Shown here: positions 1 through 64,000 of the stretch, piece after piece
How the letters are laid out: each line of letters begins with the position of its first letter
Numbering within the stretch: the first letter of the stretch is position 1
Origin: an uncultured virus (IMG/VR IMGVR_UViG_3300031746_002572)
Taxonomy: Duplodnaviria; Heunggongvirae; Uroviricota; Caudoviricetes
IMG/VR virus record: IMGVR_UViG_3300031746_002572
Length of the DNA: 64,000 bases
Strand: one strand, 5' to 3'
The notes under the pieces: model-generated
What the model saw: only the letters and a program-made list of their open reading frames with translations
Databases searched by the model: none
What the model was told of the DNA's origin: nothing
Program-made: the position numbers and the translations under genes

Positions 1-3
1 TCT

Positions 4-1425
4 TTGATTTGCAACGATGGTCAATTTAACAATGGAAATCCTGATGAAGAAAAAGGTATGGGAAGTCGTTGGAAATATTTAGTCGTGAATAATAATATAG
101 AATTACGACTTGCCGAAGAAGCGGCGATAGGACAAACCTATATCATCGTAAATAAAATTCCATTCGATAATTCTTCAAATGAAATTATGATTAGATCGGG
201 AAATATCGTTTATATCGGAAATAATGGCCCCTATTATATAAAAGAAAAATCAAGCGTTCAAAATAATAATTATAAAGGTAAAGCGGATATTTCGTATATA
301 GACAATAGAATTAATTTAACTACTGCACTTACAACGAATTTTGATAATGGGATGCCTGTGATAATAATAGAAGATGAAAGTCAGACAGGTATATTTCATG
401 CTGCTGGGAAAGGGGATGCACAGACAAAATTAACGTATTCTCCTCATGACTGGTATGCGGAAATAGGCGAATGGGCTTTTGATGAAAGTAAGAAAAGACC
501 TTATCGAAGATTAGTTTCTAATTTGCATGATGATAGCGATACATTACAATTAGATAACACTCAATATATGAGTGTTCGTGGTGGTATCATATCTATTAAC
601 GGTAATTTAATTCATTATAGCCGAATAGAAGGAAAAGTTCTTTATATAGATCGTGGCATTGAAATGCCTTCTGGCTCTAAAGTTTATTTAATGCCGGATA
701 GACCTGTAATGGAAGACCTTTTAAATGCCAATTACAATACGGAAGCATGGAGAATTGGCGGTAAAGATGAAATAGGACCGTCTGCATTGAGTGAATTAGC
801 TCTGTATGACCCGAATGGCGATGGTACGCCTTATTATGACGATGACCCTGAAAATGGGGGCATTCCAATTACCGCTCTTGAATTTTATTGGGAAAAACAA
901 AAAATTATATCCTATATTGACCCCACTGGGTCTGGTGATTTAATTCAAAATTATGATTTAATTTCAAAAATAGATTATCGCACGAGACATCGGACATTTG
1001 TAAATCTAAAAATTGATTTTGCCAGCCATAGATTTTCGGAAGGTGATAGAATAGATATTGATTTTCAAGGATTAAAATTAGAGGCGCAGGAACAATTAAA
1101 AAAGATATATTCTGATTATGATAGTATTATTAGAAATGGTTTGCGACAATATCCTTCTACTGATAATAGATTTTTTAATAATAAAACTGCGTTAATATTC
1201 GCCAAAAGGATATTGGCCGGTATTTCTAATATAGGTTGTAAGTTAGTAATAGAGGCCGATATAAACGATGTAAATATAATTGATTATTTGAAAATTATTA
1301 AAATAGTAGACCAAGATTTATTTTATGGTAAGTCTGGTAATTCCGTAAAAGCTTATATTAAAAATATTCAATTTAATAAGAGAACACAAAAAGCTATTTT
1401 GACTTGTTATACCGAAGCCATTTAA
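4..1425 (+). CDS. C-terminal part of a large protein, possibly virion/tail component (5' end outside window)
   Basis: Open from the window edge; N/G/D-rich, beta-type composition; no catalytic motif recognised. Confidence 0.35.
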   Translation: MICNDGQFNNGNPDEEKGMGSRWKYLVVNNNIELRLAEEAAIGQTYIIVNKIPFDNSSNEIMIRSGNIVYIGNNGPYYIKEKSSVQNNNYKGKADISYIDNRINLTTALTTNFDNGMPVIIIEDESQTGIFHAAGKGDAQTKLTYSPHDWYAEIGEWAFDESKKRPYRRLVSNLHDDSDTLQLDNTQYMSVRGGIISINGNLIHYSRIEGKVLYIDRGIEMPSGSKVYLMPDRPVMEDLLNANYNTEAWRIGGKDEIGPSALSELALYDPNGDGTPYYDDDPENGGIPITALEFYWEKQKIISYIDPTGSGDLIQNYDLISKIDYRTRHRTFVNLKIDFASHRFSEGDRIDIDFQGLKLEAQEQLKKIYSDYDSIIRNGLRQYPSTDNRFFNNKTALIFAKRILAGISNIGCKLVIEADINDVNIIDYLKIIKIVDQDLFYGKSGNSVKAYIKNIQFNKRTQKAILTCYTEAI

Positions 1426-1438
1426 TTCATAAATAAAT

Positions 1439-1470
1439 TTGTAATAAGAATATAAATAATTGTATTTATA
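1439..1470 (+). promoter_or_regulatory. Conserved promoter-like motif, copy 1
   Basis: TTGTAATAAG-N11-TTGTATTTATA followed by AAGGAGG and ATG 1486; same spacing in six copies. Confidence 0.75.
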
Positions 1471-1485
1471 CGTAAAGGAGGGTTT

Positions 1486-2049
1486 ATGAAACCTTATATT
1501 TTTCTATTTGTTTTATTTTGTATTTTTTCATGTAATGATAATTTAACGAATCCATCGCCGACACAAGCATATTTAGATTCTCTTGATTTTTATGATTCCA
1601 TAGACGTAAACGTTAATATAAGCGAAAATTTAAAACCTTTTGCTTATGAAATATTATTTAGAATATGGAATATAAATAGAGTTTATAAATCATGGTTAGA
1701 TACTATATGTATAGATACTATACATAGAGATAGTTTGCATTGTTATGTTGAACCTTTTAATAATGATTCTATAGTAGAATATAGATTCGTAAAATCAGAT
1801 TTAGACACTGGTTTGATTAAAAATTATAGAATTTTTTATCGCCGAAATCATTATAATATAGGATATGAATATTATGGAAAATCTTTAAGTATGTATATAA
1901 CAAATAAATCCGGTTATTATTTTTGTAATATCGAAGTATATCCGTCTCAAACAATTAATAAAAATATTATATCTATTTATATGTATTATGATAATTTATT
2001 AAATATTCAAGTTAAATTAAACGGAGACACAATAAAGAATACTCTATAA
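1486..2049 (+). CDS. Putative lipoprotein
   Basis: Signal peptide/lipobox MKPYIFLFVLFCIFSC; strong SD. Confidence 0.6.
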   Translation: MKPYIFLFVLFCIFSCNDNLTNPSPTQAYLDSLDFYDSIDVNVNISENLKPFAYEILFRIWNINRVYKSWLDTICIDTIHRDSLHCYVEPFNNDSIVEYRFVKSDLDTGLIKNYRIFYRRNHYNIGYEYYGKSLSMYITNKSGYYFCNIEVYPSQTINKNIISIYMYYDNLLNIQVKLNGDTIKNTL

Positions 2050-2061
2050 AGGATTTAGAAA

Positions 2062-3243
2062 ATGAATGAAGAAAAAGAAGTTGTGGCAGAAATAATTAGC
2101 ACGAAAGAAATTTTTGGCGTTACAGAACGTTTTCTTACAATAAATAATTATAGCCAATTTGCTTCATTGGATGTGTGGTCTGGAATGACAAAAGCTTTGC
2201 AACAGTTCGGGGCCACTTGTCTGCCTTTCCCTATTAATAAACTTCAAGCTTTTTTCTCCGATGATATGTTGAATCACTATATTTTATCTACAGCAGTGAG
2301 TACAAGAAATAATTTTACCCATGTTTTATTTGTAGGATCGGCGTTTTTGAAAGAATGGGTGATAAAATCAATAAAAAAGTCAGGTATAAAAACAATTTAT
2401 TGGAGTCTTGAAGACCCTCACTCATTAGACCAAAATTCAAGATTTTATGATATAGCGGATTACTATTTAACCAATGAAAAACGAGTTAAAGATGTTTTAC
2501 CAAAAGCTATTTATATGCCCACGGCAGGAAATACAGATATATGTTTTCCTGTAAATGATATTAACGCGATGCCAAGTGAATTTAAAAAAGATATTATTTT
2601 TGCCGGTAATATATACCCATCACGACAAAAAACATTGGAATATTTGATCCCGTTTATTGAATCAAAAGGTTATAGTTTTGGTATAATAGGCATAACAAAA
2701 CTTGCTGAAAATTTTGAAAAAAGCCCGTTAAAAAAATATATAATCAACGATCTCAATGGAGTCGTAGATCATAAATGGTTTACAATGGCCTATGGTTGCG
2801 CTAAAATTATTTTAAATCTTGAACGTGATCCTTTTTATGAATATGATTCCACATTCTTATCGAACAAGAAATATAAAATTGTTGGCGAATCTTTAAATCC
2901 AAGAGCCTATGAGATTGCCTTATGTAAAGGTGGATTACAATTAATCGACGATAAGAGAAAAGAAATTGAATCGGGGCAAACCATTGAAAATAACAAACAC
3001 TGCATTGTATTTAATTCAGATAATGACTTATGTAAAAAAATTGAATATTATTTATCTCACGAAGATGAGAGAAAAACTATTGTGGATAGGGCTTATGAAT
3101 ACGTCAGCGAAAATCATGTTTATATTAATCGCGCATTTAGATTGTTCAAGAAACTATATTTGTCCGAAGGGAAACAGGATAAAGTTATACAGGTTATATT
3201 AAATTCTTTTCGGAAATATAAAGATGTTGATAACGATAAATAA
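2062..3243 (+). CDS. CgeB-like glycosyltransferase (GT-B)
   Basis: WSLEDPH, DIIFAGNIYPSR, LNPRAYEIALC, KIEYYLSHEDER...HVYINRA. Confidence 0.75.
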   Translation: MNEEKEVVAEIISTKEIFGVTERFLTINNYSQFASLDVWSGMTKALQQFGATCLPFPINKLQAFFSDDMLNHYILSTAVSTRNNFTHVLFVGSAFLKEWVIKSIKKSGIKTIYWSLEDPHSLDQNSRFYDIADYYLTNEKRVKDVLPKAIYMPTAGNTDICFPVNDINAMPSEFKKDIIFAGNIYPSRQKTLEYLIPFIESKGYSFGIIGITKLAENFEKSPLKKYIINDLNGVVDHKWFTMAYGCAKIILNLERDPFYEYDSTFLSNKKYKIVGESLNPRAYEIALCKGGLQLIDDKRKEIESGQTIENNKHCIVFNSDNDLCKKIEYYLSHEDERKTIVDRAYEYVSENHVYINRAFRLFKKLYLSEGKQDKVIQVILNSFRKYKDVDNDK

Positions 3244-4684
3244 TACCTATACCTCCATCAGCAAGCATTTTAATTCACTCCCCCAACAAACGCAGAATAA
3301 AATAATTAAAGAATTTTCTTATAAAAAGAAAATAGGTTATTTTCGATACGAAGAAATCTATTTATTTAGAAAACGCAAAACCGCCGATTTAAATCAATAT
3401 TATTTAATCCCCACAGGTCTATTAATAAAATTGATAAGAACGTTTATGGAAAATGGAATTAAATATGAGATTATAGATAAAAGAAACAAATTTAATCCAG
3501 AAATAAGTATTGATGAATTCTACGAAAAGATGAAGTCTATTGATAATACTATAGAAAACCGTGATTATCAAAGAGAAGCTATAGAAATAGCGCTTAAACG
3601 AATTAGAGGGGTTATCCATCATGCAACAGCTAGCGGAAAAACTATTACTATGGCCGGTATTATATACTGTCTTAATGTCAAAACCCTAGTTCTGTGCCTA
3701 GGAATAGATCATGTTGAACAGATCGTCGATGACTTGAGGAAGTACACAGGTAGACGTGTTTCTGTCGTTTCTGGGGGTGATTACAGCACTAGTGGCGACA
3801 TCGTTGTTTCAAATGTTCAGGCACTACATGCAGTTAAAAAGAGAAGTAACACTAAATTCATTGAATTAATGAAAGAATTCAAGTGTTTAATAGTAGACGA
3901 GGCCCATTTATCTGGAATTACGTGGAAAGAAGTTATATATCATTGTACGAATGCTTATTATCGTATAGGGTTCACTGGAACGTTTTATCGTGAAGACGGA
4001 GCTATAATGGAATTAATCGGGGAAATAGGCCCTGTTTTAAGCCGAATCAATTATACTTATTTAACAGAAAACAAATTTATAAGCAATGCTAGATTTTTTA
4101 TTGTCGATCCTATGTGCGAAGAAATAGATTTAGATCAAGACATTTGGCCTAATTGTCTAGATCAAGCAATAATTAATAATGATAAACGTAATAATTTAAT
4201 TAAAAAAATTTGTGATAAATATACTGAAAAAGGACATCAGGTATTGATTATAAGTCCCTTGCGCGTAGAACATGGATATATCTTAAATAAATTAATTCCG
4301 GCCAGTGTATATTTATCAGGAAATTCAGAACGTTTTTTTAGAAAATCCGAATTAAATAAATTCAGGGATAAAAACAATAAAGTTATAATATGCAGCCGTA
4401 TTTTCGATCAAGCTATAAATATTCCAGATTTAAACTGTATTATATTGGCTGGCGGTGGAAAGGCTCATAATGCAATATATCAGAGAATAGGTAGAGGGAT
4501 AAGAAGAACTGTTGATAAAAACAGAGTGGATATTATTATTTTCTGGGATTCTCATTCTAAAATATTACTCGAACATTCGAGAAGAATTAAATCATTAATA
4601 TTAAAAGAAGAAGTGTGGAAAAATAATGTAAAACATCTGGGAAAATTCAGAAAAATGTATGAAGATGAAGAATTTTCTATTTAG
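3224..4684 (+). CDS. SF2 DEAH helicase (UvsW-like)
   Basis: RDYQ, ATASGKT, VDEAH, TGT, QRIGRGIR. Confidence 0.9.
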   Translation: MLITINNTYTSISKHFNSLPQQTQNKIIKEFSYKKKIGYFRYEEIYLFRKRKTADLNQYYLIPTGLLIKLIRTFMENGIKYEIIDKRNKFNPEISIDEFYEKMKSIDNTIENRDYQREAIEIALKRIRGVIHHATASGKTITMAGIIYCLNVKTLVLCLGIDHVEQIVDDLRKYTGRRVSVVSGGDYSTSGDIVVSNVQALHAVKKRSNTKFIELMKEFKCLIVDEAHLSGITWKEVIYHCTNAYYRIGFTGTFYREDGAIMELIGEIGPVLSRINYTYLTENKFISNARFFIVDPMCEEIDLDQDIWPNCLDQAIINNDKRNNLIKKICDKYTEKGHQVLIISPLRVEHGYILNKLIPASVYLSGNSERFFRKSELNKFRDKNNKVIICSRIFDQAINIPDLNCIILAGGGKAHNAIYQRIGRGIRRTVDKNRVDIIIFWDSHSKILLEHSRRIKSLILKEEVWKNNVKHLGKFRKMYEDEEFSI

Positions 4685-4945
4685 ATTATATCAATAGGCC
4701 AATAATTATATATATAATTTATAAATTATCAGATATAAATTATATATAACTATTAATTATATGTTATATTTTAGATATTAAGTTCTTTTTCTAGTTTTAT
4801 TAAGATTTAAAAATATAAGGATATAAATATTTTAAATAAAAATTAAATTAAAATAAATTATTAATAATATTAATAATCTAATATAATCTATAAGAGGTAA
4901 AATAAATAAGTAATATTTTTGTTTTAAAAAATAGTAAAAATAAAT
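4685..4945. other. Extremely AT-rich non-coding tract with inverted repeat, candidate replication origin
   Basis: Almost no G/C; TATATATAATTTATA...TATAAATTATATATA inverted repeat near 4710-4750. Confidence 0.35.
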
Positions 4946-4977
4946 TTGCAATAAGAAAAAAATAATTTGTATTTATA
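4946..4977 (+). promoter_or_regulatory. Promoter-like motif, copy 2, upstream of array A
   Basis: TTGCAATAAG-N11-TTGTATTTATA. Confidence 0.75.
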
Positions 4978-5055
4978 GGTATGAGAGAAATGAATTTTCT
5001 GTTTTTGGTTTTATTATATTTATCTGTATTTTAATATTTAAATGAAGGAGGGTAT

Positions 5056-5367
5056 ATGAGTATCATAGAAAAGGGTCTGGAAAAAACAGCAGAGGATAAG
5101 AAGAAAGAGATTGTCAACGCTTTTAATAGTAGATTGGAAGTTCTTACAATAGGATTTGCCAGACGTTTGAGAGAACATCCGAGAGCGCAAACTTATATGA
5201 AAGAACTTTATAATATGTTAAAAACTTTGATTTCTGAATATATTATTGATGGTAAAATTCCAGAAGATAAAAGTCCTTCTAAAGAACAAAGAGAAGGTTC
5301 TGTTGCTAGAACTATTGAAATATCTGAAAGAAAAGAAAATAAAATTAAGGAAAGAATTTCTTCTTAA
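5056..5367 (+). CDS. Hypothetical protein
   Basis: AAGGAGG SD; 103 aa. Confidence 0.7.
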   Translation: MSIIEKGLEKTAEDKKKEIVNAFNSRLEVLTIGFARRLREHPRAQTYMKELYNMLKTLISEYIIDGKIPEDKSPSKEQREGSVARTIEISERKENKIKERISS

Positions 5368-5377
5368 AAATATTAAT

Positions 5378-5414
5378 GTAAACTACCACGGGTACAAGAC
5401 CCGTGGTTTCCTTG
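5378..5414 (+). mobile_element. IS200/IS605-end-like hairpin remnant
   Basis: GTAAACTA-CCACGGGT-ACAAG-ACCCGTGG-TTTCC; related hairpins at ~47986 and ~56468; no transposase. Confidence 0.45.
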
Positions 5415-5661
5415 CGAAAGGATTATGAAAAAAATAACAAAAAAAGACATTGATTGGGTTTGTAATGCTTCTTTTGGTAGACATAAAAGCCCAGACATTG
5501 CAATCAAAAAATTTACTCTACGCCAAATTGCATCTGTAATTTTAATATGTTGGGAGGCTGGTAAGAAAGGTGTACTTTCAATAAATAAAGGTTGAAATTT
5601 ACTATAATATCATTCGTGTGGTGAACGTTATGGTAAAGTGGACTTTAAAATAAAAGGATAA

Positions 5662-5733
5662 AAATTATCTGAAAAATTTAAACCGTTTGTTGATAAAGTG
5701 TTAAATAAGGGAATGACAACATATCACTAGTTG
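5662..5733 (+). repeat. 72-bp attI-like array head (exact inverted copy at 57726-57797)
   Basis: Identity ends at the GTTG that starts the first cassette; core GACAAC-ATATCACTA-GTTG. Confidence 0.85.
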
Positions 5734-5770
5734 TGGGAAAGCGGGCTATAAAATTGAAAGGAGCGCGTGA

Positions 5771-6100
5771 ATGACAAAAGAAACTTTGGCGGCAATGTTC
5801 CACGAAACGTATGAGCACCTTGCTCCGGCTTTCGGGTATGTTACCAGAAAATCTACCCGTTGCAATTTTTCTGAGTTGCCGCAAAAAAACAAAGCATTAA
5901 TGATTGCGGTTTGCGGAACAATTCTGAACGCGCTCCAAGATAAGGAATCACCCGCCATCCCACAACAACCGCTTTGTGCTTCGGGCGATGCCAAATTGCC
6001 GCCATTGCCAGATTGTTGTGTGGAATGCCTTGAGGAAAGTATGAAAACTGATGATAATTCGTGTTGTGCTGCACTGCGGCGGCACTTCACAAAGCGGTAA
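5771..6100 (+). CDS. Cassette hypothetical protein; C-terminus encoded by the attC-like hairpin
   Basis: SD AAGGAG; ORF reads through 5960-6100. Confidence 0.7.
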   Translation: MTKETLAAMFHETYEHLAPAFGYVTRKSTRCNFSELPQKNKALMIAVCGTILNALQDKESPAIPQQPLCASGDAKLPPLPDCCVECLEESMKTDDNSCCAALRRHFTKR

Positions 6101-6109
6101 ACGTTGTCT
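5960..6109 (+). repeat. attC-like site
   Basis: CCACAAC...ACCGCTTTGTG / CACAAAGCGGT-AAAC-GTTGTCT. Confidence 0.8.
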
Positions 6110-6152
6110 AAAATAACCGTGCAAGGCCGAGACTGGCGCAGGAGAAAGACAA

Positions 6153-6341
6153 ATGACAAAAGAAAAAGAAGCTATTGAATTATTAAAAGAATGTGAAAAA
6201 GCATTTTTATCATGCGGAAATTGTCCAAATGTTAGACTTGATCCGTTTAATTTAGTTCCGTTTCGTTTGGGTTTTCGCATAGCTACGTTTTTGAAAGACG
6301 AAGATGCGCCAGAGAGCGCGGTTACTTCGGACAACAAATAA
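6153..6341 (+). CDS. Cassette hypothetical protein
   Basis: SD AGGAG; stop inside next attC-like site. Confidence 0.65.
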   Translation: MTKEKEAIELLKECEKAFLSCGNCPNVRLDPFNLVPFRLGFRIATFLKDEDAPESAVTSDNK

Positions 6342-6383
6342 AGGGTGATATTGAAACGATCACCCATTTATAGGACGTTGGTT
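6329..6383 (+). repeat. attC-like site
   Basis: GGACAAC-A-ATAAAGGGTGAT / ATCACCC-A-TTTAT-AGGAC-GTTGGTT, one bulged base. Confidence 0.85.
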
Positions 6384-6431
6384 GAAAGCCTGCCTAATTA
6401 CGGAGCGGGCGCAAAGAAAGGAAAAATTAAA

Positions 6432-6767
6432 ATGGGAATATATCATAGTACGAATATGATAAATAAAAAAATAAGACCAAAGAAAATAAATCTTAATGAT
6501 TATACTGTTGAACAAGCAACCCACAATTTATCATGCAGACATCAAATAGGCACGAGTGGGTTTGATTATACAATGCCATGTATTGTTTTATGGAAAAAAG
6601 GTAGTAATGCAAAAATAATTGTTTTTGGTGAAAGAGCGTGGGCAAATAAAGATTATAAAAAACACATACGATATGTAAACAGGTACAGTATTAAAATAAA
6701 AGATGCGCCCGCCAATATCGGAACGGCAGGCCATCAACCAACAGAGCAAAGTAAGGCGCAAGGCTAA
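6432..6767 (+). CDS. Cassette hypothetical protein ending DAPANIGTAGHQPTEQSKAQG
   Basis: Start reassigned to the ATG after AAGAAAGG. Confidence 0.7.
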   Translation: MGIYHSTNMINKKIRPKKINLNDYTVEQATHNLSCRHQIGTSGFDYTMPCIVLWKKGSNAKIIVFGERAWANKDYKKHIRYVNRYSIKIKDAPANIGTAGHQPTEQSKAQG

Positions 6768-6806
6768 ATTGCGAAGCGCAACTTCTTACTTTGTCGGACG
6801 TTAGGT
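6736..6806 (+). repeat. attC-like site (same core at 10916-10986 and inverted at 57314-57384)
   Basis: AACCAAC...CAAAGTAAG / CTTACTTTG-TCGGAC-GTTAGGT; inner TTGCG-AAG-CGCAA hairpin. Confidence 0.85.
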
Positions 6807-6811
6807 GCAAT

Positions 6812-7678
6812 ATGGCAAATTTTGAAATTATAGGCGCGGGGCAAGACACGGCGCGTCGTGCGCCGAAGATAAATACAATTACGTGCGGGGATTGTCTCGA
6901 AGTAATGCAAACGATACTGGACAAAAGCGTGGATATGGTGCTTTGTGATTTACCGTATGGTACAACACAATGTAAGTGGGATACGGTCATTCCGTTTGCC
7001 CCTCTTTGGGAGCAGTACGATAGGGTTTGCAGGGGGGCGATTGTCCTAACGGGGAGTGAGCCATTTTCAAGTTTATTGCGCGTGTCTAATTTAGCCCTGT
7101 TCAAATATGATTGGATATGGGAAAAATCAAAGGCGACAGGTCATTTAGATGCTAATCGCCGCCCGTTAAAAAAACATGAAACCATTTCTGTATTTGGCGA
7201 TTTGGGATGTTATAACCCCCAAGGGTTAGTCGTAAAAGATAAGCCTACTATAAGCAAGGGCAATAGGGGAAAGAAAGGCGAGGGAAGTAGCGGGGAATGT
7301 TATGGTTTGGCAAATAAAGACGCGGTGCAGACGCATAGTAATTATCCAAAATCAATCATCCCGTTTAATGTGGATATGAAAGCAGAGTTTCATCCAACTC
7401 AAAAACCCGTAGCCCTGTTTGAATATCTTATTCGCACCTACACAGACGAAGGTGATACCGTTCTTGATAACTGTATCGGCTCAGGAACAACCGCTATTGC
7501 CTGTATCAATACTGGTAGGAATTATATAGGAATTGAAAAAGAAGAGAAATACTGCCGGATAGCAGAAGAGCGCATCCATGCGCTAAGAAGCCCCGCGCAG
7601 GACACTAAGGAAATTTGCCATACAGCACCTAACAGCGCAAGCATGCAAATTGCGCAGGTGGAATTAGATTTATTATAG
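6812..7678 (+). CDS. DNA methyltransferase (N6A/N4C, beta class), cassette-borne
   Basis: GDCLEVM, DLPY, HPTQKPVAL, DNCIGSGTT. Confidence 0.92.
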   Translation: MANFEIIGAGQDTARRAPKINTITCGDCLEVMQTILDKSVDMVLCDLPYGTTQCKWDTVIPFAPLWEQYDRVCRGAIVLTGSEPFSSLLRVSNLALFKYDWIWEKSKATGHLDANRRPLKKHETISVFGDLGCYNPQGLVVKDKPTISKGNRGKKGEGSSGECYGLANKDAVQTHSNYPKSIIPFNVDMKAEFHPTQKPVALFEYLIRTYTDEGDTVLDNCIGSGTTAIACINTGRNYIGIEKEEKYCRIAEERIHALRSPAQDTKEICHTAPNSASMQIAQVELDLL

Positions 7679-7711
7679 CGCAATCAGCATGCGTTGCGCG
7701 AACTGTTGAAA
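7627..7711 (+). repeat. attC-like site
   Basis: ACCTAAC-A-GCGCAAGCATGC / GCATGC-G-TTGCGC-GAACT-GTT, bulged G; inner ATTGCGC/GCGCAAT. Confidence 0.85.
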
Positions 7712-7752
7712 GCCTGCCTAATTATGGAGCGGGCGCAAAGAAAGGAAATTAA

Positions 7753-7962
7753 ATGCACACAACGACCGGAGAAATAAAACCTTATTCAGAAGTGGAAAAA
7801 CTTTCGCCAAAAGAACAAAAAAACTTTGTAGAAATTAAGAGGGACTTGTCGGAACAGGAAAAAAATATGCGTCATATTATGCTTTACAGCCCGTGTGGCT
7901 GCGGGTCTGGAAAAAAATTTAAATTTTGTTGCCATGCTCATTTTCTTGGGAAAAAACCATAA
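7753..7962 (+). CDS. SEC-C motif protein
   Basis: SPCGCGSGKKFKFCC. Confidence 0.8.
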   Translation: MHTTTGEIKPYSEVEKLSPKEQKNFVEIKRDLSEQEKNMRHIMLYSPCGCGSGKKFKFCCHAHFLGKKP

Positions 7963-8213
7963 TGGACGGACTTCTTGCTGGTATTGGTGAAAAATTATTG
8001 CCATGTCCGATATGCAACGGCAGAGCAAAACGAACAATGGGTAAAAACGGTGGGTACATAGAATGCGTTGAATGCGGATTGCGGACACGGGATTGCAGAA
8101 AAAACGATAACGAACCAATAGATAACAGGTGGAATAAAAGACATGCGCCCGCAAATATAGGAACGGCAGGCCATCAACCAACTAATAAAGGCCAAAATCA
8201 TGAAGTTGGTTAA
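7962..8213 (+). CDS. Lar-family restriction alleviation-like Zn-ribbon protein
   Basis: LLPCPICNG...IECVECG...RWNKR; ATG overlaps upstream TAA. Confidence 0.65.
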   Translation: MDGLLAGIGEKLLPCPICNGRAKRTMGKNGGYIECVECGLRTRDCRKNDNEPIDNRWNKRHAPANIGTAGHQPTNKGQNHEVG

Positions 8214-8239
8214 AATAAAATTTTGGAGAAACGCTCGCT

Positions 8240-8431
8240 ATGAAATTAAAAATTGAAAAAGATATACAGAAGAAAGACACAATAAAAGAGGATATTAAAA
8301 AAATGGAGATTGGAGATTCTTTTGAACTTACAAAGTATAAAACGTGGCCTCATATTGTTGCTAAAGACATCGGAATTGTAATTGTAGGAATAAAAACAGA
8401 AGCAGGTTATAGATACTGGAGAAAAAAATAG
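8240..8431 (+). CDS. Small putative DNA-binding protein
   Basis: MEIGDSF...GYRYWR; SD GGAG. Confidence 0.55.
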   Translation: MKLKIEKDIQKKDTIKEDIKKMEIGDSFELTKYKTWPHIVAKDIGIVIVGIKTEAGYRYWRKK

Positions 8432-8501
8432 GCTCGCTAATTATAAAATCGTGAAAACCAGTTATTGTAGGCGGCGCGGAAAACCAAGAAAGGAAAACAA
8501 T

Positions 8502-8717
8502 ATGACAGTCCTCGAACTGAAAAGAATGCTGGGAAACTATCCTGATGACATGGAAGTAATTGTTGATAGATGCAGCGACTACACCTCCATTGAGGAAGGC
8601 GAGTGGTCAGTAGTGAAGGCTGTCAAAATCAATTACGGGTTTATGCGATCACACAAGACCATGAGCGATGAGAACAAAGCAAACGAGAAAGAGTATCTGC
8701 ATCTTGAAGGAAATTAA
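8502..8717 (+). CDS. Hypothetical protein
   Basis: MTVLELKRMLGNYPDDMEV; SD AAGAAAGG. Confidence 0.7.
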   Translation: MTVLELKRMLGNYPDDMEVIVDRCSDYTSIEEGEWSVVKAVKINYGFMRSHKTMSDENKANEKEYLHLEGN

Positions 8718-8764
8718 GACCGCATTCGCCGCCGACTATATGGTAAGCGCGGCAAGGAGGTTCT

Positions 8765-8983
8765 GTGGATTCTAACCAGGTTGTCAACACGTTCAACGAG
8801 TTGCGCAGCAATATCGAGGCGTGCGACAAGTCAACGCGAAGTATGCTCCCGGTTATTGCTGGACGGTTACAGCGTGCAACTCAGGATTGTTGCCGTGGCG
8901 AATGGTGTCAGGCGTTGACCGCGTTGAAGCGAGAGCTGCGCAACTGGGACATTATGAAGCAGCAGTGGATAGAGCCGCGCTAA
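8765..8983 (+). CDS. Hypothetical protein
   Basis: GTG start after AAGGAGG; flanked by GCGCGGC / GCCGCGC. Confidence 0.65.
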   Translation: MDSNQVVNTFNELRSNIEACDKSTRSMLPVIAGRLQRATQDCCRGEWCQALTALKRELRNWDIMKQQWIEPR

Positions 8984-9015
8984 AATGCGGAGCGGCGCGA
9001 AGAAAGGAAAATAAC

Positions 9016-9408
9016 ATGAGTGCAGATAATTGGACTTATTGCCCACGGTGCGAAGTAAAGGCGGAAACGGATCGTATTGCCTTTGAAGAAAAGGTTAAAA
9101 AATCGTATGGCAAGGTTTCGGCGGAAGAATATTTGCGGCTAACTGACCAACTTAAAAATCCTAAAAGGCTCGAACAAACACTTCGAGAAGATTACGAACT
9201 TGGAACTAATGAAGGATTTTTTAACGTTTCGTATCGAGCAGGTTGTTCAGTATGTAATTTTAGTTTTGAATTTCATGAGGAAAAAAAGATCGCGCCGCAG
9301 AATAATGCGGAAACGGCCAGCACAGACAAACAACAGCCCCATGCTGCGAGGGCGAAGCGCCACATGCCGGGAATACCGGCACGTCAGCATAGCGCGAACG
9401 TTGGTTGA
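9016..9408 (+). CDS. Hypothetical Zn-binding protein
   Basis: MSADNWTYCPRC...CSVC; SD AAGAAAGG; reads through attC-like site. Confidence 0.7.
   Translation: MSADNWTYCPRCEVKAETDRIAFEEKVKKSYGKVSAEEYLRLTDQLKNPKRLEQTLREDYELGTNEGFFNVSYRAGCSVCNFSFEFHEEKKIAPQNNAETASTDKQQPHAARAKRHMPGIPARQHSANVG
9328..9406 (+). repeat. attC-like site
   Basis: AAACAAC...ATGCTG / CAGCAT...GAAC-GTTGGTT; inner hairpins GGCG/CGCC and TGCCGG/CCGGCA. Confidence 0.75.
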
Positions 9409-9491
9409 AATTTCGTTTTGGCTGTACTATGCGGTTATTAGTAAGTGGTGGTTATTAATTTAGGCGGGCGCGACTACAAAAGGAGGAAAGA

Positions 9492-9737
9492 ATGGAAATT
9501 CTTGAAACGATTTTAAAATGGTTCAAACGATGTGCTGAACCAAATTTAAAGCGGAGATATTCAAGTTGTCCGATCTGTGGAGCAACTTGGTGGGACAACA
9601 AGGAACAACATAATCGTGATTGCTGGATACCGGAATTAGAAAATAAATTAAGAGCGCCCGCCAAAGACAAAAACGGGCAAAACGAAACATCAACCAACAG
9701 CCCTATTTTGCAACCGCAGGAACCGACAGCAACATAG
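9492..9737 (+). CDS. Cassette hypothetical protein (CPIC...H..DC)
   Basis: SD AGGAGG. Confidence 0.7.
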   Translation: MEILETILKWFKRCAEPNLKRRYSSCPICGATWWDNKEQHNRDCWIPELENKLRAPAKDKNGQNETSTNSPILQPQEPTAT

Positions 9738-9751
9738 GGCAAACGTTGTAT
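9692..9751 (+). repeat. attC-like site
   Basis: AACCAAC-A-GCCCTAT / ATAGGGC-AAAC-GTTGTAT. Confidence 0.8.
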
Positions 9752-9783
9752 GCCATTTTGCGCGAACATGAAAGGGGCGACAA

Positions 9784-10068
9784 ATGAATATTAAAATTCT
9801 CGATGCTAAAAAAGAGACATATTGGTATTCACGATTTATTGGGTCCGTGTTTGAAGTTACCGGGAAAGACAGTCCTGCTGGTTATTTTGTTCGACATGAT
9901 GGTTTTGATCAGCAGTATGTTGTTGACAAAGCAGATTGTCGCCCCACGACGAAAGGAACGCGCAAAACGGAGAAGCGTAGCACGGGGGCAGTAGCACATA
10001 CAACTGGCGCTATGCTAAAATGCCCTCATTGTGGAAAGGAAATTCGTATCGTAGGCACATCAGCATAG
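9784..10068 (+). CDS. Cassette hypothetical protein
   Basis: SD AAGGGG; C-terminal CPHC encoded in the hairpin loop. Confidence 0.7.
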   Translation: MNIKILDAKKETYWYSRFIGSVFEVTGKDSPAGYFVRHDGFDQQYVVDKADCRPTTKGTRKTEKRSTGAVAHTTGAMLKCPHCGKEIRIVGTSA

Positions 10069-10083
10069 CGCCATACGTTGGTG
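9998..10083 (+). repeat. attC-like site
   Basis: ATACAAC-TGGCGCTATGCT / AGCATAGCGCCA-TAC-GTTGGTG. Confidence 0.85.
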
Positions 10084-10123
10084 TAAAAATCGGCGGGTGG
10101 AATGCGCGCCAAGAAAGGAAATT

Positions 10124-10405
10124 ATGGAAAAAGATAAAGAGCCTTTTGCGTATCAATATGACCATGATAATGGGAACGATTTTATTATAACTCGCGCAAG
10201 TAACAGCAACACGTATTTTGGCAAAGAAGCAAACGATTTAATGTTTGAAATGTATAAAAGGCAAAGGAATAATGATTTTTATCCTAACGAATTTAATAAC
10301 CAGTTATTGATTGAATTGAATAACAGAAAAGAATGGGCGCGCTCAAATAGATATGTTTTGGCCGCCGATTCATCAACCAACAGCCCTTATATGGCGCAAG
10401 GCTAA
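10124..10405 (+). CDS. Cassette hypothetical protein
   Basis: ATG after AAGAAAGG. Confidence 0.65.
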   Translation: MEKDKEPFAYQYDHDNGNDFIITRASNSNTYFGKEANDLMFEMYKRQRNNDFYPNEFNNQLLIELNNRKEWARSNRYVLAADSSTNSPYMAQG

Positions 10406-10439
10406 ATGAGTACACTTCATATAAGGGCATACGTTGGTT
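10375..10439 (+). repeat. attC-like site
   Basis: AACCAAC-A-GCCCTTATATG / CATATAAGGGC-ATAC-GTTGGTT. Confidence 0.85.
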
Positions 10440-10483
10440 GAAAGCCTGCCTAATTACGGAGCGGGCGCAGGAGAATTAAAGAA

Positions 10484-10633
10484 ATGACAAGACTTGAAGA
10501 CATAAAAAAGAATCTGCTTATTAAACACGAATTATCCGTACTGGATATTAATTGGAAATGTTTAAAGCAAGGGGAATTGGGAAAATTGATTTCATGGGAA
10601 ATTAAAAAAGACAAAGGAAGGAAAATAAAATGA
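10484..10633 (+). CDS. Small cassette protein (49 aa, below ORF-track cutoff)
   Basis: SD AGGAG; MTRLEDIKK...; ATGA overlap with next gene. Confidence 0.55.
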   Translation: MTRLEDIKKNLLIKHELSVLDINWKCLKQGELGKLISWEIKKDKGRKIK

Positions 10634-10947
10634 CAAATGAATTAAATTTACGCCAGGATGGATTACCATTATTCCATTCGGAAGACAGATTGTTTTTTGG
10701 CAGAAAAGAAAATGGCGATGTTATCATTATTAAAAAAGGAGTAGATGCTGGGGGTGGTTTTGAAGAGATACTGTTTAAACAAATTATTCCAAACGATATT
10801 TGGTGTTCTGCTGTAGCGTCTGTTTCAAAATTGGGAGAAGAACAGGGGCGATGGTACAAGGCAACGGAATTTCATAACCAAGATGCGCCCGCGAATATCG
10901 GAACGGCAGGCCATCAACCAACAGAGCAAAGTAAGGCGCAAGGCTAA
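10630..10947 (+). CDS. Cassette hypothetical protein ending DAPANIGTAGHQPTEQSKAQG
   Basis: SD AAGGA. Confidence 0.7.
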   Translation: MTNELNLRQDGLPLFHSEDRLFFGRKENGDVIIIKKGVDAGGGFEEILFKQIIPNDIWCSAVASVSKLGEEQGRWYKATEFHNQDAPANIGTAGHQPTEQSKAQG

Positions 10948-10986
10948 ATTGCGAAGCGCAACTTCTTACTTTGTCGGACGTTGTAT
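10916..10986 (+). repeat. attC-like site
   Basis: Identical to 6736-6802 from AACCAAC to GTT. Confidence 0.85.
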
Positions 10987-11028
10987 GAAAGCCGGTTGCG
11001 AAAACCATTTATAGGAGCGGCGCAAATT

Positions 11029-11493
11029 ATGACAGAAAAGGAAATGGAAGAAAAAAATAAAAAGCACCTCGAAAGAGTAAAATTATATGAAAACACAATT
11101 ATTAATAATAAAAACAGGTTGTTTCTGTGTCCGTTTTGTGGAGACTTCCCAATTTTAGAAAGAAACAAACATTCGGGGAGTTTTATAAATATAGAATATC
11201 ATGCGAGATGTGATTGTATGCAAATTTCAACACCTTATTACAGAAATATTGAACTTGTTATAAAAAAATGGAATACCCGCGCCGCAATTGCGGAATCGCC
11301 CGCCATCATACAACAACCGCTTTGTGCTTCGGAGGCCAAATTGCCAAGTTTTGATGAGGTATTTAAAATGGTCAAGCAACATCTTTGTGCTGTTCGTGAT
11401 TCCGGAACTCTTTGGAAAAATATTGGCGATGATGAAATTATAAAAAACACTTATTTAGCTATTGAAAAACTTGGCAACTTCACAAAGTGGTAA
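11029..11493 (+). CDS. Lar-like Zn-ribbon protein with attC-encoded C-terminal extension
   Basis: LCPFCG...ARCDC...KKWNTR; tail ESPAIIQQPLCAS shared with 5771-6100. Confidence 0.6.
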   Translation: MTEKEMEEKNKKHLERVKLYENTIINNKNRLFLCPFCGDFPILERNKHSGSFINIEYHARCDCMQISTPYYRNIELVIKKWNTRAAIAESPAIIQQPLCASEAKLPSFDEVFKMVKQHLCAVRDSGTLWKNIGDDEIIKNTYLAIEKLGNFTKW

Positions 11494-11502
11494 ACGTTAG
11501 CC
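11308..11502 (+). repeat. attC-like site with long coding loop
   Basis: ATACAAC...ACCGCTTTGTG..TTGCCAAGTTTT / AAAACTTGGCAA..CACAAAGTGGT-AAAC-GTTAGCC. Confidence 0.8.
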
Positions 11503-11548
11503 AAAATAAACCGCGCTGAGTTTATAGTTCGGCGGCAATGGAGGAACA

Positions 11549-11821
11549 ATGGATTTGCATGTTTTATTTGGATCGGCCCTCTGCTACACTAAGGAATTTA
11601 CTATAAACGGTGTGGCCGCATCAGACAAGGATTTCGGCGAGAAATATGATCGATCACCCGATGATGCAGAACTGTATGGGTGCGGGGACATGCGGTTTAC
11701 TCGCAAGCCATCTCTCGCCGAAATTCTTTTGAAGTATGCTATAACCGAGGGTGAGTATTCAACCGTTTGTGATAAGTTGGAAGAGGGCCTTTCTTTTGGA
11801 TCGTGCGGATGGTGTGTTTAA
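11549..11821 (+). CDS. Cassette hypothetical protein (C-terminal CGWC)
   Basis: SD GGAGG. Confidence 0.7.
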   Translation: MDLHVLFGSALCYTKEFTINGVAASDKDFGEKYDRSPDDAELYGCGDMRFTRKPSLAEILLKYAITEGEYSTVCDKLEEGLSFGSCGWCV

Positions 11822-11865
11822 TTGTCCGCCGCCGAAAGAAAGATAATCGATGCGCGGTTTACATC

Positions 11866-11926
11866 GGCTAACAGCCAAAGCCGCGCAATGTCAAGGCCCA
11901 CTGCGGGCGTTTGGCGAACGTTGGGC
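11866..11926 (+). repeat. attC-like site
   Basis: GGCTAAC-A-GCCAAAGCC / GGC-G-TTTGGC-GAAC-GTTGGGC. Confidence 0.85.
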
Positions 11927-11984
11927 ACAATTCGCCCGCAATACATGGCCCCATCGTGGGGCCTAAGAATTAAGGAGAGGACAA

Positions 11985-12428
11985 TTGATTAAAAATTACA
12001 CAAGCGGTGTTCCAGCACAAAAAAGCGTTATGAAGATAGAAGAACTTCTGGCAATTCATGGAGCGCAAAGCGTAGTGAAGCAATACGAAAACCAGAAGTT
12101 AATTGCAGTTTCCTTTTTTATGCAGATCACCGGGAAGCTCATCCCATTTCGTCTACCCGCTAGAATATCTCAAGTGGAAAAAGTTTTAAAAGCAGAGGTC
12201 AAAAAACCACACAAGGGGACTCTTGACAGAATCACCGAACAATCGGAAAGAACAGCGTGGAAAATAATTTTGGATTGGGTAGAAGCGCAAATGGCGCTGG
12301 TTGAATTGCAACAGGCGGAAATGGCAGAGATATTCATGCCATATATGTGGAGTGAAAAATTAGGTCAATCTTTTTATCAAATTGCCGTTGAAAAAGGTTT
12401 TAATCTTTTGGAGGCACCAAAGAAATGA
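11985..12428 (+). CDS. Conserved phage-type hypothetical protein
   Basis: TTG start after AAGGAGAGG; IKNYTS...RTAWKIILDWVEAQMA. Confidence 0.7.
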   Translation: MIKNYTSGVPAQKSVMKIEELLAIHGAQSVVKQYENQKLIAVSFFMQITGKLIPFRLPARISQVEKVLKAEVKKPHKGTLDRITEQSERTAWKIILDWVEAQMALVELQQAEMAEIFMPYMWSEKLGQSFYQIAVEKGFNLLEAPKK

Positions 12429-12477
12429 AACATACGCATAGTTGTGGTAAAACCGCGCAAAGAAAGGAGTAACAACA

Positions 12478-12699
12478 TTGAAAAATAAATTTTGGTACAT
12501 AAAAGAAAGACATAATCCGCAATTCAAACAACCGTATTACGTTGCCCTTGGAAACATATCGAAGAAACAAGCAAAAGCGTATGAAAGTTCAATATACGGG
12601 GATAATACCGTTTTTAGCTTCGACTCGGAAGAAAGGTACAGAGAAGAAATTAAGAGATTAAAAAATGCGCGGTTCAACGTACAACAGGCCGCTTTATGA
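12478..12699 (+). CDS. Cassette hypothetical protein
   Basis: TTG start after AAGGAG; flanked by AACCGCGCA / TGCGCGGTT. Confidence 0.65.
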   Translation: MKNKFWYIKERHNPQFKQPYYVALGNISKKQAKAYESSIYGDNTVFSFDSEERYREEIKRLKNARFNVQQAAL

Positions 12700-12839
12700 A
12701 ACTATCGCATCACAAAGCGATGAACGCATGCGGTACGGGGCAAAAGCCCCAAATTGCCGAAGCGTCAACTTCCGCATAGCGAAAACGGTTGAAAGCCTGC
12801 CTAATTACGGAGCGGGCGCAAAGAAAGGAAAATTAAAGA

Positions 12840-13304
12840 ATGGTAACAAATAAAAATTCTCATATTTGGTGCAGGCTTTCTGGCCCAGGCCGTGGGGACT
12901 GTGAACATTTTATCGGATTGCCGGACAAAATAGATGATAGTGCAACCGATGAATATGGTATTCCATTTGGTTGGTGTGAATGGTGCTGGTTAGTTTTTAA
13001 ATTTGAAGAATTAAATAAAGTTTACAAAAATGCAAAGGCTGTCGTACAACATTGGAATGAATTTGGGCCAGAGTATGGACATGAAGAGCATGTTGATAGC
13101 TTGGAAAAGTCAATTAAAAAATACCATGAAGCAATTGGAACTAAAGATGCGCCCGCCAATCTTAGAACGGCAGGCCATCAACCAACAGAGCAAAGTAAGA
13201 CGCAGCCAGAAATTTGCCCTCATTATTTTGAGGCGACCGATGGGGTACATGCTTGCGTGGTAGGTCAATGTGCGTGTCATGGCAACCTATCTGGCGTGCG
13301 GTGA
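12840..13304 (+). CDS. Cassette hypothetical protein containing DAPANLRTAGHQPTEQSK
   Basis: Same leader/trailer shell as 6377, 7705, 10433 and 57725. Confidence 0.7.
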   Translation: MVTNKNSHIWCRLSGPGRGDCEHFIGLPDKIDDSATDEYGIPFGWCEWCWLVFKFEELNKVYKNAKAVVQHWNEFGPEYGHEEHVDSLEKSIKKYHEAIGTKDAPANLRTAGHQPTEQSKTQPEICPHYFEATDGVHACVVGQCACHGNLSGVR

Positions 13305-13323
13305 ACATAAGGAGGCGGCGCAA

Positions 13324-13674
13324 ATGACAAAAACAAAACATCATTTTGGAAGATTAGAATTTAAAAGCAACAACCTAAAGTTACTTGATAAATTAAAACT
13401 ATTTTTTTACCTTTTGTTTAATAAAAAAATTGTGTTTGTAAATATAGAATTGATAGTAGAAAGCGGCATGATAGAAAATGAACTTGCTTTACTTTGTGAA
13501 GTTGCTTCGCCGGGAATGTTTCCAACCACTGTTCTTACATCAAATATTCTTTGCAATTGGCCTCGTGAACGTATTGTAAGATTTGCAAAGCATCTTCTTG
13601 GTGATAAGTGCCAGGAATGCCGCGCTTGTGAAAACAAGGAAGCGATTGCCACAACCGAGGAAAGGAAAACATGA
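13324..13674 (+). CDS. Hypothetical protein
   Basis: ATG after AAGGAGG. Confidence 0.6.
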   Translation: MTKTKHHFGRLEFKSNNLKLLDKLKLFFYLLFNKKIVFVNIELIVESGMIENELALLCEVASPGMFPTTVLTSNILCNWPRERIVRFAKHLLGDKCQECRACENKEAIATTEERKT

Positions 13675-13856
13675 AAATCTCTATTGCCGAACACATACAA
13701 GAAATTGATAGATTAGTAAAGCGATATGGAGTTGAGTTTGATTATTATTCGTGGAACGAAATAAAAACAGCACTACAAACGCGATGTCCAAATTTAATAG
13801 AAGATAAAAACAAAATATGGAGATGTAAAATTATAATTGAAGATGCGCAAAAATAA
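13671..13856 (+). CDS. Hypothetical protein
   Basis: ATGA overlap; SD AAGGA. Confidence 0.6.
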   Translation: MKISIAEHIQEIDRLVKRYGVEFDYYSWNEIKTALQTRCPNLIEDKNKIWRCKIIIEDAQK

Positions 13857-13876
13857 TGAAGTTTGGCATAGATGTT

Positions 13877-13997
13877 TAATAACCGTATGGCGAAGCAAAT
13901 TTGGCAACCAACGGAAATAGGAATTGTACCAGCAATGAACCTATTACTTATAGCCGTTGTCTGGTGTTGCCAAACTTCGCCATACTCTATGTTAATT
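13877..13997 (+). repeat. attC-like site
   Basis: TAATAAC-C-GTATGGCGAAG..TTTGGCAAC / GTTGCCAAA-CTTCGCCATAC-TCTAT-GTT. Confidence 0.8.
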
Positions 13998-14028
13998 GGT
14001 GGAAACACGGCACGAAGGAGGCCGCACA

Positions 14029-14199
14029 ATGAAAAAAACAAAAGACGATATTGAACTTTCGATTCGAGCAGCAAAACTTGGGAAAAAAGTTCTTACCTTG
14101 GTTGCTATTACAGATAAGGGTCTTGCCTTGCTTATATTGAAGGAAATTGCTGAAATATTAAAAGAAACTGAAAAATGGCTAAAATCATGCGCAGCTTAA
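14029..14199 (+). CDS. Last cassette hypothetical protein
   Basis: SD AAGGAGG; followed by trailer and a truncated attC-like site to ~14289. Confidence 0.6.
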   Translation: MKKTKDDIELSIRAAKLGKKVLTLVAITDKGLALLILKEIAEILKETEKWLKSCAA

Positions 14200-14325
14200 T
14201 TAGATTTTTGGCGTACCGTGCATCCATCAACAAACAAAGTAAGGTGCAGGGCTAAATTGCCGAAGCGTAAACTTCGGCATAGGTTGAATGTTATTAATAG
14301 GTAAAAGAATAATTCAACAGATATT

Positions 14326-15126
14326 ATGTATTATAGAGAACAAGAATTTTATTCTATTATTGAGCGTTTATATAATTCAACTATTTTGAAATGTAAAAAA
14401 TGCAATAATGGTTTTATTGAAAAGAAAATTAAAGATATAGAATCTTCTATTTATTCTGACCCTTTAAAGTGCGATTGTTTTAAAGTATATGAAAAGTGCA
14501 AATCATATATAATTAGTGGTATTCCTAGAGAATTTTGGGATGCTAAAAATAAAGACTTACAAATAGAACCGGATAATAAAAAAACAATACAAAAATATAT
14601 TGATAATATAGAAAAAATGTATTTAAAGGGGCTAGGTATTTTATTTATAGGTTCAAAACTTGGTCTTGGCGAACCTAATAGTGGCAGTGGCAAAACAATT
14701 TCAAGTATTAAAATATTAGAAAATGCGGCAGAAATGAAAAAAAACGTTCATTATATAACTATGAATAGTTTTTTTCATTTTTTATATAGAACGATGAGTG
14801 ATGATATAAATAACAATAAAGAGCACTATTTGAATTTAATAGACGAAATTAATAGTGTTGATTTTTTGGTTATTGATGAAATAGGGAAGATTAAAAAATC
14901 CGATTATGTATATTATTGTTTCGAAGATATGATAAGAAAGCGGGCAGCGCAATTACTTGTAACGATATTGATAACTAATATGAGCGAAAAAGAATTAGAA
15001 GATTTTGTAGGGCCTTCTTTAATGGATATATTAAAAACGACGATGATTAAATTAAGATTGGAGAGTAAAAGTTATAGAGAAAAGAAATTTTTAGATATAA
15101 AACAAAACTTAAATATAGGAGGTTAA
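14326..15126 (+). CDS. DnaC/IstB-like AAA+ ATPase (helicase loader)
   Basis: CKKC...CDC, SGSGKT, FLVIDEIG, ILITN. Confidence 0.85.
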   Translation: MYYREQEFYSIIERLYNSTILKCKKCNNGFIEKKIKDIESSIYSDPLKCDCFKVYEKCKSYIISGIPREFWDAKNKDLQIEPDNKKTIQKYIDNIEKMYLKGLGILFIGSKLGLGEPNSGSGKTISSIKILENAAEMKKNVHYITMNSFFHFLYRTMSDDINNNKEHYLNLIDEINSVDFLVIDEIGKIKKSDYVYYCFEDMIRKRAAQLLVTILITNMSEKELEDFVGPSLMDILKTTMIKLRLESKSYREKKFLDIKQNLNIGG

Positions 15127-15336
15127 ATGGAACAAAGAACATATACGATTTCTATAAAAGAATTAAATAAATTTCTCTTCCCGATGCAGGGAAAGATAGG
15201 AATTGAAGAACTTACTTTTATACATAGAGAAGAAGAGATAGACGGGATTAAACACAGTATACTCTCTATTTGCGGCACGACTCCTAATAATATTATAGAC
15301 CTTAAAGAAATTATAAATTTGGCGAATATAGAATGA
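15127..15336 (+). CDS. Hypothetical protein
   Basis: SD AGGAGG; couples to dnaB. Confidence 0.6.
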   Translation: MEQRTYTISIKELNKFLFPMQGKIGIEELTFIHREEEIDGIKHSILSICGTTPNNIIDLKEIINLANIE

Positions 15337-16616
15337 TAATTCAATTACAACGTGCTATTATTTCCGGTATGATTTATGATAATAATTTTTTTCTTGAAGC
15401 CAAGAAAATAATAAAATCTGATTATTTTTCTTCTGACGCACATAAATGGATTATAAAACAAATAATTCTTTTTGATAAAATAACCCCAGCTATACTTATA
15501 AATGAATTTAAAGATAAATGCAACGCTATGAATGAGGATTTAAAACAGATAGTAGGGGAAGAATTAAAATTAATACTTAAAAAGAATGATTTAGTTGAAG
15601 CTAATTACAGTATTAATATTTTAAAAGATTTTATAGAACGTCAGGAATTGGAAACTCATTTATATGATGCCGTACAGATATTGAAAAGTAAGAATGATGT
15701 CAGAGCGGCTAAAAACAAATTAAAAGAAATTTATAGTAATGATGATGATAATGAATTTATTAAAACCATAAATATTATTGATGATTTTGAAGATAGAATA
15801 AATATAAGAGAAGAAAAGGTTAGAAATAATGAGGTTATTTTTTACCCAACCGGTATAAAACTATTGGATCAGCAATTAGGAGGCCCGCAGGTTGGCGAAT
15901 TTTGGTCGTGGTATGCGGACACAAATATGGGCAAATCAGCACTAGCTATGAATATGGGTAAGATTTGTATGTTGATGTTGGTTCCGGTATGGCATATTGT
16001 AGTTGAAGATATGCTTGAAATGACGATGCAACGGTATGATACGTCTTTGTCTGGTCTTGAATATTTAAAACTTACAAAATGCGATTATACTAAAGAAGAA
16101 AAAAATAAGTTGTTTAATATATTTGAATTATTAAAAAAGAAAAGAGATAAATATTTGTATGTGACTAAAATCGAAGAAGGTTGTACGATGGCAGAAATAG
16201 AAGAAGAGTATAAAAATCTTCAAAATAAATATGGTTTTAAACCAAATGTAATTATTCTTGATAGTCCCTATAATATGGAACCTACCTTTAGAAGAGAAAA
16301 TTATCGTTTGAATTGTTCGCAAATTTATAAAGAAATACGTAAGTTTACTAGATATAATAAAGTAGCTTTTAATGCTTATGATCAGAGTAAACAATCGGCA
16401 AGAGGTATAGTTGCTGATTTAGAAGATGCGAGTTCTGAAAGTTATGATAAAGCTAGAATTGTTGATGGATTTATTACAATTAATCAAACAAGGATACAAA
16501 AAAAAGAGGGTATTATGGAATTATTTGTGGCTAAGATGAAGGGGAGAGAAAAGTATATGTCTTTTTTTATAAGACCTTGTTTAAATATAATGAGATTTGA
16601 TTCGATTGAAAAATAA
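15333..16616 (+). CDS. dnaB: Replicative DNA helicase (DnaB/gp41-like)
   Basis: PTGIKLLDQQLGG, ADTNMGKS, IILD, VAKMKGR. Confidence 0.85.
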   Translation: MIIQLQRAIISGMIYDNNFFLEAKKIIKSDYFSSDAHKWIIKQIILFDKITPAILINEFKDKCNAMNEDLKQIVGEELKLILKKNDLVEANYSINILKDFIERQELETHLYDAVQILKSKNDVRAAKNKLKEIYSNDDDNEFIKTINIIDDFEDRINIREEKVRNNEVIFYPTGIKLLDQQLGGPQVGEFWSWYADTNMGKSALAMNMGKICMLMLVPVWHIVVEDMLEMTMQRYDTSLSGLEYLKLTKCDYTKEEKNKLFNIFELLKKKRDKYLYVTKIEEGCTMAEIEEEYKNLQNKYGFKPNVIILDSPYNMEPTFRRENYRLNCSQIYKEIRKFTRYNKVAFNAYDQSKQSARGIVADLEDASSESYDKARIVDGFITINQTRIQKKEGIMELFVAKMKGREKYMSFFIRPCLNIMRFDSIEK

Positions 16617-16618
16617 AT

Positions 16619-16650
16619 TAGTAATAAGGAAAAGAATAATTGTATTTATA
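16619..16650 (+). promoter_or_regulatory. Promoter-like motif, copy 3
   Basis: TAGTAATAAG-N11-TTGTATTTATA, then AAGGAG and ATG 16667. Confidence 0.7.
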
Positions 16651-16666
16651 TAATAAAGGAGATAAA

Positions 16667-16843
16667 ATGTCAGATATTACTATGAACGTAGTTAAAGAAA
16701 AACAATTAATTCTTGTAAGTGAGATTATTAAACTTGTAAAAAAGTTTGAAGAAGATACAGGGGTATGTGTTAATGACGCTTCTTTTATAAAAGATTTTTC
16801 TGGTAAAACTAATGACGTGATTTTGAATTGTAATTTGAAATAA
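16667..16843 (+). CDS. Hypothetical protein
   Basis: ATG after AAGGAG. Confidence 0.6.
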   Translation: MSDITMNVVKEKQLILVSEIIKLVKKFEEDTGVCVNDASFIKDFSGKTNDVILNCNLK

Positions 16844-16850
16844 AATTAGC

Positions 16851-17843
16851 ATGATTGATTATAAAAAAATATTAGTCGATAAATATGGTGGGCATAAATC
16901 AAAAATGTCTTCCAGACAAGAAGAAATATCATTACATAATTGTCCTAAATGCGGGAAAGATGGCGATCATTTTAGTTTTAATGTTTTAACTTGTAAAGGT
17001 GGTTGTTTTAGTTGTGGCTATACGGTATTTAATTTTTGTGATTTAATTGCACATATTGAAAATATAACTATAGAAGCGGCAAATATTTTTGTTTCTGGGA
17101 TAGAGGGGAAGAATAAATTAGATATTATTGATGATTTTTTTGTAGATAAAAATAATAAAAGCGAAATAAAAAAATATGAGCATATTAATGTGGAATTACC
17201 GGATGAATTTATTTTAATGATTGATTATTTAAGACACCCTGTGGCTAGAATACCTAAAGTTTTTACGAGTCGTAAATACCCATTATCTATTATAGAAAAA
17301 TTTGGGCTAGGTTACTGTGAAACCGGGAAATATGCAAATCGGATTATATTTCCAGTGTATTGTAAAGATAAAAAATCTTTTGTTGCGCGACGAATAAAAG
17401 ACATTATGCCGGAAAAATATAAGAATCCATTAGGTAGTTTACATTCACAATTATTATATGGATATAATTTTATTTCTAAAGATAAAATTATTTTCTTGAC
17501 AGAAGGGCCTACTGATGTTTTGAGATTGGCTTCTTATGAATATTTTGCTGTTTGTTCTTTTGGAAAAAAAGTATCTTATGAACAAATTGATTTATTGGTC
17601 GATCTTGAACCAAAAGAAGTCGTATGCGTCTTTGATGGAGACGCATTAAAACAGAATATAAAAGCATTTAATAAATTATCTAATAGATTAGATACGACTT
17701 ATATTATATTGCCGGATGAATATGATCCTGACGATTGTCCAAGAGATATTTTTGAATCCTGTTATATTAATAGGAAAAATATGTCTAAATTAAATTTTGT
17801 TGAAGAATTTTTGGATATTAAAATTAAAAGGAGGATATTGTAA
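16851..17843 (+). CDS. dnaG: DNA primase (Zn finger + TOPRIM)
   Basis: CPKC...CFSC, RIIFP, KYKNP, EGPTD, FDGD, DPDD. Confidence 0.9.
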   Translation: MIDYKKILVDKYGGHKSKMSSRQEEISLHNCPKCGKDGDHFSFNVLTCKGGCFSCGYTVFNFCDLIAHIENITIEAANIFVSGIEGKNKLDIIDDFFVDKNNKSEIKKYEHINVELPDEFILMIDYLRHPVARIPKVFTSRKYPLSIIEKFGLGYCETGKYANRIIFPVYCKDKKSFVARRIKDIMPEKYKNPLGSLHSQLLYGYNFISKDKIIFLTEGPTDVLRLASYEYFAVCSFGKKVSYEQIDLLVDLEPKEVVCVFDGDALKQNIKAFNKLSNRLDTTYIILPDEYDPDDCPRDIFESCYINRKNMSKLNFVEEFLDIKIKRRIL

Positions 17844-18037
17844 TGGTTGGAATTAATGTTAGCGCAAAAATAACTATAGAAATAACAATAGAATCCGAGA
17901 AGGATTTTGAAACTATGAAGGAGGTGTCAGCTTATTTAAAAACTAGTGTTTCAGCGAAAGGTATTTCTCCTGTAGCTAATATGACTTTAAAGGGTATAGG
18001 AGAGGCGATTCAAAAATTTATTGATACGGATAATTAA
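17843..18037 (+). CDS. Hypothetical protein
   Basis: SD GGAGG; TAATG coupling. Confidence 0.6.
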   Translation: MVGINVSAKITIEITIESEKDFETMKEVSAYLKTSVSAKGISPVANMTLKGIGEAIQKFIDTDN

Positions 18038-18054
18038 TTTTAAAAGGAGTTTTT

Positions 18055-19092
18055 ATGGCCGATCCAATTAAAAGAACACGATCTAGTTGTTTTGCTACTT
18101 GCGACCCAAATGATAAGGAATATTGTAATCATCCCACAGAAGGTAAGTGTCAGGCTTATGATAAATGTGCAAAGGCGAAAACAATAGCGATAGAAAAACT
18201 TGGGTCAAATGGTTCTAAACGATATGTAGATATGACAGAAAAAGAACAATTAACTATTGAAGCTTTATTAATAGATAAAGGAGATAGAGAAAGAAAAGTA
18301 GAAACGTCTGTAGAATCTACTCCTTCTAATAGTGCCGCAATAGACGATATTGAGGCGCAAATATCAAAGGAATTAAATCAATCTTTAGATGTGTCTTCGC
18401 CTATTGTTCCTGTTATTCCTCAAGAAACAGAAATGGCTCCTAGACGAGGTAGAAAACCAAAACGAATATCTATTATTAAGCAAGAAGAAAAAGCAAAGGA
18501 ACAGTCAGAAATCGCCAGTACTTCTGTGGCAATTGTAAATGATGACGTAATAAAAAAAGCCGATCCTCCGTATATTATGGATGAAAAAATTATGGGAGAG
18601 GTGATTTGCAGTAATTTTTATATTCTTTTTCACCCTATTTTTAAAGCTATATTACCTGATTTTTTTGCTAATAAGATTAAAATAAATGTAATATCTCCAT
18701 ATAAGGCCGAACTTCTTATTAAAACTATAAACGTGCATAATGATATGCTTACGCGAGTTGGATATGCTGAAATAGATGGTGTTAATGTTAATCTTTTTGT
18801 ACCTGTTAATATAGTGGATAAAGATATGTGCTATGCGTCTGAAAATTGTGTTCATGTTATTACGGCTAAAAATGTAGACCAAGGTATTAATTTGATCGTA
18901 TTTTGCATGAATTCTATTTTGAAATATTTGAATTTTTTAAATTCTTTGCCTATTATAGATAATACAAAGAATTCTACAATTAATCCACAGGATGATGTAA
19001 TAGATGATGAAAAACAAAAAGTTATTTTTAAAAGGAAGAGAGGAAGGCCAGCTAATAAGGCAAGCAAAAGGGGGCGACCTAAAAAGGTATGA
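18055..19092 (+). CDS. Hypothetical protein with Cys-rich N-terminus and AT-hook-like motifs
   Basis: PRRGRKPK, KRGRPANK, KRGRPKK. Confidence 0.6.
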   Translation: MADPIKRTRSSCFATCDPNDKEYCNHPTEGKCQAYDKCAKAKTIAIEKLGSNGSKRYVDMTEKEQLTIEALLIDKGDRERKVETSVESTPSNSAAIDDIEAQISKELNQSLDVSSPIVPVIPQETEMAPRRGRKPKRISIIKQEEKAKEQSEIASTSVAIVNDDVIKKADPPYIMDEKIMGEVICSNFYILFHPIFKAILPDFFANKIKINVISPYKAELLIKTINVHNDMLTRVGYAEIDGVNVNLFVPVNIVDKDMCYASENCVHVITAKNVDQGINLIVFCMNSILKYLNFLNSLPIIDNTKNSTINPQDDVIDDEKQKVIFKRKRGRPANKASKRGRPKKV

Positions 19093-19316
19093 TTGTAGAT
19101 TTTAAATGTGAAAAATGCGGGTATATTGAAGAAGAGTATTATTCTTTGTCTTCTCAAGTGCCTACATATAAAAAATGTAAATGTGGCGAAGGTATGAAAC
19201 GTCTTTTTGGAGGATTTAAAGTAAGGATGGGGGCTGAAATTAGTGGTTATGAAAAAGAAAATGAAGGTAAATTAACTCTTGGTAAAGCTGTTGATATGAA
19301 ACAAAGATGGGTTTAA
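19089..19316 (+). CDS. FmdB-type zinc-ribbon protein
   Basis: DFKCEKCG...CKCGEGMKRLF. Confidence 0.7.
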   Translation: MIVDFKCEKCGYIEEEYYSLSSQVPTYKKCKCGEGMKRLFGGFKVRMGAEISGYEKENEGKLTLGKAVDMKQRWV

Positions 19317-19337
19317 ATTTTATTTAAAGGAGTCATT

Positions 19338-19805
19338 ATGTCCAAAGAAATGAATTATTATAAATTTATTTTTTCTAGTGGTACTGTTGATATAGCGGGT
19401 AAAAACTTGGTATCTAGCGCAGAAAAAGAAGTAGAAAGAATACGTTTAAATAAATTAAATAAAATAGGGATTTCAGAAATTTCAGAAGAAGAAATAGAGT
19501 TAATAAAGAAAAATATGACTTCTAAAAGACAAGCGGAAAAGGATTTATTGCTTACACTTGCTAGTCTTGTGGTAAAATCAGATGATGGAAAAGGATTAGC
19601 AAGGTTTAATAAATTAGCTGATTTATCGCAACGTATAGATTCTTCAGAAGATTGGGTTGAAATAGAAGCAGAAGAATTGGAATGGCTTAAAAAAGCATTT
19701 GAATCAGGACATAAAGATCGCCCGATGTGGTGGTGGAGATGTATTGAAATATTAAAACAGTTAGAAGAACCAATTAAAATTGATAATATTTCTAAAACGT
19801 CTTAA
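19338..19805 (+). CDS. Hypothetical protein
   Basis: SD AAGGAG. Confidence 0.7.
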   Translation: MSKEMNYYKFIFSSGTVDIAGKNLVSSAEKEVERIRLNKLNKIGISEISEEEIELIKKNMTSKRQAEKDLLLTLASLVVKSDDGKGLARFNKLADLSQRIDSSEDWVEIEAEELEWLKKAFESGHKDRPMWWWRCIEILKQLEEPIKIDNISKTS

Positions 19806-19820
19806 TATTTTAAATTTTGT

Positions 19821-19856
19821 ATCGTAGCGGGAATTTATATCCCGCTACGATTTTAA
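19821..19856 (+). terminator. Intrinsic terminator-like hairpin
   Basis: ATCGTAGCGGGA-7nt-TCCCGCTACGAT then T-rich sequence. Confidence 0.65.
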
Positions 19857-19868
19857 ATTCTTTTTTAT

Positions 19869-22800
19869 ATGATTTCTAAATCTTTTAAAGAAATATCAAG
19901 ATATTTACAGGCTCTAGGAAAATTAATAAAAACAGAAAGTAATACTTATATTTATACGGATAGATATGGTATTATAGCGCATCTAAAAGATTCTATATTC
20001 GATCAAATACCAGTATTAGTTTCTGTAATTGAAGATAAAATAAGTGATGTATGGTTATATGGTGTTAGTCATAATGATGGTATTATCTACGTACAGACAT
20101 TAAAAAATATTAGAAATTTTGCGAAATCAGATAAGGTTAATGACTGTTATTTATATGATAAGTCTAAATTTGTAGATATAAAGAAAATAGAACCTAATCA
20201 ATGGGCTAATAAATTTATACATCTGCATAATCACCAACAATATTCCTCTCTTGATGGAATAGGAAAAGCAGAAGATTATGCTAGACGTGCAAAACAATTA
20301 GATATACCTGTATTAGCTATTACCGATCATGGTAATATGGCAGGTATTATTGAATTTTATAAAGCTTGTAAAAACTATGGAATAAAACCAATCATAGGCC
20401 AAGAATTTTATTTAGATGAGAAAATGAGTGAAAAGGGATTACCTGACGATTTTAAGAAATCTATTAAAAAAGAAAAAAATAAAAAAGAGATTACGAAATT
20501 ATACGAGAAAGAACATAGAATTAATTTAAGACGACATCTGTGTTTATTTGCTAAAAATGATGAAGGGTTGCACAATCTATATAAATTGTCTTCTATCGCC
20601 TATTCAGAAGGCTTTTATTATAGACCTAGAATTGATTGGGATGTATTACAGAGGCATAGTAGTGGAATTGTGGCTTCTACGGCATGTATGGGAGGTATTC
20701 TATGTGCAGAAACAGATATTAAACAGAGACTTGATAATTTAAGAAAATTGGTTAAGATATTTGGCCGCGATAATTTATTTCTTGAAACCATGCTTATTGA
20801 ATACGAACAACAACCTAATTGTAATGATATGATTTTTGAGTTAAGTGAAAAATATAATATACCTGCTATTTTAACTGTTGACGCTCATTTTGTTGATCCT
20901 GATGTAGATCATCTTCATCATATTTATATGAAAATAGGCAGTGGGTTTACTTATGGTGAAGGTGATAATTATTTAAAGATTTATCCTGAATTAAAGGCTA
21001 CATATCATAAATTGTATTCTAAATGTAAATATGGATGGCAATATTATGAAAAAGCGATTCAAAATAATTTTAAATTAGCGGATTTATGCAATGTAGAGCT
21101 TGAATTAGGAAAATTTAGACTTCCTAGTGTTGATTTGAAAACAATGAAAGACTATAAAGAAAACGACACAGAAACCATCTATTTTAAACGTAGAATAATG
21201 CAAGGTTGGAAAGAAAAAATTACGAATATAATTTCTGTAGATAAACAAGAAATTTATAAAAAACAATTAATACACGAAATAGACGTAATAATAAATGCTG
21301 GATATGTAGGGTATATGTTAATTGTTTTAGATGCTATAGATTGGTGTCATCAGAATAATATTATGGACAATGTTAGGGGATCGGCAGCGGCAAGTATTGT
21401 GTGCTATTTACTAGGCATAACTAGAGTGGATTCTATTAAAAGAGAATTATTGTTTGAAAGATTTATTAGTGCTGCGCGTACAGGCGATATAGACACATCT
21501 TATAAGTCGTTTCCTGATATAGATTTAGACGTAACTCACAGAGATTTATTAATTAAATATTTCGAGAATAAATACGGTAAAGATAGGGTAGCTAGAATAG
21601 GTACATATAATCGGATGCAGATTAGACAGGCTATTAAAGAAATAGCTATTGTAACTGAATTTATGACTAAAGAAGAAGCAAATAAATTAACGACTAAATT
21701 ACCCAATCAGGCTACGGATTTAGAAAAGGCATTAGAAATAGAAGAATTTAAAAAATGGTATAATTTGGAAAAGAATAAGGAATGGTTTGATAAATATGTA
21801 GAACCTTTATTAGACACGGTTGGGCATGGAGGTATTCATGCTTCTGGAATTGTTATCACACCAGGACCTTTAAGTGATTATATGCCTATTAAAGTACAGG
21901 AACGTAAAAAAGAAGAGGATTATGATGAAGATGAAAAAAGACTTACAGTAACTCAATTTGATGGTGATGCTGTCGAAGCTATAGGTTTTTTAAAGTTGGA
22001 TATTTTAACTGTAACGACATTGGAAAGTTTATCTGAATCAAAAAAATTAATAGAACAACGGCATAATAGGATATTTGAATTTGATAAAATAGATATTGAT
22101 AACCCTAAAATATATGACGGTTTTGTTAATGGCGATACAATGGGAATATTTCAATTAGATACTCCTGTTTCGACTAGATTAGTTAAAGAAAGCAAACCTA
22201 CTAATTTTTTTGAATTGATGGTAACGATAGCTTTATCGCGGCCTGGTACTGCGGGGCCTGGGCTAGATATGGAATATTGTTTAAGAAAGAAAGGAAAACC
22301 ATTTGAATATGACCATCCTTTATTAAAACCTATTTTAAATAATACATTTTCTATACCATGTTTTCAGGAACAGATTATGAAAATTGTTCATATTATTGGT
22401 GGTTTAACTTTAATAGAAGCAGATAAATTAAGAACAGTGATGAAGAAGAAAGATCATAAAGAAATGGCGAGTTATCAGGAAAGGTTTATTAAAGGTGCGT
22501 TAGAACGCGGCTGTAAAGATAGAAATGATGCAATGAGTATTTGGAATAAAATTAGTTCGTGGAGTAAATATGGATTTAACTCTGCGCATAGTGCATCATA
22601 TTCTCAAGTTTCTGCTTGGTGTATGGTATTAAAAAAATATTTTCCATTGGAATTTTATATGGGCGTATTATTTGCGTATTCAGATGATAAAGATTATTTA
22701 AAATTGGTTTATAAGGATTTGAAAAAACATAATATTGCCGTATGTTTGCCTAATGTGAATAAAGGTAAAAATGAATTTTATATAAATGATAATGAAATCG

Positions 22801-23471
22801 TGTGGGCGTTGAGTTCGTGTAAATACGTTGGAGAGATAGATGCTAAAAAAATAGGTGAATGCGGGCCTTATAAAAGTATTGCAGATTTATTGGAAAAGAC
22901 AGAAAAGGTCGATGGAAAGAAAATAAACAAGCGGTGTATGGATGCTTTAATATGCGTGGGGGCATTTAAAGATATTTATATATATCCAAAAAATGCAGCC
23001 ATAGACTATTATGTGCATTGTAGAAAAGAATCATTACCTTCACAATTTGATATTGAGGACAATAAATATTGGGAATCCGTTTTTATGAGATATATGGGTT
23101 TTTATTCTGTAGACCCTATGATTACATACGCAGATACATTAAAACCTTATGGTAAAATAGATTCTTATGAAGAATTTTCAACTATCGAGTGTTTGCAAGA
23201 TGTTAAAATAGCAGGATTTATTACTTTTATAAAGAAAATAGAATCAAAACGGGGGCCAATGTGTATTCTTAGATTAGAAGTAGAAGGGGAGGATGTATCT
23301 ATTGTGGCTTGGAATAGTTTTTATTCCAAACATCAAATAAGTCAAATGGATTCGGATGATTTAATGGGTAAGTTTTGCTATGTATTTGGACAAAAAGATT
23401 TAGACCCGCAGGGAAAAGTACAGGTGCAATTAAGTGATGTTAAAGAGGAAAAATTAGAATTTTTAAATTAA
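19869..23471 (+). CDS. dnaE: DNA polymerase III alpha subunit with PHP domain and ~110 aa N-terminal extension
   Basis: HLHNHQQYSSLDG, AITDHG, RGSAAAS, PDIDLD, GIHASG, KLDIL, YGFNSAHS. Confidence 0.96.
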   Translation: MISKSFKEISRYLQALGKLIKTESNTYIYTDRYGIIAHLKDSIFDQIPVLVSVIEDKISDVWLYGVSHNDGIIYVQTLKNIRNFAKSDKVNDCYLYDKSKFVDIKKIEPNQWANKFIHLHNHQQYSSLDGIGKAEDYARRAKQLDIPVLAITDHGNMAGIIEFYKACKNYGIKPIIGQEFYLDEKMSEKGLPDDFKKSIKKEKNKKEITKLYEKEHRINLRRHLCLFAKNDEGLHNLYKLSSIAYSEGFYYRPRIDWDVLQRHSSGIVASTACMGGILCAETDIKQRLDNLRKLVKIFGRDNLFLETMLIEYEQQPNCNDMIFELSEKYNIPAILTVDAHFVDPDVDHLHHIYMKIGSGFTYGEGDNYLKIYPELKATYHKLYSKCKYGWQYYEKAIQNNFKLADLCNVELELGKFRLPSVDLKTMKDYKENDTETIYFKRRIMQGWKEKITNIISVDKQEIYKKQLIHEIDVIINAGYVGYMLIVLDAIDWCHQNNIMDNVRGSAAASIVCYLLGITRVDSIKRELLFERFISAARTGDIDTSYKSFPDIDLDVTHRDLLIKYFENKYGKDRVARIGTYNRMQIRQAIKEIAIVTEFMTKEEANKLTTKLPNQATDLEKALEIEEFKKWYNLEKNKEWFDKYVEPLLDTVGHGGIHASGIVITPGPLSDYMPIKVQERKKEEDYDEDEKRLTVTQFDGDAVEAIGFLKLDILTVTTLESLSESKKLIEQRHNRIFEFDKIDIDNPKIYDGFVNGDTMGIFQLDTPVSTRLVKESKPTNFFELMVTIALSRPGTAGPGLDMEYCLRKKGKPFEYDHPLLKPILNNTFSIPCFQEQIMKIVHIIGGLTLIEADKLRTVMKKKDHKEMASYQERFIKGALERGCKDRNDAMSIWNKISSWSKYGFNSAHSASYSQVSAWCMVLKKYFPLEFYMGVLFAYSDDKDYLKLVYKDLKKHNIAVCLPNVNKGKNEFYINDNEIVWALSSCKYVGEIDAKKIGECGPYKSIADLLEKTEKVDGKKINKRCMDALICVGAFKDIYIYPKNAAIDYYVHCRKESLPSQFDIEDNKYWESVFMRYMGFYSVDPMITYADTLKPYGKIDSYEEFSTIECLQDVKIAGFITFIKKIESKRGPMCILRLEVEGEDVSIVAWNSFYSKHQISQMDSDDLMGKFCYVFGQKDLDPQGKVQVQLSDVKEEKLEFLN

Positions 23472-23481
23472 AGGAGGATTT

Positions 23482-23739
23482 ATGGATCATTGTGGTAACT
23501 CTGATTGTGATTGCAACTTTGTGGGAACTAGGGAATATCATTTAGGCGTGATGTTTGATCAGCATTGGAATAATTTATTCAAATTGCGTTATAAAAATGA
23601 ATTAGAAAAATATGCGGATTCTTATAGATTAAATAACGATGATAAACATTATGTTGTTTCTAATTTAGAACCCATAATTAAAGAAATCGCGTTTTTATTT
23701 TATAAAAATGGATTTGAAGATGGTGAATTACCGGATTAA
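23482..23739 (+). CDS. Hypothetical protein
   Basis: SD AAGGAGG. Confidence 0.65.
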   Translation: MDHCGNSDCDCNFVGTREYHLGVMFDQHWNNLFKLRYKNELEKYADSYRLNNDDKHYVVSNLEPIIKEIAFLFYKNGFEDGELPD

Positions 23740-23744
23740 ATATT

Positions 23745-24014
23745 ATGATCTATGTGGATTGGATACAAAAATGTGATAGGAATAATATATGGAATTATGA
23801 TCAATTTTGTCATTTATATGCAGATACAAAAGAAGAATTAATTAATTTTGCTGTTAAAATTGGATTGAAACCAGAATGGTTGCAGAAAAGTAATTTCGAT
23901 ATTTATCATTTTGATTTAACTATAAATAAACGGAATAATGCTATTGCGAATGGAGCATATATTTTAACACGGCAAGAATTAATAATTCTATATCGAAGGT
24001 TAAAAAGAAATTAA
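23745..24014 (+). CDS. DUF4031-like protein
   Basis: IYVD...CHLYADTKEEL..FA..IGLK.EWLQ...HFDLT. Confidence 0.75.
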   Translation: MIYVDWIQKCDRNNIWNYDQFCHLYADTKEELINFAVKIGLKPEWLQKSNFDIYHFDLTINKRNNAIANGAYILTRQELIILYRRLKRN

Positions 24015-24587
24015 ATGGCATATTTCAATTGTGATAAATGTAATCTAGGTGAATTTTCCCGTAGCGTTAGCGGGGAAGGAGATATTAATTCAGGTATATT
24101 TGTATGTGGTTTTTGCCCTGGCGAAGATGAAGAGCGTATAGGTAGCCCATTTGTAGGTAGAAGCGGAAAATTGTTGGGTTTGATTTTTGAATTATTGGAT
24201 ATAAATAGAAAACAAATATGGATTACTAATATAATTAAATGCAAAACTATTAATAATAGAAAACCAAGATTAGAAGAAATTGTAAGTTGTTCTGGATATA
24301 TAGAAAAAGAAATAGCAATGGGAAAACCTAAAGTAGTGATCGCTTTGGGTTCGGTGCCCATAAAATATTTTACTGATATTAACTCTGTTCAAGAAGCCAG
24401 AGAAAAGAAAGCGATAAAAATGATTGAAAGAGATTTCTGGGTTATACCGACTTTTCATCCAAGTTACTATTTAAGACAAGGTGTTTCTTCAGAAGTTAAA
24501 GAAGGATTAGTAAAAAAAATTCCAGAATATATCCATGATTTTGAATTATCTTTAGGATTATATAAAAAAATTGGTAATAAGATATGA
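24015..24587 (+). CDS. Uracil-DNA glycosylase, family 4
   Basis: CDKC, PGEDEE..G.PFVGRSGKLL, TNIIKC, TFHPSY. Confidence 0.9.
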   Translation: MAYFNCDKCNLGEFSRSVSGEGDINSGIFVCGFCPGEDEERIGSPFVGRSGKLLGLIFELLDINRKQIWITNIIKCKTINNRKPRLEEIVSCSGYIEKEIAMGKPKVVIALGSVPIKYFTDINSVQEAREKKAIKMIERDFWVIPTFHPSYYLRQGVSSEVKEGLVKKIPEYIHDFELSLGLYKKIGNKI

Positions 24588-24603
24588 AAAAACTGTATTT
24601 ATA
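24572..24603 (+). promoter_or_regulatory. Promoter-like motif, copy 4, pointing into array B
   Basis: TGGTAATAAG-N11-CTGTATTTATA, 15 bp before the first attC. Confidence 0.65.
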
Positions 24604-24618
24604 TATAACGGGTATAGT

Positions 24619-24733
24619 ACCTAACGATAGAACTGTGCGGAAATGAGGAGATTGTATGAAGACTGCATACGGTGATTGCAAACTAAACCTAACTTGGCCT
24701 CCAAGTTTTTTCCGTTCCAGCGACGGGTTGGGC
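24619..24733 (-). repeat. attC site B1
   Basis: - strand: GCCCAAC-CCGTC-GCTGGAACGGAA...TTCCGCACAGT-TCTATC-GTTAGGT. Confidence 0.9.
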
Positions 24734-24745
24734 AACTTCTTAAAT

Positions 24746-25135
24746 CTATACATAACCTTTTATTATTGGATGCGATGGTTTATTGTATGGAAATTTACAT
24801 TTAGGGCATATCATAAATTTATTATCAAAACCAAGCATAATTTCAATATTTTTATTCAAACATTGGGTACAGTAATATTCTCCTGTTTTTTTATTAATCA
24901 TGGTTTTTGTTTCTCTATTAAATCTGTATCTACGTTTTTTAAAATATGGATATTTAAATGATAAGTATGCAGGCAAAAATAACAGCAATAGAATTAATGT
25001 TGTTGTGGTTAATAATAATGTTAATATGGCGTAAAATTTCTTGGGAAAAGCATGATAAATTGGATTTAATAAGGAAAATACGCGATCCAGAATATAATCC
25101 AGAATACGATAAGCAATATGATTTAGAAAATCCAT
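24746..25135 (-). CDS. Cassette membrane protein with C-terminal Zn finger (paralog of 25830-26252)
   Basis: TM segment, CTQC...CPKC; SD AAGGA. Confidence 0.7.
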   Translation of the reverse strand: MDFLNHIAYRILDYILDRVFSLLNPIYHAFPKKFYAILTLLLTTTTLILLLLFLPAYLSFKYPYFKKRRYRFNRETKTMINKKTGEYYCTQCLNKNIEIMLGFDNKFMICPKCKFPYNKPSHPIIKGYV

Positions 25136-25214
25136 TGGTTGATTATTCCTTTATTTCTAAAATATTTTGGTTAATTATTATTATTATTATTTTTATTTTT
25201 TTGCATATTTAGTT

Positions 25215-25329
25215 GCTCAACGATAGAGCTGTGCGGAAATGAGGAGATTGTATGAAGACTGCATACGGTGATTGCAATTACGCCTTACGAACCTTGCGAG
25301 TAAATTCCGTGTTCAGCGACGGGTTAGAA
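25215..25329 (-). repeat. attC site B2 (variant arm)
   Basis: Same ends and length; ~25278-25313 differs from the other copies. Confidence 0.88.
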
Positions 25330-25355
25330 TGCGTCATAATTATTGAAAGGATTTT

Positions 25356-25538
25356 ATGAATTATAATATTAAATATCATAAATTATTGTCTTTGATAAAT
25401 AATAAAAATAAATTAAATAAATTTTCAACTTATGAATTAATTGTTTTAATTAAAGCAATTTCAAAATGTATGAAAAAAGATAATAAAATAAACCGAAGTA
25501 ATTTATTTAGAATTATTGATAAATTTATTACCAAATAA
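25356..25538 (+). CDS. Small cassette protein on the + strand
   Basis: SD GAAAGGA; 3' end overlaps the convergent 25503-25670. Confidence 0.5.
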   Translation: MNYNIKYHKLLSLINNKNKLNKFSTYELIVLIKAISKCMKKDNKINRSNLFRIIDKFITK

Positions 25539-25670
25539 TATGACTAATTGTTTTGCCAATTCTTCTATAGTTTTTCTTAATTCAAAATTACAAAATTTAC
25601 ATTTTGATGATTTATCTTTATTTAATAGTTTTACAATATTATTGCAATTAGGACATTTAATTTTTGTCAT
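25503..25670 (-). CDS. Cassette Zn-ribbon protein
   Basis: MTKIKCPNC...CKFC; SD AAGAAAGG. Confidence 0.65.
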   Translation of the reverse strand: MTKIKCPNCNNIVKLLNKDKSSKCKFCNFELRKTIEELAKQLVILFGNKFINNSK

Positions 25671-25709
25671 GTATTTTCCTTTCTTAAATGGTTTTAATTT
25701 AATTACACA

Positions 25710-25824
25710 TTCTAACGATAAAGCTGTGCGGAAATGAGGTAACTGCATGAAGACTACATACGGGGATTGCAAACTAAACCTAACTTGGCCGCCAAGTTTT
25801 TTCCGTTCCAGCGACGGGTTGGGC
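25710..25824 (-). repeat. attC site B3
   Basis: + strand TTCTAAC...GTTGGGC, 115 bp. Confidence 0.9.
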
Positions 25825-25829
25825 ATTCT

Positions 25830-26252
25830 TTATTTTCTTGTATATAATTTTATTATTGGATTTATTGGTTTATTATATTTTTCGTTGCATTTAGGACAAA
25901 TCATAAATTCATCGTTAGAACCAAGTATATATTCTTTATTGTCGTTTAGTAAGCAGGAATAACAATGGTATTCATTTGTTTTCTTATTAATCATAGATTT
26001 GGTTTCTCTATTAAACATATATCTTCTTTTTTTAAAATACGGAGTATCGTAAAAATATGAATAAAGCAAAAGAAATAATAGAATCAATGCTATTAGTAGG
26101 AATAGGCACATTAATACAGTTATTAATATCTTTGGGGCATGATGATATATTGCATGAAACATATAAGAAATCTTATGAAAAGTTTGTTTTATTATCATTG
26201 ACAGAATACCTATTAATAGTCCCACCAACCCTGATATTACTTGGTTTTTCAT
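25830..26252 (-). CDS. Cassette membrane protein with C-terminal Zn finger
   Basis: Shares PYFKKRRY.FNRETK.MINKKT...FMICPKC with 24746-25135; stop 5 bp from attC. Confidence 0.75.
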   Translation of the reverse strand: MKNQVISGLVGLLIGILSMIIKQTFHKISYMFHAIYHHAPKILITVLMCLFLLIALILLFLLLYSYFYDTPYFKKRRYMFNRETKSMINKKTNEYHCYSCLLNDNKEYILGSNDEFMICPKCNEKYNKPINPIIKLYTRK

Positions 26253-26274
26253 TATGGATTTGTTCTTCTAAAAT

Positions 26275-26389
26275 GCTCAACGATAGAGCTGTGCGGAAAT
26301 GAGGTGACTGCATGAAGGTTACATACGGGGATTGCAAACTAAACCTAACTTGGCCGCCAAGTTTTTTCCGTACCAGCGAAGGGTTATAC
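26275..26389 (-). repeat. attC site B4
   Basis: + strand GCTCAAC...GTTATAC. Confidence 0.9.
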
Positions 26390-26394
26390 ACCTC

Positions 26395-26790
26395 TTATTT
26401 TAATTTCCATTGTTTTTCTAATTTAATTAATTGTTTTAATAATATTGTTCGTTTTATATCATCTTGGTTTTGTTCAGGGTTACTTACTACAAATATTATT
26501 CTGAAGTATATTTCTCTTTCTTGTGGTGTCATAATATTGGATAATTCAGTCCATGCAGATGAATTTAAGATTTCATTAAATGTTTTAATATTCTCAATTT
26601 GTTTTCTAATTTTGTTAATTAATTTGATCTTATAATTTAATAATAAATTTTGTTTATCGAATTTATGTTTGATAAGGAGCAATATTAATGAAAGAACGAA
26701 AATGGATACAAGAATTAGAAGAATCTGAAACAATGACAGAATTGAAGCAAGTTCTTTCAGAAATGGAATCGTATTTAAGAAAGTCATCAT
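26395..26790 (-). CDS. Cassette membrane-anchored hypothetical protein
   Basis: N-terminal TM; stop 5 bp from attC. Confidence 0.7.
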   Translation of the reverse strand: MMTFLNTIPFLKELASILSLFQILLILVSIFVLSLILLLIKHKFDKQNLLLNYKIKLINKIRKQIENIKTFNEILNSSAWTELSNIMTPQEREIYFRIIFVVSNPEQNQDDIKRTILLKQLIKLEKQWKLK

Positions 26791-26864
26791 TGAATTTCGA
26801 TACAGATATTCAATTATGGATTATAATTGGTTTATTGGTTTTTATTTGTATTAAAATTATATAA
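26688..26864 (+). CDS. Antisense 58-aa protein with C-terminal TM (below ORF-track cutoff)
   Basis: AAGGAG SD; MKERKWIQELEE...LWIIIGLLVFICIKII; stop 3 bp before attC B5. Confidence 0.5.
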   Translation: MKERKWIQELEESETMTELKQVLSEMESYLRKSSLNFDTDIQLWIIIGLLVFICIKII

Positions 26865-26867
26865 GGT

Positions 26868-26982
26868 GTATAACGATAGAGCTGTGCGGAAATGAGGTAA
26901 CTGCATGAAGGTTACATACGGGGATTGTAAACTAAACCTAACTTGGCCGCCAAGTTTTTTCCGTACCAGCGATGGGTTGGGT
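26868..26982 (-). repeat. attC site B5
   Basis: + strand GTATAAC...GTTGGGT. Confidence 0.9.
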
Positions 26983-26986
26983 GGTG

Positions 26987-27397
26987 TTATAATTTTTCAA
27001 GAATATTTTGGAATTTTTGTGTTTTGTCTTGTCCTAAATATGGCTTTAAATATTCCAATTGTTTGCTTATCATTTCTTTATGTTTGTCTGTTATTTGTTC
27101 TGTATTTTTTAAAATTGATAATATTGTAAAAGGAGTACATAATAATGCCGTGGTTATTGCTTTTATTTTTTCTTGTTCGCCCTGAATATCTTTGGCTTGC
27201 TTCTTTAATTGTATCATTGAAAAGTATTTATTGGTTAATCCAACATTCAGAAACAAAAGAAGGAATACCGCTACAAATAGAAATAAAGATGCGATTGCTA
27301 AAATGGATGAAGGATAGGAATTATTTTGGTATGCAAAATAAAATGAAATTATGGTGCATAAAAATAAAAATATAGTTATGAAATATTGTTTTTTCAT
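26987..27397 (-). CDS. Cassette protein with two TM helices
   Basis: Fills cassette end to end; ATG 8 bp after GTTGAGT. Confidence 0.75.
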   Translation of the reverse strand: MKKQYFITIFLFLCTIISFYFAYQNNSYPSSILAIASLFLFVAVFLLLFLNVGLTNKYFSMIQLKKQAKDIQGEQEKIKAITTALLCTPFTILSILKNTEQITDKHKEMISKQLEYLKPYLGQDKTQKFQNILEKL

Positions 27398-27405
27398 ATT
27401 AAACC

Positions 27406-27520
27406 ACTCAACGATAAAGCTGTGCGGAAATGAGGTGACTGCATGAAGGTTACATACGGTGATTGTAAACTAAACCTAACTTGGCCGCCAAGTTTTTTCC
27501 GTACCAGCGACGGGTTGGGC
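27406..27520 (-). repeat. attC site B6
   Basis: + strand ACTCAAC...GTTGGGC. Confidence 0.9.
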
Positions 27521-27670
27521 AACTTTTTTGTAATAAAGGATGAAAATAATATGGCATTGAGAAATAGTTTTTCTGATATATTTATGAAAAATTCAACTAT
27601 TCATTTCTTTCAGATTATTACTCCTATTTTATTGTTATTTAATATTTTGATAATGGTATTAGTTATTCTT

Positions 27671-27934
27671 TTAAAAGAAAAAGAATTGTATGATTATAAA
27701 TAATAGAGTTAAAAAAGAAATTATTAATATTATTAACGTCATCCATTTAATTGATGCTTGTATTTTAAAATTAATGTTTTCATTATTAATTTTTCTTTCA
27801 TGTAATATTTGTTTTGCAGTAATATGTCTATTATCGTGCAGAACCCATTCTGCCATAATAACTATTAATTGTTCATCCGTATAGGAATTATATGTTTTCT
27901 TTAATTCAGTTATTACTTTATTATCAATGTGCAT
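27671..27934 (-). CDS. Cassette protein with C-terminal TM
   Basis: Starts shortly after GTTGAGC of B7. Confidence 0.65.
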   Translation of the reverse strand: MHIDNKVITELKKTYNSYTDEQLIVIMAEWVLHDNRHITAKQILHERKINNENINFKIQASIKWMTLIILIISFLTLLFIIIQFFFF

Positions 27935-27952
27935 TTGATTTTAAATTGAGTT

Positions 27953-28066
27953 GCTCAACGATAGAGCTGTGCGGAAATGAGGTGACTGCATGAAGGTTAC
28001 ATAAGGTGATAGGAACTAAACCTAACTTGGCCGCCAAGTTTTTTCCGTACCAGTGATGGGTTGGGT
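27953..28066 (-). repeat. attC site B7
   Basis: + strand GCTCAAC...GTTGGGT, 114 bp. Confidence 0.88.
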
Positions 28067-28222
28067 TGCTCTTAATTTTTTAAATAAGGAGTTCATTATG
28101 AAAAAGAAAATAAAAAAAAGTGTCCTTGATAAAAAGATTCGTAATGCACGTAAATTATCTGTATTGTCAAAATTATTGCATGTTAAATATTAATTTACGA
28201 GTATAAATTATAGGGCCAACCT

Positions 28223-29110
28223 ATGAAAAATTTAATTATTGTTGATTTTAGTAATTTTGCATTTAGAACGTTTTTTACTCACGCAGAGTTAAAAAATTCT
28301 ATTGGTATTGGCACAGGGATGATTTATGGATTTATACAATCTCTTGTTTATCTTATTAGTAAATATAAGTGGAGTCCGAATCAATTTTTATTTGCATTAG
28401 ATCATAAACCTAAACATAAATTTGAAATATATCCTGAATATAAGGCAAATAGACAGAAACATGAATTTGAACAGGGTATGACCGTTCCATTACAGATAAA
28501 ATTGACAAAATTGATAGTTTCTTATTTAGGGTTAAATTTTGTAGATTCTATAGATCAGGAATGTGATGATGTTATTTATACGGTTTCAAATAAGTGCAAG
28601 AATTTAGATGTTGCTATTATTTCTAATGACCATGATATGAATCAATGTTTAAAAAACAATGTGAAAATAATGACGCTTCATAAAATTGGTGAAGATATAT
28701 TTACTGAAAGAAAGTTTATAGATAAATATGGAATTGTGCCAGAAGATTATTATAAGGTTCAAATGCTTTGTGGGTGTGAAACGGATAATGTCAAGGGTAT
28801 GCGAGGGATAGGGGAGAAAAGCGCGGTAGATATAGTTAAAATGAATAACTGGTTAAATATATTACAGGGTAAAAAAGATTTAAAGTTTTCTTCTAAAAGA
28901 ACACAGACAATGTTTTATAAGAATTTAACACAATGGAATTTAATAAGAGAAGAGAAATTAGTTAGATTAAACAACGTAGAAATAAGATTTATTAAAAATA
29001 GTTTTAATGAAACTAAATTAAAAGAATGGTTTATTAAATTAGAATTTGAAAAATATTTAACTAATTTCGATAAAGTTATTGAAATGTTTGGGAAAGGACG
29101 GCTTAAATGA
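28223..29110 (+). CDS. 5'-3' exonuclease / flap endonuclease (PolA N-terminal type)
   Basis: IVDFSNFAFR, YPEYKANR, ECDDVI, SNDHD, TDNVKGMRGIGEKSA. Confidence 0.92.
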   Translation: MKNLIIVDFSNFAFRTFFTHAELKNSIGIGTGMIYGFIQSLVYLISKYKWSPNQFLFALDHKPKHKFEIYPEYKANRQKHEFEQGMTVPLQIKLTKLIVSYLGLNFVDSIDQECDDVIYTVSNKCKNLDVAIISNDHDMNQCLKNNVKIMTLHKIGEDIFTERKFIDKYGIVPEDYYKVQMLCGCETDNVKGMRGIGEKSAVDIVKMNNWLNILQGKKDLKFSSKRTQTMFYKNLTQWNLIREEKLVRLNNVEIRFIKNSFNETKLKEWFIKLEFEKYLTNFDKVIEMFGKGRLK

Positions 29111-29592
29111 GAGAAATAAAACCAAATATAGGTGAAGATTTTTTTGTGCCTGATAAAAATATATTGCCAGAATTATTGGTTACTCGTCTTTATGATCTCT
29201 TATCTAATTTTGAATATAGACCAAGCGAGATTATGGATATATCGAAGCATATTCTTGATGCCGATATAGAAACTGCCCTTGAGGATAGTGTGCCTTTATT
29301 TGCATGGCTTGTATTAGAAGGAAATAATGCAAAAGAAAAAGAGGAATATTTAGAAGATAAATTGAAAATATTGGTTATGGCTAAACCAGAAGAGGGTAAA
29401 AAAGTAAGTCAATTAAAAGCTGAAAATAAAAATACAGATGAATATAAACGTACGTTTTCATTGTATTTAAAATATAAAAAGATCGTTAGAAATTGTGAAG
29501 GTATGAAAGAAGCGATGAAATTAAGAAAAGAAGTGGCTCAGACAAAATCAGCAAATATACGAAAGGAAGGCCCTTATGTAACAAAAGAATGA
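29107..29592 (+). CDS. Helical protein, possibly UvsY-like recombination mediator
   Basis: Coiled-coil, ends QTKSANIRKE; lies next to SSB and RecA. Confidence 0.4.
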   Translation: MREIKPNIGEDFFVPDKNILPELLVTRLYDLLSNFEYRPSEIMDISKHILDADIETALEDSVPLFAWLVLEGNNAKEKEEYLEDKLKILVMAKPEEGKKVSQLKAENKNTDEYKRTFSLYLKYKKIVRNCEGMKEAMKLRKEVAQTKSANIRKEGPYVTKE

Positions 29593-29636
29593 TATTAATT
29601 CTTTAATTAAATTTTAAACCATTTTTAGGAGGTTCT

Positions 29637-30602
29637 ATGAACAGCACAGATCGTTCTATAATCAATAAAGGTAAAGAGGAATTAGAAAAGAAATCTTTGT
29701 ATCCTCGTATTAATTTACAATCAGGCAATAAAGATAAACAAATTTTTTATATAAAATTGTTACCGCGTCTTATTCCTCCAAGTGAAATATGCAAGACACC
29801 GTGGTTTCATTATATAAAACATTTTTCGTGCGGGCCAGCGCATGATCAATCTTTTATATGTTTGAATAAAACAATAGCTGAAAAAAAGACTAATGCAAAA
29901 AAATGTCCACAGTGTATTGAGTGCCGAAAGATATTATTCAATAAATCTGAATTTAATGAAAATATTATTAAACGTGCTCAAACTATGTCGGCCAAAGGCC
30001 AATTTAATTGGCCCATATATGATTTGGAAAAGAGGAAACAAGTGGAAATGCTTGAACGTAATGATTTTATTCTAGATGAGTTATTGGATAAATTTGGCAC
30101 AGATGCTAACCCTATTGATTTAACTGATCTGATGGAATCATTTACTAAAAATAAGACTCCATCGGCGATTAAAATTACTAGACGCGGTATAGGTCAGTTT
30201 GGTAGTAAGTATAGTTATGATGTGGTTTATGGGGCTGAATATGCTTTGACTAAAGAAGACCTGATTAAAATTAAAAAAACTTATATTGTCCCTGAAACTT
30301 TAGATGGTGTCATTACCTTGCAGGAAATTGTTGATATTATGACTACCGGCGTTGAAGTTGATGAAAATGAAATTGTCGATAGTAAAATAACAGAGACTAT
30401 TCCTGTTTCGCAGTCTAGTGATACAGATATAACGGATACAGAAGCCGCCGCTATATTAGGCACAAGGGACCCAAATACCGCAGGACAGGCCAGACAAAGA
30501 GAGCGTGAAAAACCTGCGGAAGCAACAGAACCCAAAAAGGTTTCTACCATACCTGCTTCAGACAATATAGACGATGAAATAAACGCTATTTTAAATGGTT
30601 AA
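29637..30602 (+). CDS. gp32-like single-stranded DNA-binding protein
   Basis: IKLLP, H...C...CPQC Zn site, IKITRRG.G...KY, acidic tail. Confidence 0.7.
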   Translation: MNSTDRSIINKGKEELEKKSLYPRINLQSGNKDKQIFYIKLLPRLIPPSEICKTPWFHYIKHFSCGPAHDQSFICLNKTIAEKKTNAKKCPQCIECRKILFNKSEFNENIIKRAQTMSAKGQFNWPIYDLEKRKQVEMLERNDFILDELLDKFGTDANPIDLTDLMESFTKNKTPSAIKITRRGIGQFGSKYSYDVVYGAEYALTKEDLIKIKKTYIVPETLDGVITLQEIVDIMTTGVEVDENEIVDSKITETIPVSQSSDTDITDTEAAAILGTRDPNTAGQARQREREKPAEATEPKKVSTIPASDNIDDEINAILNG

Positions 30603-30658
30603 TTAAATAAGGATAATGGGTGCGTATTTTAAATAAATACGGGCCCATTTTATATCTA

Positions 30659-31915
30659 ATGGCTAAAATTAAAAAAAATAAAGAAAAACATAATAAAGAA
30701 AAATTAAAAGAAAAACCAAAAGAAAAGATTATTGATTATGGTGATTCTTTGGATATTAGAGATTCTTTGATTACCGGGATACAGAATAAAGAAAAAGATA
30801 ATATTACGGGAATTTATTCTAATAATGTTGGTGTAAAAAAAGTTGTTTATAGTGGACTTCCAAGTTTGGATCGTATCTTATCTTTTGTTGAAGATACAAA
30901 AATTTATGGCTTGCCGTTTAAAATTATTGAAGTTTATGGAAAACAAAGCAGTGGTAAAACAACATTGGCAAAATATTTATGTTGTTCTTTTATTAAAAAA
31001 GGGGGTTTAGCTTTTTTTGTTGATTTTGAACATAAATTTGCTCCACAATGGTTTAAAACAATTGCGTATGCGGCAGGTATAACAGACGAAGATATAAATA
31101 AATATTTTAGGTATGTTGATCCTAAATCATTTGAGAATTTTTGTATTTGGCTTATTAAAACGATGAAAAAAGTCATTGACATGAAGAGTAAGGTTACGGA
31201 TTTAACGTTTAAATTGGAAAAAGAGAAAATTAAACCTGATAATTATGATGAATTAAAGACTAAATATCAACAGGCATTAAATATGCCATGTATTATAGTT
31301 ATAGATTCAATTGCTAGTATGTATACGGAAAGTGAATTAAAGGATGAAGAAGAGGATCAGGCTCATGTGGCTGAATTAGCCCGTGGATTTTCAAATAAAC
31401 TAAAACTTATTAGGCGTTATTTAGGCGAAGCCAACACTCTTATTGTGTTTACGAATCAAGAACGTAGTAAAATAGCTATGGGTGGTCAGAAGGTACGGCC
31501 TGGAATGATGGTAGAGCCTGGTGGGAACGCTGTAAAGCATTATGAGGATGCTAGGCTTGAAATATCCTTTGTAGAAGCTTTAAAGCGCACCAGGGGCAGC
31601 GTAGAGCGTATTTACGGGTCTATTCACAAGGTCAGAGTAACTAAAAATCAATTAGGTGTGCCTCCGTTTCAATTTACAGAGTTAAGATTGTTAAATGATC
31701 GAGGTTTTTTTAGTTTTTATAGCGTTTTAGAAGCTTGTGTTGAAGCAGGTTTGATAAAGAAAACAGGGCCTAGATATATTATCAAAAAAGATAAAATAGA
31801 GTTCGAAGAGTCTGAATTAGACGAAATTCAGAATAAAATGCCTAAAATTGAGGGATTGCTTCATAATTTATATCAACAAAATATGGAGAAAATTAGTTAT
31901 GGAAAAAAAATATAA
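30659..31915 (+). CDS. recA: RecA/UvsX recombinase with insertion
   Basis: EVYGKQSSGKTT, DFEH, VIDSIA, TNQER, PGGNAVK, KNQLGVPPF. Confidence 0.9.
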   Translation: MAKIKKNKEKHNKEKLKEKPKEKIIDYGDSLDIRDSLITGIQNKEKDNITGIYSNNVGVKKVVYSGLPSLDRILSFVEDTKIYGLPFKIIEVYGKQSSGKTTLAKYLCCSFIKKGGLAFFVDFEHKFAPQWFKTIAYAAGITDEDINKYFRYVDPKSFENFCIWLIKTMKKVIDMKSKVTDLTFKLEKEKIKPDNYDELKTKYQQALNMPCIIVIDSIASMYTESELKDEEEDQAHVAELARGFSNKLKLIRRYLGEANTLIVFTNQERSKIAMGGQKVRPGMMVEPGGNAVKHYEDARLEISFVEALKRTRGSVERIYGSIHKVRVTKNQLGVPPFQFTELRLLNDRGFFSFYSVLEACVEAGLIKKTGPRYIIKKDKIEFEESELDEIQNKMPKIEGLLHNLYQQNMEKISYGKKI

Positions 31916-32282
31916 TCATGTTGAAGCTTATTGTTTGATGACGTATTCTTGTTGTAAATGTGGTTTTACGGAAATTTTATGGAATAGTAGAGATGGGGTA
32001 ACGCCTTTTATGATTGGTTGTCCAAAATGTAATGGCTTGATGAAACATATTTCGTTTAAAGATGATGAAAGAAATGAGACTTATATACCTGAAAAAGGGC
32101 AACGTATATTTGTTGATTTAACCGAAGAAAGAAATAGAATATGTATGAAACAATGTGTAGATAATAATTGGAATAGGAAACCATATCCAGCTAGTGAAAT
32201 GTATAAATCAAAAGAACAAATGATGAATGAATTATGCAAAGATTTTAAAACAGGTGATCCTGATATTATCGTAGTGGAATAA
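31899..32282 (+). CDS. Conserved phage-type Zn-binding hypothetical protein
   Basis: EAYCLMTYSC..CG..E.LWNSRDGVTPF...CPKC. Confidence 0.65.
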   Translation: MEKKYNHVEAYCLMTYSCCKCGFTEILWNSRDGVTPFMIGCPKCNGLMKHISFKDDERNETYIPEKGQRIFVDLTEERNRICMKQCVDNNWNRKPYPASEMYKSKEQMMNELCKDFKTGDPDIIVVE

Positions 32283-32284
32283 AA

Positions 32285-33382
32285 ATGAATTTATTAGTTA
32301 CGTCTGATTTTCATATCACAAGTAATTATCCCTTTTCTACTTCGCCTAATCCCTTTAAAGATATTTTCTTTACTACTGCGATGAAGGCTATGTTTCAGGT
32401 TGTTAATTATGCTATAGATAATAAAGTCGATGCGATCATACACGGAGGAGACTGGTTTAATGAGGAAAAGATAAATGCGCCCGCTTATATGATTTCAAGG
32501 GCGATGTTATCAAAATTAGAAAAAGTTAAAATTCCTTTGTATATAAATATAGGGAATCACGAAATTGATTATAAAGAATCTATTCCTGCTGTTATCTGTG
32601 AAATAATGAAAGATTATTCTAATGTTAAAATGCCAATTTGTAATCAACCCTATACTTGTATTCCTATTAGCGAAGCGTACTTATATGTGGTTCCTTACAA
32701 TGGAACAGAGAATTTTTATTTAACTATAGATAAAATAAAGAAAGAAATAATAAGACCGGCAATATTGTGTATTCACGAAGACATAGGAGGTATAGAATTT
32801 GGCGGGGCTAAAATGAGGGCAGGAGTAACATTAGATTTTTTACAAAGTATTTCTAATGAATTTTTATTTATTGTCTGTGGGCATATACACCATCATAGAA
32901 TATGGGAAAAGAAAATCATAACTCCTGGTTCCGTATATTCTGGCGACTTTAGAGATAAAGGCGATACCAAATATTTTTATCATGTTCTTACCGATGGAAA
33001 CAGAGTTAAAGAAATCAAGTCTATTTTAATAAATAATCAAATTTATTTTAGAGACTTAATTTCTATTTATGATGCCGAAGAATTTATAAATGACTGTGAT
33101 GCGCAGGATGGCGATTATAAAAACTATTATATAAAAATACATGGTGAAATGAAAGATATGAATAAGTTTAATGAATTAAAAAAAATTATGATGGATAAGG
33201 GTGCGTTAAATGTGGTACATAGTCTTGTTGAAAATAATAGTAGCCCTGATTTAAGTGGATATGCTCGCCCTGTGGAAATGAAAATAAATGATTGGTTTGT
33301 TGAATTTTTGAAACGTAACGATTATGAAGATGAAGAAATTGAAAATTTAATTAGATTCCATGATAAGATTTTGGAAATATAA
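32285..33382 (+). CDS. sbcD: SbcD/Mre11 nuclease
   Basis: SDFH, GDWF, GNHE, GHIH, PGS. Confidence 0.88.
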   Translation: MNLLVTSDFHITSNYPFSTSPNPFKDIFFTTAMKAMFQVVNYAIDNKVDAIIHGGDWFNEEKINAPAYMISRAMLSKLEKVKIPLYINIGNHEIDYKESIPAVICEIMKDYSNVKMPICNQPYTCIPISEAYLYVVPYNGTENFYLTIDKIKKEIIRPAILCIHEDIGGIEFGGAKMRAGVTLDFLQSISNEFLFIVCGHIHHHRIWEKKIITPGSVYSGDFRDKGDTKYFYHVLTDGNRVKEIKSILINNQIYFRDLISIYDAEEFINDCDAQDGDYKNYYIKIHGEMKDMNKFNELKKIMMDKGALNVVHSLVENNSSPDLSGYARPVEMKINDWFVEFLKRNDYEDEEIENLIRFHDKILEI

Positions 33383-33424
33383 TAAGGAACAGAAGATTAG
33401 CAACCGATAGGCAAAAATATTCAA

Positions 33425-33700
33425 ATGAAATACCCTATTTTTACTTTAGATTGTATAAAGTCTGATTATCCATGTCATTTTTGTGTTGGCGTTAAATATA
33501 GGGTGGATTTGAACACTTTAAACAAAGATAAAGAATGTGATATATATTGGTATCACCCTATGGAAAATAAATGGGTTTTAATAGGTGCTGCGCCTTTATC
33601 TTATTTTAATGTATTGCCTGTAAAAAAATGGATTGAAAACAATAAAGAATCTGTTAATAAACCTAAAGAAAGAATACAACCATTGAGAGAAAGAGTATAA
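33425..33700 (+). CDS. Hypothetical protein
   Basis: Co-oriented ORF abutting the methylase. Confidence 0.55.
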   Translation: MKYPIFTLDCIKSDYPCHFCVGVKYRVDLNTLNKDKECDIYWYHPMENKWVLIGAAPLSYFNVLPVKKWIENNKESVNKPKERIQPLRERV

Positions 33701-34849
33701 ATGGCTAATGGTATAATAATTTGTGGAGATTGTGTAGATGTAATGAAAAAGATTCCAGATAATTCTATAAATTGTTGTGTTACTAGTCCTCCTTATTATG
33801 GTTTACGAGATTATCAAACTGCCAAATGGGAAGGTGGAGATATAAATTGTTCACATAAAAGAGATAGTAAAAAAAGTCTTTGCCATGAAACAGGTTCAGA
33901 TGATGTAATCGGTGGTATTGGCGATGCGATATATAAAAATTTATGTTTTAAATGCGGTGCGGTTCGTATTGATAAACAGATAGGTCTTGAAGAAACACCA
34001 GATAAATATATAGAAAAATTAGTTATGGTATTTCGTGAAGTCAAACGAGTATTAAAAGATGATGGGTGTTTATGGTTAAATCTTGGAGATACTTATTCTT
34101 CTCATAAGGATTGTAAATCAGTTTCGGATTCTTTACGAGTAGGTGGGAAAAGCGGACAAGCTAATGTTATTGAAAAAGGATTATCACATTCAAGAAATAC
34201 GAAAATGTTGAAATCAGTAGGATTAAAAAATAAAGACCTTATAGGTATACCGTGGATGGTAGCATTCGCATTAAGAAATGATGGTTGGTATCTTCGTCAA
34301 GATATAATTTATCATAAAAGAAATCCTATGCCGGAAAGTGTAACTGATCGTTGCACAAAAAGCCATGAATATATTTTTTTATTGTCAAAATCACAGAAAT
34401 ATTATTTTGATTATAAATCTATACGAGAAAAAGCAGAATATGATGGTAGAAAAGATACGATAATGAAAGGAAGCGATAAATATAAAACTAGTGTTGTGCC
34501 AAATAAGAAAGAACATATAATGGCTGCAAGAGGGCATGAACGATGGCAACAAGATGAAGAAGGAAATTATTTACGTAATAAACGTTCTGTTTGGACGATT
34601 TCTGTGAAACCTTTTAGAACCGCACATTTTGCTGTTTTCCCGGAGGCTTTAATTGAACCTTGTCTTTTATCAAGTTGCCCTGTTGGTGGTGTTGTACTAG
34701 ACCCGTTTATAGGGTCAGGGACTACGGCGATTGTAGCAATAAAACAAAATAAAAGATATATAGGAATTGATTTGAATCCTAAATATTGTGAAATAGCGAG
34801 AAAAAGAATAGATATGATTAAACTTCCCGTATTAAGAGAAAGGCCATGA
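33701..34849 (+). CDS. DNA methyltransferase (N4C/N6A, beta class)
   Basis: TSPPY, HFAVFP, DPFIGSGTT. Confidence 0.93.
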   Translation: MANGIIICGDCVDVMKKIPDNSINCCVTSPPYYGLRDYQTAKWEGGDINCSHKRDSKKSLCHETGSDDVIGGIGDAIYKNLCFKCGAVRIDKQIGLEETPDKYIEKLVMVFREVKRVLKDDGCLWLNLGDTYSSHKDCKSVSDSLRVGGKSGQANVIEKGLSHSRNTKMLKSVGLKNKDLIGIPWMVAFALRNDGWYLRQDIIYHKRNPMPESVTDRCTKSHEYIFLLSKSQKYYFDYKSIREKAEYDGRKDTIMKGSDKYKTSVVPNKKEHIMAARGHERWQQDEEGNYLRNKRSVWTISVKPFRTAHFAVFPEALIEPCLLSSCPVGGVVLDPFIGSGTTAIVAIKQNKRYIGIDLNPKYCEIARKRIDMIKLPVLRERP

Positions 34850-34850
34850 T

Positions 34851-35435
34851 ATGCCAAATTTAGGTGATTTATTTAAAGAGAAACAGGAAAAGATAATTAA
34901 TAAGGCTAAATATAGAAAAAATATAGAAGAAAACGAAGGTGAATATATAAAGGATATAAATAAAGAACTTTTGATAGTTATAACAAATTTTTTAAATAAA
35001 AAACAAGTAGAGATAGAATCGCAATTCAAATATCAGATATTAGAAGTTAATAATATTACCGAAACTATGCACAAAACAATTAAAAAAATGAAAGATGAAA
35101 TTAACGAGTTTGGCAAACACTTGGCAAATACAGAAAAAGATATTAAAAACGATTTATTAGTGGACGCAAAAGAGATTGAAGAAAAAATGAAAAAAATCGA
35201 AGAGAAAACATTGACAGATATAAAGAAAAAAAGCGAAGAAGATATAAATAAAATTAAATGTGATTATAATGAATTGTTAGATAAGATTAAATCTATACAT
35301 GATGAAATTATTAATAAATATGATGTCTCGTTTAAGAGTAAGATGAACGATATAGAAGAAGAAATTAAGAAATATGTGGCTAAAAATTTTGTTAAATTAT
35401 TTTTTAAATCCATACCAAAAATATTTAGGGGATAA
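34851..35435 (+). CDS. Coiled-coil hypothetical protein
   Basis: K/E-rich heptads. Confidence 0.65.
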   Translation: MPNLGDLFKEKQEKIINKAKYRKNIEENEGEYIKDINKELLIVITNFLNKKQVEIESQFKYQILEVNNITETMHKTIKKMKDEINEFGKHLANTEKDIKNDLLVDAKEIEEKMKKIEEKTLTDIKKKSEEDINKIKCDYNELLDKIKSIHDEIINKYDVSFKSKMNDIEEEIKKYVAKNFVKLFFKSIPKIFRG

Positions 35436-35437
35436 TT

Positions 35438-35632
35438 ATGATTTACGAAGAGGCAAAAAAATGGTGTCATGTAAGGTCTTCGATTTATAGAAAAGCAATC
35501 CCTAATATTAAATATGCAAAAAATCATACAGACTCATTTGATAGTAGAATTTCAGACGAAGATAAAAAATGTGATGATTGGGAAGAATGGGACCCAAATG
35601 AATTTTATGATACAAGTTTACCGGCGGAATAA
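35438..35632 (+). CDS. Hypothetical protein
   Basis: Co-oriented, tightly packed. Confidence 0.6.
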   Translation: MIYEEAKKWCHVRSSIYRKAIPNIKYAKNHTDSFDSRISDEDKKCDDWEEWDPNEFYDTSLPAE

Positions 35633-35638
35633 AATTAA

Positions 35639-37507
35639 ATGTTTATAATCAATAGTCTTAAAATTCATAATTTTATAAAGTTTAAAGACGTAGAAATTAA
35701 TATGCGTAATCAGGGTTTAGTGTGGTTAAAGGGAGAGAACTTTGATGAACCAGAGAAGGGGAAAACAGGAGCCGGAAAAAGTCTTTTTGGTGATGCAATA
35801 CATTGGTTATTATCTGGCAATACTACAAGACCTGTGTTGGCGACAAGAATAGTAGGAAATAATGATAAATCGTGTTTTGTCGAAGCAGAAATAGAGATTC
35901 AGAATGAAAAGATTAAAATAATACGTTATCGCAATGATAAAAAATATGGTAGCGGTGTGCGTATTATTTCTCATGGCAATGATGTAAGTCATCGTAATTT
36001 ATCAGAATCGCAGGATCGTATAAATAAAATTATAGGTTGTTCTTTTGATTTATTCAGACTTTCTTGTTTTTATAACACGTCTAGTAAATATCATTTTTCA
36101 TATATGAGTTCTGTTGAACGTGCGAAGATTTTAGATGAAATTATAGGCACGGATGAAGCTAATGTAACCGATAGAATTAAAAAAGTGAATATTTTATTAA
36201 AACAAAAAAATGAATTGTTAGTTTCTATTCAAAACTCACTATATAATAATGAAAATAAGATATTAAAATTACGTGAAGTGATTATAGATAATGAAAAATT
36301 GCAAGATAATAAGATTTATGAAGAACAAATAGAAAAAATAAAGTCGGAAATAACAATATTATCTATTTCAAAATTATCTGTTTTACTAGACACATTGTTG
36401 AAATTGAAAAAAAAATCTAATGTTCTTGAAGAGAAACAAAAAGAATTGGATTTAATTACCAATACCGTAAATAAATTGGCTAATCGTATAGAACTAGTTA
36501 ATTATAAATTATCAGATTATGATAAAAAAATTAGTAATGTTAGTTTAAATGTCAAAGCGAATATAGGGGAACTATGTGATGGTTGTGGAAATATAATCAC
36601 TGAAAATTCATTAGAGTGTCTAAAATCTAAAAGGCGCGATGAAATATTAAAAATTAATTTAGAAAAAGCAAGTGTTGAAAAAGAGTTGATAATTTTAAAA
36701 GATAATTTAGATATACAGGAGAATAAGTTAAAAAAGTTTAGTGAACTGGGTGTTGATGAAAATATAGGAATTGATATAAATAACGTAGAAAATGAGATAA
36801 GGAAGGAAAAAGAAAAAGAAAGACTATTGGAAAATAAAAAGAAAGACCTTGTTGAATATGAATTAAAATATAGGTCTTATAAAAGTGATATAGAAAAAAT
36901 TATTGAAAAAAATAAAAATGAAATTACAATAGTAAAAAAAGACATTAATTTTTTAAATATAAAACAGGCGCGTATAGAAATAGAAATAGAAAAATTAAAA
37001 ACTATTGGTGATTTTTATGGGCCATCGGGTTATAGACCATTAGTAATGAGTCATTATTCTCCTGTTTTATCCGATGCCGCTAATTTTTATCTTTCTGAAT
37101 TTATAGGGACAAAGGAAAAAATAATAATAGATTCAAAGACACAATTAGCAAGTGGGGAAATAAGAGATAAAGTTGATGTGAATATTTATGATAATGGACA
37201 ATTGAAATATTTTCCAGAAGAATTTAGTGAAGGCGAGAGATGTTCGATTGATTTAGCACTAAATTTTGGTATTATGCGTATAGCTGCAATGAGAGCCGCA
37301 AAGGATTTTAATTTTATGTGGTTTGATGAAATCACTAATGGATTATCCGAAAGTCTTATTAATAGATTAATAACTATTGTTCGTAATAAGATAATGAGAG
37401 AAAATATGACGGTTATAATGACCAGTCATCATCCTCTTAACCCGGATTTATTTGATTCTGTATGGACAGCAGTAAAGGAAAATGGTATATGCAGAATAAA
37501 ACAATAA
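35639..37507 (+). CDS. sbcC: SbcC/Rad50 SMC ATPase
   Basis: GKTGAGKS, CDGC hook, FSEGE signature, FDE, TSH. Confidence 0.92.
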   Translation: MFIINSLKIHNFIKFKDVEINMRNQGLVWLKGENFDEPEKGKTGAGKSLFGDAIHWLLSGNTTRPVLATRIVGNNDKSCFVEAEIEIQNEKIKIIRYRNDKKYGSGVRIISHGNDVSHRNLSESQDRINKIIGCSFDLFRLSCFYNTSSKYHFSYMSSVERAKILDEIIGTDEANVTDRIKKVNILLKQKNELLVSIQNSLYNNENKILKLREVIIDNEKLQDNKIYEEQIEKIKSEITILSISKLSVLLDTLLKLKKKSNVLEEKQKELDLITNTVNKLANRIELVNYKLSDYDKKISNVSLNVKANIGELCDGCGNIITENSLECLKSKRRDEILKINLEKASVEKELIILKDNLDIQENKLKKFSELGVDENIGIDINNVENEIRKEKEKERLLENKKKDLVEYELKYRSYKSDIEKIIEKNKNEITIVKKDINFLNIKQARIEIEIEKLKTIGDFYGPSGYRPLVMSHYSPVLSDAANFYLSEFIGTKEKIIIDSKTQLASGEIRDKVDVNIYDNGQLKYFPEEFSEGERCSIDLALNFGIMRIAAMRAAKDFNFMWFDEITNGLSESLINRLITIVRNKIMRENMTVIMTSHHPLNPDLFDSVWTAVKENGICRIKQ

Positions 37508-38325
37508 ATGTAATTATACCTCTTTGTAATATAGGCGAAAAGGATTTTGAGGATAGAATTTATTCATTGAATTATTTAATCAATGATTTTTATTGTAAAC
37601 AACAGGGAATAGATATTTGTGTTGTTTTTGTAGAGCAAATTATTGATGAGAGTTATAAAAAATATCAAGATTGTTTGTATTATGGTAGATTAAAATATAA
37701 ATATTATACGGTAAAATACGGTATTAATTTTAATAAGTCATGGTTATATAATATCGGGGTACACAATTCAGAGGGAGATGATATTGTGCTTGCCGAAGCT
37801 GATACGATGAAACTTGATAATTCTTATTTTGTAAATTTTATGAAATTTGCGGAATTAACGAAATTAGACTGGTCTTTTATGTGGGAACATATTTGTTATT
37901 TAAGTTTGTATGATAAAGAAAGATTGATTTTAGGAAATAAACCAATGACACAATTTTATAATAATCATCAGAAAGTTGGGCATAAAGGAATTGAAGGTGG
38001 ATTTGTATATTTTAAGAAAAGTTTTTATTTTAAAATCGGGGGTATGAATGAATGGATAGAAAGATTTGGAGGTATGGATAATGAAATCGTGGCGAGAGCA
38101 GAATATATGACTCAAACATATCCTATTTATCCTAGTGTGATTTATCACTTATATCATAACCTTTCTTCAATGAATGCAATAGATCAGTATAGAATTAAAA
38201 ATTCAAAAATATTACAATATACGCGAGAACACACGAAAAAAATTATAGATTTTTTATGTTGTTATAAAATAGGAAATATGGTCTATCCTTTATGCGTGAA
38301 AGAGAAATATGCGGAAGAAATATAA
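37489..38325 (+). CDS. GT-A glycosyltransferase (GT2/GT7-like)
   Basis: FNKSWLYNIG, EAD, IGGMNE...GGMD, HLYH. Confidence 0.75.
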   Translation: MQNKTINVIIPLCNIGEKDFEDRIYSLNYLINDFYCKQQGIDICVVFVEQIIDESYKKYQDCLYYGRLKYKYYTVKYGINFNKSWLYNIGVHNSEGDDIVLAEADTMKLDNSYFVNFMKFAELTKLDWSFMWEHICYLSLYDKERLILGNKPMTQFYNNHQKVGHKGIEGGFVYFKKSFYFKIGGMNEWIERFGGMDNEIVARAEYMTQTYPIYPSVIYHLYHNLSSMNAIDQYRIKNSKILQYTREHTKKIIDFLCCYKIGNMVYPLCVKEKYAEEI

Positions 38326-38503
38326 AAATAAAAATATGGTTAGAGATGTAAAGATGTCTAAAAATCCAAATTGGAAAGGTGGAAAAATTAAAAATATAAA
38401 GGGTTATATTCTAATAAGAATGCCAAAACATCCTTGCGCTGTTCAAGGTTATGTTCGAGAAGATATATTATTAATGGAAAAACGGATTAAAAATCTTAAA
38501 TAA
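38309..38503 (+). pseudogene. Truncated HNH homing endonuclease remnant
   Basis: NPNWKGG...GYILI..PKHP...GYVRE..L.ME; stops before the HNH core. Confidence 0.6.
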
Positions 38504-38513
38504 AAGGCAAATA

Positions 38514-39356
38514 ATGAGTAATAGAATAACAATTATAGGTGAGATTGGTATAAATCATAATCATAATATGGAAATTATAAAAAAGTTGATAGATTTATGC
38601 GTAGAATTAAGAATTTCAATAGTTAAATTTCAAAAACGTACCGTAGATTTATGTTATTCTAAAGAGTTTTTAGATAGTCCAAGAGAGTCTCAATTTGGAA
38701 AAACTGTTAGAGATCAAAAGAATGGATTAGAATTATCACAAAATGATTATGATGAAATAAATAAATATTGTGATGAAAAAAATATTTATTGGATGGCTAG
38801 TGCATGGGATATTCCAAGTCTAGTTTTTTTAAGACAATATAGGTCGTTATTCAATAAAGTTGCTTCTGCGATAATTACGAATTTACCGTTAATAGAAGAA
38901 ATAGCGAAAGAAAAAAAATATACATATATTTCTACGGGGATGAGCACTTTACAAGAAATACATAGAGTTGTAGATATTTTTAAAAAATATAGATGTGCTT
39001 TTGAATTAATGGTGTGTACGAGTACATATCCTATGAAAGATGAACATGCTCGTTTAGGCCGTATTATATCTCTACGCCGAGAGTTTAATTGTAACGTAGG
39101 TTATAGTGGCCATGAAACAGGGTTACAAATATCATTGGCTGCTGTGGTATTAGGGGCATCAAGTATAGAAAGACATATTACGCTTGACAGAACAATGGAA
39201 GGATCGGATCATGCGGCTTCTTTAGAACCAAATGGTTTAAGAAGATTAGTAAGAGATATACATATAATTAAGAATGCTATTGGAAATGGCGTAATAGAAC
39301 CTATCTTAGAAGAAATACCTATAATGGAAAAATTAAGATATTGGGAGAATAATTAA
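38514..39356 (+). CDS. neuB: N-acetylneuraminate (nonulosonate) synthase, no SAF domain
   Basis: EIGINHN, VKFQKR, ISTGMS, CTSTYP, GYSGHE, IERHITLD, GSDH. Confidence 0.93.
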   Translation: MSNRITIIGEIGINHNHNMEIIKKLIDLCVELRISIVKFQKRTVDLCYSKEFLDSPRESQFGKTVRDQKNGLELSQNDYDEINKYCDEKNIYWMASAWDIPSLVFLRQYRSLFNKVASAIITNLPLIEEIAKEKKYTYISTGMSTLQEIHRVVDIFKKYRCAFELMVCTSTYPMKDEHARLGRIISLRREFNCNVGYSGHETGLQISLAAVVLGASSIERHITLDRTMEGSDHAASLEPNGLRRLVRDIHIIKNAIGNGVIEPILEEIPIMEKLRYWENN

Positions 39357-39562
39357 TGGAAAATAAATTTATAGATTTTATAGAAAAAAATTATATCTTT
39401 GGTTCTTTAAGAGAATGTATTATAAATTTTGTTTATAATCATCTAGAGAGAGAAGATTTACCGCGTGATAATGGAGAATGCGCATTTCAAATGATTAAAG
39501 GTATGATAAAATATTTAGAACTTAAAAATATAAAAAAAAGTAAGATATTGGCAGATGAATAA
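39356..39562 (+). CDS. Hypothetical protein
   Basis: Coupled between neuB and neuA. Confidence 0.55.
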   Translation: MENKFIDFIEKNYIFGSLRECIINFVYNHLEREDLPRDNGECAFQMIKGMIKYLELKNIKKSKILADE

Positions 39563-40238
39563 AAAAATTATTGTTATTATTGGAGCACGTAGTAAAAGTA
39601 AAAGTATAAAAGATAAGAATTTACTTCTTATAAATAATATACCTTTATTGGCATGGCCTATTGTTATAGCAAAACAGTGTAAAAATATTGATAAAATATA
39701 TTTATCTACTGATAGCGTTAAATATGGCAAAATAGGCGAATGTTTTGGGGCTGAATTTATATTAAGACCTCCTGGATTAGCGCAAGATAATAGTGTGGAT
39801 TATGATTGGATCAGAGATTTGATGATAACACCCGCAATGATATGGGATGATGATATGTTGGTTTTGTTGCGGCCTACTAGTCCTTTGAGAAATCCAAAAA
39901 TATTAGAAGACGTGATAAAAAAATTTGATGATAAAAACTATGATTCTTTACGTACCATAGAAGAACTATTAGACCCGATAGAAAAGTTATATGAATTTCA
40001 AACAGATATGAAGACTATACAAAGATTTAGAATAGGTGATAAATATCCGGTACATGATATGCCGCGTCAGGAATGTAAAAAAATATATAGACCTAATGGA
40101 TATGCAGATATTTTAAAAGTTGAGACAATAAGAAAATATGGGAATTTATTTGGTAATAAAGTACAAGGTTATATTACGCCTAAAATATTAGAAATAGATG
40201 AATATGATGATTATGAATTAGTTAAAGGAATTAGATAG
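39555..40238 (+). CDS. neuA: CMP-nonulosonate synthetase
   Basis: ARSKSKSIKDKN, STDS, RPTSPLR, EIDEYDD. Confidence 0.9.
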   Translation: MNKKIIVIIGARSKSKSIKDKNLLLINNIPLLAWPIVIAKQCKNIDKIYLSTDSVKYGKIGECFGAEFILRPPGLAQDNSVDYDWIRDLMITPAMIWDDDMLVLLRPTSPLRNPKILEDVIKKFDDKNYDSLRTIEELLDPIEKLYEFQTDMKTIQRFRIGDKYPVHDMPRQECKKIYRPNGYADILKVETIRKYGNLFGNKVQGYITPKILEIDEYDDYELVKGIR

Positions 40239-40263
40239 TATAAAATGGACAAGGAGATAAAAA

Positions 40264-41226
40264 ATGGTTGAAAGAATATCATATTTTAATGGAAAATATG
40301 TTCCTGTGTCTAAAGTATATATTTCTCAATATAGTTTATGGGCAATGCAGGGCGTGTGCGTTTTTGAAATGTTAAGGAGTTTTAATAAGATTCATTTTAA
40401 ATTAGGTGATCATTTGGATAGACTTTATAAAGGTTTAAAAGTATATAGAATAGAACCAAAAGAAAGTATAGTGGAAATGGCTCGAATCTGTGAAAAAGTT
40501 ACAGATATAAACAGAGATTTTTTTAAAAAAGATGATGAGTTCAGACTAAAAATAAATATCGGTGGTGGAAATTTATCTATATATCCTTCTCCTCATACTC
40601 CAATTGTTATCGTAGACGTGTTCCCTTTGCGATGGACTATAAAAGGGATGGGTAAATTATTTGATGAAGGTGTAAACGCAATTATACCATCACACCGTAC
40701 TATTGATCACGACTTAATAGATCAACGAGTTAAAAATTGCAATAGATTACATTTTTATCTAGCTAATCAGGATATTAGTGGATATAGTGGTGAAAATAAT
40801 TGGGCTTTGTTGTTAGATAGTAGGGGTTTTATAGCTGAAGGTACTGGTGATAATTTTTTCATTGTTAAAAATAATAAAATTATTACGCCTAAATGTATGA
40901 ATATATTAGGAGGCATTAGTAGAGATTATATAAGATCAATGGTTAAAAATAATTTGAAGTATGAATTTATTGAAACAGATATAAATTTTTATGATGTTTG
41001 TAACGCCGATGAAGCCTTTTATAGCGCAACACCATTTTGTATTATGCCTTGTGTGTCTATTCAAGGCGTTAAAATAGGGAATGGTAAAGTAGGCCCTTGT
41101 GTTAAATACTTATTGGCTTTATGGTCTAAAATAGTAGGGGTAGATATAGTTGAACAGATTAAAAAATGGGATATAAATAATAAAGATATTAATGGCATTA
41201 CTCCTTATATGATAAGGAAAAATTAA
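40264..41226 (+). CDS. PLP aminotransferase class IV (IlvE/Dat-like)
   Basis: GVCVFE, HLDRL, EGTGDNFF, LGGISR, ADEAF. Confidence 0.88.
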   Translation: MVERISYFNGKYVPVSKVYISQYSLWAMQGVCVFEMLRSFNKIHFKLGDHLDRLYKGLKVYRIEPKESIVEMARICEKVTDINRDFFKKDDEFRLKINIGGGNLSIYPSPHTPIVIVDVFPLRWTIKGMGKLFDEGVNAIIPSHRTIDHDLIDQRVKNCNRLHFYLANQDISGYSGENNWALLLDSRGFIAEGTGDNFFIVKNNKIITPKCMNILGGISRDYIRSMVKNNLKYEFIETDINFYDVCNADEAFYSATPFCIMPCVSIQGVKIGNGKVGPCVKYLLALWSKIVGVDIVEQIKKWDINNKDINGITPYMIRKN

Positions 41227-41253
41227 TTGATTTAATAGATAGAAAGGATAAAG

Positions 41254-42051
41254 ATGATAACATTTAATGAAATTAATATTGAATTAACAAATAGATGTAA
41301 TAAAAATTGTGTTCCTTGTGGACGTAGAAAACTTGAAAAATTATTTCCTGAACGTAAATATGAAGAAGACATGGATTTTGAATTGTTAAAAAAAATTCAT
41401 GCTGAATTACCCGATGGTATGGTTATTCAATTTCACAATAATGGTGAACCATTATTATATCCTCAATTAAGTAAAGCTATAGATTTATTTACAACTGAAC
41501 ATATCGTTTGTCTTAATACTAATGGGAAATTGCTAAGGGAAAGATCAAAAGATATTATAGGTAATTTACATACAATGGCAGTTTCGGTTGTAGAAGATGA
41601 CGAAGAAAGTAATGAGCAATATTTAATTTTAAGACAATTCTTAAAATTAAAAGGAGATAAAAGCCCTTATGTAATAATAAGGATTCTAGGTAAAGTAGAT
41701 ATGGAAAGGTATGTTGAAATAGCAAAACAATATAATTGTCTAATCGCTACGCGAACTCTACATTCGCCTATGGGGTCTTTTAATTATGAAAAATCTGTTA
41801 CGATCCCAGAAAACGGAATTTGTAGGGATTTTTTATCTAAACCCTGTATTTCTGTTAATGGGGATTTTTCTATATGCGTTAGATTTGATCCATATAAAGA
41901 AGGCGTTATAGGTAATGTTCAAACGCAGTCTATAAATGAAATCTGGCATAGCGAGATCAGGATAAAATGGTTAAGAAATCATATTAAGGGGCAAAGAGAT
42001 AAAATAAATTTATGTTCTAAATGTCATTTTTATGGGTGCCCAACACCATGA
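41254..42051 (+). CDS. Radical SAM/SPASM protein
   Basis: CNKNCVPC, GEPLL, TNG, C-terminal CSKC. Confidence 0.9.
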   Translation: MITFNEINIELTNRCNKNCVPCGRRKLEKLFPERKYEEDMDFELLKKIHAELPDGMVIQFHNNGEPLLYPQLSKAIDLFTTEHIVCLNTNGKLLRERSKDIIGNLHTMAVSVVEDDEESNEQYLILRQFLKLKGDKSPYVIIRILGKVDMERYVEIAKQYNCLIATRTLHSPMGSFNYEKSVTIPENGICRDFLSKPCISVNGDFSICVRFDPYKEGVIGNVQTQSINEIWHSEIRIKWLRNHIKGQRDKINLCSKCHFYGCPTP

Positions 42052-42848
42052 TACAAATAATAATTTTCAGTAAAGATAGACCATGCCAGTTAGATGCGCT
42101 TTTAGACAGCATCAAATGGTTTTATGGAGTTCCTTCTTTTATTAATATTTTGTATTTATATTCTAATGATTTTTATTCCAAAGGTTATAATCAATGTATG
42201 GCTGATTATATAATAAACAAAAACATAGAATGGCATTGCCAATTGAACAGTAAAGATGGTTTTAAAGCTCAAATAGAAAATTTAAGTATAAAAAATAATT
42301 GCGAATATATAACTTATTTTACCGATGATGATATTATTAAATCTAAATTTCAATATGATGAAATTTTTAAACAATTCGAAAATAATAAAGACATCTTGAC
42401 TTTATCATTGAGACTTGGCCTTCACGTTAATTTTAATTATGTGAATCAAGAGTATACACCTTCTCCCGTAACAAATTTATGGGAATGGCGTAAATATCCT
42501 CCTTTATCTGATTGGGGTTATCCAATGTCAATACAGGGTAATATATTCAGAAGAGAAGATATAATTCCTTGTATCAAAAGAATACATTTTGATTGCCCTA
42601 ATAATTTTGAGGGTTCTATGTATCATAGTCCTATAAATAAACCTTATATGCTTTGTTATCCTAAATCGAAAGTATTAGGATTACAATTGAATCGCGTGGC
42701 CTCTACTTCTACGAATAGAAGTGGGAATATATCCATTGAACATTTGAACAAAGAATATCTTAATGGAAAAAGATTGGATTTTAGAAAATTATGTGATGTT
42801 GATTTTAATTCACCGGATATAGAATTAAAGGAGATACAATGGATGTGA
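42048..42848 (+). CDS. GT-A glycosyltransferase-like protein
   Basis: IIFSKDRPCQL, TDDD, WGYPMS. Confidence 0.7.
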   Translation: MIQIIIFSKDRPCQLDALLDSIKWFYGVPSFINILYLYSNDFYSKGYNQCMADYIINKNIEWHCQLNSKDGFKAQIENLSIKNNCEYITYFTDDDIIKSKFQYDEIFKQFENNKDILTLSLRLGLHVNFNYVNQEYTPSPVTNLWEWRKYPPLSDWGYPMSIQGNIFRREDIIPCIKRIHFDCPNNFEGSMYHSPINKPYMLCYPKSKVLGLQLNRVASTSTNRSGNISIEHLNKEYLNGKRLDFRKLCDVDFNSPDIELKEIQWM

Positions 42849-43762
42849 GAAAACGTCAATTGGAAGAACTAGACAAACGAAGAAAGCGGATTGTTTATAG
42901 AATGAATCAAAAGCCAGAAATAAAATATTATACACAATCTACAAATAATGAAAGTATAAATAATGATAAAGCGGTAATAGATAGTATAAATTTTGTTAAT
43001 AAAAATAAAATAGAAAGTGGTAATAATCCTTATTTTACTATTTTAATTACAGGGTATAATTCTAAAGAATGGTGCCGACGTTGTTTTGAAAGTGTATGTA
43101 GTCAAAATTATAAATATTTTGAAATCATTTATATAGATGCTCAATCTACAGATGGTTCATGGGATATAGCATGTGAATATGCTCGAAAGTTTTCATATTT
43201 TACAATATTTAGAAATAATATACGTCAATATCAAGTAGAAAATATATTGCAAGGTGTGAAAATGACCCGTAATAAAACTATTATAGTAAGTGCTGATAGT
43301 GATGACTGGTTTCCTGATAATGAAGTGTTATCCCGATTATCTAAATATTATACTGATAATATATGGATGACTTATGGAACTTTTGCAGAATACCCAGGAA
43401 TGAAATCAAGTTTACATAATTTTGGCCCTTATCCTGAAGGTGTGATAAGAGATAATAATTTTAGAGGTTCTAGATGGCAAGGCAGCCATTTGAGAACATG
43501 GCGTAAAGAACTATTTTTAAAAATAAATGAAGATGATTTAAAAGATTTAGACGGTGATTATTTTAAAATGGCAGGTGATATTGCTTTTATGTTTCCTATG
43601 CTTGAAATGGCCGGTGAACATGCAAAACATATATTGGAAGTTATGTATGTGTATAATTTAACTAATCCTTTAACTGAAACAAAAGTAAATAGGGATAATG
43701 TATATCGAATTGAAAAATTAGTTAGAACGAGAAAAGTTTATCAAAGATTGGTTTCATTATAA
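42839..43762 (+). CDS. GT2 glycosyltransferase
   Basis: GYN, SVCSQNY, IDAQSTDGS, DSDDW, SHLRT. Confidence 0.88.
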   Translation: MDVRKRQLEELDKRRKRIVYRMNQKPEIKYYTQSTNNESINNDKAVIDSINFVNKNKIESGNNPYFTILITGYNSKEWCRRCFESVCSQNYKYFEIIYIDAQSTDGSWDIACEYARKFSYFTIFRNNIRQYQVENILQGVKMTRNKTIIVSADSDDWFPDNEVLSRLSKYYTDNIWMTYGTFAEYPGMKSSLHNFGPYPEGVIRDNNFRGSRWQGSHLRTWRKELFLKINEDDLKDLDGDYFKMAGDIAFMFPMLEMAGEHAKHILEVMYVYNLTNPLTETKVNRDNVYRIEKLVRTRKVYQRLVSL

Positions 43763-45039
43763 TGTCTAATCTTTATATACAACAACGTGAAATCTTAAAG
43801 AAACGCAGAGAAAGAACGTTAAATAATATGCAAAATATTGTACGGTCTAATATTATTCCTAATGAAAAAAAATATAATCCCGTGATGGAAATAAATATAA
43901 AAAAGAAAAAATATTCTCCTATTATGGAAGCGAATATAAAAGAAGAATGCGGCTCTGTTATAGAAATAAATACAAAAAAAGAAGAACAAAATATTAAAAA
44001 AAAAGAAATAATAAAACCAACGATCACGTATTTTAATAGAAGAAATAGAATAGATCGTAAGACTGTAGCTCCTAATATAGATACTACGGCTATTTTCTAT
44101 ACTAAAGAAGAATTTTATAAATATTTTGAAAGTAAAAAAATAAATTATAACACTATTATGAATGGGGCCATAGTTACAATAGAAAAAAATAAGCCCTATA
44201 TTAATTTAATGTTGGCGGTTCAAGGACGTAAAAATAATTTTGAAACCTGTATAAGATATTTAAAATATGCAATTAAAGAATGTGTTTACAAAGTAGAGAA
44301 TGAATATGATCGTCTTATAAAGATAACCGTTCTTGAAAATGATATAGTCCCTAAATATCAGCAATTTTGTAAAAATAATAATTATGACTATGTTTTTTTG
44401 CCTATGAGTTTGTCGCAATCAAAAAATAAGTTTGCCAAGTCTTTGTTATGGAATCTAGGTTTTATATTTGCAAATTCTTCACCGTGGTATTGCCTACATG
44501 ATATAGATATTATTATGGAATCTAATTTTTTTGAACTCATCACAACTAATTATATAAATACTAATAAATTATGGATACAACCATATAACGATAAAGTGGT
44601 GAAACGATTTGAAATCAAAGAAACTATAAATATTATAAAGACGAATAAATATCTTGAATTAGATAAAATTCCTTGTAAAAATCCATTACCAGGAAGCGTT
44701 GGGGGAAGTATATTTGTTAAAAGGAAGGCATTTCTTGATGTCGGTGGTTTTGATCCTGAATTATATAGTGGTTATGCTCCAGAAGACGCTATGTTTTGGG
44801 CTAAATTGGAATGTTCGTGGGGGATTAGTCATAGTGGTAGTAATACTCATTTAGGTGGTGCTTGTTATGCGGATAATCCTTCAATTACCTTATATCATTT
44901 AGATCATCCGTTTGTTTTAAATCCAGAACAACGCCGGTATATGGGTATTTATAATGCTTTTGTGGCCATGAATCATACAGAAAAAATAGAATATATGAAA
45001 TTAAAAAGAAATATACTTATTCAGTATATAAAGGAATAA
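43762..45039 (+). CDS. GT2/GT7-like glycosyltransferase with low-complexity N-terminus
   Basis: FAKSLLWNLG, HDID, VGGFDPE..GYAPED, HLDH. Confidence 0.75.
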   Translation: MSNLYIQQREILKKRRERTLNNMQNIVRSNIIPNEKKYNPVMEINIKKKKYSPIMEANIKEECGSVIEINTKKEEQNIKKKEIIKPTITYFNRRNRIDRKTVAPNIDTTAIFYTKEEFYKYFESKKINYNTIMNGAIVTIEKNKPYINLMLAVQGRKNNFETCIRYLKYAIKECVYKVENEYDRLIKITVLENDIVPKYQQFCKNNNYDYVFLPMSLSQSKNKFAKSLLWNLGFIFANSSPWYCLHDIDIIMESNFFELITTNYINTNKLWIQPYNDKVVKRFEIKETINIIKTNKYLELDKIPCKNPLPGSVGGSIFVKRKAFLDVGGFDPELYSGYAPEDAMFWAKLECSWGISHSGSNTHLGGACYADNPSITLYHLDHPFVLNPEQRRYMGIYNAFVAMNHTEKIEYMKLKRNILIQYIKE

Positions 45040-45041
45040 AA

Positions 45042-45857
45042 ATGTCGCCTGTAAAAATATCATTTAAAGATCAGGCTTTTGCAGATGAAAAAGGAATCGT
45101 TGAAAGAAACACGCCTTATATTAATTGGGATCGTAATTGTGAAAATAAAAAATTGTGTGTTTATACTGATACTAAACTTTTTGAACCTTTAATAGCTAAA
45201 TTTAATATCGCGTGGCTTTTAGAACCTATGGCGGTGAGAACTGACACGTATGAATATATTTTAAGAAATCCCAATAAGTTTGATTTAATATTAACATATA
45301 CCAGAGAATTTTATGAGAATCCTATATTAAAAAACAAAATTAGATATTATCAGTTTGGAGGTTGTTGGGTTAAACCAGAGGATTCGAAAATATATGATAA
45401 AACAAAAGATACGTCTATTATTGCGAGTTGGAAAAAGATGACAGAAGGCCATAAATTAAGGCATGAGACCATAGGTAAATTTAAAGGTATGATTGATGTC
45501 TATGGAAATGGTTATAAGTTTATTCAGAATAAATTAGAAGGGCATAAAGATTATAGATATAGTATTATTATCGAAAATATAAGACAAGACTTTTGGTTTA
45601 CGGAGAAAATTATAGATGCGTTTGCGTGTGGGAGCATACCTATTTATTGGGGATGTCCAAGTATAGGCAATTTTTTTAATATAGATGGAATTATTACGTT
45701 TAATGATTTACAAAAACTTGAATGTATATTGCAAAAAAATGTTTCTGAACGTGATTATAATAACAGAATGAAAGCGATTATAGAAAATTTTAATAAAGTC
45801 GAAGACTACCGATGGTGTGAAAAATCTATTTATGAGGCTATAAAGGAATTTTTATGA
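45042..45857 (+). CDS. GT10 (fucosyltransferase-like)
   Basis: YRYSIIIEN...FTEKIIDAF..GSIPIYWG. Confidence 0.85.
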   Translation: MSPVKISFKDQAFADEKGIVERNTPYINWDRNCENKKLCVYTDTKLFEPLIAKFNIAWLLEPMAVRTDTYEYILRNPNKFDLILTYTREFYENPILKNKIRYYQFGGCWVKPEDSKIYDKTKDTSIIASWKKMTEGHKLRHETIGKFKGMIDVYGNGYKFIQNKLEGHKDYRYSIIIENIRQDFWFTEKIIDAFACGSIPIYWGCPSIGNFFNIDGIITFNDLQKLECILQKNVSERDYNNRMKAIIENFNKVEDYRWCEKSIYEAIKEFL

Positions 45858-46648
45858 TCCATTTTGTTACGTTTGCAGATAATAAGATGATAAAAACAAG
45901 AGATAGATTAGTTGAAGAGGCTAAAAATTCTGGGTTCTTTAATGAATACCATGTATTTGATGAAAAAAATTTACCGCAAGAAATGGTTGCATATTGTCAA
46001 GGAAGACATAGCTACGGTAATTATATATGGAAATCATTCGTAGTTGATCAAGTATTAAATAAAATAGAAGAAAATGATATTTTAATATGGGTTGATGCGG
46101 GATGCGTAATACAAAAAGAAGGCAAATGGAGATTTGACGAATATATTGATATGGTGAATAAAAGTGAATATGCGAATGTTAGTTTTGAATTATGCGATAC
46201 CTATTGTTTTGAAAAAAGATATACTAAAGCAGATATATTCGATCATTTTAATGCAGAAGATTTAATAGAAGGAATACAGTTAAATACAACCTCGTTTTTA
46301 TTGAGAAATACAGAATATACAAGAAAGATTGTATCACTATGGAAAGATACAACCTTAAATCATTTATATTTATCTGAAGGTAACGATTCTGTAAGACTTT
46401 TTGTTAAAACTCATAAAGATTTTTATGACAATAGACAGGACCAATCTATATTTTCGATAATAAGAAGAAAATATGGAACCACAATTATTCCTCATCCTAT
46501 TAAAGGTTTAAAAATTATCAATGATGAAGGTAGGTATATTGTTCCAGACCCATTTTTTAGTGAATTAGAGACTAATACGTGTGAGTATAATAGCGAACTA
46601 GGAAGTAATAAGATATATCCTATAGTTGCAAAAAGATTGAGATATTAA
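45854..46648 (+). CDS. Putative glycosyltransferase
   Basis: YIWKS, WVDAG, RQDQSIFS. Confidence 0.6.
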   Translation: MIHFVTFADNKMIKTRDRLVEEAKNSGFFNEYHVFDEKNLPQEMVAYCQGRHSYGNYIWKSFVVDQVLNKIEENDILIWVDAGCVIQKEGKWRFDEYIDMVNKSEYANVSFELCDTYCFEKRYTKADIFDHFNAEDLIEGIQLNTTSFLLRNTEYTRKIVSLWKDTTLNHLYLSEGNDSVRLFVKTHKDFYDNRQDQSIFSIIRRKYGTTIIPHPIKGLKIINDEGRYIVPDPFFSELETNTCEYNSELGSNKIYPIVAKRLRY

Positions 46649-46717
46649 AGACTATATGATTATAATGTTATTAATTGATTTAAAGCGATTAATTAAGGGC
46701 TGTGGAGGCTTTAAACC

Positions 46718-47056
46718 ATGAGTGCAGAACATATTGAGTATTTGATTCATAAGACAGTATACGAGTTATTAGATAAAGATAAGCATGTAAAAGATTATGA
46801 TGACACTTATACGGATACGATTGCAGAAATAATAGAAAAAATGATTATAATTAATACTAGGCAATGGTATCTAGAAGACCAAATGGGTATTGCAAAAACA
46901 AAAGAAGAAATATGTGCACTAAAAAAGAAAATGGATATAATGTTTAAAGTTAAAAGGCCCGCTTTGATTAATGCTTTAGATAAGATGATATATCAAGTAT
47001 TAAAAGGTAAAATAGAATATTCATCGGAAGATTTAAAATTATATAAAAAGGAATAA
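46718..47056 (+). CDS. DUF4254-like helical protein
   Basis: IIEKMIIINTRQWYLED...R..LINALD. Confidence 0.5.
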   Translation: MSAEHIEYLIHKTVYELLDKDKHVKDYDDTYTDTIAEIIEKMIIINTRQWYLEDQMGIAKTKEEICALKKKMDIMFKVKRPALINALDKMIYQVLKGKIEYSSEDLKLYKKE

Positions 47057-47057
47057 T

Positions 47058-47945
47058 ATGGCATCTTATGGTATTTGGAGACACGAATCGAGTCTAGGAA
47101 ATTCCGCAGAACAAATAGTTAATTTGTGCCACTTTATCAAACAAATGAATGATAAAGACCCTATTATTTATGTTGAATCTGATTTTCAAAAATATTTTGC
47201 TATGTGTATAGAAGAAATCATACCGGAAAATATTCGGTATTATTCTAAAGAAATTGAAATGGATAGGCTTAATGAAAATGTGATGAAATATTATGGCCTG
47301 TTAAAAGATATTTATATGCCTGATGTGTATTTCAGAGACTTGCCTTATTATTATCCTTCGGTATGGGAAAATTTAAGTATGAATAAATGTTTATTGAAAT
47401 TTCCATATAAATATTATGAACACAAATTTGATCATTTATTGCCTAAAGACGCTATTGTAATTCAATTCAGACAGGCTAAAACATATTGGCATCGTATTGA
47501 TGGGGATAATATGGAACCTAGAAGGTTTGTTGATCCTCTGATGTTTGGTAAAGTTGCTTTACATTATGCTAATAAAGGATTTAAAGTTGTAAAAATAGGC
47601 GATCCCAGACAAATGTTGTTTCCTAGCCATCCTAATATCATAGATTTCGGTTGTTTTCAACATCAAAATAAAACCATTCTTGATGATCTATATTTAATAG
47701 ACAATTGCAAAGTCTTTTTATCCTGTGATAGCGGAGTCTGGCCTATGGCTGGCGGTATGAAGAAGAAATTGGTTTTATCTAATGTGGCGTGTGTATTTAA
47801 TGGAGAAATGAAACTTTATAAAGAATGTATTGTAAAATGGATGGTTCCAGAAATTACTAGAGTTATTTATAAAGATATTATTAATGGGCAATATATGGAT
47901 AATAGTTTTGAACAATTAATTCAAAATGTGGATTCATTATTATAA
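47058..47945 (+). CDS. Putative glycosyltransferase (GT-B-like)
   Basis: SLGN, GFKVVKIGD, DDLYLIDNCKVFLSCDSG. Confidence 0.65.
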   Translation: MASYGIWRHESSLGNSAEQIVNLCHFIKQMNDKDPIIYVESDFQKYFAMCIEEIIPENIRYYSKEIEMDRLNENVMKYYGLLKDIYMPDVYFRDLPYYYPSVWENLSMNKCLLKFPYKYYEHKFDHLLPKDAIVIQFRQAKTYWHRIDGDNMEPRRFVDPLMFGKVALHYANKGFKVVKIGDPRQMLFPSHPNIIDFGCFQHQNKTILDDLYLIDNCKVFLSCDSGVWPMAGGMKKKLVLSNVACVFNGEMKLYKECIVKWMVPEITRVIYKDIINGQYMDNSFEQLIQNVDSLL

Positions 47946-47976
47946 AAATTAAAAAAGAATTGACGATAGATCAAAT

Positions 47977-48012
47977 AGTAAATATCCCACGACTAAAGTC
48001 GTTGGTTTCCTT
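47977..48012 (+). mobile_element. IS200/IS605-end-like hairpin remnant
   Basis: GTAAATATCCCACGACTAAAGTCGTTGGTTTCC. Confidence 0.45.
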
Positions 48013-48044
48013 TCCACGAAAGATCATGAAGGTGGAATTATTTT

Positions 48045-48632
48045 ATGACATCAGAAGAGTTAGTACAATCTTCTTGTGATATTATTGGTAAATTGGAGCA
48101 AAATAACAATGAGATTATACAATGTGTTAAATACATTATAGATTTAAAACCTCATAATATATTAGAAATAGGCACTCGTAAAGGCGGTACATTTCATATT
48201 TGGTGTAGTTTGGCTACGGGAAAGCGAATATCTGTGGATTTATGTGAAGAGATGAGTCTTGAAGAAGTTGTGGAACGTAATAAAAAGATCAATGAACGTT
48301 TTGATCGTGTTTATTTTATTCAAGGTAATTCACATGACGGCCATATACTTAATAGAGTTAAAAAAGTTTTGAAAGGGGAACTATTAGATTTTCTTTTTAT
48401 TGATGGTGAACATATTAATGATGGCCCAGAAAAAGATTATCAAATGTATAGCCCCTTAGTTAGAGCTGGAGGTATTATAGGATTTCACGATATTGGTGAA
48501 ATGACCAATAATGGATGGGGTGGACATCCTTATGATGATTGGCAACGAATAAAAAAACAATATGCAAGCGATAAAATTATAGAAATTATTGAACAGTATG
48601 ATTATAAAGGAATAGGATTGATTAAATTATGA
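48045..48632 (+). CDS. Class I SAM methyltransferase (Methyltransf_24-like)
   Basis: LEIGTRKGG, FIDGEH, GGIIGFHD. Confidence 0.85.
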   Translation: MTSEELVQSSCDIIGKLEQNNNEIIQCVKYIIDLKPHNILEIGTRKGGTFHIWCSLATGKRISVDLCEEMSLEEVVERNKKINERFDRVYFIQGNSHDGHILNRVKKVLKGELLDFLFIDGEHINDGPEKDYQMYSPLVRAGGIIGFHDIGEMTNNGWGGHPYDDWQRIKKQYASDKIIEIIEQYDYKGIGLIKL

Positions 48633-49468
48633 ATATTCATGTGTTTACAGAAATTATAAATTGTGGTAAGATTGGTGCTATTACTATTAAGTCTTATTTA
48701 AAAAATAATAAAACAATACTACATATCTATGGAACAGAAGAAGATTATAATACTATATTTCTAACTAATCCTAAAATTATACCTCATATAGTTAATGATC
48801 AATATATTCTTGATGGTTATAAGAATAATCATCAGGGATTGCCTAGATTATGGACTAAAATTTTAATGGAATTACCTAGTAATGCTTATTTTATTCATTT
48901 TGATAGCGATGTATTATTTCGAGCACCTATTGTTGATGAATTAATTAAAAAAACTGCTGATTATGATCTCATAGGATGCCGTAGAAACCAAAAGAAAGGC
49001 CCTACGACGCTCGCTACGGCCTTATTCGGGTTTAATAAGACATTTCTTGGTAATTGGAATCAAAATCAATTAGAGGGTATGTGTGTTACCACAGACCCAT
49101 TAGGAATGCCTTGTTTAGACCATTTAGACCCTATTTCGTATGATATTCTGCGTAATGGAGGTAGGCCCTATTTTTTCGATTTTAATGAAGTCGGGGCTGT
49201 TAATGAGAATTATAGCCGTGAAAATTGTTTGGCTTACTTAAATCGTGAAATAGATGTGGGGACAAAGTTTGTTCATTTTGCTGCCGTAGGTTCTGGTATG
49301 GACGTATATTTAAACCGAGTTAAATTAGAAGAAGGATATGCTACTTATGCTAAAAAACGATATGCTCTTTTTTGTAAATTATTCTATAATGAAGATTTAG
49401 GAATTGATTTATCCGAATTTAAAAACGTTCTTGAAAATAAAGAATTATTTTTAAAGGAAATTCAATAG
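48629..49468 (+). CDS. Putative GT-A glycosyltransferase
   Basis: HFDSDV DxD motif; cluster context. Confidence 0.55.
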   Translation: MNIHVFTEIINCGKIGAITIKSYLKNNKTILHIYGTEEDYNTIFLTNPKIIPHIVNDQYILDGYKNNHQGLPRLWTKILMELPSNAYFIHFDSDVLFRAPIVDELIKKTADYDLIGCRRNQKKGPTTLATALFGFNKTFLGNWNQNQLEGMCVTTDPLGMPCLDHLDPISYDILRNGGRPYFFDFNEVGAVNENYSRENCLAYLNREIDVGTKFVHFAAVGSGMDVYLNRVKLEEGYATYAKKRYALFCKLFYNEDLGIDLSEFKNVLENKELFLKEIQ

Positions 49469-50001
49469 TGGATTATAGTATTGTTTGTGATAATTGTTGG
49501 GGTTGGGGTATATATGAAAAATTACAAAAACAATATAATTCTCCATTTGTAGCGGTGTTTATAGAAACACCTGACTATTTAAAACTACTTAAAAATTTTG
49601 ATTATTATATAAATAAAGAAATAGAAGTTATTAGTGATAGTAAAATTTTTTTAGGTGATATAGCGATATTAATAGCACATCCGCATCAAAAAGCCACGCA
49701 AGAACAGATTAAAGAAACATGGAATAGACGTAGAGATAGATTGCAAGCTAAAATTTTATTTAAAATGGGGGATTTATATAATATAAAGGGAGAGAAAATA
49801 ATACATGATAATTTTGGCGATATGATAAAAGAATTTCACGAATTATGTTTGCCATATAAAATTAGTTTTACTTATAAGAAATATGAATATAAAAATAATT
49901 TTCAAATAATGGAACAACATGCTTTTGATGCACGTAAATTAGGACATGATTATAATCTTTATTTTAATATGGAAAATATTCTAAATGAAACTTCAATTTA
50001 A
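49468..50001 (+). CDS. DUF1919-like protein
   Basis: SIVCDNCWG..IY..L...YNSPF, WNRRRDR. Confidence 0.75.
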   Translation: MDYSIVCDNCWGWGIYEKLQKQYNSPFVAVFIETPDYLKLLKNFDYYINKEIEVISDSKIFLGDIAILIAHPHQKATQEQIKETWNRRRDRLQAKILFKMGDLYNIKGEKIIHDNFGDMIKEFHELCLPYKISFTYKKYEYKNNFQIMEQHAFDARKLGHDYNLYFNMENILNETSI

Positions 50002-50698
50002 AGATGTCATTGGAAAACATAAAAATATACCCGCTGTGATTTGTGGGCATGGACCTTCTTTAAATTTTTATAAAAAAAAGTTTGTAGATTTACAGAATCA
50101 GGGATGGATTAGATACGATTGTAATGATTGGTTTAATTTTATGTCTATACCGCCTACTTATTGGCTCTTTGCAAGCACAGTAGATACGATTAAATCACAG
50201 CAGGATAAAATAACTGCATATAATTCCACGATTTTATACGCAGATAGCGTGGATTTAATGGATAGAGATAAAGTTGATAATATTTTAGTTAATACATTTT
50301 ATTTACCTTATGACCAACGTCATTTTAAAGGTATGCCTTGTGGTGAAAATATTATAGGATGTTGTAAACATATTATCCCTAATCGTCTGACCATTCAAGA
50401 AGAATTGGCTAAATATTCTAAAACTGATATTTTATATGGTGGTTATAATGCAGGTTGCCACATGATAGCATTTGCATTAGTAATGGGGTGTAATCCTATT
50501 TATGTAGCAGGTATTGAATTAGATTATAAATTTGGTTATGCAAGCACAATAGTACGACCTACGGGGTATGATTTATGTAGAGAAGGATGTTTAGAAGATT
50601 TTAAAAAATTTAATATGATTGCTACTGCTTTGGGTTCAAAGATATATCAATTAAATCCTAATTCTACATATAATGAATTTGAATTTATTAAATTATAA
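49985..50698 (+). CDS. Maf/DUF115-like protein
   Basis: VICGHGPSL, ALVMGCNPIYVAGIE. Confidence 0.7.
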   Translation: MKLQFKDVIGKHKNIPAVICGHGPSLNFYKKKFVDLQNQGWIRYDCNDWFNFMSIPPTYWLFASTVDTIKSQQDKITAYNSTILYADSVDLMDRDKVDNILVNTFYLPYDQRHFKGMPCGENIIGCCKHIIPNRLTIQEELAKYSKTDILYGGYNAGCHMIAFALVMGCNPIYVAGIELDYKFGYASTIVRPTGYDLCREGCLEDFKKFNMIATALGSKIYQLNPNSTYNEFEFIKL

Positions 50699-50710
50699 AA
50701 GGAGTAGTAT

Positions 50711-50965
50711 ATGAATGCATATAACAGAGATAACCAACCAAAGTATAGAAAAGATGTAGATTCTTTAAAAATCTCTATTTTGCTTTATATGTTAAAGAAA
50801 GGAAAAGCAACAATGGATAATATCTACACAGACCTTAAATGTGAAGATATAACTATGTATGTTGCTATTCACGAATTAATTAAAGAAAATAGAATATCTG
50901 GTGAAAGCCTTTATGAATCAGATAAACAAGATCATAGAGATTTCATATATAAAGTTAAATTATAA
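50711..50965 (+). CDS. Winged-helix-like small protein
   Basis: ILLYMLKKGKATMDNIY..L; SD AAGGAG. Confidence 0.5.
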   Translation: MNAYNRDNQPKYRKDVDSLKISILLYMLKKGKATMDNIYTDLKCEDITMYVAIHELIKENRISGESLYESDKQDHRDFIYKVKL

Positions 50966-50979
50966 ACGAAAGGATATTT

Positions 50980-51900
50980 ATGAAAAAAAGCATCCTTGTT
51001 ACCGGTGGTAATGGTTTACTCGCAAGTAATCTAAAAAATATAATGCCAGATGCAAAATATGTAGATATTGATAGTTATAATTTATGTTTTCAACGTGATG
51101 TGGAAAGAATATTTTATCACGATCATTTTCATACGGTTGTTCATTTAGCCGCAAGAGTAGGAGGCATAAAAGATAACATGGAAAAACCAGTGCAATTTTT
51201 AGAAGATAATATTTTAATGAATACCAATGTATTGCAAACGGCTTATGAATGCGGGGTTCAAAGATTTATTGGTATGGCTTCTACGTGTATATTTCCAGAT
51301 AATAGTCTTAATCCAGATTTTAAATATCCTTTGGTGGAGGAAAATTTAATTGAAGGAATGCCGGAAAAAACAAACATATATTATGCCTATGCAAAACGTT
51401 GTATGGCAATGCAAATAAATGCTTATAATGAACAATATAAAACAAAATATTGCTATTTGATTCCTGGTAATATGATAGGTATGGGCGACCATAGTAAGGG
51501 AAATAAAATGCACTTTGCTACAGCTCTTATCTATAAAATCGTACAGGCACAAAAAGAAGGCAAAAAAGAGATACGGCTATTCGGCACAGGAAAACCATTA
51601 AGACAGTTTGTAGATGCTATGGACGTGGCTAAAGTAATAAAAATAATGATAGATAGAGATATTATGAACAACTTTAATGTAGTTCCAAATGAAAATTTAT
51701 CTATTAACGAAATCGCGTTAAAAGCGTTAAAAGTTTGTGGTGCCGAAGATTTTAATATAATTTATGAGACAGGGCCAGATGGTATATATAGAAAAGACGC
51801 GAGTAATGAAAAACTTAAAAAATTTATTCCTGATTTTAAATTTACGCCTTTAGAAGAGAGTATAAAAAAAGTTTATGAATGGATAAAAAATAATGGCTGA
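50980..51900 (+). CDS. fcl: GDP-L-fucose synthase
   Basis: TGGNGL, HLAARVGGI, STCIFP, YAYAKR, GTGKPLRQF. Confidence 0.9.
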   Translation: MKKSILVTGGNGLLASNLKNIMPDAKYVDIDSYNLCFQRDVERIFYHDHFHTVVHLAARVGGIKDNMEKPVQFLEDNILMNTNVLQTAYECGVQRFIGMASTCIFPDNSLNPDFKYPLVEENLIEGMPEKTNIYYAYAKRCMAMQINAYNEQYKTKYCYLIPGNMIGMGDHSKGNKMHFATALIYKIVQAQKEGKKEIRLFGTGKPLRQFVDAMDVAKVIKIMIDRDIMNNFNVVPNENLSINEIALKALKVCGAEDFNIIYETGPDGIYRKDASNEKLKKFIPDFKFTPLEESIKKVYEWIKNNG

Positions 51901-52040
51901 AATAATAAGACAAGAAACTAAAATTTTTAGAGATTTAGAAACCGGTATTATTTTAAATATACAAGGCGAAATAGCAATAAAATTAACAACAGAAGAAAAT
52001 AATAATTTGATGAAAGCCGTTAATAAATGGAAAAAATTAG

Positions 52041-52952
52041 ATGAAGAAGAAAGTCGCTCATTATAAATTTACTGGTGTTTGCCATGCGCCGGATCAATTA
52101 GTAAAATGTATTAATAAATATAGCGATAGATTTGAAGCCATATTAGTTACTTGTTTACAGGGTTCTGTAGAAACAGATATACATGAATTAATTCCTATTC
52201 AACATATTATTGATTTTAGTAATTTTGACATTGTTCATTTTCATAATAAATATACCCCAACAAATAAACCCGCTTTAATTCAATATCATAGTCCTTCAAA
52301 TTATGTCGATTTAGATTTTAAAGGATTTAAAACCGTAATAGCTCAATATCAGGCTACGTTATGTGATTATAATGACTGTATGGTTGTTAGGAATATTATT
52401 GATTTTGAATCCAAAGAATATAATCAGATTTATGAAGATAATGAAAAAATAAGAATAGGTTTTGCTCCTACGACAAAATTAGAGAGAGGCGATAGGACAA
52501 ATGTAAGTAAAGGTTATATTGAAACCGAAGAAATATTACAAAAGATTTGTAGTAAATATAAGAATGTAGAATATGATTTAATGTATGAAATTCCATTTGA
52601 TGAATGTATTCGTAGAAAATCAAGATGTGATATAATTATAGATGAATGTGTAACAAAAAGTTATCATAGAAATGCGTTAGAAGGTTTGGCTTTAGGTAAA
52701 TTAACAATTTGTTCTTTAGGGTCAGACGTAAAAGATATTTTTAAAAAGATCAGCGGAAGTAGTTATGTTCCTTTGGTTAGTTTATGGATTGAAGAATTAA
52801 CGTATGGATTGGAAAAGATAATTAATAATGGAATTGATTATATTAAAGAACAGGGTAAACATAATAGGATTTGGATGGAAAAATACTGGCATCCTAAACA
52901 AATTGTTAATGAATTTGAATCTATATATATGCAGTTATTGAATATTAAATAA
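52041..52952 (+). CDS. GT-B glycosyltransferase (GT4-like)
   Basis: FAPT...KG, DIIIDE, ALEGLALGK. Confidence 0.7.
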   Translation: MKKKVAHYKFTGVCHAPDQLVKCINKYSDRFEAILVTCLQGSVETDIHELIPIQHIIDFSNFDIVHFHNKYTPTNKPALIQYHSPSNYVDLDFKGFKTVIAQYQATLCDYNDCMVVRNIIDFESKEYNQIYEDNEKIRIGFAPTTKLERGDRTNVSKGYIETEEILQKICSKYKNVEYDLMYEIPFDECIRRKSRCDIIIDECVTKSYHRNALEGLALGKLTICSLGSDVKDIFKKISGSSYVPLVSLWIEELTYGLEKIINNGIDYIKEQGKHNRIWMEKYWHPKQIVNEFESIYMQLLNIK

Positions 52953-53128
52953 GGAGAAAAAATGAAGAAGAAAGTTAATCTAAATAATATATGTAATAAA
53001 TCAGGAGAAAAAATAAAATATTGTTTTGAATGTAAAAAATGTATTTATAAGAATATAAGTAAAAGAGATAGAATATTAGTTAAAAAATTACAAAGTGATT
53101 GTGATGTTCAATATTAAAGGAAAATTAT

Positions 53129-53431
53129 ATGCCTCCGTATCCAGCAATACATGAGTGCCCTAACAAAACTTGGCGTATAGGCAAAGGTAAATGCAGGTTT
53201 AAATCAAAACAGGCCGCTATTGCGGCTTTTGAACAATGGATTAAATCAAAACAACAATGTGATTTTGAAATTTTCATGGAAACAAAAGAAGGAGAATCTT
53301 ACAAAGATAAAGAAATGATTTCATGTATAAATTGTGGAAAATTAATTTTATATTGTAATATACCAGAAATTGCTATGGGGGCTATTAAATGTCCGTATTG
53401 CAATAAAATTATAAATCAAGAAGGATTTTAA
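53129..53431 (+). CDS. Hypothetical Zn-ribbon protein
   Basis: CINC...CPYC. Confidence 0.6.
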   Translation: MPPYPAIHECPNKTWRIGKGKCRFKSKQAAIAAFEQWIKSKQQCDFEIFMETKEGESYKDKEMISCINCGKLILYCNIPEIAMGAIKCPYCNKIINQEGF

Positions 53432-54085
53432 ATGACGCATCAAGAATACGCGCTTAAAAATAAAAAAAGATTGATTGATTTTTTAATCGCAAAAGATATA
53501 GAAAAAATACATTTTATAGGAATAGACAGGTCTTTAACGGCGACAGGATTTGCTGTTGTGAATGCGGGAAAATGTATAAAATCATTTGAAATAGGATCAA
53601 AGGAATATGGAGATAATAGACTGTATGATATAGGTAAACAATATATTGTAAATATAATGTCTTATTCAAATAATTTTGTATGTATGGAAAATTATGCTTA
53701 TGGTATTAGTAATAGCCAATCATTAACCGGGTTAGGTGAACTTGGGGGAGTTTGTAAGGTTTTTTTTCGTATGAAAAATATAGATTATTTGTCTGTTGCT
53801 CCTACTTTGTTAAAGAAATATGTTTCTGGGTCTGGTATATCAAGTAAAACACAAATGATGATGTTTGTGTTGAAAAAATTTAAGATAGAACCTGTTTCGG
53901 ATAATACCGCTGACGCTATTGGGTTAGCTTATTTAATTTATAATACTATTAGATATGCCAAAGGCAATAAAAACTATACGCAAAAAGAGATCGAATGTTT
54001 TGATTCATTTTTATCATGTGAACCAAAGAAGAAAAATATAAAGAAAAGATTGTTGCAAAATGAATTAGACTTGATAGATGGCTAG
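53432..54085 (+). CDS. ruvC: RuvC-like Holliday junction resolvase
   Basis: IGIDRSLTATG, MENY, ELGGV, PTLLKK, DNTADA. Confidence 0.85.
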   Translation: MTHQEYALKNKKRLIDFLIAKDIEKIHFIGIDRSLTATGFAVVNAGKCIKSFEIGSKEYGDNRLYDIGKQYIVNIMSYSNNFVCMENYAYGISNSQSLTGLGELGGVCKVFFRMKNIDYLSVAPTLLKKYVSGSGISSKTQMMMFVLKKFKIEPVSDNTADAIGLAYLIYNTIRYAKGNKNYTQKEIECFDSFLSCEPKKKNIKKRLLQNELDLIDG

Positions 54086-54641
54086 AAGAAAAATGATAAA
54101 ATCACTATGGAATGTCGATCCTTGTGATTTAACAGAGAAAAATATAGTTTATTTATTACAACATCCAATAGTAAGCGCGGTTATTAATAAAACCGTAAAA
54201 AGTTTATATTTTCGTTATAAAGATTATTTTAAAGTAGATGAATTAAAATGCGCGGCTCGTGAAGGGGCATGGAAAGCTATTAAAACGCATGATCCTGGCC
54301 GTGGTGAACTTATACAACACATGAGTTATGTATGCCGCGCTTATGTGAACAGATATATAGAGACTGGGTTAAGACGTAATAAATACGAACAGAATTTTGG
54401 CGATAACGTATATTATGTTTATAATAATAGCGATGAAATCAGCGATGAAATTTTAAATTCGATTACTGTAAATAAGATTTTAGATCAAATGAAAAATAAA
54501 GACAGGAATTTATTGGAACGGCATTATTTAATGAATTATAAAATAAAGGATTCAATGACGATAAATAGGTTAAAATATAAATTATATAAAAAGAGATTGG
54601 AAAAGGCACTTCATCATGCAAGAGAAATTTCAGATAAATAA
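54078..54641 (+). CDS. Sigma-70 family sigma factor
   Basis: Region 2-like ELKCAAREGAWKAIKTHDPGRG; region 4-like C-terminus. Confidence 0.75.
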   Translation: MARRKMIKSLWNVDPCDLTEKNIVYLLQHPIVSAVINKTVKSLYFRYKDYFKVDELKCAAREGAWKAIKTHDPGRGELIQHMSYVCRAYVNRYIETGLRRNKYEQNFGDNVYYVYNNSDEISDEILNSITVNKILDQMKNKDRNLLERHYLMNYKIKDSMTINRLKYKLYKKRLEKALHHAREISDK

Positions 54642-55104
54642 ATCATATATTTTTGTAGATTGTGAATATATTTATACTTGCGCTGTGCATGAAGGTAAAA
54701 TACCTAATTACAAATTTATTTTAGATATACTTAATAAAGATCATCCTGCTTCAACAAAAATAGCTTATTTTGTCGGAGCAATGAGTCATAAAAAAGGTAT
54801 TGCTGATTATTTGATTAAAATTGGTTTTGAATATGTAAATGTATTGAATTTTATTAATGCTTCAAAAACTCAAATTATAAGTTCGGCAATGTCTGTGGAT
54901 GTGGCTAAATTATTATTTGCGATAACGTGTGAAAAATTTATTTTTATAAGCGGAGATGATTATATGCTTAATATCATAGATTTTTTAAATGAAAAAACAG
55001 ATAAAATATGCGTATATTATTTCCCTTTAATATTTAACAACGGATTAATTAATAAATGTCTTTTAACAAGATTGCCTGATTCATGTTTTATGTATTCAAA
55101 ATAA
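54616..55104 (+). CDS. NYN/LabA-like PIN-fold protein
   Basis: IFVDCEY, SGDDY. Confidence 0.6.
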   Translation: MQEKFQINKSYIFVDCEYIYTCAVHEGKIPNYKFILDILNKDHPASTKIAYFVGAMSHKKGIADYLIKIGFEYVNVLNFINASKTQIISSAMSVDVAKLLFAITCEKFIFISGDDYMLNIIDFLNEKTDKICVYYFPLIFNNGLINKCLLTRLPDSCFMYSK

Positions 55105-55123
55105 TTCAGGTAGAAAAAGACTA

Positions 55124-55645
55124 GTGCGTGCTCCCACGATTCGTAGAATTTTTATTGATAATAAAATAAGATTTTTATTATCAATAAATAAAAATCTTAC
55201 AGAACGGGATATTGGGGTCATATTAGGTGTTAAAGGTATTGTAAGAGAATATTTTTATTATACTGCCTTAGTTAATTCTATTAAAAAATATAAACCATTG
55301 AATCCAAAATTTAATATACCGTTAAGTCGTAATAGATTCACAAAAAAAAATAAAAAGATACGGAAACCATGTTATATATATAAAGATGAAAAAAACGATG
55401 CTACAAATAGACTAAAGAAAAAATTATGTTATATATTGACCCGTGAAAATCAAATGAAACCATATAAGGATATAGAATTAAAACAAATGCCGACATTACA
55501 CCACACAAATATAATATATTTAAGAAATATTACTAATATTCCCTGTACGCGGCAAAGAAAAAGAATTTATTTTCTTAGGGGTCGGATGATTTGGAAATCA
55601 AATAAAAAGCATGTAATTTGTAAGAAAAAAATAAAACTATTTTAG
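55124..55645 (+). CDS. Basic protein with a sigma-54 C-terminal (RpoN-box)-like segment
   Basis: ENQMKPYKDIEL...YLRNITNIPCTRQRK. Confidence 0.45.
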   Translation: MRAPTIRRIFIDNKIRFLLSINKNLTERDIGVILGVKGIVREYFYYTALVNSIKKYKPLNPKFNIPLSRNRFTKKNKKIRKPCYIYKDEKNDATNRLKKKLCYILTRENQMKPYKDIELKQMPTLHHTNIIYLRNITNIPCTRQRKRIYFLRGRMIWKSNKKHVICKKKIKLF

Positions 55646-55887
55646 ATCATATTTAACATTTTCGATATATCTACAGATGATTTAAATTTAAGCCTATATC
55701 CTTTTTTGCTTTTTTTAACTAAAAACGTGCCAATGTCTTCGAGTTCTAAATTTTCTTTATTTAATATATTTTTTCGTATAATACGTAAAAAATGTTCAAT
55801 AAGTTCTAATGAAGTAGAAAGATCAGGAATCCCTGTGTGGTCATCTAATAACTGTTGCGCCAGTTTTTTATTTATTTCATTGCCCAT
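55642..55887 (-). CDS. HU/IHF-like DNA-binding protein
   Basis: INKKLA...LELEDIGTFLV...LKFKSS. Confidence 0.7.
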   Translation of the reverse strand: MGNEINKKLAQQLLDDHTGIPDLSTSLELIEHFLRIIRKNILNKENLELEDIGTFLVKKSKKGYRLKFKSSVDISKMLNMI

Positions 55888-56066
55888 TTAATTCCTTTTT
55901 TAATAATAGCACTAAATAAATTATAAGTGTGTTCGGTAGTTAATTGTATTGTATTATTTTTTTCTTTTAATATAATATCGCCCGTTTTAGGATTTAAGTA
56001 GGCTATAGGACATTTTTTTTTCCCACAACACAAATGAATAAGACTATAATCTTTACCTATTGTCAT
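55872..56066 (-). CDS. Hypothetical protein
   Basis: Overlaps neighbours in an operon-like run. Confidence 0.55.
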   Translation of the reverse strand: MTIGKDYSLIHLCCGKKKCPIAYLNPKTGDIILKEKNNTIQLTTEHTYNLFSAIIKKGIKWAMK

Positions 56067-56425
56067 AATTTCTCCATTGTTTCGTCAAATTTTTTTTCTG
56101 ATCGTTTCATTATCTGTTCTATTGATAAATTTAATATAGAATCCATAATAATACAACAAAAATTTAAAACTAATGTGTTAATGAACCATTCTAAAAGAAT
56201 TTCGAACCCTTTTACATTCATTATAATAGGGCGAGAAAACAAACATACAATCATTGCAAATTTACCGATAAAACAAAATCTACAAAAGAAAAATTTATGC
56301 CAGAATTTACTTTTTTTATAAAGTTTGATTTGAAAAGAATCAAATATGTGTTGTCCTATAATATATTCTGTTATCATAGATATACAGATAGTATATATAA
56401 TTAAAGCCAAAAAATCAAAACTCAT
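56063..56425 (-). CDS. Membrane protein
   Basis: Hydrophobic segments, CRFC; SD AGGA. Confidence 0.55.
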   Translation of the reverse strand: MSFDFLALIIYTICISMITEYIIGQHIFDSFQIKLYKKSKFWHKFFFCRFCFIGKFAMIVCLFSRPIIMNVKGFEILLEWFINTLVLNFCCIIMDSILNLSIEQIMKRSEKKFDETMEKL

Positions 56426-56460
56426 TTAATTAAAAATATCCTATTTTAATTCTTCTATTC

Positions 56461-56494
56461 TGACTACTCCCACGACTAAAGTCGTGGGGTTCTA
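56461..56494. mobile_element. IS200/IS605-end-like hairpin remnant (may act as terminator)
   Basis: TGACTACT-CCCACGACT-AA-AGTCGTGGG-GTTC. Confidence 0.45.
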
Positions 56495-56744
56495 TTTTAT
56501 TTGGAAACTCAAAATTCATTTTAGCATCATAAATTTGTGCTTTTAATATTTTTGTTTTTCTCATTGCGAGTGTTCCTTCAAAATTTTATTACCGAGTTTT
56601 GCACTTTAGCCGGTTGTACGTTGGTCTGATTTTGAAGCCGCGCATTCATTGGACATTGATATTCCGCGCAATCATAATATTTCAATATTTTGCAAATATT
56701 GTTTTTTGTTAATTCTGGACAAAATTTTCGTAAGTCTTTAAAAT

Positions 56745-57287
56745 TTACTTCCATATTTTTCCTTTCTTTTGTGCCACTCTTAAAATTATTTCGGTATTAC
56801 CTTTATATCCTCGCTGATAATATAAGCAACCAACAGGGAAACCAAAAGCGAATCCATGTTGCTGTCCTCCACCCATGTATAATATTTCTTTCAGACCCCC
56901 GTACTGTTCTACCATTTGCATTATCTTATTGCTCTTTAATGCTTTAGCGACGGGAACAAAAAGAACGATATTATCCGCAACCATAAAACAATGCTCTAAA
57001 AAATTATCGTAAATAGAATATGGTGGGTTAGTCATTATCCAATCAACCTTTTTATTCCACTTAAAAAAATCTATTCCATCCTCTATTTCACAACGATATT
57101 TTGGCTGGTTGAATAAATCGAAAAAAACATTTTTACCTGCGGCTGGTTCTAAAATCGTTCCTTTTGGTTTATACCAACCATAAATAAATTTTGCAGTTTC
57201 TTTTTTTGTCATCACGCTATCTGATGCAGTAGCAACTCCGCTTTTATTTGCTTTTGTTGGTTTTCCTTTTCTGGCGCAAAAATTCAT
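56745..57287 (-). CDS. DNA adenine methyltransferase, cassette-borne
   Basis: ILEPAAG, DFF, TNPPYS. Confidence 0.85.
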   Translation of the reverse strand: MNFCARKGKPTKANKSGVATASDSVMTKKETAKFIYGWYKPKGTILEPAAGKNVFFDLFNQPKYRCEIEDGIDFFKWNKKVDWIMTNPPYSIYDNFLEHCFMVADNIVLFVPVAKALKSNKIMQMVEQYGGLKEILYMGGGQQHGFAFGFPVGCLYYQRGYKGNTEIILRVAQKKGKIWK

Positions 57288-57313
57288 ATTAAAAGTTCCT
57301 CAAATTTTATTTC

Positions 57314-57384
57314 TGCCAACGTATGATAAAGTAAGAAGTTGCGCTTCGCAATTTAGCCTTGCGCCTTACTTTGCTCTGTTGGTT
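57314..57384 (-). repeat. attC-like site
   Basis: - strand AACCAAC-AGAGCAAAGTAAG...CTTACTTT-ATCATAC-GTTGGCA. Confidence 0.85.
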
Positions 57385-57679
57385 GATGGCCTGCCGTTCC
57401 GATATTCGCGGGCGCATGTCCTTGTAAAAATTCCTCAATTGCTTCACGACATTGATTGCATACACTTCTTGCCCTTTCATTGTTCGCGCAATCAAGGGCA
57501 TTCCTTAATAATTCTCTTCCTCTTCTGCCTGATAATCTTTCATGCTCAAATACTTTTGTTGCTTCTTCGGCTTCTAAATTTGCAGCATCCCAAGCTAAAG
57601 ACGCAACCGTTAACCTATGGGCTACTTCTCTCTCAGGACATTCAAAAACCAAAGAGTCTAAATATTCTTTTTTTGTCAT
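57353..57679 (-). CDS. Cassette hypothetical protein ending HAPANIGTAGHQPTEQSKAQG
   Basis: ATG after AGGAG. Confidence 0.7.
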   Translation of the reverse strand: MTKKEYLDSLVFECPEREVAHRLTVASLAWDAANLEAEEATKVFEHERLSGRRGRELLRNALDCANNERARSVCNQCREAIEEFLQGHAPANIGTAGHQPTEQSKAQG

Positions 57680-57725
57680 TCTTCGATTCTCCTGCGCCCG
57701 CTCCGTAATTAGGCAGGCTTTCAAC

Positions 57726-57797
57726 CAACTAGTGATATGTTGTCATTCCCTTATTTAACACTTTATCAACAAACGGTTTAAATTTTTCAGATAATTT
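57726..57797 (-). repeat. 72-bp attI-like array head (inverted copy of 5662-5733)
   Basis: Exact reverse complement. Confidence 0.85.
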
Positions 57798-57950
57798 AAA
57801 ACCATCTCGAATCAATTGATTAATTACAGCATATCTAATGTATTTTGATCTTGTTCTACATTTAATTTTACTTGCCATAATAAGTGCTTTATCTGCCAAT
57901 TCAGGTTCAAGATAAATTTTGTAGTTTTTTCTTAATGAATTCGTATCCAT
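57729..57950 (-). CDS. Ribbon-helix-helix (CopG-like) protein whose 3' end is the array head
   Basis: YKIYLEPELADKA...TRSKYIRYAV; the G of its TAG is the G of the first GTT. Confidence 0.7.
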   Translation of the reverse strand: MDTNSLRKNYKIYLEPELADKALIMASKIKCRTRSKYIRYAVINQLIRDGFKLSEKFKPFVDKVLNKGMTTYH

Positions 57951-57955
57951 ATATC

Positions 57956-57987
57956 TATAAATACAATTATTCAAAACCTTATTGCAA
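57956..57987 (-). promoter_or_regulatory. Promoter-like motif, copy 5, upstream of RHH gene and array C
   Basis: TTGCAATAAG-N11-TTGTATTTATA, 5 bp before ATG. Confidence 0.75.
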
Positions 57988-57993
57988 AAAAGA

Positions 57994-59022
57994 TTATAAA
58001 AAATTTAATATAAATTCGGATCGTTTAATATAATTTTCATTAGAAATAAAATCATTTAAAGTATCTTTATCAATACTATCATAAGTTTCTATATATTTTT
58101 CTAAATTTCTTTTAATATTATCTTTAGGCAATAATATAGGAAATTGGCAATTAGAAAAATAAATATTCATATAATCCATGATTGTTGTTCTTTCAATATT
58201 ACATAACGGTATTGCTCCGCAGCCTAAAGCGTTAAAAAATCTGGGATTCGGGCTAACTGCCGAATTAACTATTTGTCTGCATTTAATACCACTCATAATA
58301 ACATTAACTTTGATACCTGTTTCATTTACTAATCTTATTGGATTTATAACAAATTTAGACATCGAATATGATTCTAATTCTTTATGATGAGGAATTAATT
58401 TAGGTTCTTGATTAAACATACTTATGTCATAGGATAGCGAACCTTGATCTTGCATTTCAAATAGCGGCATTATACTACCCGCTATATATTTTTTACACTG
58501 AATTTCATTTATTTGTTTTAAATAGTCCATACGATTTTTATAAAAAGTACAGATATAACATAAATCTATATTTCTTTCTTCATTTTTTTTGTATAGATAC
58601 AAATGGTCAAAAGCCAATGGTAAATAAATAAAACCAAGTTTTGAAAACGATTCAGCTACGATTTTTTCATTTGTAAATTTTTTATCAAATAAATGTTGGA
58701 TACTTAAAATAGTTTCAGTGGAATAAGGATCATCTGTATTAATACTAAAAAATCTTATACCTTGTTGTTTTTTTATAAGCATTAAATATGTAGCCGTAAT
58801 AGTAGTAAGATAACTGGGTTGAATAAAAATTATGATTTTATAATTACCTGTACTGATTTTATAATATAAATTATGATTTAATATTTCAATAGAAGATGAG
58901 GAATCATAATAGTATTCAAAATCAATGCCCAAAACTTCAAATGCTTTTTTATAAGCTTCTGCTATTAAAGTAATGCCTATATGAATTGAATTAGATACGA
59001 GAAGAATTTTATTATTTTCCAT
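57994..59022 (-). CDS. CgeB-like glycosyltransferase (distant paralog of 2062-3243)
   Basis: TDDPYS, FTNEK, YLPLA, SPNPRFFNALGCG, ENYIKRS. Confidence 0.7.
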   Translation of the reverse strand: MENNKILLVSNSIHIGITLIAEAYKKAFEVLGIDFEYYYDSSSSIEILNHNLYYKISTGNYKIIIFIQPSYLTTITATYLMLIKKQQGIRFFSINTDDPYSTETILSIQHLFDKKFTNEKIVAESFSKLGFIYLPLAFDHLYLYKKNEERNIDLCYICTFYKNRMDYLKQINEIQCKKYIAGSIMPLFEMQDQGSLSYDISMFNQEPKLIPHHKELESYSMSKFVINPIRLVNETGIKVNVIMSGIKCRQIVNSAVSPNPRFFNALGCGAIPLCNIERTTIMDYMNIYFSNCQFPILLPKDNIKRNLEKYIETYDSIDKDTLNDFISNENYIKRSEFILNFL

Positions 59023-59238
59023 GAAGTTTTCTTTATTTAAGTGATTCTTTAGTTAATCTTTTGATTTCTTTATCAATTAATCTTTCGATTTCTTCATCTC
59101 TTGGCCTTGGACTAAAAAGATAAATTTTTGTAGCAATAATACCAATTATTAAAATAATAATTACTGCAATGGTATAAGATGTCATATATTATTCCTTTAT
59201 GATAGAGTTTTATAACACCAGACAACGGCGGTGTAAAT

Positions 59239-59442
59239 TTACTCCGCTATACTTTTTATTTTCTTGTTATTCCATTGTTCAGTAGTCATAATTATATGAT
59301 GACCACACGCTCCTTTAACTATTCTCTTATTACAATTAAAGTCAGCACAAATTATACAACTATAACAGGAATTCAATTCACATAAATCCCTAATATTAAG
59401 TCCAGGATATTTTATTAAAATATTAATTATTTCTTTATTCAT
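59239..59442 (-). CDS. Cys-rich hypothetical protein
   Basis: Co-oriented small ORF. Confidence 0.5.
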   Translation of the reverse strand: MNKEIINILIKYPGLNIRDLCELNSCYSCIICADFNCNKRIVKGACGHHIIMTTEQWNNKKIKSIAE

Positions 59443-59450
59443 ATAGGGTA

Positions 59451-59669
59451 TTAGTGTTTATTAAAGCGCGGCTTTTTTGATTCCTTTTTTTCCCATGAAC
59501 TAAAAATTGATTGCTTTCTTTTATCTTCATAATCAAACAGGCATTCTTGGCATTTTAAATCAGAACAACAATTTTGCATTATCTTGGTATTTTCGCAACA
59601 TGACATCATGCGGCCAAGAATTCCAATACCTTTAAAATTTGGTACGAAAAGTCCTTTGTATTTTTTCAT
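59451..59669 (-). CDS. Cys-rich hypothetical protein
   Basis: SD AGGA. Confidence 0.55.
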   Translation of the reverse strand: MKKYKGLFVPNFKGIGILGRMMSCCENTKIMQNCCSDLKCQECLFDYEDKRKQSIFSSWEKKESKKPRFNKH

Positions 59670-59776
59670 TTTTTTATTTTCCTATTTCACAGGGTGAACA
59701 GGTAATCGGCAGAGTAAATTTTATTCATTAATAATTATTCTGCCTATTCACGATTTTTAGTTATTTCTTTCCATCT

Positions 59777-60406
59777 TTAGATTTTTTCGTAATATATGCC
59801 TATCGAAATTGCAAATTGATATGCCCCGTCTAGAATTAAAACACATCTTTTTTTTGAACTCTTTGCAATAGCTTGAGCACAGAATTCTTTTAAGTCATTT
59901 ATATCGTCGCCATTTATACAATGACCATCGGTATTGTCGAATTCAACGTTACCTACAAAATTTAATATCTTTTTATCATAAGTACCGGCTACTGGAATTA
60001 AATGAGGGGCTTTTCTAATCATATCGAAACTGATTTTATCTATTTCTTTTTTATGAATAAAATTTGAATCTTCGGATAAATAAATATCTAATGCACAATT
60101 AAGGCAAAATTGTTCCCCATTTACTATAGTATAATAATCTTCCCATGTATAATTTTCTATATGTAATTTTCCACAGTTATTACAATAGAAATAACCTTCA
60201 CATACAATACCGGATGAATTATGGTGTCCTTCACATAAAGCTATTTCACCTTTTGGATAATTAGAAAATACATCATAATATTCTTGCCATATCAAAGCTT
60301 TTTTATTGCAATAATCACAACTATTTTTTTCATGTATATTTTGTTTGTTTTTATAATTCTTTTCAGCCACTGTATTAAGTCTGCTAATGTCTGGTAGTGC
60401 CCACAT
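59777..60406 (-). CDS. Zn-binding hypothetical protein
   Basis: CDYC, CNNC, CLNC; SD AAGGAG. Confidence 0.7.
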   Translation of the reverse strand: MWALPDISRLNTVAEKNYKNKQNIHEKNSCDYCNKKALIWQEYYDVFSNYPKGEIALCEGHHNSSGIVCEGYFYCNNCGKLHIENYTWEDYYTIVNGEQFCLNCALDIYLSEDSNFIHKKEIDKISFDMIRKAPHLIPVAGTYDKKILNFVGNVEFDNTDGHCINGDDINDLKEFCAQAIAKSSKKRCVLILDGAYQFAISIGIYYEKI

Positions 60407-60438
60407 ATTTAAACTCCTTTATTTAATTGTTTTATACT

Positions 60439-60470
60439 AATAAATACAAATAAATTAATTCTTATTGCAA
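60439..60470 (-). promoter_or_regulatory. Promoter-like motif, copy 6
   Basis: TTGCAATAAG-N11-TTGTATTTATT. Confidence 0.7.
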
Positions 60471-60820
60471 ATATTAATTAAATATAATTCTAAATTATCT
60501 AATTGTTTCCATTGATCAGGATGATTCATAGATTGCCAGCATGACCAGCATATATTTCCTAATGATGTTTGCGTGAATATCGAAGCGGAATATTCATTAT
60601 AACAGATAGGACACGAAATGTTTTTAAATAAACTTATGATAAATAGTTCTTCTTCTATATTCCCAATATTTATACTGGCTTCGTGGATAGGTTTAAACAT
60701 ACCTTGATTTTTTTTATATAAAATTATTTTTGTGTTTGTCGGCGTTATTATAGGCAAATAATAAAAATTTTCAATGGTGTTGCCGTAAATAATTAATTCT
60801 TTAAATGATAATTTATTCAT
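60455..60820 (-). CDS. Hypothetical protein (CPIC, CWSC)
   Basis: Co-oriented ORF. Confidence 0.6.
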   Translation of the reverse strand: MNKLSFKELIIYGNTIENFYYLPIITPTNTKIILYKKNQGMFKPIHEASINIGNIEEELFIISLFKNISCPICYNEYSASIFTQTSLGNICWSCWQSMNHPDQWKQLDNLELYLINICNKN

Positions 60821-60825
60821 AGTTA

Positions 60826-61302
60826 TTAATGTTTAACTTGTGAACAAATGACTATTAAATCCAATAGAATTAAAAAAGATATAAGAAATAGCCAACCAAA
60901 CGAAATCTTTGGTTTTTTAATGTTTTTGTCTTCTATTTTTATTATAGCTTGTTCGCATATTGTTTTAATCAGTTCTTTCGCTTCCATACGTTCAGATATA
61001 TTAATAATAAAATCTAAATTACAGTTAATTAAACCATTGTAGTAAAAAAAATCATATTTACTTATGTTTAATGCTCTTGTGCTGATATAAATTTTTCCTT
61101 CGGCATTTATGATTTTATTGTTTTCGTCTAACTTTAAATAAGTTATTTTTACTTGATCTAATTTTATTCTTTCATCATTAAATTTATTATTTTTTATTAG
61201 AATAAAATTATTTGATTCATTATTGCAAATATAGAAATCATTATCTTGTTTTTCTAACTTTTTTAATGCTTGTTTGTATTCATTTATTTCTTTGATTTTC
61301 AT
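60826..61302 (-). CDS. Hypothetical protein with C-terminal TM
   Basis: Co-oriented ORF. Confidence 0.6.
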   Translation of the reverse strand: MKIKEINEYKQALKKLEKQDNDFYICNNESNNFILIKNNKFNDERIKLDQVKITYLKLDENNKIINAEGKIYISTRALNISKYDFFYYNGLINCNLDFIINISERMEAKELIKTICEQAIIKIEDKNIKKPKISFGWLFLISFLILLDLIVICSQVKH

Positions 61303-61506
61303 AATTAATTACTTTCAAATTTATTGTTAATGAAATAAAAATATATGTATATATTGTGTTATTTTTAAAATAAATTTATCAATTTTCACAAATAGAAATA
61401 TTAAAAGTAATACAGGTAAAGCTAAAGTTATTTGAATTGTTATTATTTTTATTTCTTCTATTATTTTTTTATCCATTTTTTCTTTCTTTGTATTTATTAT
61501 TCCTAT

Positions 61507-61842
61507 CTAAAATATAAGATGATACCGCTCGTCTTTTAATATACTATAAAAACGCCCTATGAACTGAAATCTATCTGCATGATCTTTAAGATATGTTTTA
61601 AGCTCAACCTCATCCTTGAAAAATACATGGGTGAAGTTACACCCTCTCTGAATTTTATCGTAGACTTCTTTTGGGATACCCAGTATACACTTCATAAAGG
61701 AGGATGTTCTGCCTGCGTCTTGGTTGTAACAGACATGACAGTTATGACAAGAGGGTGTGCTCACCACAACGTTCTCATTATCTTGAACCACGAGTTCCAT
61801 AACGCTTCCATGTTTACATCTTATTGTACCGCCAACACTCAT
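61507..61842 (-). CDS. Hypothetical protein
   Basis: SD GGGGG. Confidence 0.55.
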   Translation of the reverse strand: MSVGGTIRCKHGSVMELVVQDNENVVVSTPSCHNCHVCYNQDAGRTSSFMKCILGIPKEVYDKIQRGCNFTHVFFKDEVELKTYLKDHADRFQFIGRFYSILKDERYHLIF

Positions 61843-61874
61843 TTAAACCCCCAATACTTTTGTAATTTTACTTA

Positions 61875-62141
61875 TTATTTTTTTATCTTTTGCTTCCTTA
61901 TATCTTCTAAAATTTGTTTCCTTTCCTTCTCTACTTTATTCAGGTCAATCTTGAAATATTCAGCAAGAATCTGTTCTATGGCCTTATGTATCGGAAACAA
62001 TAACGCCTCACCCTCCTCATCATCGCTATATTCTGCAATTATATACTTGGTTTCATTCTGCAACCAATCAAGAAACGCTCCGATTTTTTGAGACTCCTCA
62101 GAAACCTTTTCTAGCTTTTCACATTCAGGATATTTATTCAT
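61875..62141 (-). CDS. Conserved phage-type hypothetical protein
   Basis: YPECEKL...SQKIGAFLDWL; SD AAGGA. Confidence 0.7.
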   Translation of the reverse strand: MNKYPECEKLEKVSEESQKIGAFLDWLQNETKYIIAEYSDDEEGEALLFPIHKAIEQILAEYFKIDLNKVEKERKQILEDIRKQKIKK

Positions 62142-62172
62142 TAATTATTCCTTTCAAAATTTATTAAAATGA

Positions 62173-62442
62173 TTAATTATTTTTACCATAATGAGATTTA
62201 TAAATATCAATTATCTTTTCTTTTAGATGTTGAATATTATCCATTTTCATTGATTCTATGTTTTCGCTTGAGTGATCGCAAGCTATTATATTCAGTTCTT
62301 TTATTTTATCTTTAGATAAAAATGGCATGATTTCATCTTCACCTATTTTTACGCTAATTACATCAGCCATTCCATCATCTTCTATATATCCAACCTTAAT
62401 TGGTAATTCAAGATTTATTTCAAATTCTTTATTTCTAAACAT
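62173..62442 (-). CDS. Hypothetical protein
   Basis: SD GGAGG. Confidence 0.65.
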   Translation of the reverse strand: MFRNKEFEINLELPIKVGYIEDDGMADVISVKIGEDEIMPFLSKDKIKELNIIACDHSSENIESMKMDNIQHLKEKIIDIYKSHYGKNN

Positions 62443-62481
62443 AAATTACCTCCATAAATTATTAGATTGTGTAAATATATT

Positions 62482-62751
62482 TTAACATTTCATCTCATTT
62501 TTTAACGCTTTTTGGCAATCCTTTGGTAAGTCTTTAAATTTAATACATTTACCAAGATGCTTTCCACGTTGCCCGCAAGTATGCTGATAAACTCCTTTAT
62601 TAGGGCTTAACGGGGATTCATTCATGGCGATCATAGTATATAATTTTACCCCATTGCCAACAATACGGTCAACTTCATTCAATACGACTGTATATCTATC
62701 AATAGCAAAATCTGGATTATCATGGATGCTTAAAATCTTACCTGTATTCAT
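62482..62751 (-). CDS. Conserved phage-type hypothetical protein
   Basis: DRYTVV...HLGKCIKFKDLP; SD AGGAG. Confidence 0.7.
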   Translation of the reverse strand: MNTGKILSIHDNPDFAIDRYTVVLNEVDRIVGNGVKLYTMIAMNESPLSPNKGVYQHTCGQRGKHLGKCIKFKDLPKDCQKALKNEMKC

Positions 62752-62926
62752 ACTTTCTCCTGTAAAAGTTTAATTAATTCTTCCAAAATAAACTGGGCCT
62801 TATACGGCATCTCGGATTCTGTTCTCATAGCTTTGTCATTAATAATCAAAATAACATACCTTGAAATTTCCTTAACTGCATTAATTAATTCAGGATACCT
62901 TTCTTCTTTTTTCACGATAATCCCCC

Positions 62927-63178
62927 TTACATAATATGCTTTTGAAAAAACGACTTTGGATTCGTCTCTTGCACTGACTCGATCTTAACTGCAATAGCCA
63001 TCGAACAACTAAAATAGTATGTATTACTATTTTTACTAACGCAATCTTGATACCATGTACGGGCTATTTTCTTAGCCCTTTTCTTGGCAGATATAATATC
63101 TTTCTCTTTCACTACTACCCGATGAGTGTATTCCTGTTCGCCATTACGTTCTTCTAACACAATTTCAAAGTATTTCAT
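62927..63178 (-). CDS. Hypothetical protein
   Basis: SD AAGGAG. Confidence 0.65.
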   Translation of the reverse strand: MKYFEIVLEERNGEQEYTHRVVVKEKDIISAKKRAKKIARTWYQDCVSKNSNTYYFSCSMAIAVKIESVQETNPKSFFQKHIM

Positions 63179-63305
63179 TTTATCTCCTTTATTTAAGTGT
63201 TTAATTTACCGCTTTCCAGCCACTAGGATTGAACTTACCAATTTTTTAATGGTATTACCTTATCTGGTATATAAATAATAAGGAATTTATTCATTTTATT
63301 TTCTC

Positions 63306-63608
63306 CTAAAACCTAAAGGTTTTCAATGATTTCCGATATATCAAATAAAATTGTTTTGTATGTCCATATTTAAAACCATGAACAAATAAATAATAATGAA
63401 CGATTTCGTGTATAAACTTCTTATATAATAACTTATTATTTTTGCTTAATTCTTTTGTCATAATTATTTTAGGTTTTCGATATGGATAAAATAATCCATA
63501 GGCATTTTTTAATATAGTCTTTGAAAAATAAATACATATATTTTTAAGCTTATTACCAAAACAATATTTATTTATTTGATCAAAGATTATTTTTAATTCT
63601 TTGTTCAT
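63306..63608 (-). CDS. SprT-like zinc metalloprotease
   Basis: IHEIVH...GHTKQF. Confidence 0.75.
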   Translation of the reverse strand: MNKELKIIFDQINKYCFGNKLKNICIYFSKTILKNAYGLFYPYRKPKIIMTKELSKNNKLLYKKFIHEIVHYYLFVHGFKYGHTKQFYLIYRKSLKTFRF

Positions 63609-63896
63609 TTAATTGCATCCAAGATAACATCTAATGGTTCATTATCTTTTTTAATTATTTTTGATATTACGTTATCGGATTCAAAAGAAAGACAATGGTT
63701 TAAAACGTATTCGAGATACTCTTTATCTGTTAAATTCCCGTTTACCCATTGTTTTGTCCTGTATTTTAAATCTCTTGTATCCATTTTTCTTCTCCTTATA
63801 ATAATATCTACTTAAAAATTTTATATTAACCAACAACGTTTATAAACAGGTAATTGTTTTAATGTCACTCTTTATTTATTATACGGTGTTTTCTTT

Positions 63897-64000
63897 TTAC
63901 AAGCTGCAAGTCGTACCGAAAGGCGCAATAGAATTATTATTGCATACCCAAAGTACCGAATATTCCGGTTGTTCGCTTGGAAATTTTCCTTGTAAATCAG
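63897..64000 (-). CDS. C-terminal end of a VWA-like (DUF2201-type) protein, truncated by the window edge
   Basis: Reads DLQGKFPSEQPEYSVLWV...APFG. Confidence 0.45.
   Translation of the reverse strand, partial: DLQGKFPSEQPEYSVLWVCNNNSIAPFGTTCSL

What the first reader, a model, noticed from the sequence alone, without database searches (positions are those of the whole stretch)
5662..14290. Phage accessory genes organised as an integron-like cassette array
Seen: about 25 co-oriented small genes punctuated by hairpins that open with AAC and close with GTT (5960, 6329, 6736, 7627, 9328, 9692, 9998, 10375, 10916, 11308, 11866, 13877; degenerate at 8176, 12679, 13180, ~14230). Hairpin sequences differ, but the structure is kept: short unpaired spacer, stem, often one bulged base. 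Established: this is how attC sites are recognised by IntI. The cargo is phage-type rather than typical bacterial cassette content, and the array leads directly into the replication operon. No tyrosine recombinase is in the window. Inference: a shuffleable phage gene pool driven by a host or distantly encoded integrase.
Basis: partly seen in the sequence, partly recalled or inferred. Interest (0 to 1): 0.92.

Follow-up and report, generated by a model that had tools for sequence, protein, structure and literature searches.

The report
Phage integron-like gene cassette array
A large uncultured phage keeps about two dozen small accessory genes as swappable cassettes bounded by folded-DNA sites, laid out like a bacterial integron but with mirror-shaped sites, a small DNA-binding gene as docking point and no integrase in sight.

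Summary
Window 5730-14289 is a GC-rich island (41% against 29%) of about 23 co-oriented small genes cut into 16 cassettes by AAC...GTT hairpin sites. A site detector gave 12 hits on the gene strand, 10 in the array, against a mean of 1.6 in shuffles.

It behaves like an integron array. Sequence relatedness breaks at the GTT. Each site's 5' box matches its own cassette's 5' end, not the neighbouring box (56/75 against 37/75 positions; 0 of 20,000 permutations). This was replicated in an unrelated, complete 254-kb T4-like phage.

The sites are not canonical attC. Their unpaired bases sit on the opposite arm, they carry an outer clamp stem, and models of the two site classes do not detect each other.

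Arrays start at the stop codon of a small, probably ribbon-helix-helix gene found in three genomes.

No recombinase is found in the window or in the complete relative.

CALINs in phages are published (PMC9892861). This scan's unchecked notes flag similar arrays on at least 36 other genomes. Verdict: new variant of a known kind.

The parts
5662..5733 (+). Leader: an exact copy of the last 72 nt of the platform gene, including the docking junction CACTA|GTTG. The main array starts at G 5730.
   Evidence: 72 consecutive invariant columns against the reverse complement of 57726-57797. pair I3; junction alignment.
5730..14289 (+). Main cassette array: 16 cassettes and about 23 genes, GC 0.411 against 0.290 and 0.287 in the flanks.
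5960..6109 (+). Site S1 (150 nt, long coding loop); its 5' box CCACAAC matches the cassette's own 5' end GTTGTGG.
6329..6383 (+). Site S2.
6736..6806 (+). Site S3, the same type as S10 and S17m; the 103-nt repeat ends at GAC|GTT.
   Evidence: (D1).
6812..7678 (+). Cassette gene: N6/N4 DNA methyltransferase. Its 5' and 3' ends are shared by many other cassettes in sediment samples.
   Evidence: PF01555, 1.7e-27; depth 95-486 at its ends against about 15 elsewhere.
7627..7711 (+). Site S4, with a damaged 3' box (CTGTT); its 5' box CACCTAAC complements the cassette's own start GTTAGGTG.
   Evidence: The intact homologue L002:938-1019 is found.
7962..8213 (+). Cassette gene: Lar-like restriction alleviation protein.
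   Evidence: PF14354; phrog_599.
8176..8211 (+). Site S5, degenerate: boxes are present but there is no inner stem.
9328..9406 (+). Site S6; the upstream gene reads through it to a stop at 9408.
9692..9751 (+). Site S7.
9998..10083 (+). Site S8 (12-bp perfect stem).
10375..10439 (+). Site S9.
10916..10986 (+). Site S10 (99% identical to S3 up to the GTT).
11029..11493 (+). Cassette gene: second Lar-like protein.
11308..11502 (+). Site S11 (195 nt, long coding loop; the same type as S1).
   Evidence: (D9, D12).
11866..11926 (+). Site S12.
12672..12794 (+). Site S13, degenerate (GGTT in place of GTTGG).
13147..13204 (+). S14 remnant: only the left half of an S3-type site, now inside ORF 12840-13304.
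   Evidence: D1, D2; I5.
13877..13997 (+). Site S15 (11-bp stem, spacers of 1 and 5 nt).
14229..14289 (+). Site S16, the terminal site, with its 3' stem lost. The array ends at ...CATAG|GTTGAAT and AT-rich phage DNA resumes.
57729..57974 (-). Platform gene (73-81 aa, probable ribbon-helix-helix DNA binder); its stop codon TAG overlaps the docking junction.
57310..57729 (-). Single cassette at the second docking site: the conserved 5' module, ORF 57353-57679 and site S17m (57314-57384). GC 0.431 against 0.27-0.30 around it.
   Evidence: (I1, I2, I6, I8).
56745..57287 (-). DNA methyltransferase gene just after that cassette. It is AT-rich, and it is unclear whether it is a cassette.
   Evidence: phrog_799, 7e-19.

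Best explanation
This is an integron-like gene-cassette system of a phage-specific kind. Each unit is a small gene, often with a shared 5' leader and ribosome-binding site, followed by an imperfect hairpin site of the form ...AAC, stem, variable and partly coding loop, stem, 3-6 unpaired bases, GTT.... I think cassettes leave the array as circles and re-enter at the GTT of another site, or at the docking site that overlaps the stop codon of a small, probably ribbon-helix-helix gene. A promoter upstream of that gene may drive transcription into the array (by eye; not tested). The enzyme is most likely a recombinase that reads the shape of the folded single strand, of the tyrosine-recombinase type, and it is supplied in trans because neither this window nor a complete related phage encodes one. 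My odds for its source are: a small Xer-like recombinase carried by other phages, about 45%; the host's integron integrase, about 35%; something else, about 20%. The cargo that can be named counters restriction (a DNA methyltransferase and two Lar-like proteins), so the array probably serves as an exchangeable kit of host-takeover and anti-defence genes shared among unrelated large phages. Shown here: the site architecture, the breakpoint at GTT, the complementarity of each cassette's own ends, the shared docking gene, shared cassettes in genomes of 29%, 33% and 57% GC, and the absence of a recombinase gene. Inferred: circular intermediates, single-strand folding, the enzyme class, and the selective role.
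For: (1) Architecture: 12 fairly intact and 4 degenerate sites lie after co-oriented genes, and sites are enriched over shuffles (12 against a mean of 1.6). (2) Breakpoint at GTT. The 103-nt repeat 6700-6802 = 10880-10982 ends at GAC|GTT. Contig L002 has the same methylase cassette with a different left neighbour, and the two diverge at GTT. Contigs from other sediment samples break at 6799, 9403 and 10983. Among 42 sites, the 3' half of the hairpin and the right flank are both conserved in 1 pair, but only one of the two is conserved in 18 pairs. (3) The 5' box of each site complements the 5' end of its own cassette at 56/75 positions (7 of 15 sites perfect), against 37/75 (1 of 15) for the adjacent box; 0 of 20,000 permutations reach 56. 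In phage G001 the figures are 69/92 (13 of 23 perfect) against 52/92 (4 of 23), again 0 of 20,000. Own-end complementarity extends to about 20-23 nt. (4) Docking: the identical 72-nt leader precedes both arrays in the window. Homologous platform genes end at ...TAG|TTGG before cassettes in L001 (47% identity, E 8e-21) and in G001. (5) The family model finds 29 of its 30 matches in these arrays or on the related contigs, 18 of them not in its training set. (6) No recombinase: 87 window ORFs; a six-frame search of complete G001 for PF00589 and TIGR02249 found none, while PF00589 was found above cut-off in all 14 control genomes; 229 G001 ORFs hold no tyrosine, serine, HUH or DDE recombinase family at E <= 1e-5. 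(7) In print, attC sites carried by phages were recombined by IntI1 (PMC9892861, section 3.4).
Against: No recombinase was identified, so the mechanism rests on anatomy alone. The sites differ from genuine attC: extra unpaired bases are on the 3' arm of the gene strand in 14 of 14 sites (difference -2 to -6), against 0 to +3 in the other direction in the 14 of 19 genuine sites whose predicted fold closed the whole site. By the published strand-choice rules (PMC5027507), that shape would favour the other strand and a crossover at the 5' AAC. Some exchange on that side is indeed seen: on the left side 4 pairs are coupled and 6 uncoupled, and one joint links 7638 to 9375. The one joint that looks like a circle (7701 to 6798; one contig, depth 4.4, 34 letters on the shorter side) could equally be two methylase cassettes in tandem in another genome. 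The second site cluster in G001 gave no signal in the own-end test (9/16 against 7/16; 4978 of 20,000). The window is only 64 kb of a 116-kb contig, so a recombinase could lie outside it. The ORF screen of G001 used ATG starts, ORFs of at least 110 aa and 20-kb pieces, so short or boundary-spanning genes were not covered.
Confidence: 0.6

Rival explanations
1. This is an ordinary CALIN: genuine bacterial integron cassettes with attC sites, captured by the phage from a host integron and moved only by the host's IntI, as described for other virulent phages.
For: It has the same overall layout and the same kind of cargo (an N6_N4 methyltransferase) as the published phage CALINs. It has the AAC/GTT core, 3' boxes such as GTTAGGT that fit GTTRRRY, a crossover at GTT and own-end complementarity. 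My canonical model is narrow: it gave only one weak hit in the three CALIN phages fetched, so it did not detect the sites tested in TJE1 and P12002L. Its silence on the window is therefore weak evidence.
Against: The arm asymmetry is opposite to genuine attC in 14 of 14 sites. The sites have an outer clamp stem. The two site models fail to detect each other. The family model finds nothing in three published CALIN phages. Two pattern scans of one genome for each of 185,579 prokaryote species found neither the cassette leader nor the platform gene. Docking is next to a phage gene rather than next to intI/attI, in three genomes of very different GC content.
Confidence: 0.2
2. The shuffling is PeSL-like. 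The repeated modules are merely patches of homology, and the phage's own general recombination proteins exchange genes between them, with no site-specific enzyme.
For: Both phages encode RecA/UvsX-type proteins, SbcCD-like proteins and other recombination proteins but no integrase. T4-type phages shuffle ORFans this way and make mini-circles (PMC2839356, passages). Several cassettes share 36-45-nt modules. G001 is T4-like.
Against: The sites are heterogeneous in sequence and share little beyond AAC and GTT, yet breakpoints fall at the GTT. Box pairs differ between cassettes but stay complementary within a cassette (GTTGTAAGA with TCTTACAAC, GTTAGCC with GGCTAAC, GTTAGGTG with CACCTAAC), which homology-driven exchange neither produces nor preserves. 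Promoter-like and terminator-like motifs are not enriched (26 against 24 +/- 4.8, and 14 against 9.9 +/- 3.0).
Confidence: 0.08
3. The units are moved as single strands by an HUH-type (IS200/IS605-like) enzyme that recognises hairpins, so the array is a pile-up of hairpin-associated transposable units.
For: The sites are hairpins with cleavage implied at the foot of the stem. The conserved unpaired (A/G/T)AC lies just before the GTT. Elements without their own enzyme are common in that family (recalled, not from a call).
Against: No Y1/HUH family was found among 229 ORFs of complete G001 or 87 window ORFs. Complementarity of a unit's two ends across the gene and a single shared docking site are not features of those elements (recalled).
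Confidence: 0.05
4. The hairpins are only regulatory or structural RNA/DNA elements (attenuators, processing sites or mRNA stabilisers) inherited with the genes, and there is no cassette mobility.
For: The hairpins sit at gene ends. The 5' leader module and the preceding gene's 3' end could pair in a polycistronic RNA (by reading).
Against: The same cassettes occur with different neighbours in the window, on three metagenome contigs, in an unrelated phage and in four other sediment samples. There is no T-run after the stems and no enrichment of terminator-like motifs. All 11 sites S1-S11 contain the stop codon of the upstream gene.
Confidence: 0.03

Closest known systems
Clusters of attC sites lacking an integrase (CALINs) in virulent phages (Qi et al. 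2023, PMC9892861; I read sections 2.1, 3 part 1 and 3.4, and only listed the supplement)
   Same: Both are co-oriented cassettes in a phage with no integrase and with DNA methyltransferase cargo, and both have an AAC/GTT core with the crossover at G|TT.
   Different: In the one published array whose size I saw, TJE1 has 3 sites and 4 ORFs (each CALIN needs at least 2 sites), and the sites were detected by tools for canonical attC. Here there are 16 and at least 23 cassettes. The sites have mirror asymmetry and an outer clamp stem. The array docks at a conserved phage gene. The family model finds no site in three of the published phages (P12002L 48.0 of 48.7 kb, MW202573 30.0 of 34.6 kb, and TJE1 48.0 of 49.2 kb were searched).
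Sedentary chromosomal integrons (for example Vibrio and Shewanella types; here the phage-borne copies L004 and L005)
   Same: Both have long arrays of small genes of unknown function, site families that are similar within an array, and cassette ends that are complementary to each other.
   Different: There is no intI or attI platform. The genuine sites have a symmetric 3/3 unpaired spacer, a 5-bp helix and single-base bulges on the 5' arm. The sites here have 0-4 against 3-6 unpaired bases and an unbroken stem of 7-12 bp.
PeSLs of T4-type phages (PMC2839356 passages; PMC4122927 abstract)
   Same: Both shuffle small ORFan genes in the plastic regions of large phages without an integrase. Mini-circles were shown experimentally for PeSLs, and one of the two phages here is T4-like.
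   Different: PeSLs are a conserved promoter plus a terminator stem-loop and recombine by homology, with variable crossover points. The sites here have no promoter, are heterogeneous in sequence and break at a fixed GTT.
Single-strand hairpin integration by XerCD (CTX-type phages), named in PMC5027507 as the only other tyrosine recombinases that use both single- and double-stranded substrates
   Same: In both, a folded single strand would act as the substrate for a host tyrosine recombinase, and the phage needs no integrase of its own.
   Different: Those elements integrate whole phage genomes at dif and use sequence-specific arms. Here there are many small cassettes with diverse stems, and I made no test for dif-like arms.

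Membership tests
Integron-type cassette array (works like) | Co-oriented, mostly single-gene units, each ending in an imperfect inverted-repeat site | tested here: met
   16 units, 12 with a fairly intact site. All 11 sites S1-S11 contain the stop codon of the upstream gene.
Integron-type cassette array (works like) | Exchange point at the conserved GTT of the 3' box | tested here: met
   (1 pair coupled against 18 uncoupled across the GTT). The resolution is the stretch C-G-T-T, not a single bond.
Integron-type cassette array (works like) | The bases after the GTT at a cassette's 5' end belong to that cassette's own site (a circular permutation) | tested here: met
   56/75 against 37/75, 0 of 20,000; 69/92 against 52/92, 0 of 20,000. 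This does not tell which side of the hairpin is cut.
Integron-type cassette array (works like) | Free circular cassettes | tested here: inconclusive
   one contig joins 7701 to 6798 (depth 4.4, 34 letters on the shorter side); it is a circle or a tandem pair.
Canonical attC site | Boxes RYYYAAC and GTTRRRY, complementary to each other | tested here: inconclusive
   AAC and GTT are always present. The 3' boxes GTTAGGT, GTTGGTT, GTTGTAT, GTTGTCT, GTTAGCC and GTTGGGC fit GTTRRRY fully or with 1-2 departures.
Canonical attC site | Unpaired central spacer of 5-6 bases on each arm (PMC5027507) | tested here: not met
   0-6 bases on the 5' arm against 3-9 on the 3' arm, most often 1 against 4. Genuine sites parsed the same way give 3 and 3.
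Canonical attC site | Extrahelical bases on the L'' arm (the 5' arm of the gene strand) | tested here: not met
   the excess is on the other arm in 14 of 14 sites. In genuine sites the excess is 0 to +3 on the L'' arm in the 14 of 19 that folded whole.
Canonical attC site | Length of 57-141 bp with a variable terminal structure | tested here: inconclusive
   Lengths are 55-195 nt; 9 of the 12 fairly intact main-array sites fall within the range.
Canonical attC site | Detected by a covariance model of genuine attC sites | tested here: inconclusive
   Model R2, built from 13 Vibrio-type and Shewanella-type sites, gave 0 matches at E <= 1 in the window, G001 and L001-L003, and 35 in L004/L005. 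But R2 gave only one weak hit in three published CALIN phages, so it is narrow. IntegronFinder's own model was not available.
Canonical attC site | Recombined by IntI | not testable with these tools
   This needs the attC x attI assay.
Complete integron | An intI gene next to attI and a promoter | tested here: not met
   No PF00589 or TIGR02249 match in 87 window ORFs or in complete G001. The window is 64 kb of a 116-kb contig, so absence from the whole phage is not shown.
PeSL | A conserved sigma-70-type early promoter next to a terminator stem-loop in each repeat | tested here: not met
   promoter-like sites 26 against 24 +/- 4.8 and terminator-like sites 14 against 9.9 +/- 3.0. None recurs at the sites.
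Ribbon-helix-helix DNA-binding proteins (platform gene) | The strand-helix-helix fold | tested here: inconclusive
   No Pfam match at E <= 1, no PDB sequence match and no Foldseek match at E <= 0.001. VIA-align: nearly all of the 50 rows listed are RHH proteins, with Z 3.0-4.7 and, in the RHH rows, rmsd mostly 1.8-3.5 A over 41-54 residues. The Atlas's nearest models are Arc/CopG-type, TM 0.52-0.63.

The most novel reading that the evidence does not exclude
A phage-specific 'mirror integron': a cassette-exchange network that links unrelated large phages (a DnaE-type phage at 29% GC, a T4-like jumbo phage at 33% GC and a 57%-GC element). It has its own docking gene (a small ribbon-helix-helix protein whose stop codon is the insertion point) and folded sites whose asymmetry is the mirror image of attC and which carry an outer clamp stem. 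It is served in trans by a non-IntI recombinase carried by only some members of the network, and it stocks anti-restriction and other host-takeover genes.
Probability: 0.45. Interest if true: 0.85.

Novelty: new variant of a known kind. Interest (0 to 1): 0.68.

Why it matters
Integrons are the textbook bacterial device for stockpiling and reshuffling genes. A parallel device in virulent phages would be a ready-made catalogue of candidate anti-defence genes, especially one with its own site geometry and docking gene, with arrays of 16 to more than 23 cassettes, and with cassettes shared between unrelated phages. It would also explain part of the mosaicism of large phage genomes. It offers a natural test of which structural features of folded recombination sites decide strand choice, because these sites carry the asymmetry on the opposite arm while still breaking at the GTT. 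And it poses a concrete open question, namely which enzyme moves the cassettes when a complete 254-kb phage genome carries none, that can be tackled with standard recombination assays.

Tried and rejected
Exact scans of viral contigs for the two conserved arms found nothing, not even the window itself.

Related-locus searches in viral contigs with the DnaC-like loader and the two-sequence platform alignment found no relatives. A hand-made degenerate pattern then found one. Cultured phages share only the methyltransferase with the array and nothing with the replication region; the DnaE protein has only distant relatives at about 28-31% identity.

Rigid perfect-stem scans were too noisy to show enrichment. 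A first MAFFT alignment of nine sites (A2) put the stems in inconsistent registers and was not used for a model.

The own-end test on G001's second cluster was uninformative (4 sites). In that script the first junction index was off by one, which lowers the 'own' score slightly.

I tested the lead that flavobacterial phage gene runs belong to this system. Phage mymlan6-1 (L024) has no family site at E <= 10, and its neighbouring 381-aa protein has no Pfam family. The 342-aa gene beside the platform gene has no Pfam or PHROG match and no recombinase hallmarks by eye.

For the platform protein, Pfam, PDB sequence and Foldseek searches gave nothing significant. The leader holds no convincing promoter on the gene strand in the consensus scan. 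Parts of the array without contig cover in runs X2-X4 are not interpreted. I did not open the supplementary file of PMC9892861 (it was only listed); it may hold the site coordinates that would allow a better canonical model.

Full report
**What the window is.** The 64-kb window looks like part of a large, uncultured virulent phage. It holds helicases, a DnaC-like loader, a DnaB-like helicase, a primase, a DnaE-type polymerase, RecA-like and SbcCD-like proteins, RuvC, and a cluster for sugar and nonulosonic-acid synthesis. It has no tRNA genes. No whole genome is held for it, and its contig is 116,007 bp long. Cultured phages share only a methyltransferase with the flagged region. The region 5730-14289 has 41.1% GC, against 29.0% and 28.7% on its two sides.

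- On the + strand I count 25 ATG ORFs of at least 40 aa, about 23 of them plausible.
- They are cut into 16 units by sites with one plan: a 5' box ending in AAC; 0-4 unpaired bases (most often a single A); a stem of 7-12 bp; a variable loop; the return stem; 3-6 unpaired bases ending in AC; then GTT and a 3' box.
- Fifteen sites folded with bottom-strand z-scores of -1.8 to -7.3.
- A detector anchored on the AC|GTT junction gave 12 hits on the + strand, 10 of them in the array, against 0-4 (mean 1.6) in ten shuffles that kept local composition. It gave 3 hits on the - strand.
- Cruder perfect-stem scans did not beat shuffles.
- All 11 sites S1-S11 contain the stop codon of the upstream gene, so the sites are partly coding.
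- The cargo that can be named is an N6/N4 DNA methyltransferase and two Lar-like restriction-alleviation proteins; the rest has no family.

**A second locus and a docking gene.**
- On the - strand at 57310-57729 lies one more cassette of the same family.
- The 72 nt before it are identical to 5662-5733, the stretch just before the main array. Identity stops at CACTA|GTTG, and the DNA further upstream is unrelated.
- At the second locus these 72 nt are the 3' end of a small gene (57729-57974, 73-81 aa) whose stop codon TAG overlaps the junction. The main array therefore starts at a duplicated fragment of that gene.
- A homologous gene (47% identity, E 8e-21) ends at ...GGGTAG|TTGG on metagenome contig L001, which has 57% GC. 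It is followed by the identical cassette leader.
- The family is small: 27 clusters among 5.8 billion, including the window's own, none with a name or a Pfam family.
- Its predicted structure (pLDDT 76.8) aligns best with ribbon-helix-helix DNA binders: nearly all of the 50 listed rows, Z 3.0-4.7. The Atlas leads agree. Foldseek and the sequence searches are silent. I call it a probable ribbon-helix-helix protein.

**An independent second phage.**
- A degenerate pattern for the most conserved block of the platform protein found one viral contig, L006.
- Its record, G001, is a complete 253,664-bp genome with terminal repeats and a CheckV completeness of 100%. It is T4-like: Gp23, Gp20, gp32, UvsW, UvsY and a family B polymerase.
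- Its platform gene ends at ...AACTAG|TTGG and is followed by a GC-rich array (46% against 33%).
- The detector finds 23 sites at 150.1-157.6 kb on the gene strand and a second cluster of 5 at 129.6-131.2 kb. In total it finds 35 hits on that strand, against 8 on the other strand and 6-14 per strand in shuffles.
- The window and G001 share only 7 proteins at E < 1e-4: general replication and repair proteins, methyltransferases, a glycosyltransferase and the platform protein. At the DNA level they share only cassette pieces and the leader.

**Where exchange happens.**
- The 103-nt repeat 6700-6802 = 10880-10982 ends at GAC|GTT, with different sequence after it.
- Contig L002 carries the window's methylase cassette and the next cassette but has a different left neighbour, and the two diverge at GTT|AGGTG.
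- One sediment run holds 98% of the stretch and is probably its source. Four runs from other studies hold 6-7% each.
- Laid on the array, their contigs carry single cassettes in other contexts, with breaks at 6799, 9403 and 10983, that is, at or next to the GTT. They also show many cassettes that share only the two ends of the methylase gene (depth 95-486 against about 15).
- Over 42 sites from both phages and two contigs, the 3' half of the hairpin and the right flank were both conserved in 1 pair and singly conserved in 18 pairs. On the left side the figures were 4 and 6.
- So GTT is the main breakpoint, the hairpin mostly travels with the upstream gene as in integrons, and some exchange also occurs at the AAC.

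**The integron-type signature.**
- If cassettes pass through a circle and recombine inside the site, the bases after the GTT at a cassette's 5' end belong to that cassette's own site. They should then complement the bases before its AAC, and not those of the adjacent box.
- In the window, own ends match at 56 of 75 positions (7 of 15 sites perfect) and adjacent boxes at 37 of 75 (1 of 15). Permuted junctions give 36.9 +/- 3.6, and 0 of 20,000 reach 56.
- In G001, own ends match at 69 of 92 (13 of 23 perfect) against 52 of 92 (4 of 23), again 0 of 20,000.
- The complementarity runs on for about 20-23 nt: GTT plus 5 nt, a conserved 3-nt mismatch, then 8-12 further pairs. For the methylase cassette 21 of the first 23 positions match.
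- This test shows that exchange happens within the site. It does not show on which side.

**Not canonical attC.**
- The published definition (PMC5027507, introduction) requires 5-6 unpaired spacer bases on each arm and extrahelical bases on the L'' arm.
- I parsed genuine sites from two phage-borne integrons that have annotated integron integrases (L004 and L005) with the same script. They show 3 and 3 unpaired bases, a 5-bp helix and single-base bulges on the 5' arm. The excess on that arm is 0 to +3 in the 14 of 19 sites whose predicted fold closed the whole site.
- All 14 sites of this family have the excess on the other arm, -2 to -6.
- A covariance model of the family (R1) gave 30 matches at E <= 1 in 405,932 bases. 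Of these, 29 were in the arrays or related contigs, 18 of them not in its training set, and none was in L004 or L005.
- A model of genuine sites (R2) gave 35 matches, all in L004 or L005.
- R1 found nothing in three published CALIN phages. R2 found only one weak match there, so R2 is narrow and its silence on the window is weak evidence.

**The enzyme is missing.**
- No tyrosine recombinase occurs among 87 window ORFs, including all 49 of at least 150 aa.
- A six-frame search of complete G001 found none, while PF00589 was found above its cut-off in all 14 control genomes.
- Among 229 G001 ORFs of at least 110 aa there is no tyrosine, serine, HUH or DDE recombinase family at E <= 1e-5, only homing-type nucleases and T4-type recombination proteins.
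- I therefore think the recombinase acts in trans.

**Known work and earlier notes.**
- Qi et al. 2023 (PMC9892861) reported 17 CALINs in 10,705 phage genomes and recombination of phage sites by IntI1, and noted methyltransferase cargo. The general idea is therefore in print.
- PeSLs of T4-type phages (PMC2839356 passages, PMC4122927 abstract) are a functional analogue without an integrase, but they work by homology between promoter-terminator repeats.
- My literature searches listed nothing that describes this site class, the clamp stem or the docking gene. I judged most of those papers from the listings only.
- This scan's earlier notes are unchecked AI notes. They flag similar phage arrays on at least 36 other genomes, with 'mirror' or unusual site geometry, clamp stems, and a small Xer-like recombinase beside some arrays.
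- I confirmed the clamp and the geometry on this DNA. I could not test the recombinase claim, and one attempt on a flavobacterial phage found nothing.

**Verdict.** This is a real integron-like cassette array and a new variant of a known kind. The mechanism is inferred from anatomy, and the enzyme is unknown.

Noticed in passing
window 1438-1470, 16618-16650 and 57956-57988 (inverted): A repeated AT-rich intergenic motif of about 33 nt (82-85% match), one copy just upstream of the platform gene. It is possibly this phage's own promoter or regulatory motif, and the copy at 57956-57988 could drive the platform gene and the cassette behind it.
   Followed up: no
window 37462-52952: A long + strand cluster for sugar and nonulosonic-acid synthesis and transfer: NeuB, a CMP-type cytidylyltransferase, an aminotransferase, a radical SAM/SPASM protein, several glycosyltransferases, methyltransferases and an epimerase. 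Such a cluster is unusual in a phage.
   Followed up: no
window about 55.6-56.7 kb: Gene orientation and GC skew both flip here. The two docking sites lie on opposite strands on either side of this point, each co-oriented with its neighbours.
   Followed up: no
window 6655-6985 and 7317-7647: The first ~70-90 nt and the last ~100 nt of the methyltransferase cassette are 6-30 times over-represented in contigs of three sediment runs, with joints that skip the ~700-nt middle. A family of methylase cassettes therefore shares its ends but has different cores (contig L002).
   Followed up: partly
window 5944-6109 and 11292-11502: Two sites of one type have 150- and 195-nt spans whose loops encode Cys-rich C-terminal protein segments. 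A variant in run X2 lacks 83 nt of the first loop.
   Followed up: no
window 6693-6742, 8133-8182, 10873-10922, 13137-13186 and 57378-57423 (-): Five different genes end in the same ~45-nt module, which gives them a shared C-terminal peptide (...DAPANIGTAGHQPT...) encoded by the outer arm of the site.
   Followed up: partly
window 8205-9400 and 12788-13991: Two units hold 3-4 genes each with no site between them, although the inner genes keep the GC-rich leader and ribosome-binding module. They are probably cassettes fused by loss of sites.
   Followed up: no
G001 (L016:18617-19141; L010:12726-16229; L010:12258-12710): The T4-like relative encodes a Tad6-type Thoeris inhibitor, a ribonucleotide reductase with an intein, and a TnsA-N-like endonuclease.
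   Followed up: no
G001 129.6-131.2 kb (L013): A second, smaller cluster of family sites lies in another GC-rich island with no platform gene nearby.
   Followed up: partly
L003:1779-1919: A third phage-like metagenome contig (39% GC) has a single family site followed by the identical cassette leader, so the family also occurs as single insertions.
   Followed up: partly

What the first reader, a model, noticed from the sequence alone, without database searches (positions are those of the whole stretch)
5662..5733. Identical 72-bp attI-like head starts two arrays 52 kb apart
Seen: 5662-5733 is the exact reverse complement of 57726-57797. Identity stops at ...GACAACATATCACTAGTTG, where different first cassettes begin (GTTGTGGGA vs GTTGGTTGA). 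The core has an inverted CAAC/GTTG pair like a tyrosine-recombinase simple site and lacks an attC-type stem. Inference: this is the primary integration site.
Basis: partly seen in the sequence, partly recalled or inferred. Interest (0 to 1): 0.85.

Follow-up and report, generated by a model that had tools for sequence, protein, structure and literature searches.

The report
Phage cassette-array insertion site without integrase
The duplicated 72 bases are the conserved entry site where a large phage inserts small mobile gene cassettes, many of them anti-restriction genes, much as a bacterial integron does but with no integrase gene nearby.

Summary
Window 5662-5733 is the exact reverse complement of 57726-57797, and each copy heads a GC-rich array of hairpin-bounded cassettes in an AT-rich phage genome.

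The 72-mer is the 3' end of a 74-aa ribbon-helix-helix (RHH) gene. The gene is whole at array B and cut down to its last 23 codons at array A.

I called a junction in 66 copies: 64 related loci, array B and one copy in a complete 253-kb phage. They carry 40 head variants with one layout: AAAATCAA, then AAGGGAATGAC, about 10 nt, then TAG|TTG. One identical head is followed by 12 different first cassettes in 14 loci. Identity breaks within 3 nt after GTT. Cassettes that rank first in one locus rank second in another.

The conserved blocks persist where the reading frame ends earlier or is shifted, so the constraint is on the DNA. The 253-kb phage also has a second head, cut down to 41 bp.

No tyrosine, serine or HUH recombinase was found in the window, in two complete phages or next to any locus. 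RHH is the only protein specific to the module.

My reading: an attI-equivalent site whose recombinase acts in trans, perhaps a host integron integrase. It is a new variant of phage attC clusters that lack an integrase.

The parts
5662..5733 (+). Head A: truncated copy of the RHH gene's last 23 codons plus the crossover TAG|TTG (G at 5730). A TAA at 5659-5661 closes the frame just upstream.
57726..57797 (-). Head B: the same 72 nt, here the true 3' end of the RHH gene. The crossover G is at 57729.
57729..57953 (-). RHH-like gene, 74 aa (MDTNSLRKNYKIYLEPELADK...KGMTTYH*). Its stop codon TAG ends on the crossover G.
5730..14290 (+). Array A, about 8.5 kb, 40-43% GC, 23 short + strand ORFs. Recognisable GTT junctions (G at): 6103, 6377, 6800, 7705, 8205, 9400, 9745, 10077, 10433, 10980, 11496, 11920, 12788, 14283.
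56430..57729 (-). Array B, about 1.3 kb with 3-4 cassettes. The first attC-like site ends at the junction G 57320. The second cassette encodes a DNA methyltransferase-like protein (56745-57287).
5699..5733 (+). Conserved core of the head: GTTAAAT (direct GTTA box), AAGGGAATGAC (block II, 5707-5717), 10-nt spacer, TAG|TTG.
6734..6808 (+). Example attC-like site: R'' AACCAAC, unpaired spacer, L''/L' stem, variable loop, spacer, R' GTT. Near-identical copies lie at 10914-10988 and 57310-57388 (-).
6791..7678 (+). Cassette cargo: N6/N4 DNA methyltransferase. Its cassette ends are 79-95% identical to cassette ends in other phages' arrays.
7926..8213 (+). Cassette cargo: Lar-like restriction alleviation protein. 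A second one is at 10981-11493.
57956..57988 (-). Repeat motif shared with 1420-1470, 4927-4977, 16600-16650 and 24553-24603, lying just upstream of the RHH start. It is a possible phage promoter that reads through RHH into array B. The copy at 4927-4977 lies upstream of the operon that runs into array A.
   Evidence: families D7, I19, I23. Promoter function is inferred; the sigma-70 scans were uninformative.

Best explanation
The 72-mer is the attI-equivalent of a phage-borne, integrase-less, integron-like gene-capture platform. The platform consists of a small RHH gene whose 3' end and immediate downstream DNA form a double-stranded site of about 45 bp: AAAATCAA, then (GTTA)nAnAAGGGAATGAC, then about 10 nt, then TAG|TTG. 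Circular cassettes that carry a folded attC-type hairpin (AAC, L stem, loop, L stem, GTT) are inserted by site-specific recombination exactly at G|TT. This places each newcomer first behind the RHH gene, whose promoter and translation run into the array. In the window the site has been copied once without the gene, and the copy founded a second, larger array in inverted orientation. The cargo is largely anti-restriction: orphan DNA methyltransferases and Lar-like proteins.

Shown: the site, its conservation at DNA level, the exact breakpoint, the turnover and re-ranking of cassettes, and the absence of a recognisable recombinase gene.

Inferred: the enzyme acts in trans. Given the GTT core and attC architecture I think a host integron-type tyrosine recombinase most likely, at roughly even odds given the rest. 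The RHH protein would bind in or beside the head as a regulator or architectural factor.
For: (1) Exact 72-nt inverted duplicate heading two arrays.

(2) A junction could be called in 66 copies: 64 of the 71 fetched RHH loci examined, plus window array B and one G001 copy. They carry 40 distinct 45-nt heads with consensus a..AAAaTcAA.g..TT..A.AaGGGaaT.aC.....a.a..TAG|TTG.

(3) One identical head in 14 loci is followed by 12 different first cassettes. In one search, 7 of the 10 heads seen in 2 or more loci show 2 or more first cassettes.

(4) Among loci sharing at least 93% identical RHH 3' ends, 66 of 73 distinct pairwise breakpoints fall 0-3 nt after GTT. The other 7 lie 8-26 nt further in, where the two first cassettes begin alike.

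(5) Behind the same head, the first cassette of L074 is the second of L037 (98% over 355 nt). The first of L069 is the second of L076 (98% over 747 nt). The first of L038 starts at base 600 of L039.

(6) The constraint is on DNA. Of 40 heads, the ORF stop is the crossover TAG in 14, lies 3-14 nt upstream in 14, and lies 20 nt or more upstream in 11, so that AAGGGAATGAC is non-coding there yet kept. In G001 the frame is shifted.

(7) The complete 253,664-bp T4-like phage G001 also has two heads, one with the whole RHH gene and one of only 41 bp.

(8) attC-like architecture. In 163 ACGTTR sites from 68 arrays the L-stem had a mean of 7.9 pairs against 5.3 in shuffles. 50 of 163 have a perfect stem of 7 or more, against 10% of shuffles, with 41 distinct L'' 7-mers among 48 distinct sites.

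(9) No recombinase. The window had 0 among 65 backbone ORFs and 0 among 28 array ORFs. PF00589 six-frame search found 0 of 5 virus records against 14 of 14 control genomes. Pfam found none in 214 of 338 G001 ORFs, none in 65 of 67 G005 ORFs, none in 115 ORFs upstream of RHH and none in 37 downstream.

(10) RHH and a methyltransferase are the only proteins shared by the two complete phages G001 and G005. RHH and a cassette methyltransferase are the only module-specific ones among the 7 window ORFs with a G001 match.

(11) Phage attC sites are known to be recombined by a bacterial IntI1 (PMC9892861, section 3.4 read).
Against: No recombinase was identified, so the reaction itself is unproven. 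The window covers 64 kb of a 116-kb contig, so its own genome is not excluded as a source of the enzyme.

Only GTTR of the canonical GTTRRRY is conserved. R'' reads nnACAAC or AACCAAC rather than RYYYAAC, and the cassettes carry an extra motif (GTTRnnnnnAAw) plus an outer stem unknown in integrons. An IntI-type enzyme is therefore not assured.

The hairpin statistics are moderate. Only 27% of the 163 sites beat all 20 shuffles. One example site folds with z -0.78 on the top strand and -1.67 on the bottom strand.

Some cassette boundaries (8450, 8723) lack a GTT site.

The host is unknown, and so is whether it has an integron.

The contigs of the probable source run do not cover the left flank of head A.
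Confidence: 0.7

Rival explanations
1. A self-contained new recombination system. The phage supplies its own, so far unrecognisable recombinase, or the RHH protein recruits a non-integron host enzyme. The RHH protein would be the specificity factor for the head, so the resemblance to integrons would be convergent.
For: RHH is the only conserved protein of the module across unrelated phages, and the family is small and phage-restricted. It has 32 clusters at E<=0.001 among 1.84 billion representatives and only 2 hits, on short MAG contigs, among 185,579 species genomes. The site differs from canonical attI and attC in three ways: a long conserved block II, the extended cassette-start motif, and the outer stem. 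The 6 heads with a GGCGTT/GGCATT/GCCATT variant of block II go with RHH beta-strand variants (5 with RVY, L032 with TVF), whereas most GGGAAT-type heads carry K(I/G)Y. Weak Pfam hits include relaxosome accessory families: MobC_2 at 0.019 and NikA-like at 0.053.
Against: No candidate enzyme is shared by the two complete phages at blastp E<1e-3 among ORFs of 40 aa or more. A 74-aa RHH protein has no known catalytic capacity (established knowledge of the fold). The beta-strand/block II co-variation may be a single inherited event, and block II partly encodes the protein's own C-terminus.
Confidence: 0.17
2. Homologous recombination between conserved cassette ends, as proposed for the promoter/stem-loop (PeSL) motifs of T4-type phages, shuffles the cassettes. 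On this view the head is only the shared left flank and not a recombination site.
For: Cassette starts and ends are conserved over 40-150 nt at 79-95% identity between arrays and phages. Many carriers encode RecA/UvsX, RecT or ERF. Some boundaries lack GTT. PeSL-mediated shuffling is described for T4-type phages (PMC2839356 and PMC4122927, search listing and start of the abstracts only).
Against: Head and attC share only (A)GTTG, too short for homologous exchange. Yet 12 different cassettes join one head at the same nucleotide, and 66 of 73 breakpoints are within 3 nt of GTT. This view also does not explain the frame-independent conservation of about 45 bp of head DNA, or why truncated heads found second arrays in two unrelated phages.
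Confidence: 0.07
3. The head is conserved only because it encodes the C-terminus of the RHH protein. On this view the copy at 5662 is a gene fragment left by a duplication or rearrangement, and the arrays begin there by accident.
For: The 72-mer is coding sequence at array B. FY-KGMT is a common C-terminus in the family.
Against: In 11 of 40 heads the ORF stops 20 nt or more before the crossover, yet AAGGGAATGAC and TAG are kept. In G001 they are kept in another frame. The fragment copies in the window (72 nt) and in G001 (41 nt) both retain exactly the conserved blocks and both head an array.
Confidence: 0.03
4. Assembly artefact. The 72-nt repeat let the assembler join strain variants, so that one genome does not truly hold two heads.
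For: Unitigs of the probable source run break at 5662. No contig of that run covers 5000-5316, and depth is about 1 over 5317-5633.
Against: Two different left flanks and two different right flanks exist in the contig, so at least two copies of the repeat are needed whichever way they are paired. Swapping the pairs would only invert the 52-kb segment between them. Both arrays follow the local direction of transcription. G001, a complete record with terminal repeats, shows the same arrangement. The tool states that a hole in contig cover proves nothing.
Confidence: 0.03

Closest known systems
attI site of integrons (for example attI1 of class 1 integrons)
   Same: It sits at the head of a same-orientation cassette array. 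It is double-stranded and lacks a hairpin. The crossover with attC-type sites is at G|TT, and new cassettes enter at rank 1. GTTA-type boxes lie upstream of the crossover in the window. The L/R boxes and DR1/DR2 of attI1 are as named in the Figure 4 legend of PMC9892861.
   Different: No adjacent integrase gene. The site is embedded in the 3' end of an RHH gene. A conserved block AAGGGAATGAC 11-21 nt upstream has no counterpart that I know of in attI sites (recalled, not tested). The L-box-like CAAC is not conserved. The site can be duplicated within one genome.
[quoted passage not shown] 2023, PMC9892861 (abstract and section 3.4 read)
   Same: attC-type arrays in lytic phage genomes without an integrase, with methyltransferase cargo. 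The proposed dependence on a bacterial IntI was shown there for 5 of 6 phage attC sites with IntI1.
   Different: Those are 17 scattered clusters of at least 2 sites, and in the parts I read no shared head is described. The authors only note inverted or multiple GTTRRRY motifs at some boundaries. Here a dedicated head plus RHH gene recurs in 40 sequence variants across unrelated phages, with population-level turnover at one nucleotide and arrays of up to about 14 junctions.
PeSL regulatory cassettes of T4-type phages (PMC2839356, PMC4122927; search listing and start of abstracts only)
   Same: Small accessory genes in hyperplastic regions of large lytic phages, flanked by conserved stem-loop-containing repeats and shuffled between genomes.
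   Different: PeSL shuffling is attributed to homologous recombination between promoter/terminator motifs. Here the junction is a fixed G|TT, with an attC-type AAC...GTT hairpin and a unique head.
Integrase-mediated cassette insertion outside att sites (bioRxiv 10.1101/2022.09.11.507474; search listing and start of abstract only)
   Same: It shows that an integron integrase can place cassettes at sites that are not attI, which makes action in trans on a phage genome plausible.
   Different: That route uses many loosely defined genomic sites. Here there is one conserved, long site.
Ribbon-helix-helix DNA-binding proteins (Arc/CopG/omega, AmrZ, PutA N-domain, NikA/TraM accessory factors)
   Same: The predicted fold matches: strand region 10-16, helices 17-29 and 35-49. 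The best structural matches by inspection of the listed titles are RHH proteins (AmrZ Z 4.8 with 50 residues aligned; PutA RHH Z 4.7, rmsd 1.6 over 44).
   Different: No Pfam family reaches its cut-off (best RHH_1 at E 0.0041). There is an extra C-terminal helix. The gene's 3' end doubles as a recombination site.

Membership tests
Integron attI site | Boundary between conserved platform and variable cassettes, with the crossover at G|TT of a GTT-initiated R box | tested here: met
   66 of 73 pairwise breakpoints lie 0-3 nt after GTT. There are 12 first cassettes behind one head. The two window copies diverge after CACTAGTTG.
Integron attI site | Adjacent gene for an integron integrase (IntI, a tyrosine recombinase) | tested here: not met
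   None among the window's 65 backbone and 28 array ORFs. PF00589 found in 0 of 5 virus records, including the complete G001, against 14 of 14 controls. None in 115 upstream and 37 downstream ORFs of related loci.
Integron attI site | Recombines as double-stranded DNA, with no attC-type hairpin | tested here: met
   Head plus 12 nt folds no better than shuffles on either strand (z +0.42 to +0.75). That it recombines as duplex is inferred.
Integron attI site | Simple site of inverted L and R integrase-binding boxes plus upstream direct repeats | tested here: inconclusive
   The window has GACAAC-N9-GTTG and direct GTTG/GTTA boxes. The inverted CAAC is not conserved among the 40 heads. The conserved blocks are AAAATCAA, AAGGGAATGAC and TAG. 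Protein binding is not testable here.
Integron attI site | IntI-catalysed attI x attC recombination | not testable with these tools
   This needs a recombination assay.
attC site / integron gene cassette | Imperfect inverted repeat R''(..AAC)-L''...L'-R'(GTT..) with unpaired spacers and a variable central part | tested here: met
   Folds of 8 window sites. The commonest spacers are 1 nt and 4 nt. Lengths run 48-202 nt with median 78.
attC site / integron gene cassette | Structure conserved while sequence varies | tested here: met
   41 distinct L'' 7-mers among 48 distinct sites with perfect stems. 50 of 163 sites have such stems against 10% of shuffles. The signal is moderate: only 27% of sites beat all 20 shuffles in the looser test.
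attC site / integron gene cassette | Core consensus RYYYAAC / GTTRRRY | tested here: inconclusive
   GTTR is constant and the following bases are mixed. R'' is mostly nnACAAC or AACCAAC. The attC covariance model of IntegronFinder is not available here, and Rfam has no match.
attC site / integron gene cassette | Bottom-strand extrahelical bases that set strand choice | not tested
   Only one site was folded on both strands: bottom z -1.67, top -0.78.
CALIN (attC cluster lacking an integrase) | Two or more attC sites in series and no integron integrase nearby | tested here: met
   At least 14 junctions in array A and 1 internal junction (G 57320) in array B, with no integrase. The attC calls are mine, not IntegronFinder's.
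PeSL modular shuffling (T4-type phages) | Exchange by homology within conserved promoter/stem-loop repeats | tested here: not met
   The head and cassettes share only (A)GTTG, and junctions fall at one nucleotide.
Ribbon-helix-helix superfamily (the gene product) | N-terminal strand plus two helices, with fold match to solved RHH domains | tested here: met
   AF2 model with pLDDT 75.8. VIA-align top rows are RHH proteins by inspection of the titles, Z 4.0-4.8, covering whole domains. Z below 5 is modest. Pfam hits are sub-threshold. Foldseek found nothing at E<=0.001.

The most novel reading that the evidence does not exclude
Lytic phages of several unrelated lineages carry their own gene-capture device: an RHH gene plus a 45-bp entry site that accumulates anti-defence cassettes. 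It runs on a recombination chemistry that is not a phage- or integron-encoded IntI. Either the RHH protein recruits a different enzyme, or a wholly unrecognised recombinase is involved. That would make it a counterpart of the bacterial integron that arose or diverged independently on the virus side of the arms race.
Probability: 0.2. Interest if true: 0.95.

Novelty: new variant of a known kind. Interest (0 to 1): 0.8.

Why it matters
Integrons are known as bacterial devices, and recent work shows that their cassettes store anti-phage defences. Here the mirror image appears: phages with a dedicated, conserved entry site that collects cassettes rich in orphan DNA methyltransferases and restriction-alleviation genes, placed where early transcription reaches them first.

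It gives a defined sequence of about 45 bp and one small protein with which to test how cassettes enter a genome that encodes no integrase. It also makes the question of who supplies the recombinase directly testable. That question bears on the origin of integrase-less attC clusters in general. The arrays are also a ready catalogue of small unknown proteins that are likely counter-defence factors.

Tried and rejected
- Named phages: blastn of the head and RHH region found no match.
- Exact head and cassette-start patterns in IMG/VR gave 0 matches. An attC 22-mer also gave 0.
- A 14-base attC pattern in IMG/VR returned 117 stretches with one match each. Of the 80 loci screened, 1 was flagged and it proved a false positive. 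These were chance matches and the scan was wasted.
- The 342-aa protein upstream of RHH (57994-59022) has no relative in IMG/VR and no Pfam or PHROG family. By eye it is not integrase-like.
- The window's own genome is not held, so the other 52 kb of the 116-kb contig could not be searched.
- L059 (202-kb contig) and L066 are not held as whole records.
- Conserved neighbours of RHH: none is shared across groups of loci.
- A profile of the RHH family against PDB sequences gave 0 hits at E<=10. Foldseek gave nothing at E<=0.001.
- Sigma-70 and terminator scans around both heads stayed within shuffle expectation.
- Rfam: no family in the window at gathering score, and none in 24400-28300 at E<=1. 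No tRNA was found.
- Reads: only contigs were on offer, so neither rare circles nor strand could be assessed. The joint 7701->6798 is reported only as a hint.
- Earlier notes of this scan: none for this genome.
- Literature: five searches found phage CALINs and PeSLs, but no paper describing a conserved phage head or an RHH-linked attI. The library holds open-access papers only.
- MAFFT alignment of 9 attC sites was not structurally consistent, so I built no covariance model and counted stems by script instead.

Full report
**The observation**

Window 5662-5733 (+) and 57726-57797 (-) are identical over 72 nt. The repeat finder lists them as an 81-nt inverted pair at 96% complementarity, with 51,974 nt between the arms. 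The last 34 nt occur exactly twice in the window at up to 3 mismatches, and none of 100 shuffles gave a match. Identity ends at CACTAGTTG. After it come GTTG|TGGGAAAGCGGG on the left and GTTG|GTTGAAAGCCTGCC on the right.

**Setting**

The window is part of a large AT-rich phage genome. It encodes a DNA polymerase III alpha subunit, a DnaB-like helicase, a primase, RecA-like, SbcCD-like and RuvC-like proteins, and a long glycan-synthesis cluster. Its contig is 116,007 bp long.

GC content is 28-30% throughout except at 5.7-14.3 kb, where it is 40-43%. That stretch (array A, + strand) and 57.7-56.4 kb (array B, - strand) consist of short ORFs, all in one direction, separated by sites that read AAC, spacer, stem, loop, stem, spacer, GTT.

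Each cassette's first bases are the reverse complement of the bases in front of its own terminal hairpin. For example, GTTGTCTAAAATAACCG at a cassette start pairs with CGGTTACTTCGGACAAC at its end. Excised as a circle, the cassette would therefore restore a complete site, as in integrons.

**What the 72-mer is**

At array B it is the 3' end of a 74-aa ORF (57729-57953, -). The stop codon TAG of that ORF ends on the G of the GTT crossover. At array A only the last 23 codons are present, preceded by an in-frame TAA.

The protein has no Pfam family above threshold. Weak hits among its 23 aligned relatives are all ribbon-helix-helix families: RHH_1 at E 0.0041, RHH_3 at 0.034, MobC_2 at 0.019 and NikA-like at 0.053. 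An AlphaFold model (pLDDT 75.8) has an extended stretch at residues 10-16 followed by helices 17-29, 35-49 and 56-66. In an all-against-representatives structural search the top rows were, by their titles, RHH proteins: AmrZ at Z 4.8 and the PutA RHH domain at Z 4.7 with rmsd 1.6 over 44 residues. These Z values are modest.

The family is small. It has 22 proteins at E<=0.001 in the 5.8-billion-cluster collection and 32 clusters at E<=0.001 among 1.84 billion representatives. Among 185,579 species genomes there are only 2 hits, both on short MAG contigs.

Searches with the RHH alignment brought 66 metagenome loci and 5 IMG/VR loci. I could call a junction in 66 copies: 64 of the 71 loci examined, plus window array B and one G001 copy. 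Five contigs end too early, and two lack the motif I used as anchor. One head (L026/L028) was mis-anchored by my script, but one search shows that it too breaks after AAGTT.

The 66 copies carry 40 distinct 45-nt heads with the consensus a..AAAaTcAA.g..TT..A.AaGGGaaT.aC.....a.a..TAG|TTG...gaAAT.

One identical head occurs in 14 loci and is followed by 12 different first cassettes. In one search, 7 of the 10 heads seen at least twice show two or more first cassettes.

Without assuming any motif, I compared loci that share at least 93% identical RHH 3' ends. Of 73 distinct pairwise breakpoints, 66 fall 0-3 nt after GTT. The earliest fall directly after GTT (G versus A). The other 7 lie 8-26 nt further on, in pairs whose first cassettes begin alike.

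Behind the same head, cassettes change rank:
- The first cassette of L074 is the second of L037 (98% over 355 nt).
- The first cassette of L069/L070 is the second of L076 (98% over 747 nt).
- The first cassette of L038 starts at base 600 of L039 (99% over 292 nt).

This is the pattern expected if newcomers enter at the head.

**The constraint is on DNA, not only on protein**

Among the 40 heads, the RHH stop is the crossover TAG in 14 and lies 3-14 nt upstream in 14. In 11 it lies 20 nt or more upstream, so that AAGGGAATGAC is non-coding yet retained. The remaining head is the mis-anchored one. In G001 the ORF reads this stretch in another frame (...QGNDII*, then CTAGTTG) while the DNA AAGGGAATGACATCATTTAACTAGTTG is kept.

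The three conserved blocks lie about 20 bp apart, which would put them on one face of the helix (inference).

The head does not fold.

**A second genome with two heads**

G001 is a complete 253,664-bp record with terminal repeats. It is T4-like, with gp23, gp20, gp32, UvsW/X/Y homologues and a family B polymerase. It carries the RHH gene with its head at 157,875 (-), and a second head of only 41 bp at 131,664 (-). The second head starts at CAAAGAGTTAGAC, is preceded by TTGACA-17-TATATT, and is followed by another GC-rich array. G005 (complete, 48 kb) and G003 (partial) have one head each.

The window phage and G001 are otherwise unrelated. Only 7 window ORFs find a G001 match, and the specific ones are RHH (57% identity) and a cassette methyltransferase.

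Upstream neighbours of RHH differ widely between groups of loci. They include RNA ligase, RtcB, RecT, ERF/SSB, PolA, Gp157, helicases and NAD-salvage genes. The module therefore travels between phage lineages.

**The missing enzyme**

No tyrosine or serine recombinase and no HUH nuclease was found in any of the following:
- the window's 65 backbone ORFs and 28 array ORFs;
- G001, by six-frame PF00589 search (0 hits at E<=0.01, against 14 of 14 control genomes) and by Pfam on 214 of 338 ORFs; those under 120 aa and 11 that span piece boundaries were not scanned;
- G003, G004 and G005 by PF00589;
- 65 of the 67 G005 ORFs of at least 60 aa;
- 115 distinct ORFs upstream and 37 downstream of RHH in the other loci.

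G001 and G005, both complete, share only RHH and a methyltransferase at blastp E<1e-3. Either the enzyme comes from the host or it is unrecognisable. The GTT core and attC architecture, together with the published finding that IntI1 recombines attC sites of virulent phages into attI1 (PMC9892861, section 3.4), make a host integron integrase acting in trans my first choice, at about even odds.

**How attC-like are the sites?**

The architecture fits. In 163 ACGTTR sites from 68 arrays the best L-stem had a mean of 7.9 pairs against 5.3 in shuffles, and 54% had 8 or more, but only 27% beat all 20 shuffles. With perfect stems of 7 or more, 50 of 163 sites qualify against 10% of shuffles. Those 50 comprise 48 distinct sites with 41 different L'' 7-mers, so pairing is kept while sequence varies.

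There are departures from the canon. Only GTTR is constant. R'' reads nnACAAC or AACCAAC. Cassettes start GTTRnnnnnAAw. In the main window family an outer stem (GAAAGCCTGCC...GCGGGCGCA against TGCGCCCGC...GGCAGGCCATC) extends the pairing about 40 nt beyond the R boxes.

**Cargo**

In the window the cargo includes an N6/N4 methyltransferase (6791-7678), a methyltransferase-like protein (56745-57287, phrog_799), and two Lar-like restriction alleviation proteins (7926-8213, 10981-11493). The remaining 24 of the 28 array ORFs scanned have no convincing family match; two had only weak, sub-threshold Pfam hits that look like chance. Downstream of RHH in the other loci, 9 of 37 ORFs of at least 130 aa are DNA methyltransferases (3 MT-A70, 4 N6/N4, 2 C5) and 1 is Lar-like.

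**Reads**

Only contigs could be laid.
- The cassette at 8450-8723 occurs with 1 difference in runs of two other studies, between different neighbours.
- The attC-bearing bins 6585-6901 and 7536-7852 have summed depths of 381 and 506 (first bin) and 103 and 349 (second bin) in two other sediment runs, while most cassette interiors stay below 10.
- One contig of the probable source run joins 7701 back to 6798, that is, the end of the methyltransferase cassette to its own start. This could be a circle, a tandem copy or another array. It has depth 4.4 and only 34 nt on one side, so it is no more than a hint.
- The same run has no contig over 5000-5316 and depth of about 1 over 5317-5633.

**Comparison and verdict**

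The thing behaves like an attI, but it fails the membership test on the integrase. It qualifies as a CALIN, a kind already reported in phages (PMC9892861). What it adds is a conserved, dedicated head tied to an RHH gene, shared by unrelated lytic phages, with demonstrable turnover at one nucleotide.

Five literature searches found no description of this. The library holds open-access text only.

I rate it a new variant of a known kind, of high interest.

Noticed in passing
window 24599-28087: Seven copies of a 94-158-nt repeat spaced about 540-600 nt apart (one gap of 1091 nt in family D1). It reads ...AACGATAGAGCTGTGCGGAAATGAGG...ATGAAG...AACTAAACCTAACTTGGCCGCCAAGTTTTTTCC..., and each copy ends in a terminator-like hairpin. 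The copies lie between small ORFs without Pfam families. There is no Rfam match at E<=1, and the fold z-scores are +0.18 and -0.85. It may be a second kind of modular array or a family of small genes with a shared leader.
   Followed up: partly
window 1420-1470, 4927-4977, 16600-16650, 24553-24603 (+) and 57956-57988 (-): A conserved motif, AAATAAATTTG(T/C)AATAAG-N13-TTGTATTTATA, lies in front of several operons, including the RHH gene and the operon that leads into array A. It is a possible phage-specific promoter.
   Followed up: no
window 6693-6742, 8133-8182, 10873-10922, 13137-13186, 57378-57423 (-): Cassette ORFs read through the conserved DNA in front of the attC site, so unrelated proteins share a C-terminal tail (...DAPANIGTAGHQPT...). 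The same DNA pairs with the conserved cassette start, forming an outer stem of about 40 nt beyond the R boxes. Its function is open: it could be part of the recombination site, an RNA processing site or a translational control element.
   Followed up: partly
window 7701 joined to 6798: A contig of the probable source run joins the end of the methyltransferase cassette to its own start (depth 4.4 against about 14-20 for the array). This is the junction expected of an excised circle, but a tandem copy or another array would give the same junction.
   Followed up: no
window 8450 and 8723: The unit 8450-8723 is found 99.6% identical in two other studies' runs between different neighbours. Yet neither of its boundaries has an AAC...GTT site. 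So some units move or are fused without a recognisable attC.
   Followed up: no
RHH alignment and heads: The 6 heads with a GGCGTT/GGCATT/GCCATT variant of block II belong to RHH proteins with variant predicted DNA-reading strands (5 read D(Y/F)RVY(L/M)EP; L032 reads ETTVFLEH). Most GGGAAT-type heads go with DYK(I/G)Y(L/M)EP. This is possible protein/site co-variation, but it may be a single inherited event.
   Followed up: partly
window 37462-52952: A long cluster for sugar and nonulosonic acid synthesis and transfer sits inside the phage genome: NeuB, a CMP-type cytidylyltransferase, an aminotransferase, a radical SAM/SPASM protein, an epimerase, several glycosyltransferases and a methyltransferase.
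   Followed up: no
G001 (L006 12726-16229): The ribonucleotide reductase large subunit of the related T4-like phage carries an intein with a LAGLIDADG domain. The genome is also rich in HNH, GIY-YIG and NUMOD3 homing-endonuclease-like genes.
   Followed up: no
window 5662-5733 and 57726-57797: The two heads are inverted, so recombination between them, whether site-specific or homologous, would flip the 52-kb segment that holds the replication and glycan genes. The contigs could not show whether both orientations exist.
   Followed up: no

Follow-up and report, generated by a model that had tools for sequence, protein, structure and literature searches.

Integron-type cassettes with covarying, own-end-specific arms around attC in a phage-like metagenome contig

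Repeats of sedentary chromosomal integrons, such as those of Vibrio cholerae, are homogeneous. ERIC and Correia elements are imperfect intergenic palindromes of 100–200 nt with terminal inverted arms, transcribed as hairpins able to affect mRNA processing. The elements described here, from a 64,000-nt window (the whole stretch of DNA analysed, part of a 116-kb contig), share with integron cassettes and attC sites the R'' (RYYYAAC) and R' (GTTRRRY) boxes and G|TT crossover, an imperfect hairpin with unpaired spacer, bulges and variable top, promoterless same-strand ORFs, a cassette start complementary to its own R'', and G·T wobbles that favour the bottom strand. Unlike in attC sites, pairing here runs 35–60 nt beyond the R boxes on both sides, so that the cassette 5' UTR and the last ORF codons belong to the site, and a conserved GAAA/CATC with a 2-nt mismatch immediately flanks the R box; once folded, the site in the circle spans 150–250 nt, compared with 57–141 bp for published attC sites. 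Sedentary chromosomal integrons also place palindromic recombination repeats between short genes, in families specific to an array or host, but flanks outside the R boxes were non-complementary in the five arrays tested (L087, L090 and L094 being the arrays comparable to this class). Like ERIC and Correia elements, ours are intergenic imperfect palindromes with terminal inverted arms; those elements, however, have neither attC core nor G|TT crossover, and their termini are conserved sequences rather than type-specific covarying stems. The passage of Ghaly et al. bearing on this point, as we interpret it, places pairing within the site and not into the cassette body. Phage CALINs (Qi et al. 2023, PMC9892861) resemble this locus as attC clusters without a neighbouring integrase in a phage-like genome, with DNA methyltransferase cargo and GTT boundary motifs, whereas the present array is much larger (~15 recognisable sites) and has extended cassette ends and two insertion points with an identical 72-nt flank.

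The stretch 5730–14285 (+ strand) is an integron-type cassette array with a GC content of 40–43%, versus 28–30% in the flanks, inside a contig whose phage identity is based solely on replication and recombination genes. It comprises ~20 small promoterless ORFs, all on one strand and in the orientation of the flanking genes, separated by canonical attC-like hairpins (RYYYAAC..GTTRRRY). No integrase was found beside the array or elsewhere in the window, and we therefore call it CALIN-like; searches also found no transposase in the window and no target-site duplications at the cassettes. As a metagenome assembly containing repeats as long as 103 nt, the window may have errors in its cassette order.

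The first 40–70 bases of a cassette (leader) are complementary to its own last 40–50 bases (trailer). A sequence-only reading of the window had quoted five such pairs, and all five are present (5730/5951, 6377/6725, 6800/7611, 9400/9677 and 11496/11852), as are the five GC-rich outer stems it quoted, which pair in folds. Cassette W1 (5730–6102) has its leader at 5730–5768 (stem 1 GTTGTGGGA, AA, stem 2 GCGGG, a loop, then stem 3 GGAGCGCGT), its trailer at 5928–5966 and an inner attC reaching 6109. The Lar-family cassette W11 (10980–11495; leader 10980–11023, trailer 11279–11314) is akin to it, with the R box changed compensatorily on both sides (GG/CC versus AT/AT). W2 (6103–6376; leader 6103–6140, trailer 6305–6335) has several wobble or mismatch positions. 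W3 (6377–6799; leader 6377–6413, trailer 6704–6742) defines an arm type also carried by W5t (7705–8204), with a 5'-truncated leader beginning GTTGAAAGCC, a trailer at 8144–8182 and two ORFs, one a Lar-family protein; by the two-ORF cassette W10 (10433–10979; leader 10433–10469, trailer 10884–10922); and by W15t (12788–13186), with a truncated leader, a trailer at 13148–13186 and a degenerate downstream attC. W4 (6800–7704; leader 6800–6842, trailer 7590–7633) encodes an N6/N4 DNA methylase, and its leader has an additional hairpin reaching ~6866. Further pairs belong to W7 (9400–9744; leader 9400–9471, trailer 9654–9698), W9 (10077–10432; leader 10077–10110, trailer 10336–10381) and W12 (11496–11919; leader 11496–11536, trailer 11828–11872). 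Own pairing is gapped or weak in five cassettes: W11, A1, W8 (9745–10076; leader 9745–9783, trailer 9936–10004, with a gapped register and ~29 extra nt in the trailer), W14 (12441–12787; leader 12441–12458, trailer 12667–12685, weak with a 1-nt shift) and the last cassette, W17 (13991–14282; leader from 13991, trailer to 14235, in a variant register), whose inner attC ends ..GCATAG|GTTGAATG, with low-GC DNA from there on. The cassettes located above lie on the + strand. The claim that each cassette is clamped by its own ends does not hold for 8205–9399 (+; four ORFs, no clean leader/trailer pairs), 11920–12440 and ~13190–13990, where no own leader or trailer can be recognised on one side or the other and the cassettes look truncated or fused; within the first of these, 8450–8723 is a cassette whose intact leader occurs only in a contig from another sample.

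Each element is a composite imperfect palindrome of ~150–250 nt around a canonical attC, with the arms as its outer halves. The palindrome would be centred on the attC core (R'' ..AAC, L'', variable top, L', R' GTT...) and may be read outward as an R box extended to 9 bp, a conserved 2-nt mismatch (A·A and A·C on the coding strand, hence T·T and T·G on the bottom strand), a covarying stem 2 of 7–12 bp, an AT-rich internal loop of ~10–14 nt per side, and a GC-rich stem 3 of 8–10 bp ending just 5' of the Shine-Dalgarno. Stem 3 adjoins the RBS and in most leaders ends a few nucleotides 5' of the Shine-Dalgarno. The A·A/A·C mismatch falls at positions 10–11 behind GTT; it had been described as fixed and is nearly, though not strictly, so (of the 17 types, 15 leave position 10 unpaired and 14 have A·C at position 11). 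Positions 12–20 are Watson-Crick in 12–16 of the 17 types, with three to four pair types per column. Across at least 17 arm types the sequences of stems 2 and 3 are wholly different, while the architecture, the position of the 2-nt mismatch and similar loop sizes are kept; the stems are nearly all Watson-Crick, with few single-sided changes.

We quantified own-end pairing with an ungapped scan, in which the 20 nt after each GTT were compared with AAC-ending 20-mers 80–1600 nt downstream for the best complement. At 5600–14400, 9 of 152 GTTs reached at least 16/20, corresponding to eight cassettes (9404 being a shifted copy of 9400), whereas none of 79 did so at 1–5600 and one of 784 at 15000–62000. 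This single match is itself a cassette (57378–57729), so the background is 0/783. For a permutation test we used DNA duplex energies of 55-nt ends from 17 distinct types, taken from the window and from three independent metagenome contigs (L008, L011 and L033) that show the same architecture with other stem sequences. Own pairs averaged −26.5 kcal/mol, compared with −13.4 (sd 1.06) for permuted pairs, and none of 100,000 permutations equalled the own-pair energy; the best partner was the own trailer for 16 of 17 leaders. With the first 9 nt (R box) removed, the means were −20.8 and −11.5 kcal/mol and the own trailer was still best for 14 of 17. Leaving out the 7-nt R box, z stayed below −3 in 19 of 21 cassettes of this kind. 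Covarying, own-end-specific pairing, as previously claimed, is therefore upheld, and shuffled leader/trailer pairs do not pair equally well.

The extended stems are also not a general feature of cassettes. Among five gammaproteobacterial chromosomal integron arrays beside TIGR02249 integrases, with attC sites called by a crude home-made finder, own-end complementarity outside the R box reached z < −3 in a single cassette of 56. A second phylum contributed 17 integrase-adjacent regions, treated as putative arrays, in which only 3 of 4,235 GTTs scored at least 16/20. The sequence-only reading did not know this architecture from described integrons, in agreement with the searchable literature, in which we found no description of extended own-end pairing. 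As an attC family, the elements would be undescribed in that literature, and no native array of this family with all repeats alike was found.

Arm types recur around unrelated genes. In the window the W3 type surrounds six different cargoes, and it accompanies at least three more unrelated proteins elsewhere; the trailer-encoded tail APANIGTAGHQPTEQSKAQG ends the unrelated proteins P0001, P0003, P0004 and P0006. A W4-type leader and trailer were found on contigs from three other sediment runs, the sequences parting just inside (these contigs are joints or loose ends). The arms thus belong to a repeat family rather than to single genes, and the covariation is between repeat types; they did not evolve gene by gene, as the idea of a clamp proper to each cassette would have it. 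The trailer and inner attC of W3 and W10 (6700–6802 and 10880–10982) are 99% identical, with identity stopping at GTT, and a single inner attC type precedes four different leaders. This analysis adds a solo cassette at 57.3–57.7 kb and shows that the two insertion points have the same 72-nt flank. The attI-like left flank is a perfect repeat at 5662–5733 (+), ending ..ATGACAACATATCACTAG|TTG at the first cassette, and at 57726–57797 (−), where it supplies the 3' terminus of a small intact gene (57729–57950, −) whose product reads from its sequence as ribbon-helix-helix-like, without a family match. The solo cassette, of W3 arm type (57320–57729, −; leader 57729–57693, R'' end 57378, inner attC to 57321), carries an unrelated 108-aa ORF. 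At both points the flank is followed by an array start at G|TT, and the end is attC-G|TT.

We favour, with a probability of roughly 55%, the reading that these are integron-type cassettes with an undescribed attC family, in which a composite palindrome is split at G|TT and the arms aid recombination of the excised cassette. Their integron nature is supported by the RYYYAAC..GTTRRRY sites between promoterless ORFs, the stop of identity at GTT, the one attC with four leaders, and arrays that begin at G|TT behind the 72-nt flank and end at attC-G|TT. A crossover at the G|TT within R' would leave the upstream cassette with the left outer arm at its 3' end, and the next cassette downstream would carry the right outer arm as its 5' leader. 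Adjacent arms in a mixed array would then be mismatched, every leader fitting its own trailer only, and restoring the full hairpin would require either excision as a circle or a native array of like repeats. For all 19 cassettes folded, and on both strands, the reconstituted junction gave a single uninterrupted hairpin. On the bottom strand, attC by itself averaged −15.8 kcal/mol, the circle junction −40.0, and the integrated hybrid, given equal flanks, −26.7. In-silico circles kept the stems on both strands, as had been expected (stem 2 with at least 5/9 ungapped pairs in 14 of 18 cassettes), but the predicted dumbbell did not appear: the fold is a single long hairpin with an ORF loop. The gene does sit in a loop, as a side effect of G|TT splitting a long attC-centred palindrome.

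A DNA-level role of the arms in integrase recombination appears most likely. The outer arms may steady the bottom-strand hairpin recombined by the integron integrase and lengthen its R arm, the mismatch together with the conserved GAAA/CATC could serve for recognition, and excised cassettes would fold for capture at the attI-like site in preference to integrated hybrid sites. The junction MFE was lower on the bottom strand in 18 of 19 cases. At extension positions 8–20 of the 17 types there were 23 A·C cells (bottom-strand G·T; 1.35 per site) versus 7 top-strand G·T cells (0.41 per site), a strand bias that resembles that of known attC sites (1.24 versus 0.39 G:T mispairs; Nivina et al. 2016). 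Several observations count against this reading. The bias lies mostly in two columns (position 11 with 14 cells, position 8 with four; elsewhere five A·C versus seven G·T). The leader/trailer duplex alone was equal between strands (summed −616 versus −615 kcal/mol), and whole-circle folds were more stable on the top strand in 12 of 18, on the bottom in five and equal in one. In 17 of 19 sites it was the L'-R' arm that bore the extra unpaired bases of the inner attC, by a measure that missed the canonical bias in controls; the canonical description, as we interpret it, places extrahelical bases near L''.

Alternatively, the arms could be passive relics without a role of their own, left over as the conserved periphery of a long repeat that a process such as gene conversion or hairpin mismatch correction homogenised in its source array, so that complementarity in a mixed array is pure history. 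We regard this as unlikely, though worth weighing: arm types are common to unrelated genes, near-perfect Watson-Crick arms with few one-sided changes are what copying would produce, and SCI attC sites are described as homogeneous within one integron. Homogenisation alone, however, does not account for an architecture and an unpaired dinucleotide conserved across at least 17 types.

It seems rather improbable that the arms act at the RNA level, with the leader of a polycistronic transcript pairing with the junction or its own trailer to protect the cistron, to offer a stem for RNase III-type processing, of the kind found in rRNA precursors, or to couple translation, the hairpin beside the next RBS being opened by the upstream ribosome on its way through the trailer. 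The position of stem 3 before the Shine-Dalgarno and the shared orientation of cassettes and flanking genes would suit such a role, as would ORFs that traverse the trailer and end within the inner attC (11 of the 12 cassettes inspected in the window; 4 of 7 on L008, L011 and L033) and leader/trailer duplexes that are very stable under RNA parameters. Yet top-strand G·U-type pairs are rare compared with the A·C cells, which are mismatches in sense RNA, and the near-invariant A·C at position 11 is an RNA mismatch but a wobble on antisense DNA. The Shine-Dalgarno lies outside the hairpin and so is not occluded, the junction hairpin of a mixed array lacks the outer stems, such that own pairing must span 200–800 nt, and no Rfam family matches the elements. 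The earlier proposal had left ssDNA and RNA structures side by side; stems that are nearly all Watson-Crick, with the sole systematic wobble favouring the bottom (antisense) strand, argue against a purely RNA-level structure.

Very unlikely, in our view, is another kind of mobile element, namely gene units with terminal inverted repeats moved by an unidentified transposase or recombinase, with the attC-like hairpins as spacers, or with AAC and GTT both as crossovers and the inner hairpin swappable. The 40–50-nt inverted arms ending GTT../..AAC recall such units. Moreover, W3-type trailers precede four different inner attCs, with identity ending right after AAC, which is not predicted by a single G|TT crossover, and one inner hairpin type has other neighbours in other samples (on possibly chimeric contigs). 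Against this, there are neither target-site duplications nor a transposase, the termini are type-specific and not conserved as transposase binding sites are, in 5 of 8 cases the W3-type trailer upstream retains its inner attC, compared with 0 of 6 for a given downstream leader, and the array ends are consistent with G|TT insertion. Assembly artefact or chance, conceivable for a repeat-containing metagenome contig, can be virtually dismissed given that unique coding sequence links leader, ORF and trailer in each unit, and given the same architecture on three independent contigs, parts of the elements in four other runs, and the permutation result.

With its ends paired in this way, an excised cassette of this array would form a recombination hairpin well beyond the length of those in the ordinary integrons compared.

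The array lies within an island of higher GC content (~6–14 kb, 0.39–0.43, compared with 0.26–0.33 across the rest of the window) and comprises ~20 small plus-strand ORFs (5730–14285), separated by sites of the form ..RYYYAAC, imperfect hairpin, GTTRRRY... Paired AAC...GTT boxes occur at 15 junctions and match the R''/R' boxes that define attC sites, albeit with RRRY followed only loosely at the four variable positions (GTTAGGT conforms, GTTGTGG does not). The inner attC hairpins are 52–195 nt long (55–141 nt in 16 of 19), in agreement with the 57–141 bp attC length range, and the composites they form with the arms (the outer stem halves in the leader, or first 40–70 nt of a cassette, and in the trailer, or last 40–50 nt upstream of the inner attC) are longer. 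Two copies of a trailer and its hairpin (6700–6802 and 10880–10982) are 99% identical, with identity stopping at GTT, and the inner hairpin of the 6700–6802 type precedes four different leaders (at 6800, 10980, 57320 and on the metagenome contig L033). Because of this boundary and the four different leaders that follow, we place the crossover at G|TT and conclude that the attC moves with the upstream gene, which is how crossover and attC are defined for integrons in Nivina et al. 2016. The array ends also fit a G|TT crossover, the exception being trailers of the W3 type (named after a window cassette), which are followed by four different inner attCs.

Pfam and PHROGs scans of the window ORFs (64 kb of a 116,007-nt contig, with 52 kb outside) detected no integrase/recombinase, and hence no intI (a TIGR02249-type tyrosine recombinase) of the kind that accompanies attI and array in a complete integron. 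The array is therefore formally a CALIN, with at least two clustered attC sites and no integron integrase nearby. In kind it is an integron cassette array on a phage-like element, and the kind is already known: CALINs in phages, methyltransferase cassettes included, are reported by Qi et al. 2023 (PMC9892861). The cassette cargo includes an N6/N4 DNA methylase (cassette W4) and two Lar-family proteins, while flanking genes encode a helicase, a DnaC-like ATPase, DnaB, primase, a 1200-aa DnaE, a UvsX-like recombinase, SbcCD and RuvC, together with several DNA methyltransferases and a sugar-modification cluster. There is no capsid or terminase gene within the window, so "phage-like" is a description drawn from PHROG matches to replication and recombination genes. 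The sugar-modification run (37462–52952, plus strand) encodes NeuB, a cytidylyltransferase, a class IV aminotransferase, several glycosyltransferases, a radical SAM protein and an epimerase. Genes for DNA methyltransferases number at least four in the window (33701–34849, 48045–48632, 56745–57287 on the minus strand, and 6812–7678, the last being in a cassette). Small proteins with CxxC pairs are common among the cassette ORFs (7753–7962, 9016–9408, 9492–9737, 9784–10068); none had a Pfam match at E up to 0.01, and the CxxC pairs include a SEC-C-like motif (CGCGSGKKFKFCC). Sigma-70 promoter-like sites (26, with 23.9 expected) and terminator-like sites (13, with 10.0 expected) occurred at chance level, nothing matched in Rfam at E up to 1, and no RNA data set was listed as containing the stretch. 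Identity as a MITE or TIR transposon was rejected, given that the arms differ between types, direct repeats do not flank the units, and no transposase was found among the scanned ORFs.

The sequence-only reading had proposed that each cassette is clamped by its own covarying inverted repeats with a fixed AA/CA mismatch, and all of the leader/trailer pairs and outer stems it quoted were found where it placed them. In an ungapped scan, 9 of the 152 GTTs in the array region (representing 8 cassettes) were complementary at 16/20 or more positions to a downstream 20-mer ending in AAC, compared with 1 of 784 elsewhere, that single match being another cassette. The curated set comprised 21 cassettes: the window supplied 14, and the other 7 came from contigs L008, L011 and L033, the three true relatives among 37 metagenome loci recovered by an 18-mer scan; the 23 genome loci from the same scan were all chance matches without trailer context, and no integrase or source organism surfaced from either group. 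Duplexes between a leader and its own trailer averaged -27.0 kcal/mol across the 21 cassettes, compared with -13.7 kcal/mol for all other leader/trailer combinations. When five W3-type copies were collapsed to one, leaving 17 types, own pairs averaged -26.5 kcal/mol and permuted pairs -13.4 (sd 1.06), with none of 100,000 permutations as low. The best partner was the own trailer for 16 of the 17 leaders, and for 14 with the R box removed.

Across the 17 types, columns 1–9 are paired, and positions 12–20 are Watson-Crick in 12–16 types with 3–4 pair types per column, bearing out the proposed covariation. The mismatch is less fixed than had been suggested: position 10 is unpaired in 15 of the 17 types and position 11 is A·C in 14, and the remaining types deviate. 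The consensus reads GTT-N4-(G/A)AAA in the leader and CATC-N4-AAC in the trailer, and in W1 and W11, which are related types, changes on one side of the R box are matched on the other. Clamping likewise holds for most cassettes rather than for each, since the segments at 8205–9399, 11920–12440 and ~13190–13990 lack one partner and five cassettes are gapped or weakly paired.

In a textbook integron cassette, a gene is followed by an attC of 57–141 bp, and just 6–7 bases at the cassette start belong to the site. In the extended-arm cassettes, by comparison, the 5' UTR and last codons fall within a hairpin two to three times longer. We compared 45-nt flanks, without the 7-nt R boxes, against shuffles, and found z < -3 in 19 of 21 extended-arm cassettes (median -7.8). 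The control arrays adjoin TIGR02249 integrases, and strong attC-like hairpins were marked in them by a simple, crude finder based on hairpin energy; this was too noisy at -12 kcal/mol, and control hits were accepted only at -20 or lower, with cutoffs as strict as -26 in some arrays. With these crude attC calls, only 1 of 56 cassettes in five gammaproteobacterial arrays reached z < -3 (L090, 0/14; L087, 1/15; L094, 0/12; L088, 0/6; L095, 0/9). For a second phylum, in which integrase was present in 110 of the 301 genomes sampled, 3 of 4235 GTTs reached 16/20 in 17 integrase-adjacent regions where the presence of arrays is unconfirmed. The extension was not found in the sample of ordinary integrons examined here with crude attC calls. 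The full-text literature searched holds no description of this architecture, which the sequence-only reading did not know from described integrons. Exact-pattern scans of viral contigs with the trailer, leader, stem 3 plus RBS, W4 leader and the flank left of the first cassette gave 0 matches each, no relatives were found via the DnaC-like neighbour protein, and neither the array nor a junction was matched in BLAST searches of phages and plasmids.

The circle junction of each cassette, built in silico from the trailer, inner attC and the cassette's own leader, folds as a single unbroken hairpin for all 19 cassettes. From the outside inwards, this hairpin consists of a GC-rich stem 3 (8–10 bp), an internal loop of ~10–14 nt per side, stem 2, a single mismatch, an R box of 9–10 bp (stem 1), a 3–4 nt bulge, an L region interrupted by single-base bulges, and finally a variable top. 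The circle junction had a mean bottom-strand energy of -40.0 kcal/mol, compared with -26.7 for the integrated hybrid (equal flanks) and -15.8 for an attC by itself. When entire circularised cassettes were folded on both strands, the stems were largely retained, with stem 1 kept in 18 of 18 (at least 5/9 pairs) and stem 2 in 14 of 18 (at least 5/9, ungapped). Because the 5' UTR and last codons lie in the longer hairpin, folding, and hence recombination, should differ between the integrated and excised states. A fourth element lies beyond stem 3 in W4 and in B2 (a cassette on L011). In these two arm types a further local GC hairpin separates stem 3 from the RBS (6843–6866, and the B2 leader on the minus strand of L011), and their trailers have a corresponding GCGCATCCATGCGC palindrome upstream of stem 3'. 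AGGACACTAAGGA and TTATAGGSG, both loop motifs, are each present a single time in the window, as expected by chance.

Stem 3 adjoins the RBS. The stems are almost wholly Watson-Crick, and leader/trailer duplex energies show no strand difference. Among non-Watson-Crick cells at positions 8–20, 23 were coding-strand A·C (T·G on the bottom strand) and 7 were top-strand G·T, with two columns supplying 18 of the 23 A·C cells. This bias is close to that of canonical attC sites, for which Nivina et al. 2016 report 1.24 compared with 0.39 G:T mispairs. Junction folds favoured the bottom strand in 18 of 19 cases, and whole-circle folds the top strand in 12 of 18. Given that sense RNA tolerates G·U and not A·C, we rank a DNA-level role of the arms as the more probable and an RNA role as less so. 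A canonical attC folds on the bottom strand with an unpaired central spacer, extrahelical bases close to L'' and a variable terminal structure. Extra unpaired bases were counted here on the L'-R' arm at 17 of 19 sites, by a measure that missed the canonical bias in control arrays; this arm-asymmetry count was dropped for strand assignment, as the canonical extrahelical-base bias was not reproduced in those controls.

The arms belong to repeat types rather than to genes. W3-type arms occur at 6377, 7705, 10433, 12788 and 57729 (minus strand) in the window, and on L008, with different cargo each time. At 7701–7709 and 12784–12792, the W3-type leaders are missing 3–4 nt of GTTGGTTGA (..AACTGTTGA and ..AACGGTTGA). 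A protein search with the trailer tail recovered unrelated proteins ending in APANIGTAGHQPT(E/D)QSKAQG (P0001, P0003, P0004 and the Dam-like P0006), and among the cassettes the trailer is read through by the ORF in 11 of 12 from the window and 4 of 7 from other contigs. Because trailers are translated, unrelated proteins share the C-terminal tail (D/H)APANIGTAGHQPTEQSKAQG. Translated trailers lie at 6704–6767, 8144–8213, 10884–10947, 13148–13190 and 57353–57415 (minus strand), and the stop codon after the tail comes from the conserved GGCTAAAT motif of the inner attC. A central motif of this type is common to the inner hairpins and supplies many stop codons.

Contigs from four other sediment runs (Logan, 88% likeness) were also compared, with chimeras possible at repeats. 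Three of them (X2, X3, X5) join 6865–6892 to 7548–7590, and at least four different continuations follow 6865–6869 in other-run contigs, so that other content lies between W4-type leaders and trailers on these possibly chimeric sequences. Alternative cassette orders were also seen on these possibly chimeric contigs (7638 to 9375, and 8723 to 10378 via 390 other letters). The segment at 8450–8723 lacks a leader in the window, and one contig from another run has an intact leader before 8450. With this loss and the shortened W3-type leaders at 7701–7709 and 12784–12792, the array looks as if it is decaying. On the simplest reading, each source array would have its own long palindromic repeat, the crossover would split that palindrome, and cassettes mixed from many sources would then carry leaders that match only their own trailers.

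A solo W3-type cassette carrying an unrelated 108-aa ORF was reached via the trailer-tail search at 57320–57729 on the minus strand. It lies 43 kb from the main array, on the opposite strand, co-oriented with local genes and just upstream of the DNA methyltransferase gene at 56745–57287. The 72 nt to the left of each insertion are identical (5662–5733 being the reverse complement of 57726–57797), and each flank runs up to ..ATGACAACATATCACTAG|TTG, where the first cassette has its G|TT. At 57.7 kb the flank provides the 3' end of a small intact gene, which by our own reading, with no family match, resembles a ribbon-helix-helix gene; only that piece is present at 5.7 kb. Both arrays close with an attC, then GTTG, then unrelated low-GC DNA. 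Entry at a random secondary GTT site was dismissed on account of the identical 72-nt flank at both sites, which looks like a specific docking site, a candidate attI-like sequence in two inverted copies. A 342-aa ORF at 57994–59022 (minus strand) was considered as a hidden integrase and rejected, having no Pfam or PHROG match and a sequence that by eye is not tyrosine-recombinase-like.

The inner hairpins show further irregularities. Four unrelated ones follow W3-type trailers (at 6743 and 8183, at 1524 on L008, and at ~1306 on the minus strand of L011), these trailers being identical through ..CATCAACCAAC with identity stopping right after AAC, which suggests either that the inner attCs are modular or that exchange takes place at or close to AAC. 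As a mosaic, the last inner attC combines parts of two others (families D5 and D13). On L033, at ~885–930, the apex of an inner attC contains the exact 13-nt W4 trailer-loop sequence followed by the leader-loop-like TTATTATAG, the window counterparts being 7599–7611 and 6822–6833. This apex resembles a coreless outer hairpin placed in the middle of another site, that is, a nested, self-similar architecture. Such oddities would accommodate exchange at AAC in addition to GTT, or short-homology recombination among repeats.

As far as the full-text literature searched extends, extended, covarying, mismatch-bearing arms are new for attC sites. Tentatively, with a probability of roughly one in four, they may mark a distinct class of integron site, in which each cassette end carries half of a long structured site that is whole in excised circles and uniform arrays only, the inner hairpin is an exchangeable module with breaks at AAC and GTT, and a dedicated integrase lineage reads the lengthened R arm and the conserved T·T/T·G mismatch. 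If so, the way in which new cassettes and attC sites are built could be recorded in the nested, self-similar hairpins. The expected difference in folding between integrated and excised cassettes would amount to a simple built-in bias toward capture. Through the arms, unrelated genes are given conserved C-terminal tails and 5' UTRs, and attC finders that end at the R boxes miss the structural signature of the arms, which could be used to sort environmental cassettes by source. An array on a phage-like genome, with two attI-like copies and with DNA methylase and Lar-type cargo, adds to the case for phages drawing anti-restriction genes from integron cassette pools.
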